Assembly: GCF_006345805.1 (NCBI RefSeq)
Contig: NC_043010.1
Span: 62,310,001 to 62,374,000, forward strand
DNA length: 64,000 nucleotides
DNA from: Octopus sinensis
Lineage: Eukaryota
Reading direction: 5' to 3'
Shown: piece by piece, positions 1-64,000 of the stretch
Layout: each line of letters begins with the position of its first letter
How positions within the stretch are numbered: the first letter of the stretch is position 1
Notes under the pieces: generated by a model
The model's input: the letters and a program-made list of their open reading frames with translations, nothing else
What the model was told of the DNA's origin: nothing
The model's database searches: none
Made by a program: the position numbers and the translations under genes

Positions 1-1271
1 TAGCGACGGCAGGGGTATTGTTTTCAGTTGTGTTTGTTTGTTTATCGTTGGACAAGATGTCTCAAGAACCACTGGATGGATTTGGATGAAACTTTCAGGG
101 ATGTTTGGCCTCATGGCTGGCATGAACTGATTAGATTTTGGGATCGATCCAATACCTGACAAGGATTCTGAATTATTTTTCCAGTTTTTTTACTTCATTT
201 TTAAGAGTGGTCATATTCATTATTAGTATTCTTGTTTGTGAGAGCAATCGAGTTTGTTTCAGATATTCTCATTTTTAAAATCATCTCAGATTTGGTGTTG
301 CCTTGGCAGAGGTTTGCACTCTCTGAGTGCTCTTATTATTATTATTATTATTATTATTATATTATTATTATTATTATTATAATTATTGTTATTATCATCA
401 TCATTGTTGTTGTTATTATTATTGAGTGAGAGAGCAGTGCATGCCATCAAAGTGACACTGGGGTAAAATATACAAATCCCTGTATACCCATCATGACTAC
501 CCATGCATCACAACCACATGTGCACGACATGGTGATCTCATATAAAGATAAACAGCGCTTAACCTTGCAGGTGGGGCCCAGTTAGAATTTTCTTCCGGTC
601 GAGTAGCCGATCCTATTCAAAAGGTCCCTGAATGAGGGTTGTTTAAGGATGTTGAACAAAACACCCATATTTTAAGAGGTGAATTATCCAAACCCCAAAG
701 AGTTCCTCTCAACACATGGCTATGATGCTCCCCCACTACTTTTGCTGGTAATCAGAGATGCACATATTGTCAGCCACTAAGGGACATGCTCAACTTGTTA
801 TGGTCAAGCAACTGACAAGCAAATTTGTGGTATTGAGCAGTATATTTGCTGTAGCCCATCTTTTATACTAAGACAAAACAATGTCCGTGATAACACCTCC
901 AATCAGTTAAGATCAGAAGCCATGAGAGCCACTGCCTGGTACTGCATCAGAGCTATTCAACCTTTGGTAGGTTCAAGCAAATTTCTACTGCATCACCTGT
1001 GTTGCTGGGAGTCTGTGTAGCATTGTGTGTTCTTTTTGCTGTTGGGGGAGTGAAAACTCTTTCTGGTATTGTATTGTGTCAGTTTGTTTTGTTATGAGCT
1101 CTGGTTGCAGTCTTTTGTTGTACCAGTGTTTGTGTTGTGTGTGTAATTCGAGTTGAGCTCTGTTGGGTCTCTGGCTTGTGGAATCCATGTTTTGGTGGTG
1201 GTTTATTTTATTGGATATTTGTTGTATAGAATGTGTCTTGTGTTCATGGATTGTTTTTTCTATGAGCTGTA

Positions 1272-1560
1272 TTATTGAATTGCTAGTGTTTTGCATAGGA
1301 TATGGGCTGTTCCCAGCAGGGCTATTTTTTGGACAGTGTGTGGTGTTGAGGGTCCAGATATAGCTTCTATGTTTTTGTTTCTTTTTTATCATACCCTATG
1401 CTCCAATAATTACTGGTATTATTTTCACCTTTGTGTCCCACATCTTGAATACTTCAATCTCGAGCTCTTTGTAGTTTGACAATTTCTTCACTTTGTTCTG
1501 GACAATATTTTGGTCAGAAGGGACTGCAATATCTATCAGTAAACAGGTGGGTTTTCTTTT
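1272..1560 (-). pseudogene. C-terminal restriction-like endonuclease (RLE) domain remnant of a non-LTR retrotransposon (R2/R4-Dong/NeSL/HERO group)
   Basis: Manual minus-strand translation gives TCLLIDIAVPSDQNIVQNKVKKLSNYKELEIEVFKMWDTKVKIIPVIIGA*GMI, then after a frameshift near 1375 EAISGPSTPHTVQKIALLGTAHILCKTLAIQ*. This matches the D-x-A-x-P...K-x-x-K/N-Y and 'KxALLGTAHIL' pattern of RLE-type LINE ORF ends. One in-frame stop and one frameshift. Confidence 0.75.
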
Positions 1561-1999
1561 TTCAATCCTTGATGATGATGATGATGATTACGATTATCAT
1601 CATCATCATACTTCTCAGACTGCTCGTTTTTGTTTGCCCTGGTAGATCCTGTGAGAGTGGACAGCATCCTGCTGTCAGAGGTCTCACAGGCTCTCTTTCT
1701 GCACATTAGAAGTTTTGATACTTGGTTGTAATCATTGTCATCATCATCATCGTTATTATAGGGTGATGGATTGGCAGTGTCGTTAGAGCATCGAACAAAG
1801 CCACCCTGTATTTAATTGTGCTTCTTAGCTCGTTATCTTTCCATGCTCATTAAGATAGAGAACCTGTTAATTACAGAGCTTCATATAACTGTCTACATCT
1901 CCCTCTTAAATCTCAAACCTTGGACCTCTCTTAGAAATCCTTATTACGATGCTTATTTTGACTTCACCTGCTTTAAATGTTGTTGTTGTTATTTTGTAG

Positions 2000-2230
2000 G
2001 TTTTTACCAGAGGAAGCAGCAGTTCTTCACATTGACTGAGACCTTTGACTACAGCGTCGTTGTGACAGCCGCCTCGTTAACCTCCAACTGTATCTCGATA
2101 AATTGTCGCCACTACTTGGTGCCCTGCTGGTGTTGGGAAGAGAAAAGAAGAGACGGAGAGAGAGGGAGAAAACCTTTTCAAAGATTTTTTTCTCCTCTGG
2201 AGCATGTCAACCCAGACAGTTCTTCTACAG
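2000..2230 (+). other. Predicted 5'UTR exon of ZNF-A
   Basis: Acceptor TTATTTTGTAG ending 1999 and donor CAG|GTTAGT at 2231; non-repetitive, more GC-rich sequence. Splicing is inferred, with no transcript data. Confidence 0.4.
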
Positions 2231-2245
2231 GTTAGTTTATGTTAA

Positions 2246-2749
2246 CCCTTTCGTTACTATATTTATTTTGAGCATCTGATTGTGGCCGTTGCCAGCCTCA
2301 TCTGGCCCCTGTGCTGGTGGTACGTAAAAAGCACCATCTGATCGTGGCCGTTTGCCAGCTTCGTCTGGCACCTGTGCAGGTGGCACATAAAAAGCACCCA
2401 CTACACTCTCGGAGTGGGTGGTGTTAGGAAGGGCATCCAGCTGTAGAAACACAGCCAGATCAGACTGGGTTTGGCGCAGCCTTCTTTGCTTCCCAGACCC
2501 CAGTTGAACCGTCCAACCCATGCCAGCATGGAAAACGGACGTTAAACGATGATGATGATGATGCTCTGTGTTTCTTTCAATTAATTTTAAATATAACAAA
2601 GAATTTAGTAAAATAACTTTGTAATATTTCAGCTAGTGCTAGGAACATAAATTGTGACTAAGGTTTGGTGGAAGATTTAAATTCAAAACTTATGAAAACA
2701 AGACATTTGGACTACAGAGCTGGTTTCAGCCGGGTTGGTAACAAAAGGG
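2246..2749. mobile_element. piggyBac-type MITE interrupted by an RTE 3' end fragment
   Basis: TTAA|CCCTTTCGTTAC at 2242-2257 and GTAACAAAAGGG|TTAA ending 2753. The internal sequence matches the uninterrupted copy at 26854-27073. Confidence 0.8.
2273..2563 (+). mobile_element. RTE-LINE 3'UTR fragment with (GAT)n tail
   Basis: Same sequence as the 3'UTR that follows the RTE ORF end at 37603-38545; two ~60-bp internal repeats; ends GGACGTTAAACGATGATGATG. Confidence 0.75.
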
Positions 2750-3089
2750 TTAAAACACACACACTCACACCTCACACACCTATACACCCTAGCACTTTTC
2801 CAACTCCCTCCTCTAAAATGTGAATAGTTTTTCTGGTTCCTCTGCTGCAAGAATCCTGTGTATAATCCAGTGTAAGAAACCACTTCTGTATTTGATAGCC
2901 ATTTTTGCACTTATATATTAAATATACACATCTTTACATGTATATATATATCTATAGTATTTATTTTTGTTTTCTTTTCACTGTTTCAGAGTGTACTGTG
3001 TGACCTGTTTTGTTGAGAAGACAATCAGTCGGTCCGAGCCACATTCGTTAAGACTCTACTAGTTCTTGTTTCATGCTTTCATTATCATC

Positions 3090-5429
3090 ATGGAGAGGTC
3101 TGCCGGGATTCCAATCTATGGTGAAATGTATGGCATGCCATTCCATCACAGACTTCCCACACCAAGAATGCCAACCCTTAGCGACTTTTCTGGCAAGCAT
3201 TTCGGCCAGGAACATGCTCTTGATACTCAAAGGATGGCTCCGTTAGGGGGCAAACAATTTCCTATTCATAGCTCACAGAGTTCTCACTCACAGCAAAGGA
3301 TGACGCCGATTGCTGAGAAATCCAGCCATCACCATAGCAACAGTTCTGGGAAGCACATTCACCATCGACATAGTTCTTCTCATTCACACAGCTCTCAAAG
3401 AATGTTAGAACCCGGTGAGAAATCTATCCACAATAGCAGCAGTGACTCTGGGAAGCAGTACTCCCATGACACACACAGGATCTCTCATGTGGCTGAGAAG
3501 TCTTCCCATAGCTCCGGCAAGCATATGTCTCATGGAAGTTGTCAGGAGACTCCAAGGATGTCACATGTTCCAGAGAAAAACATTCACAACAGCATCTCCA
3601 GTAAACAGATCTCTTCCCACAGACATAACTTGGAGAAGGAGAGAATAGCCTCACCAGTTGACAAACCAGACAATAACAGCAACAGCGACCTGTCTGGGAG
3701 CCAGTTCTCTCATGAGTCGACTATAGAGAGCCAGAGACTGCCCTATATTGGTCAGACAGTGTTTCCTGGTAACAATATGTACAGCAGCCAGTATTCTCAA
3801 CCATGTTACCTACCAACTACTGACAGAATGCAGTCAAGCTTGGAGGGCGGACAATCATCTAAGGAGAGTTCTTCTCAAAAGAGCTCCACTTCTAGTATTG
3901 ATAAATCATTCCATGGTGATGTGTCTCAAAAACAATATGGCCCGAACAAATTGTCGCCAAGCCAACCCAAACCACAAGTATTGAGGCAGCTCTTCTGCGA
4001 TTACTGTGGCAAGAAGTTTGCTCAGGAATATTTGATGCACATGCACCGAAGGAAACACACAGGAGAGAAACCGTTCCAATGCGATATCTGCAACAAACAG
4101 TTCTCTCGCAAAGATGTTATGAAAAGACATAAGAAAAACCATATGGAGGGTCTTGTCCAATCCCCCAAAGTTCTTGGAAACAGCTACCAAGTTCCTATGC
4201 AAGAGAATTCTCAAATGGCGAAAAAGCAGTTTACACCAGATAAACTATTTCAATGCGATGTATGCATGAAGTATTTCGGTACGAGGAATTATCTTGAAAT
4301 TCATAAGAGGACTCATACTGGGGAGAAACCATTCCAATGTGATTTCTGTATCCAAAAATTTGCTCGAAGAGACACGCTTCAGATCCATCGACGCACCCAT
4401 ACTGGAGAGATGCCATTCCAGTGTGAAGTCTGTCAGGAGAGATTTTCACAGCGAATAAAGCTTCAGATTCATCAGAAAACACACATTTTGAAGAAACGGC
4501 ACCAATGCGAATTTTGTCTGAAGCATTTTGCACAAAGGTATTACCTACAGATCCATCGACGACTGCACACCGGTGAAAAACTGATGCACTGTGACATTTG
4601 TTTGAAGAAGTTCACTCAAAAACATTACTTAATCATTCACCGAAGAACCCACACGGGAGAGAAACCATTCCAGTGTGACTTTTGCATCCAGAAATTTGCT
4701 CGCAAAACGACCCTTCAAATTCACCGGAGGACTCACACGGGGGAAAAACCGTTCCATTGTGAGATTTGTGACAAGAGGTTCGCCCAGAGCGATAAGTTGC
4801 GAGTTCACCGTCGCACTCATGCACCGAAGCGTCAGTATCAATGCGATATTTGCTTAAAGATGTTTGCGCAGAGACATTATCTTCATGTCCATCAGAGGTC
4901 TCACACGGGAGAGAAACCGTTCCAATGTGAAGTTTGTTTTAAACAGTTTGCTCAGAGAAACACATTACAGATACACAAGCGAACCCACACAGGAGAAAAA
5001 CCATTCCAGTGTGACGTCTGCCTCAAGAACTTTGCCCACAAACACTATCTAAGATTACATAAACGGACCCACACTGGGGAAAAGCCATTTCAATGTGACT
5101 TCTGCCTGAAGCAGTTTGCACAGAAAAACTCTTTGAAGATCCATTGTCGAACCCACACTGGTGAGAAACCGTACCAGTGTGAGATATGCTTCAAGTCTTT
5201 TGCTCAAAGACAATACCTGCGATTGCACAAGATTACACACAGCGGAGAGAAAGCCTACCATTGTGATATGTGCCCGAAACAGTTCACACGAGGGGATACC
5301 CTGCAGAGACACAAGAAGACTCACAACGGACCCCAACCGAGCAGTAAACCTCACAAAGTGTCTGTTAATTCCAACAATAAAACAATTGAAGAGTTTCCAC
5401 CAATGAGCACATACCTGTGGCAGCTGTAG
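3090..5429 (+). CDS. C2H2 zinc-finger protein (ZNF-A): 15 fingers (2+13) and a Ser/His-rich N-terminus
   Basis: Uninterrupted ORF (track 3066-5429; first ATG at 3090). 15 C-x2-C-x12-H-x3-H motifs, mostly with TGEKPF linkers. Polypyrimidine acceptor TTTTCACTGTTTCAG ends at 2989. Confidence 0.93.
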   Translation: MERSAGIPIYGEMYGMPFHHRLPTPRMPTLSDFSGKHFGQEHALDTQRMAPLGGKQFPIHSSQSSHSQQRMTPIAEKSSHHHSNSSGKHIHHRHSSSHSHSSQRMLEPGEKSIHNSSSDSGKQYSHDTHRISHVAEKSSHSSGKHMSHGSCQETPRMSHVPEKNIHNSISSKQISSHRHNLEKERIASPVDKPDNNSNSDLSGSQFSHESTIESQRLPYIGQTVFPGNNMYSSQYSQPCYLPTTDRMQSSLEGGQSSKESSSQKSSTSSIDKSFHGDVSQKQYGPNKLSPSQPKPQVLRQLFCDYCGKKFAQEYLMHMHRRKHTGEKPFQCDICNKQFSRKDVMKRHKKNHMEGLVQSPKVLGNSYQVPMQENSQMAKKQFTPDKLFQCDVCMKYFGTRNYLEIHKRTHTGEKPFQCDFCIQKFARRDTLQIHRRTHTGEMPFQCEVCQERFSQRIKLQIHQKTHILKKRHQCEFCLKHFAQRYYLQIHRRLHTGEKLMHCDICLKKFTQKHYLIIHRRTHTGEKPFQCDFCIQKFARKTTLQIHRRTHTGEKPFHCEICDKRFAQSDKLRVHRRTHAPKRQYQCDICLKMFAQRHYLHVHQRSHTGEKPFQCEVCFKQFAQRNTLQIHKRTHTGEKPFQCDVCLKNFAHKHYLRLHKRTHTGEKPFQCDFCLKQFAQKNSLKIHCRTHTGEKPYQCEICFKSFAQRQYLRLHKITHSGEKAYHCDMCPKQFTRGDTLQRHKKTHNGPQPSSKPHKVSVNSNNKTIEEFPPMSTYLWQL

Positions 5430-7649
5430 GCCCACGGATGTCGGCACAGAGCAGGTGACTTATAGAGTATTGAAAGTCTTGTTGCAAAGTAAACGTTGAA
5501 AAACGAATGGATTTTCATGAGCAAATGTCATCAACAACAACATCAACAACAACAGCAAGGGTTGTTACAAGTTGTGAAATGATTTCCTGGCCATTCAGTT
5601 GTAAAAACAGCTGCTGAATGGCTGCTTTCAAATGGCAAATGAGTGAGTTTTATCCAGATTATCAGTCTTGACCAGACTGGAAGAGAATAGTGGGCTTTTT
5701 GTGGTTGGTCAAACACTAACCAACATTGTACACATAAACTGTCCCTTTTTTAATGAGGGATATTGTAATTAGATCTCAATTATATGCAACACATACACAC
5801 CACACACATATATATATATATATACATACATACATACACTGATATATATGTGTGTGTGTGTGTACTCTAATACATGTACACATATTCACATACATTTATA
5901 TATGTACACTAGTATATACACATGAATCTGTAGAGGTATTTCTACCTATGTATATTGCTACACATATACATACATATAGACAAATAGATATACATATGTG
6001 TGTGTATTTATTTATATATATATATATTATATATACACACACATACACACACACAATTTATATGTACAAAGGAACAGTCAATGATTACCATTATTGTGTA
6101 TTAAAAAAAATTCATAACAACACTAACACCTGAGATATCCAAGAAAATCCTGTTTTCCCCACCCCAACTCTTTGTCTCCCCTGTTTCTCCACACTTCTAG
6201 ATATTGTTCCTTTCTCTTCTTCTTCTTCTATGCCCCCCCCCCCCATCACACAACACACATTATAACGATCTACTGAGAAAAGCCACAACTAATTTGCATA
6301 TAATTCGTTATGCCCTCTCCATGCAGCTGCTTGTTTCCTAGACTTGTGGCACAGACCATTGTCCCTTACTGCCATCACAACTGTAGAAAAACGTTGAGTT
6401 TTTGCTGTGTCCATCCCACCCAGCACCCCACATTCTGCTGCTCCCACTGTTAAAAACCCAGTCCTTCTTCCCTGCTACCCCAAACATTTACCTTCTGTAA
6501 TTCCCTCCTTGTTAACAATAGTGACTGTTCCTGAATAATGTTTGATGTGTGTGGCAGTGAGGATGGATGGCCATGGCTACAGCCTCCACCCCCACCTTTC
6601 ATACACCTTCAAAGGAATGCTCTTAAACTGTGACTGCAGTGCAGTCTTCTGGTCTCGTATTGTGGCTCACTGTAGACGTGATGGTCGTGGTTGGAATGAT
6701 TTGATTATAGGGCTACTCAGTTAAGGTCGACCCCCCTGGCTAAACAATAAGAAACGGGTGACCTCTAACTGTGTTCGAGACGTCTGCGAATACTGGCGAC
6801 CATTTTTGGATTGGGACAAATCAGTGCTTCTTTACGGGACAAGTAAGAGTACAGCAACAACAACAACAGGAGCAAGCGGTGCAGCAGCAGTGCACGAAGG
6901 GCAAACTGCTCCCTTATGTGCCACATAGCCCCCAGTGTAATGTGGAATGCTGGAGAGGAAGAGGTCAAGTAAAACAGATCTAGGAGTTCATATATATATA
7001 TAAGTACTTATTGGCTGTCTGTTGGATAAACATAAACACACACACACACACACATTAATACATGCACACACGCATATATATATGTGCATGAAAATAGTAG
7101 CCATGTATACACAGATATGTGTGAATATAGAACATGTAAATAATCAACTGAAAAGCTCCCATATTTGCCTACATTAAAACTGAATTGATACACAATCTCA
7201 TGTATTCACATGTGGACCTATACGTATGCATGTGTATATTTATATATATGTACATACACATATACGTGTGTGTATATACGTATGTATGTACAATGACAAC
7301 TAGCCGTAGCTTCAATCATTAGCCATCATATACACCCTCAACACTCAGTTCATATACACGTGTATATGTGTCTTAACTAAAAAGCATGACATTTAAAGAA
7401 AGCTTGTCAGTTTTTTTTGTTTCTTTTTTGTTTTTGAAGAAAAAAAAAACTCTTATGTATGTATGTTTGTTTCACTTATTGGACACCCACCACCAACCCC
7501 CGTCCCCTAACCCACCCCCGTTGTGCTGTGTGAATTCCTTCTTAAACAAGAAAACAAAAAAAAGCCCCCTAAAACTCTACAAATGCACTGATTTGATAGG
7601 GAGAGGAAGGATAAGGGAGATTTGGCCTTTCGACCCACACCCCTCTTTT

Positions 7650-7673
7650 TATATATATATATACATATATATG

Positions 7674-7717
<44 letters not shown>

Positions 7718-7760
7718 ATATTGGGGTCCATTGTGAGTCTTCTTGTATATATATATATAT

Positions 7761-7796
<36 letters not shown>

Positions 7797-7808
7797 CATA
7801 TATATACA

Positions 7809-7844
<36 letters not shown>

Positions 7845-8035
7845 CATATATATACATATTATATATATATATACATATATATACATATATACATATATAA
7901 TATATATATACATATATACATATATATACATACATATATATATATATATATTATACATATATACATATATATATACATACATATATATATATATACATAT
8001 ATATACATACATATATATATATACATATATGTATG
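7650..8035. repeat. Compound (TA)n/(TACA)n microsatellite
   Basis: Directly visible. Similar tracts lie at about 8490-8700, 21149-21300, 25055-25125 and 31700-31995 and generate the YI/IY-rich spurious ORFs. Confidence 0.95.
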
Positions 8036-8496
8036 TATCCTTTGTTTTTCTTATATTGTTTGTTGTCTTTTGTGAGTGAATTAAGCATCGGCATTTCCTC
8101 TGCAGTTAATCCACAGCTTATGTTCGCCCTTCCGAACCAATCACGGATGTATTTCCCTGGAGGTAACACCTGCCATACAGCCATACACGCATCTTACACC
8201 ATACATACACACACACAAACCTATATACACACACGTGTGTATTATATTTATATATTTGTGTGTGTGTGTGTATGTATATATATATATATATATATGTATA
8301 TGTGTATATATATTATTTGCCTGAGCATTTAATTCCATAGCATTATACAAATTCACATGCATTTATACACACACATATATACATCCCTGGACATGCACAT
8401 ACAATATATTATTGCCTTTGCTTCCCTTTATAAAACAGTACACATTATATACACTCACTCATACATTAACTTGTATGTGAGTATAAATGTATGTAT

Positions 8497-8543
<47 letters not shown>

Positions 8544-8590
8544 TATTATATATATGCATATATATATATATATGCATATATATATATATA

Positions 8591-8624
<34 letters not shown>

Positions 8625-8668
8625 TATATATATATATGCATATATATATATATATATATATATAGATA

Positions 8669-8699
<31 letters not shown>

Positions 8700-10799
8700 G
8701 CAGTCATACTGGCGTCATCATTACCCATATTGACAAAGACATGATATGTGTGTGTGTGTTTGGGTAGGTGCAGCAGTATAGTCTTCAATAAGGTGTAGTG
8801 GTCCTGCTGTTTTTGGTCTTTTACTGCCACTGAACAATGGTTCTAAACCTAGCTGTGCCTTCCTTGTAAAAGAATCTCGACTCTGTTGAAGGAGATATCC
8901 ATGATAAAAACAACTAAACCCCAATTTTGGTAATAATCGTCATAGTTTGTTGTTGATTAGCTCCAGATCATCCCAAATGGAGCAGGCCTTTGACCAAAGC
9001 CATTCCAACCATGCCAATCTCATCGTTTTATATAATATCAAGGACTATATTGCTCTACGTGTCCTTTGTTTGTTTTAAGGTGATAGGGTGTGATTTGAGG
9101 GAAACTCAGCTGCCATTTCCAGCGGATTGAACTACCATGTAGAGCTAGCATGGGGCAGCCTTCTTTTGAGAAGCATGCTGCTCTGCTATTTAAAAAGAAA
9201 TTAGGTAATACAGAAACTGAATATTTAATTTATCCACCCTTATTCTATCCGAGAAGGAGATTGAGAAGGTTGTATCATCTTGTAAATAAGGGTCAGTTTT
9301 ATGAAATTCTGCAAACATTTTTGTGGTTTTTATTTAGTTTAAGAGTGCTGTTGCTTACGGATAAATCCTGGTGCCAAAATGGACTCCATTCACTGCTTCT
9401 TTCCATTGTTATTCTGGCTGTTGGGTAGAATCAGCAGAACATCCATCACACGACTGGCTGTAGTTCTTCTAGCTCTTTACAATCTGAATTGAAGTCCTGC
9501 CAAGGTCAACTTTGCCTGTCATCCTTCTACAGTAAGCAGTCAAGTCCTGGGGTCAGTGTAATAGACTGGTCCCTTTCTCTCTAAAACTGCTGGGGCTTTG
9601 TGCCTAAATTAGAAACAGTTCTTATTGCTCTGTCACCAACTCGCCATTGTTCAGCCATCAACCCTTTATAAAATCTACCCGCCCACCCAAAATACTTTAT
9701 ATTGGCTCCTGGTCAATACTGACCCAGCAGGCATGATCAAAGGTGATCCAGCTGTGACCACTCTTATCTTTTGTCTTTTCTGTCATAGTCTATCTAAGAT
9801 TACAAATAAAGCTGGTTGGATGTGATTCAGAGGAGAATTGACTGCTATTTTCAGTAGATCAAGTGTCCTGTAGTATCTCCTTCGCGTAGAAATCCCTTAA
9901 AACTGAGTGTGAATTGGCTGAGCCTGTGATCTCTGACATTCGTTTTGAGTTGCTGGAACCTATTATCCCAGCTGGGTCGGTCATCTTTAAACCAACTGCA
10001 GTATTTTCCCCAATTTAGTATCACAGCAAGTGAATGAGAATACTACATCTTGCTCTAGAAATTCCTCCATACTTCTTAAAACTCCATGAAGGTGTTAGGG
10101 ACACAAGTTACCCTTGTCCTAATCTCTTCTTGTGATGTCAATGTGTATATTGTTACGGTGTTGGCATGGCCATGCGATAAAGGAATTCACTCCAAAACCA
10201 CATTGGTTGGTAAGTTCTGTGATGGCCTCAGACTATCCAATGGGTTGGGGTGTGAATGGAACTGGTGCTCAGAAACTGATGGCAGCTCATCCTTTGTGTC
10301 CTATCTTTGATGTTTGTACATTGTTTAAAAACAAAGTGACCATTTATACAGAAAAACGATGCAGTTGTTTAAAATCTGCCACAAAAATATGCTCGGTCAT
10401 TGAGCTGTTCGTTGATTGAAGGATATGAAAGAATTAATTATACCTTGCATGGAAGCAGGCAAGGGTTGATGACATCAAATGATGTTGAGTAAACAGACAC
10501 AAATATACAATGGGTTTCATTCAGTTTCCATCCACCAAATCCATTCACAGGCTTTGGTTGACCTGGGGCCATAGTAGAAACCACTTGTCCAAAATGCTAC
10601 ACTGAACATAAACCTGGAACGTGGTTGGGATGTGAACTTCTTAATCTCAGTCCTGTCTGCACCTATCGACACACGGATGTGTATGTTCACACATCCACCC
10701 CACACTCACTGGTTCTATATACTCATGCTGCAGTAATTCACTTTGCTACATTCTGCTAGCACCAACAGTACCTCTTCCATGTCCATAACCCTCTCAAAC

Positions 10800-10830
<31 letters not shown>

Positions 10831-10836
10831 CACATA

Positions 10837-11063
10837 GGGCGGCAAGCTGGCGGAAACGTTAGCACGCCAGGCGAAATGCTTAGCAGTATTTCGTCTGTCG
10901 TTATGTTCTGAGTTCAAATTCCGCCGAGGTCGACTTTGCCTTTCATCCTTTCGGGGTCGATAAATAAAGTACCAGTTTCGCACTGGGGTCAATGTAATCG
11001 ACTTAATCCCTTTATCTGTCCTTGTTTGTCCCCTTTATGTTTAGCCCCTTGTGGGCAGTAAAG

Positions 11064-11068
<5 letters not shown>
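10837..11068 (+). mobile_element. tRNA-headed SINE, family M (central GCCTTTCATCCTTTCGGGGTCGATAAA..AAGTACCAG domain), tail type C
   Basis: Head GGCGGCAAGCTGGCGGAAACGTTAGCA, B-box-like GAGTTCAAATTCC, and the central domain shared by more than 20 copies in the window; tail CCTTGTGGGCAGTAAAGAAATA. Confidence 0.85.
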
Positions 11069-11101
<33 letters not shown>

Positions 11102-11559
11102 TTATTTATATACTCATTTATGCAAAAACACAGACACTCTAATGTACAGATCTGATGTGACTATGACAGTGGTGGCCCCTGACTGCACCAATCTCCTGTC
11201 TTTGTTGGTAAGTGAAGACTGTGTATTCATGTGTATGCCTACACACACACACACACACCCACACTCTTTCCCTTCTTCTCCCTCCCCTCGACTGATCAAT
11301 CGACTCATCTAATATAACATGCTTTTCATATAGTTCATAGTTTTAATGTGTGTCATCCTTTTATTTTTCACCATTTTACCATGTTTTACATATTTCAAAT
11401 CCAATGCAAGCTACTTTGTTAATACTAATTATCATTACTATTATTATTATTATCATCATACTAAAGTACCAGTCTTTTACTAGGGTCAGTGAAATGAGCT
11501 GAGCCTCCCCTTTCTAAGCCAGGCATAACTATTATTGCTATTATATTTTATGCAGATGG

Positions 11560-12003
11560 AGGGACCTGGCAGGACTGGTTGAGCATCAGAAAAAACGCTG
11601 TATGGTATTTATTCTGACGCTCCGTGTTCTGAGTTCAGTTTCCACCAAAAGTCAAACATTGCCTTTCATTTTTTAGGACCAATGAAATAAAATTACTGGT
11701 CAAGTGGTCAAGTACTAGCATTTCAACTCACTCCCTGCCCTCAAAATTGCTGACCTCGTAGCCAAGCCTGAAGCCATTATTATTCTGGCAGCAAGCTGGA
11801 AGAATTATTAAAATCTTTGGACAAAATGCCTTGTGGTATTTCTTCCAGTTCTTCACATTCTGAGTTCAAATGCAACTGCGGTCAGCTTTGCCTTTCATCC
11901 TTTTGGGGTCAATTAAATAAGTACCAGTTGAGTACTGGGGTTGATGTGATCAACTTACTGCCTTTCCCTGAAATTGCTGGCCTTGTGCCAAAATTTGAAA
12001 CCA
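11560..12003 (+). mobile_element. Two tandem family-M SINE copies (tail type B)
   Basis: Degenerate copy at about 11560-11775, then a better copy at about 11787-12003 ending GGCCTTGTGCCAAAATTTGAAACC+(ATT)n. Confidence 0.75.
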
Positions 12004-13091
12004 TTATAATTATTATCATCATCATCGTCATCCTTCTGGGTCAATCAAATCAACTCCTACTGATGAAAATGTGTGGCCTTGTGCCAAGGTTTGCAATCAA
12101 GATCAGTGGCATGGCAGAGACAGTATTAATCAGTTTCATTTCTCTCCCCCCACCCCAACCAACCTTTCTCTCTCCCCACCTGTCCCCTTATTTCAATTTC
12201 TGCCAACTTTGACTTTTCCTTTATTCCACTCCTTGGCTAAAAGAAGGTTTTCACTGAAATAAAGACAAAACCCATATACTGGGGATGAGGGCCCACTTCT
12301 CAATTCACTGCTACAGGACCTACCTTCCTTGTAAATTTGTAGTTCTCATCCAATTCACAAATTCATCATCATCATCTTTAGAGGATGTGATTTGGTTTAA
12401 AAAAAAAAAAGCTATTTCAAACTCGAGAAGACATTGAACACGGTTTTGTGGCTGCCTTTTTTGATACCCCAAACTCTCTCCCTCGCCCCTCTCTCTCTCT
12501 TTCTCTCTTGTCAATTTTATTTTTTATCCCTATAAGTGATTGTTGGGTGATGCAGTTAAATTACCAGTAAGATGTTGAGGGCCAATGGAAGAAAACATAC
12601 TGCTAGTTGCTCCCTTAATAAATTGGTTGATATATATATATATATATATATAAACCCAGTTTAAAGACGTCACAACAATATTATTACTGGCAGATCAGTA
12701 GACATGGCCGAGCCGGAGATATTCTGAGTTCAAATCTGCCTAAGGTCAAAATTAGCTTTTATTCATTGGAGGGTTAATGAAATACATTCAGGTCCTGGGG
12801 CCAGTGTAACTGACTTGCTCCTCCCTTCAAAATAGTGGAAAGGAGGGGCCAAAATTAGAAAGAATGAGAATTAATAAATGCTATTTAAAATCAGAGCAAC
12901 TAAAGTGTCTGTGTTCTGAGTCCAACTCCCCTCCTGGGCCAACTTTGCCTTTTATCCTTCAGAGAGAGAGTGTGTGTGTGTGAGAGAAGGTACAGAGATC
13001 ATTATAATGGATTACACTTTCCCCCTAAAATTGTAGCTTCATGTCTAATTAAAAAGGAGCAAATAAGAAAAATCATTATCGTCATAATTAA

Positions 13092-13302
13092 GGTGGTGAA
13101 CTGGAAGAATCGTTAGCATGCTGGGCATAAGGCTGAGTGGCATTTTGTCTGTCTTGACATTCTGAGTTCAAATTCCACTGAGGTCGACTTTGCCTTTCAC
13201 CCTTTCAGGGGTCGATAAAATAAGTACCAGTTGAACACTGGGGTCAATGTAATCGACAGCCCCTCCCCCAGAATTGCTGGCCTTGTGCCAAAATTTGAAA
13301 CC
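13092..13302 (+). mobile_element. Family-M SINE, tail type B
   Basis: Full head, central domain and GGCCTTGTGCCAAAATTTGAAACC tail followed by (ATT)n. Confidence 0.85.
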
Positions 13303-13912
13303 ATTATTATTACTAAAAATAATTCATTAACATGAAATATATGTAAATTTCTGATTATAATGATTTTAATAGAATTTTAATTAAATTTTCATTTTTTTTT
13401 TATTAATGTTTTGTATTTTTTTAATCCCTTGTCACTTTTACCCTCTCTTTCTCAGTCTCTCCTTTTCTCTCCCCCCCCCACCAACCCCTTGCTTTTTTGT
13501 AAAGGTAAAACACATCCCAGACTTGAAGCTGAAGAATACATCTTTGAAGATACTGAATCAGTTTGGCTGTACCCCTCATCCCCCCATCCCTTAAATCCTT
13601 TGTGTTAGCCCATCAAACAGTTCAAGGGGCAATGTGAGGAAATTGTTTGTAATAGTAGTAGTAGTAGTAGTAATAATAATAGTTGCAATGGTAGAAGAGC
13701 TAATAATAGTATCTGTAGTAGTTGTAGTAGTAGTAGTAGTTGTTGCAGAAATAACACCCACAGAGGCTTGCTTGCTATGTAAGATAACAGATTTCACAAT
13801 TTGATGAAATAAAATTAGATAAAATGTCTCCGTACAATTTGTTGTCTTAAAAAATTTCTTTTTTATTGAACTTTTGTATTTTTGCTTTTTTTTCTGTTTT
13901 TTTTTTTTTGTG

Positions 13913-14130
13913 CTGGCATGGCTGTGTGGTAAGAAGCTCGCTTCCCAACCACATGGTTTTGGGTTCAGTCCCACTACATGCCACCTTGATAGTGTCTCCT
14001 ACAATAGCTGAGGGCCAGCTGAAGCCTTGTGAGTGGATTTGGTCGATGGAAACTGAAAGAAGCCCTTTGTGTTGGTTTGCTTATGTTGCTGTAACTTAGT
14101 GGTTTGGCAAAAAGCAATCAATAAAATATG
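13913..14130 (+). mobile_element. CORE-type tRNA SINE (family C), partial
   Basis: GGCATGGCTGTGTGGTAAGAAGCT...GGTTCAGTCCCACT...GTGTCTCCTAC...GCCTTGTGAGTGGATTTGGT; homologous to 61866-62274. Confidence 0.7.
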
Positions 14131-14164
14131 TACTGGAATCCATTTGTTGAACTAAACTCTTTAA

Positions 14165-14383
14165 CCCTTTAGTGTTCAGATTATTGAATCAAACATAATG
14201 CTTATTGATTCTCATTGATTTGAATTAATCATGCATTATCTCATATCTTCAAGATCTTGATGGTGTAATTACTTAATGTAGAATAACATTGTAGGGTAGA
14301 TGTGAGGGCCTGGATCTGGTCAGTTTGAACATAAAACAGATTAACTATTTTGGCCGGATATGGCCGGTTTAAATACAAAAGGG
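14165..14383. mobile_element. piggyBac-type MITE (second family)
   Basis: TTAA|CCCTTT...AAAGGG|TTAA; internal sequence homologous (reverse orientation) to the host element at 63094-63668. Confidence 0.8.
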
Positions 14384-14729
14384 TTAAAGTGATGCTCCAG
14401 CATGGCTGCAGTCTAGTAGCTGAAACATGTACAGGATTAAAGATGTGCAGAACTTTTTTTTTCGTTCAATTTCCTCTGTGTGAACCATCAAATCTGGTTG
14501 TTTCCTCCATTTTCTCCTTCCGTTCTGGAACCTTCCATGTCTGTACAATCCAATCATATACATGCTACCCCTTCAGCCTCAGACAGGCCATGGCATGGTT
14601 TACCTGGAGAAATTAGACATTACTCTGCACACAAATTTTCTCGTGCATCTGATAAGGCTGAATGCATTTCTCACCCATTTCTTTTTGTCAGTTTGGTAGA
14701 TGAACCCTTTTGTCACTGTATTTCTGTGT

Positions 14730-15093
14730 GGAGGCGCAATGGCCCAGTGGTTAGGGCAGCGGACTCACGGTCCTAGGATTGCAGTTCGATTCCCACACAG
14801 GGTATTGTGAGTGTTATTGAGCGAAAATACCTAAAGCTCCACAAGGCTCCGGCAAGAGGTGGTGGCGAACCCTGCTGTATTCTTTCACCACAACTTTCTT
14901 CCTGTTTCCGTTGTACCTGTATTTCAAAGGGGCTAGCCTTGTCACACTCTGTGTCATGCTGAATCTCCCCAAGAACTACGTTAAGGGTGCATGTGTCTGT
15001 GGAGTACTCAACCACGTGCACGTTAATTTCATGAGCAGGCTGTTTCGTTGATCGGATCAACTGGAACCCTCGTCATCGTAACCGACGGAGTGC
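14730..15093 (+). mobile_element. tRNA-derived SINE, family R (GGAGGCGCAATGGCCCAGTGGTTAGG head)
   Basis: A-box/B-box-like head (TGGCCCAGTGG, GTTCGATTCC); ~370-bp body shared with 19622-19999 and 44025-44401. Confidence 0.85.
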
Positions 15094-15865
15094 CAAGAAG
15101 ACTGTATATCTGTTGAGATGCTCTGTTTTTCTCTCAATTATTTAAAATATAACAGAGAAATTAGTAAAATAATTTAGTTATCATTAAGCTAGCGATAGGA
15201 CCATTAATTGTGACTAAGGTTTGGTGAAAGATTTTAATGCAAAACTTTTGAACACAAAACATGTACTACAGAACCAGAGCTGGTTTCAGGCAGATTGGTA
15301 TCAAAAGGGTTAACACAAATACGCAAGCACAAACACACAGATATTGTAAACTTAAGGTTACACATTTACAAGATATAATCCAGGCAGTTCTGATACCATC
15401 TTATTATGTCATCATCATCATCACCATTTGATGTCTGTTTTTCCATGCTGGTATGAGCTGCAGGGTTTGACAGGAGCTGGCAAGGCCAGGAGAGCTACAC
15501 TAAGCTCCATTTGTTTTGCTATGGTTTCTGTGGCTGGATGCCCTTCCTAATGCCAACCACTTTACAAAGTGGACTGGCTGCTAGTGTGCATGTGATCATT
15601 TCATGTCCACTTATCCATGTTTGCATGGATCAGACGTAATTCAGTGAAGCGAATTTGCTGCAGCTGGATGCCCATCCTGTCACCAACCCACACCTGTTTC
15701 CAAGCAAGGTAATATTTCTCTGTGGCCAGACATATTTCATGAATGACTGGGAACAAGCAACATCACTCGTATGATGGTGATGTTCATTTATAACTGTCAC
15801 ACAATATCAAGATAAGCATACATACATAAATATATGTATATCTATAGTATAACCTATATCAAGAA

Positions 15866-16500
15866 GGCAGCAAGCTGGCAGAAACGTTAGCATACTGGGC
15901 AAAATGCTTACTCTTTTACTTGTTTCAGTCATTTGACTGGAGCACTGCCTTTAGTTGACAAATCAACCCCAGGACTTATTCTTTGTAAGCCTAGTACTTA
16001 TTCTATCGTTTTTTTTGCTGAACTGTTAAGTTACGGGGACGTAAACACACCACCATCAGTTGTCAAGCGATGTTGGGGAGACAAACACAGACACACACAC
16101 ACACATGTATATATACACATATATACGATGGGCTTCTTTCAGTTTCCGTCTACCAAATCCACTCACAAGGCTTTGGTCGGCCTGAGGCTATAGTAGAAAA
16201 CACTTGCCCAAGGTGCCACTCAGTGGGATTGAACCCGGAACCATGTGGTTGGTAAGCAAGCTACTTGCCACACAGCCACTCCTGCACCTATCACAGCCAT
16301 ACAGCCACTCCTGCACCTATACCGCTTAGCAGTATTTCATCTGTCTTTATGTTCTGAGTTCAAATTTCGCCAAGGTCGACTTTGACTTTCATCCTTTCAG
16401 GGAGGTCAATAAATTAAGTACCAGTTGCATACTGGGGTCAATCTAATCGACTGGCCCCCCTCCCCCAAAATTTCAGGCCTTGTGCCTAGAGTAGAAAAGA
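15866..16500 (+). mobile_element. Family-M SINE (tail A) split by an antisense full-length family-C SINE (15911-16323)
   Basis: Host head ends AAAATGCTTA (15910) and resumes GCTTAGCAGTATTT (16324); GCTTA is duplicated. TATAACCTATAT at 15848-15859 and 16502-16513 flanks the host. Confidence 0.8.
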
Positions 16501-16513
16501 ATATAACCTATAT

Positions 16514-16662
16514 TAGTGGTTCCCAACCTTTTCATTAGCAAGGACCCTTTTTATTTAGATGGGTTTTCCCATGGACCCCTTTTAATATACTTATCCTTAT
16601 ATATATATATGAAATTTTAAATTTAGTTCATGGACCCCCGGTACTAACTTTGTGGACCACTG
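16514..16662. mobile_element. hAT-type MITE
   Basis: Ends TAGTGGTTCCCAAC / GGACCACTG; 8-bp flanks ACCTATAT / TTCTATAT (6 of 8 match). Confidence 0.55.
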
Positions 16663-18450
16663 TTCTATATCATCAAAAGCTCTGGTGTTGGCTCCACATA
16701 GAAAGCACCCAGTCCACTCTATAAAGTGGTTGGCATTAGTAAGGGAATCCAGCTGTAGAAACTATGCTCCAGAACAGACAGTAGAACCTGCTGCAGCCCC
16801 TGGCCTTACCGGCTCCTGTCAAACTGTCCAACCCATGCCAGTATGGAAAATGGGTGTTAAGTGACAATGATGAAAATGATGATCCTGTGTCTACACGTAG
16901 ATAATGAGCATATACGAGGGGCTTCTTGGCTTGTTATAGTTTCCATCTACCAAATTCACTCACAAGGCTTTGGTCAGCCCAAGGCTATAGTAGAAGAATT
17001 TTACTCAGGTGCAGCACAGTGAGACTGAACTCAAGACCACATGGTTAGGATGCAAGTTTCTTAACCACACGTGTGTATGATGGGCTCCCACAGTTTCTGT
17101 CTACCAAATGGCCTGACAAGGTTTTGGCCAGTGCAGACCCATAGTGGAAGACACTTGCAGGAAGTTTCATGCCGTGGCGTTGAACCCAGCGCCATGTGGC
17201 TACAAAGGCAGTTTCTTAAGCACACAGCCACACCTGTGCCTGTGGTCGAGGAGGGCACTTTGCAACAGTGTGGTTCCAGGTTCAAGCCCAATGCACTGCT
17301 TGTTGGACAAATATCTTCTCCGACTCAGTGGCTGGAATTTGATGGATAGAAACTGTGCAAAGCCACATTGGAATGTGAGAATGAGTGTGTGTATACATGT
17401 GTGTGTGTGTAACTCTGTGAATGTATATGTGTGTTTGTAGCTGTGCTTATTAAAAGTAGTGCATTGAGTTGTGTCCCTTTATACCAAACCGGTACAACTT
17501 AGTGAATTGATAAACAGAGACTGATAAATTGGAACAGGACTGGAATATACATCAGGATCAATGTGATTGATTAAAATTCCTTCATAGGATGCTTCAGCAT
17601 GGTCACAGATTGAAGCCCAGGTAAAATATACTTTCTCTACATCTAAGTCTTCATCATCACCATCTTTGTCTTCCATCCACGTTCCATGCTGATTGGTTCA
17701 TCACAATTTGAACCTGTTGTCATCCAGAGTTACTACCCTCCTACACATCTCAAATGATAGCAACTTATTTGCACCTTCCACTTTCGGCTTGATTTCTATG
17801 GCTCGGTCCTCTTCCAAAAACTGACCACTTTTCACAGAGTGGTGTGTGCATTTCCCTGTGGCACCAGAATTCAAAAGATTGTCTGCGGTAAAGGCACATA
17901 GCCCAGTGGTTAGGGCCACTCATCATTGCTAGATCTAGGATTCAATTCCCAGACTGTTGGACAAATATCTTCTCCAACACAGTGGCTGGAATTGGAATTT
18001 AATATGTTGCCCCAGTCCACTCGGCTGTAGATGGGTCACACTGCAATAGACTAGTCTTCTGATCAGGAGGAGGGATGTTGGCCTGCTCGCCTTGCCTGTG
18101 GAGTGGCATCATTTGAAAGCTAAAACAATGCAAAGTGCATTGTGACCAGTGATGTATAACAACATCTGATAGCTGATACCCTGATATACATGTGTATATT
18201 TGTGATTCCTCGTCTTGTCATCATGAGGTAGTTGTGAGTGAGTGTCCACTGTCATATGAGCAGTGTTTATTTCCGGTGAAAACACTTGTAAATGTGGAGA
18301 AATATCATGTTGCTTTGGAAACAGGTGAGGTTTCCAAATGATGGTGACGAGAAGGAAATCCAGTCATAGAAAATCTGCCTCCATGAATTTCTATCTGAGC
18401 CTTGCAATCTTGGTAAACTAGCCATTAAAACGATGATGTAGAAATATATG

Positions 18451-18484
<34 letters not shown>

Positions 18485-18485
<1 letters not shown>

Positions 18486-18882
18486 TAGCAGTATCGCCCG
18501 GCGTTGCTCGGGTTTGTAAGGGAAATAACTATATAAGCATTTTTAGAGAGTTATAGCCAAAAAATAGAAAAAAAATGCATTAAAAATGGAAAAAAAATTA
18601 TGGTAAATATTTTTTTAAATCGTTGACTCATCGTAGACATTTTTAGAGAGTTACTTCCCTTATATAATAGCGAAAAAATGCATTAAAATGGAAAAAAAAT
18701 GATGGTAAATCTTTTTTAAAATCATAGACTCATCGTAGACGTGCGCTAATACCCAGAAGGGCTCGATATGAATCACAACTATAAGATACCCGGTTTTGGT
18801 TAAACTGCACCGCAAAATGTGGGAGTAGTTAGGAATCTAAAGCGTAGGAGACAGACACACAACCTCTCTTTTATATATAAAG

Positions 18883-18883
<1 letters not shown>
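18485..18883 (-). mobile_element. Non-autonomous Helitron
   Basis: Minus strand reads A|TCTTTATATA...CCCGAGCAACGCCGGG-CGATACTG-CTAG|T: 5' TC, subterminal hairpin, 3' CTAG, A/T target, no TSD. Internal ~100-bp direct repeat at about 18538-18740. Confidence 0.85.
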
Positions 18884-18913
<30 letters not shown>

Positions 18914-19016
18914 TATATATATATATGATTCAAATAAACAAACAAAAAACAGGAAAAAAAAATGACGAAGTGCACAAGAAATATATTAATTTGTTGCTTA
19001 GTGAAGGGAAAGAGAT

Positions 19017-19330
19017 CAGTTCGATATTTCAGCGATGAGGAATTATTTACATTATTTACATTTGACAGATAATTGTCCACATCTTGTTGGTTATTAACAC
19101 AACGTTTCAGCTGATATATCCTCCAGCCTTCATCAGGTGTCTTGAGGAAATTTTGAACCTGGGTTCTTATTCCTAAGGTACCTTTTGATGTTGTTGTTGT
19201 TGTTATTATTATCATTATTATTAATCAGGTCACTGCTTGGAATCGAACGGTGTAGTGGTTAAGAGCGCAGGCTACTAACCCCAAGATTCCGAGTTTGATT
19301 CCAGTGACCTGAATAATGGTAATAATAATA
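19017..19330 (-). mobile_element. Hammerhead-bearing tRNA-headed element (copy 1), with an inverted junction inside the head
   Basis: Minus arm with full 3' end and hammerhead motif at 19096-19141; the head is truncated at 19248, then a plus-strand tRNA-like head starts at 19249 (GGTGTAGTGGTTAAGAGCGCAGGCTACTAACCCC). Confidence 0.8.
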
Positions 19331-19621
19331 TATGGCATGATAAATGTAAAATATGTCGCCCTTTTCAAGCATAGCCAGGCTCACGGGCCCGGTTTCCTGG
19401 TTTCTGTGGCATATGTGTTCCCCCCAGCTGGACGCGACACCAGTCCATCGCAGCGTTACTCAAAAAATAGGAATACCTTGATTCCTCCTGATGCATAAGA
19501 CCTTGGTCAGTACATCAGTGCTTTGGCATCAATGCACACTGACATTGCACATCAAACAGAGCATACTAGTTTCATTCCTCTCTAATATGTAGCATTGCTC
19601 TTCATATACAAGCATCGTAGT

Positions 19622-19999
19622 GGAGGCGCAATGGCCCAGTGGTTAGGGCAGCGGACTCGCGGTCATAGGATCGCGGTTTCAATTCCCAGACCAGGCATTG
19701 TGAGTGTTTATTGAGCGAAAACACCTAAGGCTCCACGAGGCTCCGGCAGGTGGGGTGGTGGTGATCCATGCTGTACTCTTTCACCACAAATTTCTCTCAC
19801 TCTTACTTCCTGTTTCTGTTGTACCTGTATTTCAAAGGGCCGGCCTTGTCACTCTCTGTGTCACGCTGAATATCCCCGAGAACTACGTTAAGGGTACACG
19901 TGTCTGTGGAGTGCTCAGCCACTTACACGTTAATTTCACGAGCAGGCTGTTCCGTTGATTCGGATCAACCGGAACCCTCGTCGTAACTGACGGAGTGCT
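19622..19999 (+). mobile_element. Family-R SINE, full length with TSD
   Basis: Well-preserved copy; ATACAAGCAT duplicated at 19606-19615 and 20008-20017. Confidence 0.88.
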
Positions 20000-20280
20000 T
20001 CCATTCCATACAAGCATAATACAATGTCTTTCATTCAGAGAAAGAGAACAGAGGTAACAGCTCTCTGAACCTTCTCCATCCTGTTCTTACTCTAGCAACT
20101 ATCCTGTTGGATCATCCTCCACCACTGCTAATTAGGTCATTTAAGTAAGAGAAAGCTATCTGCCACCTCCATGAAGCTTCCAAGACATTCAAGAAAATCT
20201 ATTTGCTATGACTCCTTAGTGTTCACTGCTTCTGTGAATCTTCCACATACACTACTTTCTTACTTAACCTTCTTTTGATT

Positions 20281-20649
20281 CTATAGCTTGCACTGGGCAC
20301 ACCAAATGGAAGACCTGCCTTCACCCTTCCTACATATTGAGTAGGGCCATTTACCTGAAGTGGGTAGAATCCTGCTTACTAGATCTTTGGGCTTTGCTAT
20401 GTTAACTTTAAGGCCTTTTGATTCCAGGTTTTGCTTCCACACCCAGAATTTATTATCTAATACTGTTACAGATTCTACCATGAGAGCTAAATCATCAGCA
20501 TATGATAGTTCCCTGGGGCAGCTGGTCTTAAATTCTTCTGTTATGGCCTGGAGGACTATGATGAATAGGAGAGGATTGAGAACTGAGCCCTGGTGAATGC
20601 CTACCTGTACTCTAAATTCATTACTGAACTCACAGTTAACTGTCCTCAT
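20281..20649 (-). pseudogene. RTE-type reverse transcriptase fragment
   Basis: ORF contains VGIHQGSVLNPLLFIIVL and YADDL, the RT core motifs. Confidence 0.85.
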
Positions 20650-20959
20650 GGAGCTTTAGGTGTTTTCGCTCAATAAACACACACAACACCTGGTCTGGGA
20701 ATCGAAATCACAATCCTCTGACCGCGAGTCCACTGCCCTAACTACTGGGCGGAATTTGAACTCAGAACGTAATGGCAGACGAAATACTGCTAAGCATTTT
20801 GCCTGGCATGCTAACGATTCTGCCAGCTCGCCGCCTGTCAAACCATCAAACTGCTGTCGGCATAGAAAAAAATGATATTAAGTGATGATGTACATATGTG
20901 TATGCATGTGTGTATGTGTGTGTGTATCTAACTCTTCTGTCTAACCACCTCTGTCCAGC

Positions 20960-21145
20960 AAGCCACCATGATTGAGTGCTAGACCCGAAAGCATTTTTTA
21001 TTCTCTCTGTTTATTTTCTTGTGTTCCTTTCTGCTGAAGAGCATAGGCTCGAAACATAAAAGACTTTCTCACCTCCCTGAGCATCAAACTAATACACCTG
21101 TTTGTTGTTTATACACCTGTCTTGTTTTGTTTTTCTGTAAATTCC

Positions 21146-21148
<3 letters not shown>
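20960..21148 (+). mobile_element. Possible Penelope-like terminal fragment with a degenerate hammerhead-like motif
   Basis: CTGAAGAGCATAGGCTCGAAAC at 21034-21055; single copy in the window; stem I pairing is weak. Confidence 0.4.
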
Positions 21149-21215
<67 letters not shown>

Positions 21216-22062
21216 ATATATATGTATATATATATATGTATATATATATATATACATATATATGCACACACACACACACATATATATATGCATGCACACA
21301 CACAAACACATAGATGTAGGCGTGCATATACTTGTTTATGCAGAACTTTATGCAAAAAACAGGCACTCACAATCTCATACACATCCATAGCTACTATTTC
21401 TAGCAGGTCAGGCAACTGCATAGATGTGTCACAGGGGAGCCTCAAAGATATTGCTTCACCATCGAAAAATAGCAGTCGTATTACCCTCAAACCACAACTT
21501 TAGCATCTTAAAAAAAAGAAAAGGAGAAATTAGATGAAAAACAAAAAACAGTGATGGATATATTGTCTGAAAATGAGACAGGATGGTCATAGCTGGAGAG
21601 CTTTGGTCAGAGCTTAACTGGGGCTAAAAGACCAGCACTTTTACGGCATTGAAAATGGCTGATAAAGATGCAGCCAACATCGCAATATTACTGGACTCGT
21701 CCGAACCAGTAGAAACCAGATTGTATTTTTGCAGAAGGGAAAAAGGAGAAGAATGAAATAGGGAGTTGCTTATGACGTTCTGTTTATTATGGCGGTCAGT
21801 GAAGACATCTACTGTGGGGGGGGGGGGCGGGAGGAGAGAAAGAGACAGAGAGAGAGAGAGAGGAAGAGAGGGATACTTTGAAGGGCTGTACGTAAGGAAG
21901 GGACGGGTGGCTTGCCAGGGATACAGAGGGGCAGGGGAAGACATTTGTGTGTGTGTGTGTGTGCATGTGTGTAAATAGACATAAATACACACGTATGTAT
22001 ATACATATATGTGTGTGTGTAAATGTACGTATATATGTATAGAGATATGCATGTGTAGAAAT

Positions 22063-22097
<35 letters not shown>

Positions 22098-23299
22098 GAG
22101 AGAGGGATAGATAGATAGGTAGATAGATAGGTAGAGACAGATAGATAGGTAGAGACAGATAGATAGATAGATAGATGTATATTAGTGGTGCGTGATCCGT
22201 GGTGAGAATATACCTATATGTATATTATATATATCTTTTTGTTTCATGTTTTCACTTGTTTCAGTCTTTGAACTGTGGCCATGCTGGGGCACAGCCTTGG
22301 AGAATTTTAGTCGAATAAATCGACCCCAGCACATATTTCTTTAAAGACTGGTACTTGTTTTATCGATCTTTCCTGTCGAACCGCTAGCAGACGGGGACGT
22401 AAACAAAACGACACCGGTTATCACACGCATCATAATCATCATCGTCATTTAACGTCCACGTTCCATGCTGGCATGGGTAGGACGCTTTGACAAGAGCTGA
22501 ATTATGTCCCAGTATCTGCTTTGGCACGCTAGACATTAATTATAGACATTTACATACACATATATAAACTGTTATATACATATATGTGTGTATATATGTA
22601 CGTATTTATATATATATATATATGTATACGTATATATATATTGGATATGGTATTACATATAATATTATCTATCCATCAGTTTATATATATACATATACGA
22701 GCGCATATTTCTACAGGCGAATGGTGTAATCGCGATCAGTTAATTCGCAGCCGTGCATTTATTTTCAAAATTCCGTTCCCACATTTTTCTAACGACTTCT
22801 AAAGCCTCCTCCCCTTCCTCCCTCCTTCTACGCCTCTAAAGAAGGGCAGGAGTAACGGTACTATGACAGAGAGAGAGGGGGAAACTGACAGAGTATCAGA
22901 TGAGAGTATGAGGAGTAGGAGGGAAGGGGAGGAAGAGTGGAGGAGTGAGTCTGGAACACTTCTTTGTCTCTCCTAAGCCTTTCACTCGAGACAATGAAAA
23001 GCGGTGAATAGTTCCTTGCAAAAAGAAATCCGTCCCATTTAAAGTTAATGCGAGGAATTGATATTTTTGAATAAAGTAAAAATTATATAATATAAGTTAG
23101 CTTCTAATATTGTTTTACTGTGTTTCATGTTATATCCACTTTGCACGGCGGTTTGACTAAATCTCTGGTTTAAAATATCCAAATTTGATAAATAATACTG
23201 ATAAACTATTAACTAGGTCACTCTGATTCGGACATATTGAAGAATGTTCCTCCGTAAAAAAACTTCTGGGGTTGGTATTTGTCATGTTTTTGCACTCAG

Positions 23300-23750
23300 C
23301 ATATTTTATCCTGTCTCGTAGGAGTTAATATAAGATGATGCCTTTAGTTAATTGCTTTGTGATTATTGTCGGAAATCGTGAGAAATAAAGTAGTGGGGGA
23401 AAACAATGAAATAGATGTTAACCTAAATAATCCGGATTTAACTAGCTCGACAGTTGTTACCGAGTTACTTCCCTTTGGCTTATGTCGTCGCTGACGCACT
23501 CCTCCTCCCGCTATATCTACCTTGGGTCTCTTTTTTTTCCTAAAAGGTACCTGCTATGACAACCACATCTACAACAACAACGGCAAGCTGAATATTAGGG
23601 TATCATTTTGACATGTAAACTACCCGAATGAATTCCGACCGTTCGCTGTTTGGCTCTGCTGGAACCAACGGAGCTGCCTGATGCCGTGGAGGGGTTCCCT
23701 CCCCCCCTCTCTCTCTCGTTACACTCGCTTTGAAGGACCAGACTTAGAGA
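23300..23750 (+). promoter_or_regulatory. Candidate promoter and first non-coding exon of ZNF-B
   Basis: Unique, locally CpG-rich sequence (AATCCGGATT palindrome, TATGTCGTCGCTGACGCA) ending in a perfect donor GA|GTAAGT at 23751, about 4.5 kb upstream of the ZNF-B acceptor. Confidence 0.4.
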
Positions 23751-25060
23751 GTAAGTGACACATTCACAATCGCTTTATTTATTCCAGCTTTCCTCCCGTC
23801 TCATTTATCTCGCATTTACTTACAATTTTTCCTTCTTCCCCCCAATATCCTCTCCTCCGGTCATTTCATTCCATCAATCCATCTTAAAACGATTTATTTC
23901 CAACTCAACACTTCTCTTCCTCTCCCCCTCCCACTTTCTTTATTCTTTCAGTACATTTTCCCTCCCTCTATCCTTATACTCTATCTTCCTCTCTTCATCT
24001 TCTATTCTCTCTCTACACACACGTCTCTCTATTCTATTTCATTCTCTCTATATCGATCTATCTATCTCCCTGTCTCTCTAATCTCACTGTCTTATATATG
24101 TATATCTATCTATCCATCATATCTGTCTCTGCCACTATATATATATATATATTTCCCCCTTTATTCTTTCTCCTCTCTACATCTCCCTCTTTTCTTCCCC
24201 CCCTCACCCTCTTTATCTTTCTTTATATATTTTTTTATGGCGTCAAGGCGAGGTGTCCTCCAGCGACAACCTTCTTTACCGCCATAAATTCTACATTTTA
24301 AACAGTAAGCCACGAAATCCTTCATAAAATAACCATACATAAAACTTATCCCTCTATTATATGAGTGTACAAATATTTCACAGATTCATAAATAAATGCT
24401 AATTTATAATATATATATATAAATACATACACATATATACACACACACATACACGTGTGTGTGTGTATACATATGGGGTATATATATATGCATGTGGTGT
24501 GTTAATATGCATGATTATGCAAATATGTTGTGTATATATATATGTTTTATATATATATACGTATGTGATCTGCCTTACACTCATATATGTATGTATGATG
24601 TGTGTGTGTGTACGTTACACGTACCTCTAATAGATTTCGTTGGAGCAAGTACTTTTATATATATAGGTCATATGACATTATTATTATTATTATTTTTATA
24701 TTCTAATAACGAAGAACCGAAAGCGCTTTATTTAGCAATTCTGTGTTAAAAATAAACGTCGATGTGGAATCCCCGTCACAACATCGCTCACCCTGGCTGG
24801 TTCTAAGTAAATATTAGTCATCACACACACGTACACACACCCACACACCACTATTGGTATATATTGGTTGTACTTTAACATAAATATGTTTACCATCGGC
24901 AACAACATGATGCAGGTTTTCGGTTTTTAAAAAAACATACGTTTGTGGCTGTCAACTTTTTCCGTGAGACTGACTTCTATACACTTTCAGCATAATTATA
25001 AATATCTATATCTTATCTTATCAGAAGCAACATTCGTGTGTGTATGTGGCGCGTGTATAT

Positions 25061-25117
<57 letters not shown>

Positions 25118-26438
25118 TATATATAAGGTTTGATTTGTTAATTTCAGTACATTCCGATATGTTTTTATTTCCCTGTGATATTGTTTTTAGCTCCAGGCAG
25201 ACTCTGATTTTTTTCAATCAGTTAGCCCCATGATCAAAAGCATTCCAGCTGCCGACTACATTAACCTTAATGTGTGCGCCAACCCCACCTTTTTTCCCCC
25301 TCCAAGACAGTAGGGTATAAATTTGAAGATTTGGCCACGATTAATAGCTGTTCTTAGTTTTCTCTGCTCGTTCAATAAATAAATAATTTGCAGTCCCATC
25401 AACTTATGCTTTGAATTTAGTTCTTTATTTTCATGTTTGACACTTAATGTATACTAATTAACATATAATAAGGGGTTGGTATTATATCCATACCAGTCGC
25501 GTTCAAAAGGTAAGAAATAAGTAAGTATGTAAGAGGTAATCAAAGCTGGATTCGATCTCATAAACGTAGAGTTACGATTGAGTAGTTGAGAGAAAGTCGC
25601 TCTTTAAGATTCTTCAGTGTGATGTTTGTTAAAATGGCTTCTACCTGTGAAGGAAATTTAGGGTCTGAGAGTTTGACCCTTACGAAGGTCAAATACATGC
25701 ATAGGGTCCATAAACGACTGAGATAAATTGAAATCGGGGCCAAATTTCTTAACTCTTCCGAACTGGTTATCTGATTCCTGGCATGTTTTTGTTGTGGTTT
25801 TTTGTTGTTTAGCCCCCGGTTAGTCCTTTACTTAACAGACCCATGGTCACAAAGATCTTCGAACTGTGACCATCCTATTTTTTATTCTGGATTTATATTA
25901 TAAGACGAGTAAGTTTAGTTTGAGGGAAGTTTGGTTGCTATTTCTAGCAGGTCAAGCTCTCATTAGGTCGGGTGTAAGGTACTGTAGTATTGGGACCATT
26001 TGGATTCTTGTGAACTTGTTACATGGTGCAGCAAATATTGCAGGGTCCCAACTCTATTAACAGGTCTTCCTCGCTCCAATGATCATCAGTATTAAGACCC
26101 CTCCACACCCTCCCATTGGAAAGATAACCTGCCTCAACAGCAAATTATTCCAGCCTACACCAACTTGAAGGAAATGGTCAGATTTGGTGACCCCTTGGAT
26201 TATATGCTTAAAAAAAGAAAACCTTGTTAATACCTGTGTATATCAGTTTTATCACATTGAGTTTGAGTGGAGTTTTCACTCTAAACATTTCAGTTACTCT
26301 CCACTTGGGGAATAAGGGAACAGCTACGTTTCCAATTCTGTTTCACCCTTGATTAATACAACTGCTCTTAGTCAGTGTTGTTTCATCTTAAGGGTTTATA
26401 GTAAAGAGAGTCTCTTGTATTGAAACTAGGTTTCTTTA

Positions 26439-26656
26439 AGGTGGCGAACTAGCAGAAACGTTGGCATGCCAGGTGAAATGCTTAGCGGTATTTCGTCTGT
26501 CCTTTCTTTCTGAGTTCAAATTCTGCTGAGGTCAACTTTGCCTTTCATCCTTCCAGGGTCAATAAATTAAGTACCAGTTGCATACTGGAGTCGACCTAAT
26601 CCACTGGTCCCCCTCCCCCCAAATTTTGGCCCTTGTGTCAAGAGTAGAAAAGAAAG
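26439..26656 (+). mobile_element. Family-M SINE, tail type A, with 13-bp TSD
   Basis: CTAGGTTTCTTTA at 26426-26438 and 26657-26669. Confidence 0.88.
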
Positions 26657-26853
26657 CTAGGTTTCTTTATATGTAGTGGTTAGACTGGTTTGACAGAGAT
26701 GCAAATTTACATGCTTTGCAATAACTGTTGTAGTCAGTGTGTTTGAGCTGAGGGCCATGTGAATGCCCTTAACACAGGCCACACTGGTAGACATATTACA
26801 CAATGGGGGCCGGGTCATTTTTTTTCATGTTCTTCATCTGTCAGATGATTTAA

Positions 26854-27073
26854 CCCTTTTCTTACCATATTCCTGTTGAGATGCTCTGTGTTTCTTTCAA
26901 TTAATTTTAAATATAACAAAGAATTTAATAATATAACTTAGTTATCATTCAGCTAGTGTTAGGAACAGGAATTGTGACGAAGGTTTGATGGAAGATTTTA
27001 ATTCAGAACTTATGAAAACAAGACATTTGTACGCAGAGCCAGAGGCGTTTTCAGCCGGGTTGTAATAAAAGGG
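26854..27073. mobile_element. piggyBac-type MITE, uninterrupted
   Basis: TTAA|CCCTTTTCTTAC...GTAATAAAAGGG|TTAA. Related longer copies with an internal duplicated terminus lie at about 27125-27483 and 58920-59272. Confidence 0.8.
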
Positions 27074-28273
27074 TTAAAACAGATTTTCTACGCTTTAACA
27101 CTTTTGTTAATGTATTTGGATCGCTTGAACCCTTTCATCACCATTGTTTCTGTTGAAATACTCTGCCTTTCTTTGACTTGGTTACAAATATAACAAAATT
27201 TAATGAAATATTTTTGTCATTATGAATCAGATGCTTGGAACATCAGTTAACATGAAATTTTGAATGGAAGGTTTTAGTTTAGATCACTTTAACCCTTTTG
27301 TTACCATATCTTGGTTGAAATACCACTGCCTTTGTTTCAATTAGTTTTGAAAATAAGGAAGAATTTAGTAAAATCCTTGTCGTTTATTAAACTGTTGTTT
27401 GGCGCATAGCATGGAAGTTTAAATCAGAAAGTTTATATCTCAGAACCAGGGGCAGTCTCAGGTAGATGGGCACCAAAGGGGTGAAATCTCAGGTAGGTTG
27501 GTCTCATAGAACTCGGGTGGTCTCAGATGATTTAGTGTCAAAGAGCTAGGGTTATTCTCAAAAGGGCTGAGGTTACAAAAGTAGGGGTGGTCTCAGGTGG
27601 CTTGGTATAATTATTATTCTTTTGCTTTTCTGTATTAAATGGAATAAATATGAAATCAAAACCAATTTTCTTCTTTTTTTTTTCTCCCCCCCAGGTCTTG
27701 GCTGTTGTCGTCATTTGACCCCCAACTTCCATCGAAGCAGAATAATATTGCAGCTGAGTATCTAAACTCATTTGGAACTTTTCAAAGATTTTAAACCCTT
27801 TTTTTAGATGTGTTTTTCTGTGTTTCAAAAATATTGCTGTGCCTCCATATTTATATATATTTAACAAGAAGCTGCCAGACGCACAGACAGACAACCAAAG
27901 TTTCTGAAGACATACATTACTTTTATTGGGATAATTCTCGGATTTTTTATTTTCCTCTCGTGCATGACATTCTGTTGTCCAAATTCCAATATGAACCGAC
28001 AGAAATCTAAGATTCCGCCATTTGTGGTTGTGGGTGGCCTCAGAAATTAATCCGTACAAAAACCTAAAGATGTCCTGTATTGTGTGAAGTGAGGACACAA
28101 ACACAAGAATGATTTCATTTGTGTTGTGTTAAAAGGGAAATCTTGGGACGAAACCCTGACCGAACATTGTTTACCAATGAGAAGATAACAGCAAGTTTGA
28201 ACTTTCTTTTTCTTCTGTTCGTTTTCTATTTTCTCCAAATTTTAGATTTAGAAAGAATTCAGCCAACACCAAA

Positions 28274-29849
28274 ATGTATTCGGTCCAGTCCAATGATAAC
28301 TGCTTTGAGAATTGTGGAGGTGGGGGCCATAATCACTCTCAGTCTTTTTCACCACCGAATGGCCACCACCACCACCATCATCACCACCACCATCACCATC
28401 ACAACAACAACAATGGCTCGTTCATGTTTAAACCGAAAGGTAACGAAGCCCGGGACAAGCCATTCAAATGTGATATCTGTCGTAAAGGTTTCACACTAAA
28501 AGCCTACCTCCAGCGGCACCAGATGGCCCCAGAAGCTGGCAAGCATTTCAATTGTAACTTCTGCAGCAAAGTGTTTCCGCAGCGAGACAGGTTAGAGAAA
28601 CACGAGAGGACCCACACAGGTGAAAAGCCGTTCACCTGTGACATTTGCTCCAAGTCCTTCTCACAGAAGTCTCACCTGAACACACACAAAATGGTTCACC
28701 AGGGAATTAAACCAGCCAACCGTGTGAAACACAAGAACCTCCACAACCATTCTACCAACATGGCAATGATGGTTCCTCGAAAGCAGTTTCATAACCACTC
28801 CCACAATCATGGTCACACCCATAGTCACAACCACAGTCATAATCATGGCCACACCCACTCTCACAACCACGGCCACGCCCACAACCACGCCCATAACCAT
28901 GGCCACACCCACAATCACAACCACAGTCACGGCCATTTTCACGGAAGCAATGTGTCGTTCCAGAACAGCGGACACTTTAACTCCAAAGCATTCCCGATTA
29001 ACAGAGGAAATGAAGCTCGAGATAAGCCCTTTAAATGTGATGTATGTCGCAAGGGTTTTACTTTGAAGGCCTACCTACTCAGGCACCAACTTGCCCCTGA
29101 AACTGGCAAACACTTCCCTTGTCCGTTTTGCAGCAAAGTCTTCCCACAGAGGGACCGTCTTGAGAACCACCAAAGAACCCACACCGGGGAGAAACCGTTC
29201 ACGTGTAACCTTTGTGGGAAAAGTTTTGCGCAAAAATCCCACCTGAATACCCACAAGCACACACACAGTGGCGAGAAGCCACACCAGTGTCCCATTTGCA
29301 ATAAGTCTTTTGCCCAGAAGGACCATTTAAACAAGCACAGACGGACTCACACTGGCGAGAAACCTTTCCAGTGTACGATTTGTCTGAAAACCTTCTCCCA
29401 GAAGACCCACCTGAAGCAGCACAGTCGCATTCACGTCGGGGAAGAATTCTCTCAGTCCATGGGCCATAACCATCATCATCATCATGTCCATAATCATAGT
29501 CAGCACCAAAACCATCACACCAACAGCAGCCCTTCGGACACTCAAATGACCGCTGATGGCCATGGAAGCAAGCAGCAAACGCCAGCCCTGGTGTCCAGTG
29601 GTGGTGGTGCTGGTGGTACTACGACCCACCACCAGATGGCAGCCAGCTCTAGTTCAGCATCGACCTCATCTGGGACAGCATCAACCCATCATACATCGTC
29701 AATGAGGAAACAGCAGCCACAGCACTCGGCTACGTCACCGTCTCCCACTGTCGTTACCCCGGGGACCCTAGCTTCCAATTCTTGCTCTCATCAGATGACG
29801 CAGTCTTCATCATCGCAGCATGCAGCTCCACCACCGCCACCTCCAAGGA

Positions 29850-29882
<33 letters not shown>

Positions 29883-30325
29883 CTCCACCACCACCACCAC
29901 AGCAACAGCAGCAGCAACAACAACAACAACAGGCTCAGCATCACCATCATCATCAACAGCAGTCCACGCCATCGTCTTCCCCATCTTCATCGTGTCAAAT
30001 GATGTCACAACATCAAGCAGGACTCCGCAAATCGTCATCGTCGTCGTCATCAATGTCCCCCGCAGCCTGTTCTCACCAGATGATGTCCCAACATGCTTCC
30101 ATTCGGCAGCAACCAGCCACCGTAGCGTCAGCATCAATGAACTCCACATCTCCCCATCAACTTCCACAGAGACCTGACAACAACTACTGGAAGCGCAGCT
30201 TCCCCGTTACCACAGCATGGAATTCTGGTTGGTCCAACCAACCGGCTACCACGACATACGGCGTCGGACAAAGAAAGTGCGAGAGCCAAGAGGCTGTCCG
30301 CTACATCCAGACTCTTTTACAATAA
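28274..30325 (+). CDS. C2H2 zinc-finger protein (ZNF-B): 8 fingers (2 lacking the last His), His-rich and Gln/Ser-rich regions
   Basis: 683-aa ORF; six canonical fingers plus two C-x2-C-x12-H fingers; acceptor AGs end at 28245 and 28251, just upstream of the ATG. Confidence 0.92.
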
Positions 30326-31741
30326 CTTTTCTGACAATACTTGTGGAGAAACAAGTCGGAAAAGACAAGCATGAGAATTCTGTTTGTAGACCCTTTTTTG
30401 AAACGGTCTACGATCCCATCATTTGATTTAATCTTTCTTTCAAACTCCAGAGGGAAAAAAATCTTGTCAAGTCTACGACGAAGCGATTCCCTTGATGCGT
30501 CTCCAGTCCAGGGTGCAATGAGTATTTTTCTAAAAAACTGTTATTACATCATTTTCTTATCAGTCTGCGTTAGTCCACTTCCTTCTTTATAGAAAGCTGT
30601 GGTAGTTTGTCCTACAATCAGTGTGGGAAATTAGGACATGATGAGTCGGTGGGAAACCACCTGTGAAACTCCTAGCATCACACACACACATACACAAACA
30701 AACACACACACACACACAAAGTGAAGAAAATTGAGATGTTTAAATGATAGCAAGGTTGTAGCTGGGAACCTCACAAGAATCTCTTCTCCTCCAGGCTACA
30801 TTCTTTATTATTAAATCTGCTCACATCACATCCTATAGAAAGATGTCTGCAGTGAGTAATTTTATTGTCAAGTAGAAACCCGACCCCTTTATCTGTCATA
30901 CTTATTCCTTAGTAAACCCTTGTAGAGTCTCCATTATAAATATATTTAAACAAAAGACATCTTTTTCTTTTCTCTTTTTGCAACCATGTTTTCTATTTCA
31001 ATGGGGTGTTTATAATTTGTCCTTTTCTATATAGAGCAGCTGGCTGTCCTTTTCATTTTAAGGGTCTTTTCACTTTAGCCCCTTTTTTACAATTAGTTTT
31101 TTTTTTTTATTTCTTTCAAAAGGCCACAAAACAGAGCTTTGATTTCATAACATGTCAATCAACGTTGGGCTGGCCCTTTTCAACCCAAGACGCTCAAAGC
31201 TGGTTACTTTGTTTTTAAATCAGTGTTATGAGGGCTGTCCTAATTAGCCAGCCATCTACTTACTTAGATAAGCCCCGATTTAATTAACATCAGTGATTTT
31301 ATTCATCGTTTTTCAATGATGATTGTCCAGAACAGTTACATCAGATTCTTATATTGCTATTTTAAAAACTGTTTTCATACAATAGTGTGGGTTGACTGGG
31401 TCTGCAAACATTGACATTATATTGGTGCTGACACTAATTTTACTACTGAATTTGTTCTCTTCTCTCTCTCTCCTAACATCAGACCCCACTCGACCATGAA
31501 GCTGGAGTATGGCAGCATAGTTAGAGGGGACGGTGAAGAAAAGGACTTGTCTCACAGACAGAGTCTGTCGATTGTGTTCTGTGGCAAGATCTAAGCCTCT
31601 CCGTTGCTATGACCCTCCCTGGTAGACTTGGAGTATTATCGAATTGTTCAACCTATACTTCACGCACACAGACAGACAGACACACACTCACACACACATA
31701 CATACATGCATATATACATACATACATATATACACACATAC

Positions 31742-31804
<63 letters not shown>

Positions 31805-31835
31805 TACACATATATATACATACATATATACATAC

Positions 31836-31882
<47 letters not shown>

Positions 31883-31885
31883 TAC

Positions 31886-31931
<46 letters not shown>

Positions 31932-33609
31932 GCACACACATTTATATATATATGTATGCATGTATATATATATATATATATAAATATATATATAAAACTT
32001 TACTTTTCCTAGTGGGAGTGCCTGTTGTCCACACAACATGCCCACCCCCACAGCAATCCCTGTATATACAGCCACTCCCATAACACTCCCCCCACACAGA
32101 CACCTGTGTGTTCTCATGATTTACATTACCAAGATTTTTCATTTTCTGTTTGTTTTTAAAATCTCTATAAACGAACGATATATATATATATATATATGTG
32201 TGTATGTGTGTGTGTATATACACACATAAAGCTATGTACACCATGTGTTGTATAAACTTCTGACTACAATCAATATTAATACTACTACGACTGCTACTAC
32301 TACTACTATTACTACTACTATTTCATTATATCCAGTGAATTCTAGATTTTTTTTTTTGCCCCTCTTTGTCTAGCCCCCGATGTCATTACTTCAAACCGAA
32401 CCACTGTTATGATACCATCACAGTAAGGGCCTATTTCTGGCCCCTTTCATTTCATATGGGGTTACCATCAAAGATGGCGCCAAAACGGATCTTACTAGGG
32501 AGTATGTTGCCCAACTAAATTGCGTGTACATAGAACTATTATACATCCTTGTGTGTGTGTGTATGTATGTGTGTCTGTGTATGTGTGTGTATATATGCGC
32601 CTACATAAATATATACATACATGTGTATGTGTATATGTATATATATGCAGGTGTGTGTGTGTGCACAATCAACATTGCTGAGTTTGTATAAATATGCTTA
32701 ATCCTGTTTGTGTGTTTCTTCTGTCCGTACGTCTCCAGTTCACACCACACTGCATACCCCCCTCTTTCTGCTCCCCACCCCATCCCCAAACAACCCCCCC
32801 CCACAGCCCCCACCCCCTTCTCACTGATCATGACAATTCATATCATGCTGCTGTTTGCTATTTGCTGCCCCCCCCCCGTTGCCCCTATATGCAGCATATT
32901 GCAACGGCATCCTGTAGCATCAATCAGCCTAAACATGCCACGAATCTTCATCAGTCTCCATCAATCACCATCACTCGACCTATTGGCTTTTTAACGTTTT
33001 GACTTATTTTTTGGCTGCAAAATATTTCTTCCTTTCTCTGGTTTCATTTATTTGTTGTTAGTTTATTATTTCAGCTTTGCCTGATGAAACAAAATACCAG
33101 TTACGTACTGGGGGGGTCAGTGTAACTTACTTTTTTCCGGCCCCTAAATTTCAGGTCTTGTGCCCTTATATGGTAGAAATTACTAGAGTTAGGGCAATGG
33201 GTGGTAGAAACTGGAGAGGTCACAGAACAATACCTGGTGGTGTTTAGTTACATCCCTTCAGCTTCTGGGTTTAAATCCCTCATGACATTGTCTGTGTTTT
33301 TTTATAAGCATCTGTGAAGTAGGGGTGGGATTTGTACCAGTCATGAATTGGGGTTTGATGTAACTTATTGACCTCTCACCTTGGCAATTCCTTGTGTTTG
33401 GGTCTGTTTTAGAAGGAATTCTGGTGCTGTTCTCTACTTAGACTGGTTTCAAGCAGTGAAATGTGGCCATGCTGGGGCATCACTCGAGGTTCTGGTTGAT
33501 AAATGACTAACATTATGGGGATTTACCTGATATACCATGAGTCCAACAAACAGTGTCTTCGAGTCCTGCAAGAGATGCCTTCGACGTATCACTCCCCCCC
33601 CCCTGGGCC

Positions 33610-33820
33610 TATTATTATACAAGCTGCAAGAATCATAAGCCACACCAGGCAAAATGCTTGGTGCCAGTTCATCCCTCTTTACATTCTGAGTTCAAATTCC
33701 ACTGAAGTCCACTTTATCTTTTATCCCTTCAGGGTTGATAAAACAAATACCAGTTGAGCACTGGGGTCAATGTAATCCATTTATCCCCTCCCCCCAAATT
33801 GCTGGCCTTGTGCCAAAATT
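33610..33820 (+). mobile_element. Family-M SINE, tail type B
   Basis: Head, central domain and tail recognisable. Further copies at about 35045-35240 (+) and 46262-46715 (two, -). Confidence 0.75.
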
Positions 33821-36242
33821 TGAAATCCTCCTCCTCATTATCATCATCCTCATTATTATTATTATTATTATTATTATAAACGGTTTCTGATTGAGGCACA
33901 ACTTACTTTTTTTGTTTTGTCTTTTAGGAGAGGGTTTTAATCCTTTCCATTCTTCCCTGTCTTTTACTGGTTGCTTCTCTGTTTTATCAGCCTCAAAAGA
34001 ACGAAAGGCAGAAGGAATCAACACATCAGAAATGGTAGAGCAGCAAAGGATTTGCTTTCATGTGTGTATATGTCCCGTTTGTCTCTCTCTCTATCTCTGT
34101 GTATATATGTGTTTGTCAGCCTATTTGTGTGTGTAAAATCCTTCACAAACCATGGAAGTATAAATTCAGAAATTAAAATATGAAAATTTCCTATTTATTT
34201 ATGTCTGATGCCATCTTTCTGCTGTGAATTTTTTTCAGTGACTTTCTTCATTTCCAAACGTTTTTTTTTCTTTGATTTTAACCTCCCTTAAATATTGTAC
34301 TGGGAAGGGTTCTCTCTATCAGCCCTTAATGCTCAACGCCTAGATTCTGATTCCTGTTGGTTTACTCTTGACAAGAGCATGAATGTTACAACATCACATT
34401 TTCCTAGAATTAGTTCTGTTTAAGAAAAATAATTTGTAAACAGAAAACAGTTCACTTGAGTCTTATTGGAAACTGGATGTCAGTATTTGGTGAAGTTGTG
34501 GCTGTCATGCCAAACTATTTTGTGCTGATAGTCATCAGAGTCCCACATCTGACTGGAGCAGGTCATGACCATCCCATCTTATTTTCAGGCATAATACATC
34601 AAGGACTACATTATCTAATGTCCCTTGTTTTTTTGTTAAGGTTTATGACTGAATTGGAAGCTTGTCCCCTAAAGTCTGAGAGAGAGAGTTTAGGGTCCTT
34701 TTAGAAGTCTGCCTACTCTTGAGGGTGTTAATAGCTAGGAGAAAGATTTATATATAAGGTAAAAGTGCTGAACCACTGAGTTCAAACCTGACCACGACAG
34801 TCGTTATATTATGTCGTCCTGGGTCACAGACCTAATTTTGTTAACAGTTTGCTTGATTGAACTAAACACAGATCCTACTTCTTCACAGTTGAGAGGGTTT
34901 AATGCTAGCTTGGACATCCAGACGTGAAAATCATTTCGGAAACAAACAACTGTGGAAAAACATGGATGTGTTATGAGTGGACATTGTTACCCGACGGTGT
35001 TGTGGCAGCACATTTAATTGTTAATATAGAAATAGGTGATAAGGTAGCAGGCTGGCGGAGTTGTTAGCACGCTGGGCATGTTGTCCTTCTGTGCTTTGGG
35101 AGTTCAAATTACACCGAGGTCAGTTTTGCTTGCTACCCTTTCAGGGTCGATAAAAAAATTACTGACTTGAGTACTGGGGGTCAATGTAATCAACTTAACC
35201 TGCTCCCGGAAATTGCTGGCCTTGTGCCAAAATTTGAAACATGGAAATTGATAACGGTCAGAGTCAGGACAATGATGCAAGGGAGGTAACTGTGGCCTGC
35301 TTCGGCTCTACCTGTCGTCCACGGTGGCAATAAAGAATCCGGCCCCACTCCTGCTGTCAAAGGAGGATTTGTTTGTGGAGTTTATGGGTGTTGTAGAGAT
35401 GATGGCGGTTATTAACTGCGCACGTACTGGGACACTCCACCCTACCACCACCACCACTGCTGCTACTACTACAGCACAAAAGTACAGCCATTACTCGTTA
35501 GCGAATATGTCCTTATAATATGCCACCGGCTTTCAAAAGTAGTTTTGGGTTCTTAGGGGTGAGGAAGCAGAGATGGGGCCATCTTGGATCACTCGATTTT
35601 CCTGAACATAGTGAGAGAGATAGAGAGAAGTGGGGAAGGAAGGAAGGGAGCAGTCTACATCCAGTGCTCCCTTATGGGTACTTGTTTACAGCTGAGTGGA
35701 CTGAGGCAATGCAAAATGAAGTCCCTTGCTAAAAGGCATAGTGTACTGCCCAGTCCAGGAACTGAACCCATTTACAACTAGGCTGTGTGTCTTTCTACCT
35801 TCTTCACCCTTCGATGGTTGTATTAGTCTGTGTATGAACCACGGTGGTGGGTGGGGGTGAAATAGTAGAAATAGTAACCAAATTCCCTTCATTCCACAAC
35901 ACACCATCTCATACAAAGGCCACATAAAATAATGGATGTCCCCTCCCCACAAATACAAGGCTGGGATGGTCATTTCTGGAATGTCTTTGATCAAGTCTGA
36001 CCTTGACTCACTATAAACATAATTAACAGGTGTTGGCCATGGACCACTACTTCTCTTCATCTTCCTGCTTCAAATTGGTTTATTTTGCTAATCACTTTTT
36101 TTTGTTTGTTTGTTTCGTTCATTTATTAGTTTCAGTTGGGGTGCTGTGGCCATACTGGGGCACTGCAATTAGTCTCACTACTTGAAACCTCCCCTAACGT
36201 GTGGCATCTGGTGAACGAGGGAGGTTGATGTCGCTGCCCTCA

Positions 36243-36500
36243 TCTACGCCTCCAGCATTGAGGTAGGCTCATTTGGAATCCTTGACCAGAAGAGATCCAG
36301 CTCTGTTTCCAAGACAACTACATTCACTTCATGTACGTCTCTCAGGGTTTTCAAGAGAATATTGAAGAGCTGTGGGCCCTTAAAACCCAAGCTGTTGTAG
36401 TATCTGGTTCTGTATCCTGATGGCAACGGTGGGACCTTGTACCAAAATTTTGGTACAAGCCCTTTCAGGGTTTTCCAGATGTATATCACTACATATCTTT
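36243..36500 (-). pseudogene. CR1-like LINE ORF2 C-terminal remnant
   Basis: ORF reads YNSLGFKGPQLFNILLKTLRD...ELDLFWSRIPNEP, typical of CR1/L2-group ORF2 ends; homologous DNA at about 38900-39130. Confidence 0.65.
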
Positions 36501-37602
36501 CCCACCTTTGTTCTTGGGAGTAGAGCCTTTACTCTTTCAGCCTCTCCCAGGAGCTGACATGTCACATCAAGATGAACCTCAGAAAGGCATGAATGCCACC
36601 AACTCCATCCTTTTAATTTTCTAATTTTTCTTTTTATTACTAATCATTGATCATGTTAATCACTACAGAAATACGATTAATTTTTGTTGAAATCTCTTTT
36701 AATAATCAACAGAGATGGTCATGGCTAGAGCCTTGTTGACTGTGGACCTGCAACTGAGCACCAAAAGCAACAGCCCCAGATATCTCCCTCCCCCTCTCTC
36801 ATGTCTCTCCGACTTCCTCTCTCTTCCCCTCTTTATCTCTCCTCTGTTTCCTCCTTTCTTCCTTCTCTCTTTCTCTTTTTTATGATTCTCAGTCAAAGAT
36901 ACTTTTTGCTTTTAAGTTTTTTTTTGTTTTTTGTTTTTCTGGTTTCCATTTCCGTCATTCCTTCTGCTCACGTCTCCAGTGTGTGTGACCGTAAATTCAA
37001 TCCCACAGGTTGCTTTATATGTATGCGTGTATCTGTGTGTGCAAACTGGACATACATGTATATATCTACCTGTATATACATCTATGCAGGTACAAACGTA
37101 TATGAGTGTGTCTCTGTATCAATCTACAATTCCTCCATCACCACCATGACCAACCCCTCTGACAACCATCAAAATGAAATATCCCCGACCCCTAACCCCG
37201 TTCCGTTGTTATCTCATTCCCTCGACGAAATAAAATACAATAAGGTGACCAGACAATAACAAACCATACTTTCTCCTAGATCTGTATGATGGCGGGGCAA
37301 TGTTTTACATCTTCTCTCCATCATAATTGTCTTAAGTATTGTACAAAATAGAATAGCTAATTGCCTTATTCGTTAAAATCTAGATGTTAATTTGTATTTA
37401 TATTTCAATAAATCCATTTACAAAGCCTCACTAATTTTTTTTTTCAGTTTTCATTCTTATCCTTTTTTTTTTTTTTCAAATGTGTTTAAATTATTTTTTG
37501 TCTGATATAACCTAAAAGATCTATTTCAGGGTCAGTAATGTGAGAAGAACTTAGGCAGATGGAGACTGTATGTGCATTCATGAATATTATAGATCTATAT
37601 TT

Positions 37603-38545
37603 ATGGGTACAGACTGTGTGACACATGTGTGCAAACAACCATGCTACATGGCAGTGAAACCTGGTCCGTGACTGCTGAGGACATGCGTAATCTTGCGAGT
37701 AATGAAGCCAGTATGCTCTGCTGGGTGTGTAATGTCAGTGTGCATACATGAGAGAGTGTAAGCGCCCTGAGAGAAAGGTTGGACTTAAGAAGCATCAGAT
37801 GTGGTGTGCAAGAGAGACAACTGTGCTGGTATGGTCATGTGTTGCATATGGATGAGGACAGCTGTGTGAAAAAGTGTCACACCCAAGGAATTGAGGGAAC
37901 CTGTGGAAGAGGTAGACCCAGGAAGTTCTGGAATGAGGTGTTGAAACATGATCTTAGAACATTGGGCCTCACTGAGGCAATGACAAAGACCTTTGGAGAT
38001 ATGCTGTGCATGAGAATACCCAACAAGCCAAGTGAGATAATAACCGTGGCCTATGCCAATGCAGCATAACCATCACATGTAATAGTGTCCTTCAATCATT
38101 GGGCAATAAACTGCGCTTGCGAAGACCTGTTGAGGCAAGTGAAATCATTGTCATGGCCGATAACAATACTGCCCAATTAGCACCTGTGCCAGTGGCACAT
38201 TAAAAGCACCATTCAAGCGTGATCGTTTCCAGGGCCGCCTGATTGGCACCCATGCTGGTGGCACATAAAAAGCACCATTTGAACATGATCGTTGCCAGCA
38301 TCGCCTGCTGGTGGAAAGTGAAAAGCACCATTCAAGCGTGGTCCATGCCAGTACCACCTGACTGGCTCCTGCGCTGGTGGCATGTAAAAGCATCCACTAC
38401 ACTCTCAGAGTGGTTGGCATCCAACTGTAGAAACACTGCCAGATCAGATTGGAGCCTGTTTCAGGCTTCTGGCTTGCCAGCCCTCAGTCAAACCATCCAA
38501 CCTATGCCAGCATAGAAAACGGATGTTAAACGACAATGATAATAA
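37603..38545 (+). mobile_element. 5'-truncated RTE LINE: ORF2 C-terminus, 3'UTR with ~60-bp tandem repeats, (GAT)n-like tail
   Basis: MLHGSETW-like codons near 37640; ORF RQLCWYGHVLHMDEDSCVKK...GRGRPRKFW, a typical RTE end; then 4-5 AAAAGCACC-containing repeats and the tail shared with many short copies. Confidence 0.85.
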
Positions 38546-38899
38546 TATTTGTGTCTGTGTTTGCCCACCCCAATATTGCTTGAAAACCAATGTTGATGTG
38601 TTTATATCCCTGTAACTTAGTGGTTCAGCAAAAAAGACTGATAGAATAAGTACTATGCTTATAAAGAATACGTCCTGGAGGCAATTTTGTTTGACTAAAG
38701 GTGGTGCTCCAGCATGGCCGCAGTCAAATGACTGAAACGAGTAAAAGAATAAAAGAATATATGTATGTATACACACATATATGTATGTGTGTATACATAT
38801 ATATATATATATATATATACAGTGTGATTAGAGTTGTTTTGTGTGCTGCTTCTGTTGAAGTTGGGTGGAGAGACTCCTTTGTGCCTCCTGTCATGATGT

Positions 38900-39825
38900 A
38901 GGTTCATCTGGTATCACAAATAAAAATTTTTCCAGATACTCATTGAAGATCTCCGCATTTACACATCACAAATTCTTGAGGCTGTTTGGCAGAATGTCGA
39001 ACAGTTGGGGACCCTTGTAACCTAAGCTGTTACAATACTGGCTCCATATTCTAGATGGAGAAGTCGGGATCTTTGGTTCTATGCAGTACCATTCAGTCTG
39101 ATGATTGGAATAGCTTTAAATTCCAAAGTTGGGAGCCAGATCTTCCAGGGTCTTCCATACCACTGCATATCTTCCACACCTTCTCCTTGGAAGTAGAGCA
39201 TCAATTCCTTTAGCCTGTCCGAGAAGCTCATATGTTTCTCTGAATCAGTCTTTGTGTAGTGGTTGCTTCAAGTTCCGCCGACATGAGTGGGGAGACATAA
39301 ATCAGACAACTGAGAATGAAAGTTCTCCCTAAGGGTAGTGTAGTACCTTTTTTTCTGATTCTGAATGATCTCGGAATCCATCCAGCTCTTCACCTGTACA
39401 ATACTGCCATCTCAATAATGTGCTCATGGAATGTTGCATGCTTTCTCATGTGGATTCTCTGGTCACACCACCTCTGACTCAGTGAATGCTCTACCCTCTA
39501 GCCCTCTGTATTCTGATTCTAGTCTGTTTGTGAGCCAACAGTGGAGGGCTTGAACATTCTCAGCATTCAACTGCATGTTATTTTTCATCAGCCCTTTTGC
39601 AGGGTGTTTGGCAGTGTCAGTCATCAGGGTCAATAATAATTTTGTGTCATCAATATGGCTGGTGAGAGTGGCTGAGGGAACCACCACAAACAGTAGGGGT
39701 CCCAATACAGTTCCTTGAGGGATTCCACTGAGAATTGATCTTCCCAAAGAGAACAACATCGGCTGCAATTGTCTGACTCTTGCCTTATAGGAAGTCGTAC
39801 CACCACTTCCCTGACTGGCTTCCAT
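38900..39825 (-). pseudogene. CR1-like LINE RT remnant
   Basis: SGIPQGTVLGPLLFVV and IDDTKL (degenerate YADD) in the minus ORF at 39463-39825; several frameshifts. Confidence 0.75.
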
Positions 39826-41786
39826 GCTGGTGGCAGGTAAAAAGCACTATCCGAATATGATCAATGCTAGGCCTGCCTGACTGGCTCCTGTGCTGGTGGC
39901 ATGTAAAAAGCACCCACTACACTCTCTGAGTGGTTGGCATTAGGAAGGGCATCCAGCTGTAGAAACACTGCCAGATCAGATTGGATCCTGGTACAGCCAC
40001 TGGCTTTCCAGACCGCAGTCAAACCGTCCAACCCATGCCAGCATAGAAAACAGACGTTAAACAATGATGATGATGACAATGATATATGTATACATATGTA
40101 TGTGTATATATGTATATATATATATATATATATATCTATATATATATATATCTATATATATATATATATATATACACTATGTAAATGGCAATTTCTGTCT
40201 GTTTGTGGCTGTGTATGTTTGTGAATTTTGTTACTATAACTCCACCGATACTATCCAACTGATCTTGATAAAACTTGACATGTGTGGGGCTTATGTGCTC
40301 ACAAACTTGGAATTTTTTAAAAAATCAATAATTTTTAATCAGCATCGATTTTTTTTCAAAAATCAATAGGACATTCAAAATGCAAATTCTCATAGGATTG
40401 TTATTTTCTTCCATAACTTTTAAAGTCTTCGACTAATTTTCTTGAAATTTTATACACAGGTGGAATATGCACTAAGGACGGGTTGAGACGAATATATTTT
40501 TACCTAGGTCACTCAAGCAAAGTGTAAGATGATTTTTGATTAACTGATTAACAAAATTTCACCTAAATTGTTGTGGGGTTAAAATATTCATTAACTCTTT
40601 TAACATTCTGAGGTTGCTGTAACAGGTATTTTCTTAACACCTTCACTTAAAATTGTTGGGTCTAACCGTTGCAATCAATATTTGATTTTCACGATCAGTG
40701 GAACTATACCCAGGAAACACAGACATCAACTTAAGTGCTGTGCACTTAGAATTTTCTCTCAGGTTGCAAGAGAATTTGCTTTTTTTCCCTCTTCATAGCA
40801 TCTTACGACTCTATGACCGCCACATTGTCGCCTCTGCTCTCCAAATGTTTCTGTAAGTATAAAATCTCTTTTCACTAAATAATTTTTTGTTTACTTTTCA
40901 AACTTTTATGTTCTTTTTTTTCATAGCACTCCTTTACAATTCCCTTCGTTATGTTTCCATCGATTATATATTTCCACTCATCTGACCAAACGATTGTCAT
41001 TTTCTAATTCCACACATATTTATTTGTATTATTGTTTTGTGAATGAATTTGCTTACGCCTTCTATTATCTGTCCTATGTCTTGATTTACACTTTCCGTCT
41101 GAGAGAAATTAGGCATTGTAATGGGTACTGGGAATATCCCTGCTCCTGGGCATTACTGGGTACCTCAGCTAGTATATGTGTGTGTGTGTGTGTGGCATTA
41201 TGCCATGCTTCAGAAAAAGACCCGTCTAGCCAACTAAAATCTCTGTCATGGCAGTTACTGGTGTGACACAAATGGCACGTAAAAGCACCCATTACGCTCA
41301 TGGTGTGGTTGGCGTTAGAAACCACGCCAAATCAAACTGGAGTATGGTGCAGCTTTCCAGCTTACCAGCCCTGATCAAACCGTCTTTCCCATACCAGCAT
41401 GGACAACGGATGTTGATAATGATGATGATGATGATAATGTTATATACATGCACACACACACCCACACACAAAACTGGTTTAGGCATTTTAAGGAAGGCAA
41501 CACCAGCCTTAAAAATAAACCAAATTTAGGGTGACATTCTGTTGTTGAAGAGGAGGCTTTGCTTAAACAACAGCCAAACACCACCAGCACCTAACATTAT
41601 CGGCAGAAGTTGATCTTTGACAAAACACCATCAGCCAACCCTTCCATAAGCTCAGTCTTGTAAACAGACTCTGTCAGGAAGTTCTTCAGACGCTGACCAA
41701 TGACCAGGCTCAGCAATGTGTGGACATTTGCAAACAACCACCGGCAAATCCTTGAAATATTTGTTTTTGGAGTTGAACTGTAACTC

Positions 41787-42115
41787 ATCATCATCATCAT
41801 CATCATTTAACATCCGCTTTCCATGCTGGCATGGGTTGGACAGTTTGACTGAAGGCTGGCGAACCAGATGGCTGCACTAGGCTCCAGTCTGATATGGTAA
41901 TGTTTCTACAGCTGGATGCCCTTCCTAATGCCAACCACTCTGAGAGTTTAGCAGATGCTTTTTACATGCCACCAGCATGGGAGCCAGTCAGGCTGCACTG
42001 GCAATGATCACGTTTGATTGGTGCTTTTTACATGCCACTCGCATGGGTGCCAATCAGTGGGTACTGTCATTGGCCACAACAATGACTTCACTTGCCTCGA
42101 CAGGTCTTCGCAGAT
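41787..42115 (-). mobile_element. RTE-LINE 3'UTR fragment
   Basis: (CAT)n followed by the reverse complement of the RTE tail and internal repeats. Other copies at about 15412-15590, 16670-16880, 39830-40075, 41270-41435 and 54475-54650. Confidence 0.75.
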
Positions 42116-43075
42116 CCTCTTCCAAAGCTCCTCTACCAGAAAGTTAAAGATGTGGGGTGAGAGAGCATAATGTGTCCTACCCATAAATGAGGAAGCCAAG
42201 CAAATGCTAAAATTGACAGATCCGTTTCTCTAATCTCACATATCAACAAAGCCATGGAATGAATTCGCAGGAGGAAGCTGATCGTGTCCTGGAAGATAAT
42301 GACTTGTTTCCTGACACGCAGCATGGCTCCCACTCAGGAGGAAGCTGCTTTACACGGCTTCGGCAGTATTATGACCGGGTGTTGAATCAACTTAGGAATC
42401 TCTCAAATGTGGATGTGATGTATCTTGATTTTACAAAAGCTTTTGATAAGGTTTTGATAACAGTCACAAGGAGAGGGGTTACATGACTTCTTAAAAGACA
42501 GAAGTCTGACTGTATTGGCCAATGGAGCCCTCTTCAGGGAGAAATTAGTAGTGAGTGGAATGTCTGAGGGATCTGTCCTGGGGCTGCCGTTAGTTACACA
42601 GGCAGCCCCTCTCACTAGTTTTGCCAATGGCACAAAGTAATGCAAATAGTGAAGAAACCTCTCAATGCTAATCTTCTCCAGAAAGATCTGTTCAAAAGAG
42701 CAGCTAAGGAAAGGACATGCAATTTAATGCAGGAAAATTCCAAGTTCTCTGCTATCAGCCAACTTTTGATGACATGCCACAAAAAGATATTTTGAACCAA
42801 AAAATCCCTGAGTCAAAACACAATGCAGGGATTGAACAACGGTGCATCATTTCATGTACCTATCACCAAGATAATGGTAATGTGCAGGTAAATAGACATG
42901 TAGAGTCTGAGAACAAAGGAGCAGAAAAATATGCTGGTCCCATGGAAGACATTTGTCCTCAGCTGTTTGGATTACTGATCCCAAATATGGTCACCCCAAC
43001 AGTGTCAAACTAATAGTGGAACTCAGGGCAGTTCAGTGGCGCAAAACCTAGAAAACAACATTAAGATTGGGCAAT
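42115..43075 (+). pseudogene. CR1-like LINE RT remnant
   Basis: QHGSHSGGSCFTRL...VDVMYLDFTKAFDKV (ORF 42259-42486), followed by degenerate downstream RT sequence. Confidence 0.8.
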
Positions 43076-44024
43076 GGTAGTTTCATATCAAACAACAAAC
43101 CATTATGCCCCATTTTGGGTATTTATACCCTGAAAACCCCTAATATCTCAACAACCATTTGTCCGATTTATGTGAAACTTGTTTTAGTCTGTCTTCACAT
43201 TTCAGGGGGAATTTAATTCATAGTATTTTCCCCTTATGTGCCAGTTTGGCTGAGTAACAATGCAAGCAAGATTCAAGCTCACTTTGAATGTATTATAGAT
43301 GTATATAAGTACATGTATATACTTGCATATATATATATGTGTGTGTAAGGACACATAGTCAAGTGGTTAGGGTGTTGTACTTATGAACATGAGATCATAG
43401 TTTCAATTCCTAGCCCAGGCGGTGCATTGTGTTCTGGAACCAAACACCTCATCTCACATTGCTCTGCAATCACTTTGACACCCGACACGTAGTATACCGT
43501 GCACCGGTTCAGACAACATTGATTCGATGGAGAGAGTGAGCCAATGTACAGCAGACACATTTGATCACTATGAAAAAAATCATTTGTGGTGGTCACCAGG
43601 CGGCAAAAGTTGAACACTTATATGTCATCTTTGACAGGAAAGTCCGTCATATGCGCAGGGTTGAGGCTGAATTTGGTAACTTGCTTTGTTATGTGCTTTC
43701 AGTTATACATAAACGTGTGTTATGTACGTAAGTGTGTGGAAGAGAAGTGGAGAGAAGAAAACGAGGGAAAATGCAGGCGAAAGGGGAGCATCACATACAT
43801 GTATAACTGCATATATATGTGTGTGTGTGTGTGTCTGTGCATATATATACACCAATCTTGTGTTTTACCAATATAACACACCCAGACAAGTTTACTTGAC
43901 TGAAACAGAAAACAGCCTCCACTGATCTCTTATAAATAGCAATTCTACACAATGTATTAAGTGTATTTTGTAAACAAGTGTATATAATGAATGTATGTAT
44001 ATATATATATATATAATTACTACA

Positions 44025-44401
44025 GTACTCTGTCGGTTACGATGACAAGGGTTCCAGTTGATCCGGTCAACAGAACAGCCTGCTATTGAAATAAATGTGC
44101 AAGTGGCTGAGCACTCCACTGTCACGTGTACCCTTAACATAGTTCTCAGGGAGATTCAGCGTGATACAGAGTGTGACATGGCTGGTCCTTTGAAATACAG
44201 GTACAACAGAAACAGGAAGGAAGAGTGAGAGAAAGTTGTGGTGAAAGAATACAGCAGGGTTGTCACCACCCCTTGCTGGAGCCTCGTAGGGCTTTAGGTG
44301 TTTTTGCTCAATAAACACTCACCACGCTCGGTCTGGGAATTGAAACCGCGATCCTATGATCACGAGTCCGCTGCCCTAACCACTGGGCCATTGTGCCTCC
44401 A
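44025..44401 (-). mobile_element. Family-R SINE
   Basis: Reverse complement of 19622-19999. Confidence 0.85.
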
Positions 44402-47400
44402 TATATACATATAGATAGATAGATAGATAGACAGACACACATGCAATCATGCTTGTGTGTGACATGATGTAAGTCAACTGACATTTGAAAGTTGCAGTTG
44501 TGTCATATACACTCTTGGAGTGTGCTGAGTTATGTCAAACTTCATTTATCTTGTTGTTTCAGTCATGAGACTGTGGCCAGACTGGAGCACCCCTTTAGAG
44601 AATTTCTAGTCTAATTAATCAACCTTTTTTAAAGCCTAGTGCTAATTTTGATCTCTGTTGCCGAACTGCTAAGTTATGGGGACGTAAACAACCCAACACC
44701 AGTTATCTACTAATGGTTGGGAGAGACACACACACACACACACAAACGATAGCCTTCTTTCAGTTTCTATCTACCAAATCCACTCAAGAGGCTTTGGTCA
44801 GCCCAAGATTATAATAGAAGGCAATTGGCCAAGGTGCCACACAGTGGGACTGAACCCACAATCATTTGGATGGGAAGCTATTTGTAAACTTTATTGAAAC
44901 ATATCATTGCTAGAACAGCCAATTCCACATACTTCCATTGAGGCAGATCTTCCACAGCCAGATGTTATTCTTGGCAGTAACTCTCATAACCATGTTTTAA
45001 GTACAAAATTAGAAACGAACGACACTGCTTGTATGACGGTGGCACTTATTTACGAACATTATGTGATGTGAAGACAAACCAACACACGCAATGGAGCTCT
45101 TAGTTTCTGTCTACCAAATCTTCTCGTCAGGCTTTGGTCTACTTGAGGCTGTCACAAACATATAAAATATATCAAGGTTTTATGTAAACAACATTAAATA
45201 AGCACTTTAGAACTTCGTATATTGGTAGAATGTGTCACAGAAAACATCTTTCTCTCTTGGCGTTCTTGAGAAAATACTGTAGTTTGTAAGCTATTTCTTG
45301 TTTAATTATTCGTATTTCGGCAATTTCAACCAATCAATGACGTCTATTGAGGTGAATACAATTACTGCTGTTGTTTGTCAAGAAGTTGAACAAGAAATTG
45401 CCGAAATACAAGAATTTAACAAGAAATATCTTACAAACTACAGAATTTTCTCAAGAAAGCCAAGAGAAAAAGATGTTTTATGTAACACATTCTACCAGTA
45501 TACGAAGTTTAAAAGTGTTTAGTTACAAAGAAATTATTTTTAAAATCTGCCGATCAAAGCGAAAAGATCCAATAATAATAATAATAAATAGAAAGAAACT
45601 AGAAAGACATCGGCGACAGTGAAATTATTCGCTTGTTTTTATTCCTCCAACATTGATCCCCCAGTTTAGTTATAACCCCGGTCCAACCAGTCTCTCCCTC
45701 CCCATTGCTAACCAACCCAGCTGCCGAACATATTTGGTTTGCTTTTTCTTTCTTCCCCTTTTTTTTTTTTTGTTTCATTTACTTTCGGCCCCCTTTTTAA
45801 GCAAGATTACAAAATAAATTAAGGGTTACGGATCATTTCAATGACGACGACATAAAAAGACATTTACCAGAAAGGTAGCACAGAGGGAAGGGAGTTAATC
45901 CGCCTTGTGAAACGGGCCGGATATCAAATTACCTCCCTTTAATTTAGTGTCTGTGTCTTATGAGCGTCCTTCCTTGATGTTTTCAAGTGGGCAAAATTTG
46001 TCCTTACAAAAAAAGAAAAACACTCAGAATTCATTTGACCCACTTTTTCACTCCTTTTGTCATTTTTATTATTTCTCCGAAGATTTTTATCTTTTTTTTT
46101 TAGTAAAATATCTTCCAGCTATTTTTGCCACAAAATCGCATTTTACACCATTTTTTCTCATTTTGACGTGATTTTGCAATTTTTTTCCTTTTTATAATTA
46201 ATGTTTGGTGGTGGTATTTTGAGTCTGACCTCCAGATGATGAATTTGATAATAATAATAATAATGGTTTCAAATTTTGGCACAAGGCCAGCAATTTCGGA
46301 TGGGTGGGGTGAAGTTGCTTACAGCAACCCCAGTGCTCGACTGGTACTTATTTTATCGACCCCGAAAGGATGAAAGGCAAAGTTGACCTCAGCAGAATTT
46401 GAACTCGGAACATAGTGAGTCAAAAGAAATGCTTGCTAAGCACTTTGCTCAACACACTAACGATTTCGCTACCTTGCTGCCGTAATAATAACACAAAGGT
46501 TTTGAAATTCTGGTGAAGCCCAGGAATTTTGAGGGGCGGGGGGGGGGGAGGCAAGTCGATTTCCTTGACTCCAGTGACTGGGACTTTATTTGATCAACCA
46601 TAAAAAGGATGAAAAGCAAAGTCGACTTTGACAGAATTTGAAGTTAGGATGTAAGAAATCTGTGAAAATACTGCTAAGCATTTTTCTTCAGCAAGCCAAA
46701 GATTCCATCAGTTTGCCACCTTAAAAAAAGAACATAAAAAAAAAACAATGAAAATAAACAATTGCCTGTTAGACAAAAATGAAACCGGAGAAAATTTCCT
46801 TCCTCGGAGTTGTGGCCTTCTTGCCTTTTTCCAGAAGAATTAGTAATGTTAAATGAAAACAATTCCAGCAATGAAAAATAAAGAAATTGTAAAATCGACT
46901 CAATTTGTTAAGGAATTACCACCACCACATCACAGGGATTGCCACAGCGATTGATTAAATGGCTTCATTAAAGTCTTTTGCGAAAATGCCTCCATGTTCT
47001 TTGATTGAGTTTTAATTCTGTGTGGCGTATCTTTTGTCTTTCACAATACATTTCCGTTTTGTTGGCAACTTCTGATTTCTTTTTCCTTCCATCTGGCATG
47101 TCTTCGTGTCTTTTAACAATGTCTTCAGCTTTTCTGTGACATATCTCTCATTAACAAACCTATCGGTAGGTACCTTTACGTCTTCCACAATATTCCTAAG
47201 AATCCATTATCTATCCACGTCTTTCGCAGTGTCTCCTTGTATCATTCTCCGACACAATTCAACAACTTTCATAGAACTTCCCATGACTTATCCAGAATAT
47301 ACATTTTATGTATTTTTTCCAAAATAATCATATCCATGTGTTTGTCAGTCAACCACCACCATGTTCTTTCGTTTCCCCTCACCCCACAAGCAGCAGCTCT

Positions 47401-48676
47401 CTCTCTCTCCATCTCACCACCTCCAATCATCATTTCATTAAAAATCCACCAACAGGCAGCCATATTTTACCACTGATATAGCAATATTTTTTTGCTATTT
47501 TTTTAGTCAATGTAACATCTTTTTCTTCTGATTTTGTGTTCAAATTGTTTTAAAAAAAACACAAAGAAAAAAAAACCCCAAACAATAAATCTGAGTGACA
47601 AATTATGGTGTATTTACATATGTTTATGTTTGTAGTAATAATATATATGATTGTGTCTGCCAAAGATTTATATATTATATATGTGTGTGTGTGCTTGTGA
47701 TACATATATATATATATACATATGTATATATGGTTGTGTGTGAGTGTCTAACAAGGCATGAAACCCTACCTAATGTTCCGTGCAAGCCAACCTTGTATAG
47801 AGATATTTGGTGTGCATAAATATATATATATATATTTGTATATATATATTATATATGTGTGCACACACTCACCACACACAAACTGTAGGTAGTTACTGAA
47901 AAAGTTCTTTTTTCTTTATCTTCTTCCCTTTTGATCATCTCCAAAAGAAATAAGACGAGATTCCTCTCTTTGCTATAGCATCAGAATACTGTATATTATT
48001 ATTATTATTATTATTTTCCTTGATATTGTCCTTGTAATAGTAGTAGCAGCAGCAGCAGTTTCTATACACACACGCACGCGTGTACATTGTGCTGTGTGTA
48101 TACACTGGTATTGTATGCTTGTTTTTATGATATTTCTTGGGATTCAGCCACCTTTTTCACTACAATCAATATGTGCCTTTTCTATTGATGTCCCTTCCAC
48201 TCAACACTCATAGGACGCAGCACATATATGAGCCCTTTTACATACAAAATGTTTCAGGTTCAAATCTGACTCCTGACATCTCCACTGGCATTTAAAACAA
48301 AAAAAAACCTTTTTTTTAAATTCTTTTCCTGCAGAAAGTTTTAAAGATTGAAAAAAGGAAGAAAAACGACCCATATTTTCTCAAAAGATATCTCCAACAT
48401 TGGTCTGCAGTTTTTGTTGTTTTTTTTCCTGGTTCAGAATATACTGGAAGAAACATGACACTTTTTCCGTTCAATGTTTCATTTTCCGTTCTTCTGGTTT
48501 TCCTTCCTTTCTTTCCTTTTCGTTTTTTCCAGCAAATGGAAACAATAACGTGGATATGTGTGCGCGTATGCATCTGCGTGTATACATAAAGCCACACACA
48601 TACATACACAGACATATATACACATACATATACACACACACTGCAGGTAATGTGTGTGTATACATACCAACGTGTA

Positions 48677-48709
<33 letters not shown>

Positions 48710-49524
48710 ATATAAAAACATGCACACCCCACACACCCATGCATATATATATATATATAAATAAATATATATATACGTATATATAAACACGTGTGCAAGT
48801 ATGTAACATGTAAATATATATATATATATATATATACATACACTTAACCAACAAGTGTGTAGGTGTGCAAATATACATACACCCTGCCACACACCCATGC
48901 ATATACACATGTATATCTCTATATACACCCACATGTATAGACATGAGCAAATGAGACCTCTTTGCAACTGAGAACGCTAATGAATTTACACAGCAGAACT
49001 TGACATTTGCAAACAATACAAGTTGTGATTAAAAATGCGACCAAGTGCCCACGATGGAAACGGAACCCTGCATCCGTAAGTTACCGGCTTTTTATCTCTA
49101 CATTACGAGGAGTCTAGCCTAGCCCCTAATTAGCAATGCTGTGTAAATCCTGGTTGCATCATGACAAACCTGTGCTGACGACTTAACGTTCTCAGTCGAA
49201 TAAGAAAAACATTTGTGTGGTTCAATGAAGAAGCCATGAATCAATGCTGATGTCTCTCGTAATGTATGCATTATGAACGGTCACCTCTTTAGTAAGAGGT
49301 GCAGGGTTCAATTCCCATTCGAGGACGCGATCGCATTTTTATTTTTGAAATGTATTGTTCACAAATGTTTATCGATATGTGTGTATCAATGTGTATATAT
49401 AAGTAGACACACACACAAGCATATATACATGTATATATGATATATATGCAGATATATGCATGCATATATATATATATATATATACACGTGTATGTGTACA
49501 TATATGCATATACATATATATATT

Positions 49525-49752
49525 TCTTTATTGCCCACAAGGGGCTAAACATAGAGGGGACAAACAAGGACAGACAAACGGATTAAGTCGATTATATCGA
49601 CCCCAGTGCGAAACTGGTACTTTATTTATTGACCCCGAAAGGATGAAAGGCAAAGTCGACCTCGGCGGAATCTGAACTCAGAACGTAACGACAGACGAAA
49701 TACCGCTAAGCATTTCGCCCCGGTGCGCTAACGTGTCTGCCAGCTCGCCGCT
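49525..49752 (-). mobile_element. Family-M SINE, tail type C, near-consensus with CpGs retained
   Basis: Reverse complement of 10837-11068 with most CpGs intact; flanked by (TA)n. Confidence 0.88.
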
Positions 49753-49903
49753 TTTAACGCATATATATATATATATATGTGTAACATATACATACACACC
49801 CACACATATTTCGAGCTAATTAATAATAACCTTGTTCGTGTATATCTGCGTGCGTACACACACATGCATGTGTACACACGCGTTTACTTACTTCATGGAA
49901 CAC

Positions 49904-51143
49904 TCATCCTTTCGGCGGAGGGGCCTTGTTCTGCTCCTGCGCCGCTACCGCCGCCACCGCCGCCGGCCCCCTGTTGTGAGTGCGTTCATGGACCTTCAGA
50001 TTAGTCTGGTGAGCAAAACCTTTGTTACAGACCGTGCACGTGAACGTCTTGGCAGCTTCACCGGTGTGTAGCCTCTCGTGGCACTTCAGGTTGGTCTGAT
50101 GGCTGAACGCATTCTCGCAGTACGCGCACTGGTAAGGTTTTTCACCCGTATGAGTCCTCTCATGATCTCGCAGGTTCGTTTGGTGACTGAACGCTTTCGT
50201 GCAGAAGCGACACTGGTACGGTCGCACGCCCGTATGGGTTCGTTCGTGATCTCGCAGGTTAGTCTGATGGCTGAACGCATTCTGACAGTAGGAACAACTG
50301 TAAGGCTTCTCGCCCGTGTGGGTCCTCTGGTGGTCCTTTAGGTTCGTCTGGTGACTGAATGCTTTATCACAGTATGTACACTGAAAGGGCTTCACGCCGG
50401 TGTGGGTCCTCTCGTGGTCTTTGAGATTCGTCTGATGGCTGAAGGCCTTGTCGCAATAGCTGCATCGATAGGGCTTGATACCAGTATGGATCCGCTGATG
50501 GTCCTTCAGGTTTGTCTGATGAGAAAACGCTTTACCACAGTATCCACAGTGGTACGGCTTGCAGCCCGTGTGCGTGCGCTCGTGGCTCTTCAGGTTGGTT
50601 TGGTGCGAGAAAGCCTTACTACATACGATGCACTTGAAAGGTTTTTCGCCAGTGTGTAAACGGAGATGTGACTTCAGGTTGGTCTGGTGCGCAAACATTT
50701 TCTCGCAGTAGACACACCGGAACGGCTTCTCGCCGGTGTGTGTGCGTAAATGGTCCTTGAGTCGAGCACGGATGGGGAATGCTTTACGGCAAAACGAACA
50801 ATAGAAGTGCTTGCCATCGTCGTTCAGCGTAGCAGCATGCTGGTGATTCAACAGGTCCGATCGTCGAGTGAAAGTCTTGCGGCAAACATCACACTTGTGT
50901 TGCTTCTCCTCTTTCTCACTACTCGTTGGGTGTCGTTTGATCATCATCATGTTCATGGCCGCATGCATGGTATGCATGGTATGGATGGCATTCATGTTCA
51001 TACCGACCATGCTGGCGTTCACTATCATGCCTGATGGCATACTCATATTCATTGTAGTGGCTGAAGAACTTGTCGAAGGCGGCTGTGAGTGTGGTGCTTG
51101 TGGTTGCTGCTGCTGTTGCTGTTGTTGTTGTTGCTGCTGTTGT

Positions 51144-51196
<53 letters not shown>

Positions 51197-51871
51197 CTGC
51201 TGCTGCTGTTGTTGCTGCTGCTGCTGTTGTTGTTGTTGCTGTTGTTGGGGAGGGGCTATGTTTACATTGCCTGCGATGCTCGTGGCTGGTGGCATGTTCG
51301 CAGCGGTGTTGGGACTCGGTCCCAGGTTCACGTTGAGGCCCGGGTTGACGTTTGTGTTCATGTTGGTGTTGTTCAAACCGACACCGAGGCCCTTACCACC
51401 GGTGCCACCGACACCACCTCCTGAATGAAGGGCATTCTGGTTAACCCCTCCGATATGCCCGTGGTGATGGTGGTGGTGATGATGATGATGTTGGTGGTTG
51501 CCAGTGCCCCCGGCACCGGCACCGCCCCCACTGCCACTGCAGTTGGTGTGTCGGGCGTGGCTGTGGGCGTGATGGTCATGGTGTCCACTGTGGGCGTGGC
51601 TGTGGGCATGACTGTGAGCATGGTGTGTGTGCCCAGCAGAAGGGTGTGGCCCCTTCAGTAAGTTGTCCCTGTAGAACACGTCGTTGCCTCGCATGTGTTC
51701 CATGCTGGTTGTCTGTCGACCGACATTAGTGCCACCGCTGCTGTTGGTGACACGGTTCCCTGCGCCACCCCTACCACCACTGCTGCTTGTATCTTGCCCT
51801 GCATTGGGATTATTTCCAGGCGGAACTAAACCAGTCCCGGAAGATGAATACATAGGTTGTAATGACTCCAT
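49904..51871 (-). CDS. C2H2 zinc-finger protein (ZNF-C): 11 fingers, polyQ48, His/Gly-rich N-terminus
   Basis: 655-aa ORF; one atypical and ten canonical fingers; acceptor TTCTACAG one base before the ATG (AG at 51874-51873). Confidence 0.93.
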
Positions 51872-53373
51872 TCTGTAGAATTTGGTGAGGTGAGGGGAAA
51901 CAGTTTAGTTGATTGTTGTTGTTATTATTATTATTATTAATAATACCACTACTGTTGTGGTTATTTCTGTTGCTGCTGTTAAAAGAACTTTGTTTCTGGA
52001 ATATTCACAATTTTAACATGGTTAGATTAATGCTGAAGACATTTCGATATTTCCTGTGGAAAGACTTGCTTAAGGACTTGCTGTGCTCTCTGCCTCTCTC
52101 TCTCTCTCTCTCTCTCTTGCTTAAAACATATTTCAACTGAGAGATTTTTTTTCTTTTTTTATCTTTCAATACTCATCTTTGTCCCTCCCTCCAACACACA
52201 CACACACACACACACATATATTTATATATACACACACAGAAATATATGTATATATAGTTGTGTGTGTGTTATATGTATATTCACTTTAGTCTTTATCTTT
52301 TTTCACTGGTTTAATGCCTTCTGTTTTCCTTTCCACCAACCCACCTCTCTCTCCTCTCTATCTCTCTCTCTCTACTTTCTGTCTGTCTATCTTCTATCCC
52401 TCCCTCTCTTTCTTACTTTACTCTCTTACCCAATGTTATCAGATTACAAGAAAGTCTTCTCCCTTCGAAGTCCAGAAGTCTCTCTTAACAAACATGATAG
52501 TCATTCACCATGTACTGAGCATTCTAATTGTTAAACGATCATTGCAGTTAATTAACACATCTGCTCCACCTTAGACATTTACAGTGAATTTCCAGTGAGA
52601 AAACTGCCAAAGTTTATTGTCGTTGTTGTATGGTGGTGGTTGTGGTGGAGCTGTTGAAATATTGGTCAGAGAGAAAGCAGGGAGATATTAAACGGTCAAG
52701 AAGCCTGCCTTGTATTGACGAACTGTTCCATCCTGTTTAAGTAATGTTGCCGTTAGGGAGGGACAAAATGTACAAAACAAAATAGGGATAGTAAAAATAA
52801 TGATCCACAATGTGATGAGGTTTGAAAGAAGTCAGGAAAAAGAGGATACTGTCCATTCAGAAGGTTAGACAACGGGGAAGAGGAGCAGAAGAAGGAATCT
52901 TTGGTGTTTTCATTTTGGTGTCGGTATTATTATGTCTCTGTGGAACCGGAAGGAAAATGATGAGGCGACTGGAAATTTTGAAAGAGTTTTTCTTCTTGCT
53001 TTCTGTTGGAAATGGGAAGAGTGAGAGAGGGAGTGAATGAGAAAGAGAGGGAGGGAGAGAGAGAGAGGAGGAGAGAGGGGGAAGGTGGTGGAATCCTTCA
53101 TTTACTGGGTACAAATCTGGATCGGCTGAAAAGAAATAGAGAAAAAGAAAACAAAATTAAAAGATGCTAATATAAAGTATGTTATGTGAGAGAGAGAATG
53201 GTATACATGCAATAATTATAATAATCAAAACTTTAATTAAATTTTTTGCTGATTATACAAAATGATGGAACACTAATTCTCAAGAGAAAAATATTCAACT
53301 TAAAATAAAAATAAAACAATTCTTTTACCTGTTCCAGTTATTTGACTGCAGCCATGCAGGAGCACCACCTTAA

Positions 53374-54034
53374 CCCATTAAGTCCCAGAGTACTTAAATT
53401 TCTGAATATTACATCATTTACATTTGACGGATATTTGTCCTCATCTTGTTTGTTGTTAACACAACATTTCGGCTGATATACCCTCCAGCCTTCATCAGGT
53501 GTCTTGGGGAAACTTCAAACCTGGGTTCTCATTCCTAAGGTATTTTTCAATGTTATTATTATTATTCAGGTCACTGCCTGGAATTGAACTCGGAATCTTG
53601 GGGTTAATAGCCTGCGCTCTTAACCACTACGTCATATACCTGAATAATAATAATAATAAAATCGAAAACTACCTTAGGAATGAGAACCCAGGTTCGAAAT
53701 TTCCTCAAGATACCTGATGAAGGCTGGAAGGTATATCAGCCGAAATGTTGTGTTAACAACAAACAAGATGAGGACAAATATCCATCAATTGTAAATAATG
53801 CACATAATTCCTCATCTCTTAACTATAGAACTGTATTTTCTGAATATTACTTTTAAATTTTTACAGATGATTGAAAATAGGTTAAAATGAAAAAAATAAT
53901 TATTAAAACTCCTTCACTTCGAGTAGAAAAGGAAATACCTGGTGTCCTATAAATAGGACACTGAGACAATGTGACATAGCTTATTTAATGTTCTCATTTA
54001 GTGTCCTATTTATAGGACAGTGGGACTTAATGGG
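53374..54034. mobile_element. piggyBac-type MITE (third family) hosting a hammerhead element and itself inserted in a family-C SINE tail
   Basis: TTAA|CCCATTAAGTCCC...GGGACTTAATGGG|TTAA (13-bp TIR); internal palindromes GTGTCCTAT-NN-ATAGGACA at 53942-53961 and 54001-54020. Confidence 0.85.
53412..53836. mobile_element. Hammerhead-bearing tRNA-headed element (copy 2), inverted dimer with 14-bp TSD
   Basis: TTTCTGAATATTAC at 53398-53411 and 53837-53850; motifs at 53458-53503 (-) and 53709-53754 (+); tRNA-like head at about 53565-53638 (-). Confidence 0.85.
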
Positions 54035-55061
54035 TTAAGGGGTTTTAGTCAAAGAACTCGACCCCAGGATTTATTCCTTGTAAGCCTGGTACTTATTCTG
54101 TCAGTGTCTTTTGCCAAACTGCTAAGTTATGGGGCCATGAACACATCAACATCGATTGTCAAGCGATGATGGGGAGACAAACACAGACACACACATATAT
54201 ATGTATGTACATACGACAGGCTTCTTTCAGTTTCTGCCTACCAAATCCACTCATAAGTCTTTGGTCAGCCTGAGGCTACAGTAGAAGACACTTGCCCGAG
54301 GTGCCACTCAGTGGGACTGAACTCAGAACCTTGTGGTTGGTAAGCAAGCTTCTTACCACACAGCCATGCCTGTACCAATATTCAAAATATTTAAAAAAAA
54401 GAAACCCTGAAAAATTATTCTGTGTTGATTTTTATACAATGGAAGTTCACACACAGTGTGTGTGTGTGTGTATCATCATCATCACTGAATGTCCGTTTTC
54501 CATGCTGGCATGGGTTGGACGGTTTGACAAGAGCTGCCTGGGCTCCATGTCTGTTTTGGCCTGGTTTCTATAGCCAGATGATCTCCCTAACAAGCAAACA
54601 GTTTACAGAGTGTACATTTTATGTGGCACCAACATTGGTACATCTTATGTGGCCTTAGCACTATTTGACCGTCAGAGTTGGAAGGGAGTCAGATAAATGG
54701 CAGCTGCTTATGTTGTGAGTTCAAATGGATCGGTGGATTAACAGAATCAGTAGAGTGCTGGACAAAAGGCTTTGTAGTCAAATTTACCCTTCGTCCCTCC
54801 AGGGCCAATAAAACAAAGTACCAGTGAGATGCCAGGGATGTTAGTAACAATTACATATTTTACTTGCTGGGTCTGAGGAAAGGGACAATACTTAGGACCC
54901 TTGCAGGCCCTTCAAGACTGGTGAGCATGATGCTGTTAAGCATCTGTTAAACTGCTGCAGACCTTCACTGACCATCTAAGACCAATGGGTTTAACGCCAT
55001 TAAGGTTCTGTTACATGTGAACAACTGCAGGAAAGGATAAGAGCAAGAAGATTCCAGAAGG

Positions 55062-55293
55062 TGGTGAGCTGGCAGAAACGTTAGCACACCGGGAGAAATG
55101 CTTAGTGGAATTTCATCTGCCGTTATGTTCTGAGTTCAAATTCTGCCAAGGTCGACTTTGCCTTTCATCCTTTCGGAGTCGATAAATTAAGCACCAGTTA
55201 CGCACTGGGGTCAATGTAATCGACTTAATCCCTTTGTCTGTCTGTCCTTGTTTGTCCCCTCTATGTTTAGCCCCTTGTGAGAAATAAAGAAAT
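55062..55293 (+). mobile_element. Family-M SINE, tail type C, with long TSD
   Basis: AAGAAGATTCCAGAAGGT at 55045-55062 and 55294-55311; the left copy overlaps the SINE start. Confidence 0.88.
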
Positions 55294-56450
55294 AAGAAGA
55301 TTCCAGAAGGTTGATGTTGTGGGGAGAAAGGATTGTATGTAGTGGGTCAGATGGAGGTGGGGTTGACTGCCCAAGTGATGGGGGTGCAACACCAGCCAGT
55401 TTTTACATTGTGAAAGTGAAATAATTTTGGGTGTAATTTCTCCCACCCATCACTCCTGTTACAACCAGAAAAATCTTCCAACTTTTAATTTATGAACAAG
55501 CATCATCAACATTATCATCATCACCATCGGTTTAAAGACTACTTTTTCATGCTTGCATAGGTCAGAGAGGAGAGATGTGTTGAGGCACAGTTTTACTACA
55601 GCCAGCTGCCCTTCCTGACCCCAATCCCCCACCCATTTGCAAACAAGGTAATAATCTCCCATCTGTTGACCAACAGCATGGAAATGCAAACATGAGGAAA
55701 TGGAAACAAACAATCCAGGACAAATGGACCTTTTGTTTACAACCGACAAACACAACTGAAGACGGAACTACAAACTCATTCACATAAACACACATCTATA
55801 CACGTACACACACTTTCTTTCACTTGTTTCAGTCATTTGAGTACGGCCTAGCATACTTATTTGATGGGTCTCTTTTGCCCAACTGCTAAGTTACAGGGAT
55901 GTGAACACACCAACACTGACTGTCAAGCAGTGTGGGGGACAAACACACAAACACATACAAATACACAAAGAGCTTCTTTCAGTTTCCGTCTACCAAATCA
56001 TTCACAAGGCTTTGTTCTTACACACTTGTCTTTTGTTTTTAAAGACAGCCAGTTATGATATGTGCGAGATTTGGCTGCTGTTTCTAGCAAGATGTTTTAT
56101 TCACCATTTTGCTTTTGTTGGCCAAAACTAGTTTCTTTCAATTCTATTTCTGTTTTTTTTTTATTCTCAATCAATAGTTGGTTCAAACCCAACAATCAAC
56201 CTTCGAAAGGTTCTGTGAGCTTAAATTCACAGCTTCATCCACCATAATACTTTTAACATCCGCTTTTCTATGCTTCTATGCTAATCAAGGCAGGGTCTCA
56301 ATGGCCCCTTGCCCTTCCTGTTGCCAGCTCCTCACTGTTTCCAAGCAACTTTATATTTCTCCCATAATCCTTTCAACACAAACAGTTCTAAGTCCAGATG
56401 TTTTCCACAAAAAAAAAACTGCAGACAAATGGTATCGTCTTGGTATAAAT

Positions 56451-57091
56451 CAGTGGTTCCCAAACTTTTTGGGGCTGCCACCCCCTTGACACCCAGACCA
56501 CATTCCTCGTGTCCCACCCCCAACTAACCACACACAAACACTTTCTGAAGCAAATTCAAAGCAGTTATATTTCACAAATAAATCATCATCATTGTTCGAC
56601 TGTGGTCGAGACAATGGAATTTACCATGCTACGCCAGACTTCACGGTCCATCATGGCATTACGGAGGTCCCGTTGCTGGATGCCTGTATCCCTGGAGATT
56701 ATATCAGGGTAGGAGAGTGTGCGCCCTCTGGTATTGCGAGTAGATGGCTTCCAGAGGAGAAGAGTAGAAATTACCTCTTTTTCAGCTCTACAACAATGTC
56801 CAGCAAACTGGACTCTTCTACCTTTCACAAGAGATGACACAGGTGGTAGTTTCCCATATATTTGCATTTTGGTTGGATGGCGCTTCCACGAGAGATTTTG
56901 AGCTCTCATAAGGAGGCGAGTGTAGGAAGCTAACAAATCCATTATTTTGTTGTTTTTACATGAATCGCTACCCCATTAGCACCCCACTTTTTATATGAAT
57001 CACTACCCTATTATTGCCTCACTTTTCAATGGCCCCTTGGAAACTTCCACCACTCCCAGGGGATTGATACTGCCCACTTTGAGAACCACGG
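56451..57091. mobile_element. hAT-type MITE interrupted by a LINE 3' end
   Basis: CAGTGGTTCCCAAA / TTTGAGAACCACGG termini; 8-bp flanks GTATAAAT / GTATACAT (7 of 8 match). Confidence 0.7.
56580..56945 (-). mobile_element. 5'-truncated RTE-like LINE 3' end: open ORF terminus plus (GAT)n tail
   Basis: ORF RRVQFAGHCCRA...AMMDREVWRSMV (RTE-type R-x-x-x-x-GH and DRxxWR motifs), with the stop followed directly by (TGA)n. Confidence 0.75.
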
Positions 57092-57811
57092 GTATACATG
57101 GTGACTTTGTTTACAATCAACGAGTAAATGTGAAGATAATGAGATGCAAATACACACACACACACACACTCACGTACCTCTCCCTCACAACAGGCTTCTT
57201 TACAATATATGTCTATCAACTTCATTCTTGGTCAAGCGAGAGCTTTAATAGAAGCCATTTATCCAAGGTGCCACACACTGAGATTGAACTTAAAACAACA
57301 CAGATGCAAAACAAACCTAATCACACAGCCATGACTGAAGATTAACACCTGGCGCTCCGCCGGTTACGACAATGAGGGTTCTGGTTGATCCAATCAATCG
57401 AACAGTCTACTCATAATATTTATGTGCAAGTGGCTGAGAGCTCCACAGACACATGTACCTTCCAAGTAGTTCTCAAGCAAGTTTAACTTGATACAGAATG
57501 TGACAAGGCTGTCCCCTTTGAATCACAGGTACAACTCAGCTTTGCCAGCCGAGTGGACTGAGGCAATGAGAAATAAAGTATCTTGCTCAAGGATAGAATG
57601 CAGTGCCAGGAATTGAACTCACAACCTCACAATCATGAGCCCAAACCCCTAACCACTAAGCTATGCACTTTCGCAACTGGAGATTAAAACACGTGGACAT
57701 CCTCCTCCTCATCATGTTTACATCTCCTTCATCAGCTGGTGTGGGTTGGATAGGTCTGTTTTAACATGAAAGAAATAGCAGTCACATTTGCCTCCAGCCA
57801 CATTCTAGGTT

Positions 57812-58260
57812 ATACAGTTCTATGTTTAAGAGATGAGCAATTATGTACATTATTGACATTTGACGGATATTTGTCATCATTTTGTTTGTTGTTAACATAA
57901 TGTTTCGGCTGATATCCTCGCCAGCCTTCATCAGGTGTCTTGGGGGAAATTTCAAACCTGGGTTCTCATTCCTAAGATATTTTTCGATCTTATAATTATT
58001 ATTACTATTATTCAGGTGACTGCCTGGAATCAAACTCGGAATCTTGGGGTTAGTAGCCTGAGCTCTTAACCACTATGCCATATAATAATAATATGCCCGT
58101 AATAATAATAATAACTTTCAAAAATACTTTAGGAATGAGAACCCAGGTTCGAAATTTCCCCAAGACACCTGATGAAGGCTGGAGGGTGTATCAGCCAAAA
58201 CATTGTGTTGACAACAAACAAGATGAGGACAAATATCCGTCAAATGTAAATAATGTGCAT
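57812..58260. mobile_element. Hammerhead-bearing tRNA-headed element (copy 3), inverted dimer with 10-bp TSD
   Basis: ATTCTAGGTT at 57802-57811 and 58261-58270; full minus arm with head; headless plus arm whose motif has GAAAC changed to AAAAC. Confidence 0.85.
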
Positions 58261-58757
58261 ATTCTAGGTTGTTGTGACCTGGAGAAGCCTTCAGCTGAAA
58301 ACATGAAGGGACGGTCATCTGTTGAATAACCTTACATCATAGGCCTGCTTGGTCAGTGCTGGCCAAGCGCTAAACAACAACAACAATTCTTCCTACTGTA
58401 GGCACAAGGCCTGAAATTCAAGGGGAGGGGGTAAGTCGATTACACCAACCCCAGTACTCGACCGGTACTTTTTTCATCAACCCCGAAAGGAAGAAAGGCA
58501 AAGTCGACCTCGGTGCAATTTGAACTCAGAATGTAAGAACAGACGAAATGCCACTAAGCATTTTACCTGGCATATTAACAATTCTGCCAGTTTGCCACCA
58601 TAACAGTAATAATATAATAATAATAATAATAATTCCCTGTATTTATTTACTTCTGTGTGAGTCTGAGGTGGTCAGGTCAACCCTCCTCCCTCCACCACAG
58701 AAGCTGACCAATGATACAACAGCAGTGACACAGATATGTAACAAGTCAAGAAAGGTC

Positions 58758-58795
<38 letters not shown>

Positions 58796-59609
58796 CAACT
58801 GCATGAAATGATGCTGGTGGCGAGAGAGCTCTGGCTAAACAAAGTTTATGACTCAACTTCAGTGCTTTTATATACTAATGTAACTACAAAGACGTGTGCG
58901 TACGTGTCCAGGGTCAAATTTAAACCCTTTTGTTACCATGGTGCTGTTGAAATGCAATGACTTCGTTTCAATTTATTTTACAATTAATAAAGAATTCAGT
59001 AAAATAATCTGGTCTTTTGAACATAAATAAACATGAAATTTCAATGAGATCACTTTAACCCTTCTGTTACCATATCTCTGTTTAAATGCAGTCTTTGTTA
59101 GAATTAATTTTGAATATAGTGAAGAATTTATTCCAATAACCATGTCATTATAAAGTTGGTGTTTAGAACACAAATTAGAATGAAATTTTGATGGAAAGCT
59201 TTTGTTTAAATCCAGGAAGCTTGTATTACAGAAGCTGGAGCAATGCCAAGTGGGTTGGCATCAAAAGAGTTAGAGAAGGTTATGAGTGAACAAAGTCCCT
59301 TGGAGAGGGCCCATGATTTTGTGTTCCTACAGAGAGAGAGAAGGAAGGAAAGGGAGAAAAAGGAAGATGAGGAGAGAGTGAAATAGAAGCTGCTCTCTCT
59401 CTCTCTCTCTGTAGAACAAATGAAGTAGACACATCTGAAGAGCTGGCAACAACCAGGTGAAACTAGTCAAGTACCAAATACCACGGGAAAGGTATTGTGG
59501 AAAAAAGCTCTCAGTGTTACCCAGTGAAATGATGTGGGATTGGGAGGTTGTGGAGCAAACTTCTTAACCAGACAGCTATGTCTACAACAATATAATAATA
59601 ATAATAAAA

Positions 59610-60450
59610 ATGGCTTCAAATTTTGGAGCAAGGGGAAGGGGACCAGTTGATTACATTGACCCCAGTATGCAACTGGTACTTAATTTATCAACCCCAAAAG
59701 GATGAAAGGCAAAGTCGACCTCGACAGAATTTGAACACAGAACATAAAGATGAATGAAATACTGTTGAACATTTTGCCCAGTGTGCTAACGATTCTGCCA
59801 GCTTGCCACCATAATAGTAATAACAACAACAACAACAATAATAATAAATGATGGTTTCAAAATTTGGCACATGGCCAGCAATTTTTGGGGAAAGAGTAAG
59901 TCAGTTACATCGACCCCAGTGTTCAACTGTTAGTTATTTTATCGACCCCTGAAAGGATGAAGAGCAAAGACAACCTCAACAGCATTTAGAACATATCATA
60001 ACAACAACAATAATAATAATAATAATAATTCTTTCTACTATAGGCACAAGGCCTGAAATTTGTGGGGAGGGAGTTACTTGATTACATTGACCCCCAGGGT
60101 TTCACTGGTACTTAATTTATCAATCTTGAAAGTATGGAAGGCAAAGTTGACCTCAGCAGAATTTGAACTCAGATGAACTCGGATGGATGAAAATACCGCT
60201 AAGCATTCTGCCTGCCAGATTGTTGCAATAATAATAATAATCCTTTGTACTAAAGGCACAAGGCCTGACAATTTGGGAATGGGACTAGTTGATTTCATCG
60301 GCCCATGTTTCACTGGTATTTAATTTATGGACCCCGAAAGGATGAAAGGCAAAGTCGGCTTCAACAGAATTTGAACTCAGAACGTAAAGACAGATGAAAT
60401 AGTGCTAAGCATTTTGAACAACATGCTAATTATTCTGCTAGCTCACCACC

Positions 60451-60485
<35 letters not shown>

Positions 60486-60695
60486 CCTTTCTACTGTAGG
60501 CACAAGGCCGGAAATTTTGTGGGGAGGGATAAGTTGATTACATTGATCCCAGTACGTAACTGGTACTTAATTGAGCCTGAAAGGATGAAAGAAAAAGCTG
60601 ACTGCATGAAATTTGAACTCAGAATGTCAAAACATGTGAAATACCACAAGGCATTTTGCTCAGTAAGCTAAAGATTTTGCCAGCTCACTACCTTC

Positions 60696-60742
<47 letters not shown>

Positions 60743-61300
60743 TGATGAGGATTTCAAATTTTGGCACAAGGCCAGCAGTTCTGGGAAGTAAGTCAATTGG
60801 ATCAACCCCTAGTGTTAAACTGGTACTTATTTTATTGACCCTAAAACAGAATGAAAGGAAAAGTCAATCTCGGCAGAATTTGAACTCAAAACGTAGCAAC
60901 AGATGAAATACTAAGCATTTTGCCTGGTGTGCTAACGACTCTGCCAGCTCACTGCCTTAATAATGATGATAATAATAACAAAATAATAATAATAATAATA
61001 ATAATAATGATAATCCTTTCTACTATAGGCACAAGGCCTGAAAATTTTGGGGAGGGGGCCGGTCGATTAGATTGACCCAGTATGCAACTGGTACTTAATT
61101 TATCAACCCCAAAAGGATGAAAGGCAAAGTTGACCTTGGCGGAATTCGAACTCAGAACGTAAAACAGACGAAATACCGCCAAGCATTTTGCCCGGTGTGC
61201 TAATTTTTCTGCCAGCTCGCCACCTGGTTAAAAATTTTAGCACACAGCCAGCAAGTTTGGATGAGGGAATAAGTTGATTATATCGACACCAGCACTCAAC
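59610..61300 (-). repeat. Head-to-tail array of about 8 family-M SINEs separated by (AAT)n
   Basis: Copies start at about 59610, 59850, 60030, 60240, 60483, 60750, 61013 and 61233, all on the minus strand, with tails A and B mixed. Confidence 0.85.
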
Positions 61301-61780
61301 TGGTACTTATAGATCTTTGTAATTTAGTGAAACACTAAGTGGATTGCATAAAAGTTACAAAGAGAGAGAGAGACCGGGGGTGGAGCTGTAGCTGCTAATG
61401 AACCTTTGTGAAGCAGAACAAGATAGCCACAGGGAAATTTGAATCCTGAATAAATACTACATGGCATTCTTAGGGTTCCTCCAATTCACTGCCCCAAATT
61501 GGTCCCTTTTTTTATTGGCTCTGGCAAAGGATGAAAGACAAAGTCGACCTTCGTGGGATTTGAACTCAAAGCACTAACAACTGGATCAAATGCACCACCT
61601 GTAGAAGACTTGCATATTTAAAATCACAAATATGGGAGACTCACATGTTTAAAATCAAAAGTATGGAATACTTGCACACATCAAAACACTCATTGCTTAA
61701 AGCAGTTAGCATCTTTATGTTATTCAATTCCAACAGAATTTTCTATCTTCTATGTCAACAAGTTTACATTTGTATGTATA

Positions 61781-61858
<78 letters not shown>

Positions 61859-61865
61859 ACATATA

Positions 61866-62274
61866 GGTGCAGGAGTGGCTGTGTGGTAAGTAGCTTGCTT
61901 ACCAACCACATGGTTCCGGGTTCAGTCCCACTGTGTGGCACCTTCGGCAAGTGTCTTCTACTGTAGCCTCGGGCCGACCAAAGCCTTGTGAGTGGATTTG
62001 GTAGACGGAAACTGAAAGAAGCATGTCATGTATGTGTGTATGTATATATATATACATATATGTATGTGTGTGTCTGTGTTTGTCCCCTCTAACATGGCTT
62101 GACAACTGATGATGGTATGTTTACGTCCCTGTAACATAGCGGTTCGGCAAAAGAGACCAATAGAATAAGTACCAGGTTTACAAAGAATAAGTCCTGGGGT
62201 TGGTTTGCTCGACTAAAGGCAGTGCTCCAGCATGGCCACAGTCAAATGACTGAAACAAGTAAAAGAGTAAAGAG
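61866..62274 (+). mobile_element. Full-length family-C SINE (tRNA head, CORE-like block, microsatellite, 3' module)
   Basis: GGTGCAGGAGTGGCTGTGTGGTAAG...GGCAAGTGTCTTCT...(TA/TG)n...CCAGCATGGCCACAGTCAAATGACTGAAACAAGTAAAAGAG; about 10 whole or partial copies in the window. Confidence 0.85.
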
Positions 62275-62472
62275 TATACACATTTATATATATATATGTA
62301 AATACATCATCTGCATCCTCATTTAACGCCTGCTTCCCAGGCTGGCATGGGTTGGATGATTTGACAGTCAGAAGACTGTAACAAGCTCTATTGCCTGCTG
62401 TGGCATGGTTTCTACAGCTGGACGCTCTTACACACACACACACACACACAAATCACCAACAACATCATTTAA

Positions 62473-62648
62473 TGTCCTTATATTTTCGAACAAGGGAATC
62501 TAGCACCCCAATTCAGCTCAAAACAACATCGTGATTTCTGGGTTATTTCTCTTCAGAAAAATTATTTGGCTAGAGGTGGCGCTGCCAAATTCCCGTTTGA
62601 AATATATTGTTTTTGAGCTAGATTCCCTTGTTCGAAAATATAAGGACA
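62473..62648. mobile_element. MITE-like element with perfect 32-bp inverted repeats
   Basis: TGTCCTTATATTTTCGAACAAGGGAATCTAGC at 62473-62504 and its exact reverse complement at 62617-62648; no clear TSD. Confidence 0.65.
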
Positions 62649-63164
62649 AAGATCGTGTCGTATAGCCAGCTGGAGACGATGTCTCCTAGGGCTAAATTAC
62701 AGCAACATTCGTCCTAAACCAGGACTGCCATGTTATGTTGGCAAACAATCTTTACTCCAAAGTACTGTTGCTGAATATCTCTTGTTGTGAGATTTTAAAA
62801 AAACTAGTAATTTTCTAACATCATTTAGCATCCAACTTCCTTGATAAAATGGGTTGAATAACCTCGCAGCATCTAACACACCCGAAGACTGCATCATTTG
62901 CAGTGTCTGCTTTGGCATAGATTCTGCTGCTGGATGCCTTTCAGGACATCAACCACTTCACAGTGTTTACTGAGAGCATTTGTTTTTTGTTTTTGTGGAT
63001 CTCATGAAGTTGCCATGCAGCTTGCAAAACTAAACATTCCTTTCAATTACTGAAGAAAGGAAAGGGATTTGATGTTGTAGGACAAGTGTTCAACCCTTTA
63101 GCATTTAAACTGGCAACATTCGGCCCTAATGTTTTATTTGATTTATGTTCAAACTGACCAAATC

Positions 63165-63503
63165 TATTATTTACATTTGACGGATATTTGTCCTCATCTT
63201 GTTTGTTGTTAACACAACGTTTCGGCTGATATACCCTCCAGCCTTCATCAGGTGTCTTGGGGAAATTTCGAACCTGGGTTCTCATTCTTAAGGTATTTTA
63301 TTGATGTTATTATTATTGTTATTATAGCATTGAAAAATACCTTAGGAATGAGAACCCAGGTTCGAAATTTCCCCAAGACACCTGATGAAGGCTGGAGGGT
63401 ATATCAGCCGAAATGTTGTGTTAACAACAAACAAGATGAGGACAAATGTCCGTCAAATGTAAATAATGTAAATAATTCCTTATCTCTTAAATATAGAACT
63501 GTA
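63165..63503. mobile_element. Hammerhead-bearing element (copy 4), headless inverted dimer with 10-bp TSD
   Basis: TGACCAAATC at 63155-63164 and TGACCAGATC at 63504-63513; arms of about 133 bp pair almost perfectly. Confidence 0.88.
63211..63256 (-). ncRNA. Minimal type I hammerhead ribozyme motif (Penelope-type), consensus-intact copy
   Basis: GACAC-CUGAUGA-A-GGCUG-(10 nt)-CAGCC-GAAAC-GUU-GUGUU: stem I GACAC/GUGUU, stem II GGCUG/CAGCC, palindromic AACGUU stem III. Activity untested. Confidence 0.7.
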
Positions 63504-64000
63504 TGACCAGATCCAGTCCCTTACACCTATCCTACAATGTCATTCTAAAAACATATAATATATAATAACAGCTTTAAAATCTCAAAGCAATGAGGTAATG
63601 CACGATCAAGTCAAAACGGCATGAATAAATCAGGATACATTTGACAGAGATATCTGAATGATAAAGGGTTAAAGTGTGAGTGAAGGGGCCAGAACAGAAG
63701 GGGTTTCTTGCTGTAGATGGGTTACATGGCTATTCACATTATAAAAGATAGGGTAGAAGCAGCCAGGGTGGAGCAGGATAGACATACATATAGAGGGGAC
63801 ACGGTGTCAAGGTGGACCCTTAAAGTACAAGGTGAATAGAAATCAATGGAGCAAATGGAGGGAGAGAGTGTGGGGATTGGGGGTAGTTGAGGGGGTGACT
63901 ATAATGAATGAAGAATGAGTGTTGAAGGATAGATTTTTCTATTACCCACAAGGGGTCAATGAGTGTTGAAGGATGATAAGTAAACACTGGAGGAAAGGTA

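What the first reader, a model, noticed from the sequence alone, without database searches (positions are those of the whole stretch)
3160..3745. Fossil zinc fingers: the ZNF-A N-terminal low-complexity region is built from Cys-to-Ser fingers
Seen: SDFSGKHFGQEHALDTQRM (from 3180) and SDLSGSQFSHESTIESQRL (from 3684) keep exact C-x2-C-x3-F-x5-L-x2-H spacing. Both Cys positions are Ser codons one base from Cys (AGC, TCT), and the first His position is Gln (CAA, CAG). Between them lie 4-5 more decayed units with EK linkers and SGK[HQ] (GEKSIHNSSSDSGKQYSH, AEKSSHSSGKHMSH, PEKNIHNSISSKQISSH). The first relic aligns with the gene's own finger 1 (CDYCGKKFAQEY). Inference: an old finger array lost its zinc ligands but stayed in frame as a Ser/His-rich disordered domain, possibly a new effector or phosphorylation region.
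Basis: partly seen in the sequence, partly recalled or inferred. Interest (0 to 1): 0.7.

Follow-up and report, generated by a model that had tools for sequence, protein, structure and literature searches.

The report
Ligand-less zinc-finger relics, re-amplified as repeats
The serine/histidine-rich front end of this octopus zinc-finger gene is a tandem repeat that still has the layout of C2H2 zinc fingers but none of their zinc-binding residues; one already "dead" unit was probably copied about seven times and the region is still kept by selection, which makes it an extreme case of the known degenerate zinc finger.

Summary
The window is Octopus sinensis. ZNF-A (3090..5429, +) is one ORF of 779 aa with 15 canonical C2H2 fingers.

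The N-terminal 295 aa resolve into about 10 units of 22-34 aa, with the layout [xEK]..S..SGK[HQ][FYIM]SH..QR[MIL]. With the four ligand columns masked, a cyclic finger profile aligns through the whole region. It scores 36.6 bits, against 12.1±2.2 for column permutations that keep the repeat structure (0/1000). hhalign gives P=1.7e-4. With ligand columns included there is no significant signal, and Pfam finds nothing.

Sister paralogues carry clearer relic arrays, and some of their units still hold Cys.

Units u1-u7 are each other's closest relatives and share the DNA core TCY-GGN-AAR-CAN. This points to one ligand-less unit being amplified, not to an old array decaying finger by finger. The codon argument carries no information: 39 of 45 Ser codons are one step from Cys.

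The region is constrained (0 nonsynonymous, 4 synonymous differences against O. vulgaris) and AlphaFold2 predicts it disordered. Its function is inferred, not shown.

Verdict: observation confirmed, interpretation partly supported, a new variant of a known kind.

The parts
3090..5429 (+). ZNF-A coding sequence, a single ORF of 779 aa plus stop. The start Met opens the motif MER..IPIYGEMYG, which is conserved in relatives.
   Evidence: The exact protein is encoded in O. sinensis CM016872.1 and O. vulgaris OX597827.1. The start and the C-terminal YLWQL tail are shared with P0006, P0016 and P0025 (P0045 keeps YMWSL).
3090..3170 (+). Unit u0 (aa 1-27). This is the conserved family N-terminal unit, IYG[DE]MYG[KM].F. 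It is a relic with Gly at the first Cys position and Tyr at the second.
   Evidence: Its best matches are the first units of P0025, P0016 and P0006 (scores 60-76). In P0006 the unit reads DMYSKQFAQR..QRISH, and the family-finger HMM scores that whole N-terminus above all 500 shuffles (full-sequence 5.8 bits against a shuffle maximum of 5.5).
3171..3740 (+). Units u1-u7 (aa 28-217): 3171-3236, 3237-3302, 3303-3404, 3405-3482, 3483-3560, 3561-3647 and 3648-3740. These are seven tandem copies, 22-34 aa each, of a ligand-less finger-derived unit.
   Evidence: MAFFT unit alignment. DNA repeat families D1-D3. Each unit's best partner is another unit of the same gene. Cyclic finger-profile alignment. 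hhalign P=1.7e-4.
3741..3830 (+). Unit u8 (aa 218-247), IGQTVFPGNNMYSSQYSQPCYL..DRM. This is a conserved family unit, a relic with Tyr at the second Cys position.
   Evidence: Its best matches are the third units of P0006, P0025 and P0016 (scores 60-63). It aligns in phase with the finger profile.
3894..3974 (+). Unit u9 (aa 269-295), SIDKSFHGDVSQKQYGPNKLSPSQPKP. This relic lies directly in phase with finger 1. It has G and S at the Cys positions.
   Evidence: 12.1 bits with ligands masked, and the alignment runs straight into finger 1. The HMM built from the gene's own fingers also picks up DKSFHGDVSQKQ weakly.
3975..4142 (+). Canonical C2H2 fingers 1-2 with their linker (aa 296-351).
   Evidence: Regex and Pfam. 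AlphaFold2 folds finger 2 as beta-beta-alpha with block-mean pLDDT 81-87.
4233..5324 (+). Canonical C2H2 fingers 3-15 (aa 382-745), contiguous 28-aa units.
   Evidence: TRF finds an 84-nt period at 4902-5182.

Best explanation
The N-terminal 295 residues of ZNF-A consist of about ten units that descend from C2H2 finger-plus-linker modules and have lost all zinc ligands. The loss is old. Relatives in O. bimaculoides and in the cuttlefish Acanthosepion already lack Cys in the matching units. The product is a Ser/His-rich, intrinsically disordered N-terminal region that cannot form beta-beta-alpha zinc fingers. It is nevertheless maintained by purifying selection. It most likely acts as a non-DNA-binding effector or regulatory tail of a DNA-binding protein (protein-protein contacts, phosphorylation, possibly loose metal binding by His clusters).

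Shown here: the repeat anatomy, the finger-like layout, the absence of ligands, the selective constraint and the predicted disorder. Inferred: descent from fingers, the order of events, and the function.
For: Finger-like layout:
- A cyclic profile built from 97 family fingers, with ligand columns masked, aligns aa 20-282 in continuous phase. It scores 41.3 bits against 13.4±2.6 for shuffles (0/300).
- Under a null that permutes alignment columns and so keeps the repeat structure, the score is 36.6 against 12.1±2.2 (0/1000).
- The result holds for other gap costs (z 8.5). It also holds for an independent profile of 234 vertebrate and insect fingers (50.6 against 14.1±3.3, 0/400).
- His-rich tracts of the other two ZNF genes in the window score like shuffles (z 0.3-0.5).
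- hhalign of the unit profile against the finger profile gives P=1.7e-4, with EK on GEK, S..S on C..C and GKQ on xKxF.

Paralogues:
- P0027, P0035 and P0037 have relic arrays with z 17-18 masked and 7-11 unmasked.
- Their units read PFPSDIYSKEFLQRHS, HRINSHLSDK and QRMTPSLEK. Cys survives at the second Cys position in 3 of 9 P0027 units. At one first-Cys position Argonauta (P0037) has Cys where O. vulgaris (P0035) has Ser.

Amplification:
- Each of u1-u7 has another ZNF-A unit as its best match, while u0 and u8 match the orthologous units of relatives.
- The units share the core TCY GGN AAR CAN.
- Relatives carry a single copy of the unit.

Constraint: O. sinensis and O. vulgaris differ at 0 nonsynonymous and 4 synonymous sites in codons 1-300, while the flanks differ at 3.1%. 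P(0 nonsynonymous) is about 1e-7.

Disorder: AlphaFold2 gives pLDDT 38-49 and no secondary structure for aa 1-290, while finger 2 in the same model folds.
Against: - With ligand columns included the signal is weak or absent: p about 0.02 by shuffling, 0.06-0.07 by column permutation, and z 0.2 with the external profile.
- Pfam reports no zf-C2H2 match at E<=10 in this N-terminus or in those of the paralogues.
- hmmsearch with the family finger HMM is not significant for ZNF-A (158 of 500 shuffles score as high). A cruder profile-profile test gave only p=0.03-0.07.
- Most of the masked score comes from three units: u1 25 bits, u6 17 bits and u9 12 bits. Units u2-u5 and u7 score about 0 or below.
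- No homologue has Cys in the unit that matches u1-u7. In relatives that unit (SGGKQLSMGHHTL..QR) is less finger-like than u1.
- The xEK 'linkers' of u3-u6 are absent from that single-copy unit. They are present in the P0027 clade, so some units could be ancestral and not new copies.
- The direct link between the ZNF-A and P0027 N-termini is only BLASTP E=0.034.
- The AlphaFold2 run used a single sequence.
- Function was not tested.
Confidence: 0.55

Rival explanations
1. An ancestral array of working fingers sat N-terminal to the present array. Each finger lost its Cys and His ligands independently in place (Cys to Ser, His to Gln) and the units decayed into a low-complexity region.
For: The finger-like layout and phase are the same as for the best explanation. 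The P0027/P0035/P0037 clade shows multi-unit relic arrays with xEK linkers and occasional surviving Cys. Such an array could be ancestral to the whole family. QRMTPIAEK in ZNF-A resembles QRMTPSLEK in P0027.
Against: Five units carry the same TCY Ser codon followed by GGN AAR CAN at the second Cys position. Independent loss would require the same substitution five times. u1-u7 are more similar to each other than to any paralogue unit. P0006, P0016, P0025, P0045 and P0062 have only one copy between the conserved u0 and u8 units.
Confidence: 0.15
2. Chance resemblance. The region is an ordinary Ser/His-rich tandem repeat with no finger ancestry. Its period of about 27 aa and its GK.F and EK motifs mimic a finger by accident.
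For: None of the 10 units has the full ligand set. Pfam is silent. The unmasked tests are not significant. Half the units contribute nothing to the masked score. The homologous single-copy unit in relatives is not picked up by the finger HMM.
Against: The masked score beats every one of 1000 repeat-preserving permutations, and does so with an external profile as well. hhalign gives P=1.7e-4. The relic phase continues without a break into real finger 1. Related proteins show unmistakable relics such as LKEFAQRSSLH and PFPSDIYSKEFLQRHS. Control His-rich tracts from neighbouring ZNF genes show no signal.
Confidence: 0.2
3. The units still bind metal. His clusters (13% His, with HHH, HxH and HRISH motifs) would coordinate Zn or Ni in a non-canonical way, so the region would be a metal-dependent module and not a plain disordered tail.
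For: There are 25 His in 196 residues. HRISHVAEK keeps H-x3-H followed by a linker. All three ZNF genes of the window carry His-rich tracts.
Against: There is only one Cys in the repeat region (a second lies in u8). AlphaFold2 predicts no fold. At the aligned ligand columns His occurs only three times (one at a Cys column, two at the second-His column), no more than the 13% His content would give.
Confidence: 0.1

Closest known systems
Degenerate (non-canonical) C2H2 fingers inside or beside tandem arrays, as described for mammalian KRAB-ZNF genes (Lorenz et al. 2010, PMC2865497)
   Same: These are finger-derived modules in frame with a working array that have lost zinc ligands and presumably zinc binding. 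[quoted passage not shown]
   Different: [quoted passage not shown] Here none of the ~10 consecutive units keeps the ligand set. Pfam cannot see them, the region is a large part of the protein, and one ligand-less unit has itself been amplified into a new tandem repeat under purifying selection.
ZNF750 'degenerate' finger (PMC10465944)
   Same: It is a finger classed as degenerate from its sequence.
   Different: According to that paper's highlights, ZNF750's domain still ligates zinc (CCHC, pM Kd) and folds. The ZNF-A units have no Cys pair and are predicted disordered.
Lineage-specific N-terminal domains of expanded ZNF families (KRAB; FiNZ in cyprinid fish, Wells et al. 2023, PMC10547256)
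   Same: A non-finger N-terminal region sits on a poly-finger protein in a lineage with a large ZNF expansion. FiNZ is itself a short 28-aa N-terminal sequence.
   Different: ZNF-A has no sequence similarity to KRAB or FiNZ, and Pfam finds nothing. Here the N-terminus appears to be recycled finger units. No repressor function has been shown.
Relic arrays in the sister clade, 'zinc finger protein 45-like' of O. vulgaris, O. sinensis, O. bimaculoides and Argonauta hians (P0035, P0121, P0122, P0037) and P0027
   Same: They share the C-terminal tail with ZNF-A, and both N-termini are relic arrays. They lie on the same chromosome, 1.2 Mb away in O. sinensis. Their N-termini are built of finger relics with xEK linkers.
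   Different: Their relic units keep Tyr, or occasionally Cys, at the second Cys position and keep the FAQR signature. They are not Ser/His-rich and show no recent amplification of one unit.

Membership tests
C2H2 zinc finger domain (Pfam PF00096 zf-C2H2) | Four zinc ligands with the spacing C-x2-4-C-x12-H-x3-5-H | tested here: not met
   The pattern C..C.{12}H.{3,4}H occurs 15 times, all at aa 303-745 and none before. At the profile-aligned ligand columns the N-terminal units have S/I/G/N at the first Cys, S/H/Y at the second Cys, T/A/S/I/K at the first His and P/A/S/L/H/Y/Q at the second His.
C2H2 zinc finger domain (Pfam PF00096 zf-C2H2) | Match to the curated profile at or above the gathering score | tested here: not met
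   hmmscan of aa 1-300 against Pfam-A found 0 families at E<=10. The full protein scores 163 bits with 15 stretches, all in the C-terminal part.
C2H2 zinc finger domain (Pfam PF00096 zf-C2H2) | Beta-beta-alpha fold | tested here: inconclusive
   AlphaFold2 (single sequence) gives no secondary structure and pLDDT 38-49 for aa 1-290. Finger 2 in the same model folds as E-E-H with block-mean pLDDT 81-87. No deep alignment was available.
C2H2 zinc finger domain (Pfam PF00096 zf-C2H2) | Non-ligand scaffold: a TGEKP-like linker, aromatic residue at the F position, aliphatic residue at the L position, basic residues after the first His | tested here: met
   The ligand-masked cyclic profile scores 36.6-41.3 bits against nulls of 12-13±2.5, with 0/1000 and 0/300 reaching it. 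An external profile gives 50.6 against 14.1±3.3. hhalign gives P=1.7e-4. The strength is uneven across units.
Degenerate C2H2 finger as usually annotated (at least 2 of 4 ligands kept; criterion of PMC2865497) | [quoted passage not shown] | tested here: not met
   No unit has any Cys at a ligand column. In the automatic alignment His falls on the second-His column in two units, and read by eye only HRISH keeps both His. That is no more than the 13% His composition would give.
Homology (common descent) with C2H2 finger units | Homologues or paralogues that retain Cys/His at the corresponding positions | tested here: inconclusive
   Met in the sister clade. P0027 units read C,Y,Y,Y,Y,C,C,Y,Y at the second Cys column, and Argonauta has AQCDTYPKDY where O. 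vulgaris has PQSDAYPKDY. Not met for the unit orthologous to u1-u7 in P0006, P0016, P0025 and P0045, which have N/S/H and G there. True orthologues of ZNF-A outside O. sinensis and O. vulgaris could not be retrieved.
Intragenic tandem repeat (amplification of one unit) | Copies more similar to each other than to homologous units elsewhere, with shared DNA-level motifs | tested here: met
   For each of u1-u7 the best-scoring partner is another ZNF-A unit (scores 45-56, against at most 43 for paralogue units). DNA families D1 (5 copies), D2 (4 copies) and D3 (3 copies) are 64-83% identical. TRF does not call the array because the copies are too diverged.

The most novel reading that the evidence does not exclude
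A whole clade of cephalopod poly-ZNF genes (ZNF-A, the 'ZNF431'-like group and the 'ZNF45-like' group, linked on one chromosome) has turned a decayed finger array into its conserved N-terminal non-DNA-binding domain. Ligand-less finger units then behave as a new repeat family that can re-amplify, as seen here with seven copies. This would be a concrete route by which disordered effector regions of transcription factors are born from their own DNA-binding repeats.
Probability: 0.4. Interest if true: 0.55.

Novelty: new variant of a known kind. Interest (0 to 1): 0.4.

Why it matters
Degenerate fingers are usually treated as debris at the edges of ZNF arrays. Here about 40% of a protein appears to be made of fully ligand-less finger relics. 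The region is kept in frame, is under clear purifying selection between two octopus species, and has been expanded by copying a dead unit. If that holds, it gives a traceable example of a disordered, probably regulatory domain arising from DNA-binding repeats. It would also give a handle on what the N-termini of the hugely expanded cephalopod C2H2 family do; a recent survey of that family (PMC12513265) contains no occurrence of the terms degenerate, N-terminal, low complexity or disordered. On the practical side, ligand-masked cyclic profiles detect such relics where Pfam sees nothing.

Tried and rejected
1. Homology searches with the N-terminus all returned nothing. These were phmmer against 5.8 billion proteins, phmmer against 1.8 billion representatives, and a profile of the family N-termini. 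The last search failed to recover even its own member proteins, so these negatives are uninformative, probably because of compositional filtering.

2. Pfam at E<=10 found no finger in the ZNF-A or paralogue N-termini.

3. hmmsearch --max gave inconsistent results. With an HMM of the gene's own 15 fingers the N-terminus scored 7.0 bits, above all 1000 shuffles. With an HMM of 97 family fingers it scored -1.0 bits, not significant. I therefore did not rely on this test.

4. An averaged-BLOSUM profile-profile Smith-Waterman test gave only p=0.07, or 0.03 with ligand columns masked. I replaced it with the cyclic log-odds test.

5. The codon-proximity argument was rejected as uninformative.

6. A specific origin of relic 1 from finger 1 was rejected, because four other fingers match it equally well.

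7. ZNF-A is not the positional orthologue of O. bimaculoides P0006. blastn of the window against 22 kb around P0006 found only the finger region (72% identity) and dispersed repeats, with no collinear flanks.

8. I considered whether A-to-I RNA editing could restore ligands. Tyr (UAY) to Cys (UGY) is possible in principle for the Tyr-type relics of the paralogues. The TCY Ser codons of u1-u7 cannot be edited to Cys, and Gln or Pro cannot become His. This rests on the genetic code only and I did not pursue it.

9. TRF did not detect the array at the DNA level.
Full report
**What and where.** The window is identical to Octopus sinensis chromosome CM016872.1 at 62.31 Mb. The same 779-aa protein is encoded in O. 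vulgaris. The finding lies in the first third of a single ORF, 3090..5429 on the plus strand. An in-frame TAG sits at 3060, and the conserved start reads MER..IPIYGEMYG. Residues 303-745 hold 15 canonical C2H2 fingers, and Pfam sees 15 stretches. The window holds two further poly-ZNF ORFs.

**The observation.** The strict pattern S..S...F.....[LI]..Q occurs twice. In 20,000 shuffles of the same composition P(>=1) is 0.0012, and no shuffle had two. That test is post hoc, and the two hits are copies of one repeat.

First, 39 of the 45 Ser codons in the region are one step from Cys, and every Gln codon is one step from His. Second, relic 1 matches finger 1 at 6/17 positions, the same as fingers 6, 7, 10 and 13.

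**Anatomy.** Cutting the N-terminus at the recurring [QHPE]R[MIL] landmark gives ten units:

| Unit | Residues |
|---|---|
| u0 | 1-27 |
| u1 | 28-49 |
| u2 | 50-71 |
| u3 | 72-105 |
| u4 | 106-131 |
| u5 | 132-157 |
| u6 | 158-186 |
| u7 | 187-217 |
| u8 | 218-247 |
| u9 | 248-295 in the MAFFT cut; the relic core is 269-295 |

MAFFT aligns these units with no reference to fingers. The consensus is xxxxEK....S..SGKQ.SH.....TQRM. At the DNA level there are matching repeat families. TCTGGGAAGCAG... occurs five times and AAGGATG..GAGAAA four times, at 64-83% identity. The copies are too diverged for TRF to call.

**Is it finger-like beyond chance?** Standard tools say no. Pfam finds nothing at E<=10. 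An HMM of 97 family fingers is not significant on this N-terminus. An HMM of the gene's own fingers gave 7.0 bits, above all 1000 shuffles, but that result did not hold up with the family HMM. These tests are dominated by the missing Cys and His, so I asked the narrower question of whether the non-ligand scaffold is there.

I built a log-odds profile of the 28-aa finger-plus-linker unit and aligned it cyclically (wrap-around dynamic programming) to the N-terminus.

- With the four ligand columns set to zero, the alignment runs in continuous phase from aa 20 to 282 and then straight into finger 1.
- The score is 41.3 bits, against 13.4±2.6 for shuffles (0/300).
- Repeats could inflate this, so I also permuted the columns of the unit alignment, which keeps the repeat structure and composition. 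The score is then 36.6 against 12.1±2.2, with a maximum of 24.9 in 1000 permutations.
- The result holds at other gap costs. It also holds with a profile of 234 vertebrate and insect fingers (50.6 against 14.1±3.3, 0/400).
- His-rich tracts of the two neighbouring ZNF genes behave like shuffles (z 0.3-0.5).
- hhalign of the unit profile against the finger profile gives P=1.7e-4 in the same register. EK falls on GEK, S..S on C..C, and GKQ. on .K.F.

There are caveats. With the ligand columns included, significance drops to p about 0.02-0.07, or vanishes. Most of the masked score comes from u1 (25 bits), u6 (17 bits) and u9 (12 bits), while real fingers score 37-49 bits on the same scale.

**Relatives.** A full-length search was swamped by generic ZNFs, but it returned a cephalopod family that shares the C-terminal YLWQL-type tail.

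*Clade 1.* This holds P0006 (O. bimaculoides 'ZNF431'), P0016, P0025 and P0045 (Acanthosepion pharaonis). It shares the MER..IYGDMYGKQF start (truncated in P0045), fingers 1-2 and the u8 unit with ZNF-A. It has only one copy of the SGGKQLSMGHHTL..QR unit between u0 and u8. The exact finger spacing of u1 and u7 is not ancestral.

*Clade 2.* This holds P0035, P0121 and P0122 ('ZNF45-like' of O. vulgaris, O. sinensis and O. bimaculoides), P0037 (Argonauta) and P0027. It has long N-terminal arrays of unmistakable relics. Examples are LCTEICGKDCPQRHSIQMQKFPHLLEK, PFPSDIYSKEFLQRHS, AAFSDRCQKEYAHR and HRINSHLSDK. These score z 17-18 masked and 7-11 unmasked. The second Cys position is Tyr in most units but still Cys in 3 of 9 P0027 units. 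At one first-Cys position Argonauta has Cys where O. vulgaris has Ser.

ZNF-A's HRISHVAEK and QRMTPIAEK mirror P0027's HRINSHLSDK and QRMTPSLEK, and the finger's HRRTHTGEK. The direct BLASTP link is only E=0.034.

The family is physically linked. The O. sinensis ZNF45-like gene lies 1.2 Mb from ZNF-A, and in O. bimaculoides P0122 and P0006 lie 0.5 Mb apart. ZNF-A is a paralogue of P0006, not its positional orthologue.

**Order of events.** u0 and u8 have their best matches in the corresponding units of clade 1 (scores 60-76). Each of u1-u7 has another ZNF-A unit as its best match (45-56, against at most 43 for any paralogue unit). At the second Cys position, u1 and u3-u7 all carry a TCY Ser codon. 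In u1, u3, u4 and u5 it is followed by GGN AAR CAN; u6 has AGT and u7 AGC in place of one of these codons. u2 has GGG at the Cys position, and u8 has TAC like the paralogues.

The simplest reading is that one ligand-less unit was amplified, or homogenised, about seven-fold in the ZNF-A lineage. Independent Cys-to-Ser loss in seven old fingers is a less economical account. The xEK linkers of u3-u6 are absent from the clade-1 unit but present in clade 2. This leaves room for some units being ancestral, so I rate this step as likely and not as shown.

**Is it functional?** Between O. sinensis and O. vulgaris the CDS differs at five sites, all synonymous. The flanks differ at 3.1% plus many indels. 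With 719 nonsynonymous sites in codons 1-300, zero changes has a probability of about 1e-7 at the region's own dS, and about 2e-10 at the flank rate. In clade 2 the relic region is 69% identical between O. vulgaris and Argonauta, against 92% for the fingers. So it evolves faster than the fingers but is still conserved.

AlphaFold2, run on a single sequence, predicts no secondary structure and pLDDT 38-49 for aa 1-290. Finger 2 folds as beta-beta-alpha in the same model.

My best mechanistic reading is a disordered Ser/His-rich tail attached to a 15-finger DNA-binding array. It would act through protein contacts, phosphorylation or loose metal binding. This is inference, and no experiment or annotation bears on it.

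**Comparison with what is known.** Degenerate fingers within and beside arrays are well described in mammalian KRAB-ZNF genes. [quoted passage not shown] ZNF750's 'degenerate' finger turned out to bind zinc (PMC10465944). Lineage-specific N-terminal domains such as FiNZ mark other expanded ZNF families (PMC10547256). A 2025 survey of cephalopod C2H2 expansions contains no occurrence of the terms degenerate, N-terminal, low complexity or disordered (PMC12513265).

ZNF-A's N-terminus fails every membership criterion for a C2H2 domain, and also fails the usual 'degenerate finger' criterion. It keeps the scaffold, though, and so it qualifies as finger-derived. It is an extreme, re-amplified and selectively maintained variant of a known phenomenon.

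**Verdict.** The 'fossil finger' idea is supported for the scaffold and for the family as a whole. The specific story of an old array losing Cys to Ser finger by finger, with codons as evidence, is not supported. Interest is moderate.

Noticed in passing
window 28274-30325 (+): A second poly-ZNF ORF of 683 aa with an internal duplication of a block of about 110 aa (GNEARDKPFKCD[IV]CRKGFTLKAYL..GKHF.C.FCSKVFPQRDRLE.H.RTHTGEKPFTC). Each copy is preceded by a His-rich tract, H13 or (HNHS/HGHT)n. The C-terminus is long and rich in S, Q and P. Its low-complexity tracts show no finger-like signal.
   Followed up: partly
window 49904-51871 (-): A third poly-ZNF ORF of 655 aa with (HAHS)n and H10 tracts and a polyQ run of more than 50 residues, followed by 11 near-identical fingers of the type FSHQTNLK.H. 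It opens its array with the same unusual finger pair as the 28274 gene (KCDVCRK.FT....L..HQ.A..GKHF.C.FC), which suggests the two are paralogues.
   Followed up: no
window 3060-3090 and about 2975-2991: An out-of-frame ATG at 3073 lies 17 nt upstream of the ZNF-A start codon. A polypyrimidine tract followed by CAG near 2991 looks like the 3' splice site of the coding exon.
   Followed up: no
window 2282-2753, 15101-15313, 26850-27077, 38260-38807, 39810-40134, 41785-42077, 60228-62307: Dispersed repeats of 200-450 nt, 75-91% identical to copies near unrelated ZNF genes in O. sinensis and O. bimaculoides (L005, L006, L007). They are probably SINE-like or other transposable elements.
   Followed up: no
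window 5760-6130, 7386-8830, 31628-32117, 48316-49016: Long (TA)n, (CA)n and (TATACA)n microsatellite tracts produce spurious 'YIYIYI' ORFs of 90-180 aa on both strands.
   Followed up: no
L003 (P0027, run ERR3431203) aa 6-250; P0035/P0037 aa 5-170: The sister clade has much clearer relic finger arrays with Tyr at the second Cys position and occasional surviving Cys. Tyr codons (UAY) are one A-to-G change from Cys, which is of possible interest given cephalopod A-to-I editing. This was not examined.
   Followed up: partly
Sequence searches with these compositionally biased N-termini returned nothing. A profile search did not even recover the proteins it was built from. Database negatives for such regions should not be read as absence of homologues.
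   Followed up: partly

What the first reader, a model, noticed from the sequence alone, without database searches (positions are those of the whole stretch)
49975..50725. Nine consecutive fingers with one recognition helix (HQTNL): a candidate triplet-microsatellite reader
Seen: ZNF-C fingers 3-11 all have H(-1) Q T(2) N(3) L, with position 6 S,S,D,D,D,D,D,C,V. Codons differ synonymously (CAT/CAC, CAG/CAA, ACC/ACA/ACG/ACT, AAC/AAT) and the beta-hairpin residues differ widely, so the helix is held by selection rather than recent copying. Known: each canonical finger reads about 3 bp, and Asn at position 3 favours a middle A. Inference: a ~27-bp (NAT)n site, such as (CAT)n, (GAT)n or (AAT)n. 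These are the tails of the RTE LINEs and SINEs that fill this window, suggesting a KRAB-independent factor that recognises retroelement tails or microsatellites.
Basis: partly seen in the sequence, partly recalled or inferred. Interest (0 to 1): 0.8.

Follow-up and report, generated by a model that had tools for sequence, protein, structure and literature searches.

The report
Octopus zinc-finger gene, nine identical fingers
An intact octopus zinc-finger gene has nine consecutive fingers with the same DNA-reading helix, kept by selection long after the fingers duplicated, so it probably reads a three-base repeat such as (CAT)n, the tail of local retroelements; binding is untested.

Summary
Window 49904-51871 (-) is one intact 655-aa ORF on an octopus chromosome (GCA_006345805.1, CM016872.1). 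It encodes an MESLQ start, a His-rich tract, 48 uninterrupted Gln, a degenerate finger F1, F2, then F3-F11. All nine have H(-1)-Q-T-N-L, with position 6 = S,S,D,D,D,D,D,C,V.

The fingers are old copies: mean DNA identity is 63% and synonymous sites are saturated. There are no amino-acid differences in HQTNL, against pN 0.50 in the hairpins. The helix is therefore held by purifying selection.

New context:
- Two short homologues (P0271, P0272; organism unknown) share the MESLQ start and the F1-F2 module. They have only three such fingers (HPSNL, HHSNL, HQTNLKD).
- Neighbour ZNF-B shares F1-F2 and has its own uniform Q(-1)/H(3) fingers.

Asn3 pairs with a middle A. Engineered fingers pair His(-1) with a 3' T or C and an acidic residue at +6 with a 5' C. 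This gives C-A-Y, so (CAT)n/(CAC)n fits better than (AAT)n. (TGA)n, which is the (CAT)n duplex, does tail an interspersed repeat (10 copies) and a LINE end in the window.

Binding, target and function remain untested. Verdict: new variant of a known kind, moderately interesting.

The parts
49904..51871 (-). ZNF-C coding sequence: 655 codons plus the TGA stop at 49904-49906. It is a single uninterrupted coding exon.
   Evidence: ORF listing. The identical gene call lies on GCA_006345805.1 CM016872.1:62349904-62351871. The 2-kb bin that holds the ORF has GC 0.52; the two neighbouring bins have 0.38 and 0.36.
51872..51895 (-). Pyrimidine-rich stretch ending in ...ttctacag directly before the ATG. 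This is a likely 3' splice acceptor, implying an upstream non-coding exon.
   Evidence: Sequence read. Inference only, with no transcript data.
51857..51871 (-). N-terminal MESLQ motif, shared with homologues P0271 (MESLQ) and P0272 (MDTLQ).
   Evidence: Alignment A1.
51458..51631 (-). His-rich low-complexity region (aa 81-138), including H10 (aa 128-137, 51461-51490) encoded by (CAY)10.
51104..51247 (-). Uninterrupted 48-residue poly-Gln (aa 209-256), encoded by mixed CAG/CAA.
50942..51058 (-). Met/Asn-rich low-complexity segment (aa 272-310).
50837..50899 (-). F1, a degenerate finger: C-x2-C-x12-H-Q-H (aa 325-345). It is followed by a 10-aa spacer ending in the invariant K-H-F.
   Evidence: Invariant H, Q, A, K, H, F columns are seen across ZNF-C, both ZNF-B modules, P0271 and P0272.
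50738..50806 (-). F2 (aa 356-378), helix IRARLKD preceded by Pro. The family-specific motif is FP-x-R-x-RL.
50570..50722 (-). F3 and F4 (aa 384-434), helices HQTNLKS. They sit in the same array positions as the HPSNLRT and HHSNLKT fingers of the short homologues.
   Evidence: The position-for-position correspondence is tentative.
50150..50554 (-). F5-F9 (aa 440-574), five fingers with identical specificity residues H,T,N,D (HQTNL[KR]D). Linkers are TG[EIV][KR]P.
   Evidence: TRF sees 84- and 168-bp periodicity at only 71-74% matches.
50066..50134 (-). F10 (aa 580-602), HQTNLKC, followed by a longer non-canonical linker, TGEAAKT.
49976..50044 (-). F11 (aa 610-632), HQTNLKV. It shares C-x-[VLI]-C-x-KGF-x-HQTNLK-x-HERTH with the last finger of P0271/P0272.
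49907..49975 (-). C-terminal Ala/Pro-rich tail (aa 633-655).
28274..30325 (+). ZNF-B, a paralogue 20 kb away. It has two copies of the F1-F2 module, His-rich and poly-Gln tracts, and four further fingers that all have Q(-1)/H(3).

Best explanation
ZNF-C is an intact, lineage-restricted C2H2 zinc-finger transcription-factor gene of an octopus with a single coding exon.

Its N-terminal half is low-complexity (His-rich, 48 Gln, Met/Asn-rich). This is the kind of region that mediates activation or multivalent assembly. No recognisable repressor domain is present.

Its C-terminal half is an atypical F1-F2 module followed by nine canonical fingers joined mostly by TGEKP-type linkers. All nine present the same base-contacting residues: His(-1), Thr2 and Asn3. 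Asp6 is present in the five central fingers.

Each canonical finger reads about 3 bp, and identical helices read identical triplets. The array is therefore most likely tuned to a DNA tract with 3-bp periodicity, A in the middle of each triplet and a pyrimidine at the 3' position. The core is (CAY)5, flanked by (NAY) triplets: that is, (CAT)n.(ATG)n or (CAC)n-like trinucleotide repeats.

Identical fingers also allow binding in any register. Affinity should then grow with tract length.

In this genome such tracts are mainly the 3' tails of an abundant interspersed repeat and of RTE-like LINEs. They also occur as poly-His coding tracts.

Shown: the anatomy, the selection on the helix, the family context and the nature of the local microsatellites. 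Inferred: DNA binding itself, the triplet, the number of fingers engaged and the downstream effect.
For: - Nine fingers have an invariant HQTNL helix and canonical spacing.
- Pfam zf-C2H2 scores 162.5 bits against a cut-off of 25.2; zf-H2C2_2 scores 203.3 against 40.
- The nearest solved structures are DNA-wrapping arrays: 11-finger ZFP568, 6-finger Aart and PRDM9.
- Synonymous sites are saturated and there is no non-synonymous change in the helix, against pN 0.50 in the hairpins.
- Distant homologues P0271 and P0272 keep H(-1)/N(3) in all three post-F2 fingers, and HQTNLKD exactly in the last.
- Paralogue ZNF-B has the same module followed by its own uniform Q(-1)/H(3) array. Uniform arrays are therefore a property of the family.
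- Positions 6, 3 and -1 contact the 5', middle and 3' bases, and Asn3 pairs with A (PMC3668361).
- Engineered helices: TSGNLTE=CAT, HRTTLTN=AGT, HTGHLLE=CGC (PMC7317221 Table 1).
- (CAY)5 occurs 26 times (10 tracts) in the window against 0 in shuffles.
- (TGA/CAT)n tails occur on 9-10 of 10 copies of an interspersed repeat and follow a LINE ORF end.
- The homologue's locus also holds an RTE-like LINE ending in (ATG)5.
Against: - There is no binding data of any kind.
- His at -1 is a weak and ambiguous determinant. Asp at +6 is assigned by analogy with Glu. No validated predictor could be run.
- Long arrays often use only a subset of fingers or show irregular motifs (PMC10287918).
- Position 6 differs in four of the nine fingers, so the site may not be a perfect repeat.
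- Tails in the window are only 2-7 units, shorter than 27 bp.
- No orthologue from another cephalopod could be retrieved, so conservation of the nine-finger state is unknown.
- There is no expression evidence.
Confidence: 0.5

Rival explanations
1. Short-motif reader. Only three to five adjacent fingers make base contacts with a 9-15-bp CAY-type motif, as the three-finger homologues would. The remaining identical fingers add non-specific affinity, allow sliding or hopping, or bridge two sites. The 27-bp microsatellite is not the unit of recognition.
For: - Homologues P0271/P0272 manage with three H-x-[ST]-N-L fingers.
- Long arrays commonly show short or irregular motifs (PMC10287918).
- Retroelement tails in the window are 2-7 units.
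- A 7-residue linker sets F11 apart.
Against: All nine helices, not a subset, show zero amino-acid change at saturated synonymous divergence. Each finger's base-contacting face is therefore under constraint.
Confidence: 0.22
2. The protein is a dedicated retroelement-tail sensor that recognises (AAT)n or (NAT)n tails of RTE LINEs and SINEs in order to control them, without KRAB.
For: - (AAT)n tails on SINE copies.
- (TGA/CAT)n tails on a second repeat family and on a LINE end.
- Octopus RTE elements carry a microsatellite directly after the ORF (PMC9115989).
- ZNF repertoires of octopus are predicted to match TEs in general (PMC10547256).
- An RTE-like LINE with an (ATG)5 tail lies near the homologue.
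Against: - No silencing domain is present. The poly-Gln/His-rich N-terminus looks more like an activator or assembly region.
- Asp6 does not fit a 5' A, so (AAT)n, the commoner tail type, is the poorer match.
- The same CAY tracts occur in coding poly-His runs.
- The co-occurrence rests on two loci.
Confidence: 0.15
3. Non-DNA ligand. The uniform fingers bind a periodic RNA (for example CAU-repeat transcripts or retroelement RNA tails), or a repetitive protein or other polymer. The helix is conserved for that reason.
For: Some multi-finger proteins bind RNA. Pfam also reports a zf-C2H2_jaz (dsRNA-binding type) match at 74.1 bits. RTE RNAs carry the same repeat at their 3' end.
Against: TGEKP-type linkers and C-x2-C-x12-H-x3-H spacing are those of DNA-binding arrays. 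The nearest structures are all DNA complexes. The jaz match overlaps the generic C2H2 hits.
Confidence: 0.08
4. No special function. The uniformity is a leftover of tandem duplication or gene conversion in a decaying or unexpressed ORF.
For: ZNF arrays grow by tandem finger duplication. TRF detects 84- and 168-bp periodicity. No annotated protein identical to it is in the protein collection.
Against: - Finger DNA identity is 63% with saturated synonymous sites and zero helix replacements.
- The 1,968-nt ORF is intact in a roughly 38% GC genome.
- Homologues conserve the same residues.
Confidence: 0.03

Closest known systems
Canonical Krüppel-type C2H2 poly-zinc-finger DNA-binding arrays (for example ZFP568, 11 fingers, PDB 5v3m/5wjq; designed Aart, PDB 2i13)
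   Same: C-x2-C-x12-H-x3-H spacing and TGEKP-type linkers. These are the best sequence matches in the PDB (E 4e-97 and 5e-86). A long array can follow the DNA groove.
   Different: Known natural arrays present different helices in successive fingers and read aperiodic sites. Here nine successive helices are identical in -1 to +4.
Natural microsatellite-binding zinc-finger proteins: Zscan4 on (CA)n (PMC7083622) and CLAMP on GA repeats (PMC4945028)
   Same: C2H2 proteins whose genomic targets are simple repeats. Occupancy depends on repeat expansion.
   Different: From my own knowledge, not checked here, those use a few non-identical fingers on dinucleotide-type repeats. ZNF-C would read a trinucleotide repeat with one finger per unit. 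There is no sequence relationship beyond the finger fold. Binding is demonstrated for them and only inferred here.
Engineered repeat-targeted zinc-finger arrays fused to a low-complexity domain (EWS-ZFA on GGAA repeats, PMC9374162)
   Same: Architecture: a low-complexity N-terminal region plus a finger array aimed at a microsatellite. Such fusions turn repeats into enhancers.
   Different: Those are artificial, with 4-bp repeats and a different low-complexity domain. For ZNF-C neither the target nor the effect is known.
PRDM9-type minisatellite-encoded finger arrays
   Same: Arrays of very similar fingers generated by tandem duplication. PRDM9 is among the top PDB matches.
   Different: In PRDM9 the finger DNA repeats are near-identical while the contact residues diversify. 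Here the reverse holds: DNA is 63% identical and contact residues are frozen. No PR/SET domain is present.
Cephalopod lineage-specific C2H2 expansions (PMC12513265; octopus ZNF-TE motif matches in PMC10547256)
   Same: Octopus genome, a cluster of three ZNF genes in 64 kb, no KRAB, and repeat-rich surroundings.
   Different: Those papers do not describe uniform-helix arrays or microsatellite targets (no mention found). ZNF-C belongs to a small family with an MESLQ start and an F1-F2 module. Only two other members were found in the searched databases.

Membership tests
Canonical C2H2 (Krüppel-type) zinc-finger array | C-x2-4-C-x12-H-x3-5-H zinc-ligand spacing with a conserved Phe and Leu core | tested here: met
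   Ten fingers (F2-F11) match C-x2-C-x12-H-x3-H with F at core position 10 and L at +4. Pfam zf-C2H2 scores 162.5 bits against a cut-off of 25.2.
Canonical C2H2 (Krüppel-type) zinc-finger array | TGEKP-like five-residue linkers between fingers | tested here: met
   The eight linkers from F2 to F10 are, in order, TGEKP, TGEKP, TGCKP, TGIKP, TGVKP, TGEKP, TGVRP, TGEKP. The F10-F11 linker is the longer TGEAAKT. Pfam zf-H2C2_2 scores 203.3 bits against a cut-off of 40.
Canonical C2H2 (Krüppel-type) zinc-finger array | Sequence-specific double-stranded DNA binding | not testable with these tools
   Needs SELEX, PBM or EMSA.
KRAB / SCAN / BTB / ZAD zinc-finger subfamilies | An N-terminal effector domain of that type | tested here: not met
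   The Pfam scan of the whole 655-aa protein finds only finger models and weak low-complexity noise. The N-terminal 345 aa are dominated by Q, G, H, S and N.
PRDM9-like minisatellite finger array | Near-identical 84-bp DNA repeats with diversified contact residues, plus a PR/SET domain | tested here: not met
   Mean finger DNA identity is 63%. Contact residues -1, 2 and 3 are invariant. No SET domain is found.
Microsatellite-binding zinc-finger proteins (functional class: Zscan4, CLAMP) | Demonstrated occupancy of simple-sequence repeats | not testable with these tools
   Only a code-based inference (C-A-Y per finger) and the presence of matching tracts.
MESLQ / F1-F2 / uniform-helix family (defined here: ZNF-C, ZNF-B, P0271, P0272) | Degenerate F1 (C-x2-C-x12-H-Q-x-A), a spacer ending K-H-F, and F2 with FP-x-R-x-RL | tested here: met
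   Invariant columns in alignment A1. The signature was found in no other of 480 fetched proteins or 80 metagenome loci.
MESLQ / F1-F2 / uniform-helix family (defined here) | All fingers after F2 share the same residues at -1 and +3 | tested here: met
   ZNF-C has H/N in 9 fingers. P0271 and P0272 have H/N in 3 fingers each. ZNF-B has Q/H in 4 fingers.
Cephalopod-specific C2H2 expansion | Membership of a coleoid- or octopus-specific duplication clade; nervous-system expression | not tested
   The assembly and chromosome were identified and three ZNF genes lie in the window. No cephalopod orthologues or paralogues could be retrieved for a tree, and there is no expression data.

The most novel reading that the evidence does not exclude
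ZNF-C is a natural length-sensing reader of trinucleotide repeats. Nine interchangeable fingers bind (CAT)n/(CAY)n in any register, so occupancy scales with tract length.

This would give the host one handle on every retroelement copy that carries the RTE-type (TGA/CAT)n tail, whatever the element's internal sequence. The poly-Gln/His-rich half would then nucleate a multivalent assembly there, as EWS-finger fusions do at GGAA repeats.

A corollary is that the same protein would recognise the (CAY)n DNA that encodes poly-His runs. These include its own and that of its neighbour ZNF-B, which opens a route to auto- or cross-regulation.
Probability: 0.15. Interest if true: 0.8.

Novelty: new variant of a known kind. 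Interest (0 to 1): 0.55.

Why it matters
Zinc-finger arrays are normally thought of as reading long aperiodic words. Their evolution is usually described as diversification of contact residues.

An array in which selection has done the opposite, freezing one helix in nine old fingers, would be a natural example of one finger per repeat unit. It would show how a host can read microsatellites or retroelement tails without a KRAB system.

Holzinger et al. (PMC12513265) call the link between the expanded C2H2 genes and repeats in cephalopods an open question. This gene offers a concrete candidate that is cheap to test with a simple predicted ligand.

If the protein binds a non-periodic site or nothing, the finding reduces to an unusual but ordinary member of a large gene family.

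Tried and rejected
- Orthologue hunting failed. Two word-indexed protein searches with finger-rich queries, and the exhaustive HMMER search, were swamped by generic poly-finger proteins: 7,747 and 7,786 hits, and 197,313 hits.
- The exact protein is absent from the clustered collection.
- Only the query built from the N-terminus plus F1-F3 found real relatives, P0271 and P0272.
- A JGI metagenome scan with the F1-F3 alignment returned 80 generic ZNF loci and no further family member.
- The organism of P0271/P0272 could not be identified. Accession searches in the literature were empty. There is no shared SINE with the window.
- AlphaFold2 without an alignment gave an unusable model (pLDDT 48.8, spurious strands), and I did not use it.
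- Finger-to-finger correspondence between ZNF-C and P0271 by non-helix identity was inconclusive, at 0.18-0.59 over 17 columns.
- A literature search for 'HQTNL' found nothing relevant.
- The Persikov 2015 text and supplements gave no usable residue-base table.
- Rfam and tRNA scans of the window were empty.
- tblastn of the L002 RT fragment against the window was negative. Window LINE fragments were found only by scanning ORF fragments.
- Rejected explanations: recent duplication or gene conversion, a PRDM9-like array, and a KRAB-type repressor.

Full report
**What is at the coordinates**

The window is part of an octopus chromosome. The 655-aa ORF is found as a gene call on GCA_006345805.1, CM016872.1:62349904-62351871, which is window 49904-51871 on the minus strand. 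From memory, not checked here, this assembly is Octopus sinensis.

The ORF is intact. The 2-kb bin that holds it has GC 0.52, against 0.38 and 0.36 in the neighbouring bins. It is preceded directly by a pyrimidine-rich ...ttctacag that looks like a splice acceptor just before the ATG. The whole protein therefore appears to be encoded by one exon.

The protein has these parts:
- an MESLQ start
- a His-rich region with H10
- 48 uninterrupted Gln
- a Met/Asn-rich stretch
- a degenerate finger F1 (C-x2-C-x12-H-Q-H) and a 10-residue spacer
- F2 (helix IRARLKD, preceded by Pro)
- nine further fingers, F3-F11, at 49976-50722

Pfam finds only zinc-finger models, with no KRAB, SCAN, BTB, ZAD or SET domain.

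**Check of the observation**

**Is it more than chance or recent copying?**

The longest run of identical consecutive helices is 6.

The proper null is tandem duplication, so I measured divergence between the 84-nt finger units:
- Mean DNA identity is 63%.
- The proportion of synonymous differences is 0.78 in the helix codons and 0.89 overall, which is saturated.
- Non-synonymous differences are 0 in HQTNL and in the zinc ligands, but 0.50 in the hairpin positions and 0.32 in the linkers.

Recent duplication or gene conversion would have homogenised silent sites too. TRF sees the 84- and 168-bp periodicity only at 71-74% matches.

**Family context (new)**

Generic searches were swamped by poly-finger proteins. 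A query built from the N-terminus plus F1-F3 found two real relatives:
- P0271: 290 aa, on a 228-kb contig of ENA assembly ERZ21867824.
- P0272: 293 aa, from SRA run SRR27666071.

They start with MESLQ or MDTLQ. They have the same F1 (C-x2-C-x12-H-Q-H-A), a spacer ending K-H-F, and F2 (FPIRARLRDH). They then carry only three fingers, with helices HPSNLRT, HHSNLKT and HQTNLKD. His(-1) and Asn3 are thus conserved in every post-F2 finger of distant homologues, and the last helix is identical.

Within the window, ZNF-B (28274-30325, +) carries the same F1-F2 module twice. Its four other fingers all have Q(-1)/H(3): QKSHLNT twice, QKDHLNK and QKTHLKQ. An 'F1-F2 module plus uniform helix array' is therefore a property of a small family. 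ZNF-C is its most extended member.

The signature was found in no other fetched protein or metagenome locus. No cephalopod orthologue could be retrieved. The age of the three-to-nine expansion is therefore unknown, beyond the saturation of silent sites.

**What the helix should read**

[quoted passage not shown] Asn3 with adenine is one of the well-defined pairings (PMC3668361).

A published table of engineered fingers (PMC7317221 Table 1) gives:
- TSGNLTE for CAT: acidic +6 with 5' C, Asn3 with A.
- HRTTLTN for AGT and HTGHLLE for CGC: His(-1) paired with a 3' T or a 3' C.

By analogy, HQTNLKD reads C-A-Y. This is an inference from engineered modules, not a measurement.

The five central fingers would then read (CAY)5. 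The four outer fingers (Ser, Ser, Cys, Val at +6) would read N-A-Y. (CAT)n and (GAT)n are the two strands of one microsatellite. (AAT)n fits Asp6 less well.

**Are such tracts retroelement tails here?**

Yes.
- A roughly 209-bp SINE has 11 copies that reach its 3' end. Four or five of them carry (AAT)n tails. Four of the eleven lie head to tail at 60243-61225, the first three junctions being (AAT)n-type tracts only; a fifth copy lies about 440 bp upstream at 59632-59803.
- A second interspersed repeat (3' end ...CCAGCATGGAAAACGGACGTTAAA) has 10 copies reaching the 3' end. Nine or ten of them carry (TGA/ATG/GAT)n tails, which is the (CAT)n duplex.
- A LINE C-terminal ORF fragment at 56592-56975 (-) is followed immediately by (TGA)3.
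- An RVT_1 fragment lies at 20284-20655.

The literature reports that an octopus RTE element has a microsatellite starting at the end of its ORF, and that this is common in RTE elements (PMC9115989). The locus of homologue P0271 also holds an RTE-like LINE ending in (ATG)5.

Tails in the window are short, at 2-7 units.

**A side observation**

CAY is the histidine codon. The only perfect matches in the 64 kb to the code-derived (NAY)2(CAY)5(NAY)2 pattern are therefore the poly-His coding tracts of ZNF-B (28365-28408) and of ZNF-C itself (51461-51489). Shuffles give 0 matches.

**Most likely mechanism and rivals**

The most economical reading of nine old fingers with one frozen helix and canonical linkers is a DNA ligand with 3-bp periodicity, an A-centred triplet and a CAY core. 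Binding would be possible in any register, and affinity would grow with tract length. I put this at about 0.5.

A closely related rival (0.22) is that only 3-5 fingers read a short CAY motif and the rest add affinity or mobility. This is suggested by the three-finger homologues and by what is known of long arrays (PMC10287918).

The N-terminal half looks like an activation or assembly region rather than a silencer, and CAY tracts also occur in genes.

An RNA or other periodic ligand (0.08) and 'no function' (0.03) are less likely.

**Comparison with known systems**

By sequence the array is an ordinary Krüppel-type C2H2 array. The nearest solved structures are ZFP568, Aart and PRDM9.

It is not a KRAB-ZNF and not PRDM9-like, because it shows the reverse pattern of DNA versus contact-residue divergence.

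Functionally, the closest known things are:
- natural zinc-finger proteins that occupy simple repeats: Zscan4 on (CA)n (PMC7083622) and CLAMP on GA repeats (PMC4945028)
- engineered repeat-targeted arrays fused to a low-complexity domain (PMC9374162)

I found no description of a natural array with one frozen helix per trinucleotide unit. Recent papers on cephalopod C2H2 expansions do not mention such arrays and call repeat targets an open question.

**Verdict**

- The selection inference is supported.
- The target prediction is refined to (CAY)n and remains untested.
- The retroelement-tail link is factually correct for the window but circumstantial for function.
- Novelty: new variant of a known kind. 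Interest: about 0.55.

Noticed in passing
window 28274-30325 (+): ZNF-B (683 aa) is a paralogue of ZNF-C. It has two copies of the F1-F2(-F3) module separated by an (H-x)n His-rich tract, plus poly-His and poly-Gln runs. Its four other fingers all have Q(-1)/H(3), which by the same code suggests N-G-A triplets.
   Followed up: partly
window 3066-5429 (+): ZNF-A (787-aa ORF, 15 fingers) shows higher-order helix periodicity. Position +3 runs Y,T,K,Y / Y,T,K,Y / T,Y,S,Y,T. Position +6 is almost always hydrophobic (I, V or L), which is unusual. Finger DNA identity is 0.43-0.73, so these copies are old as well.
   Followed up: partly
window 28365-28408 (+) and 51461-51489 (-): The only perfect matches in the window to the code-derived 27-bp site (NAY)2(CAY)5(NAY)2 are the poly-His coding tracts of ZNF-B and of ZNF-C itself, because CAY is the His codon (0 expected in shuffles). 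This could be coincidence or a route to auto- or cross-regulation.
   Followed up: no
window 59632-61225 (+): Five copies of the roughly 209-bp SINE in the same orientation. The last four (60243-61225) lie head to tail, three of them followed at once by (AAT)n-type tracts. This looks like repeated insertion into the tail microsatellite of an earlier copy.
   Followed up: partly
window 2200-2563, 15410-15561, 16695-16860, 22448-22487, 38306-38531, 39825-40062, 41273-41435, 41786-42052, 54488-54524, 62322-62356: A second interspersed repeat family (3' end ...CCAGCATGGAAAACGGACGTTAAA) whose copies end in (TGA/ATG/GAT)n tails of 2-7 units. I did not classify it, and there is no tRNA or Rfam match in the window.
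   Followed up: partly
window 56592-56975 (-) and 20284-20655 (-): LINE remnants. The first is a C-terminal ORF fragment (…DREVWRSMVNSIVSTTVEQ*) followed at once by TGATGATGA. The second is an RVT_1 fragment with a YADD motif (Pfam E 1.6e-8).
   Followed up: partly
window 51912-51938 (-): An (AAY)9 tract (AAT x5, AAC x3, AAT) lies 41-67 nt upstream of the ZNF-C start codon, just before the putative splice acceptor.
   Followed up: no
L002 14325-15959, 16786-18164 and 15950-16702: The locus of homologue P0271 has (TA)n arrays of 1.4-1.6 kb, overall GC of 26%, and an RTE-like LINE 3' end terminating in (ATG)5. The organism is unknown. It shares no SINE with the octopus window.
   Followed up: partly
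window 50837-50899 (-) and homologues: F1 lacks a normally spaced second His (H-Q-H in ZNF-C, P0271 and P0272; H-Q-L or H-Q-M in ZNF-B). An invariant K-H-F follows 8-14 residues later, just before F2. The zinc ligation of this finger is unclear.
   Followed up: no
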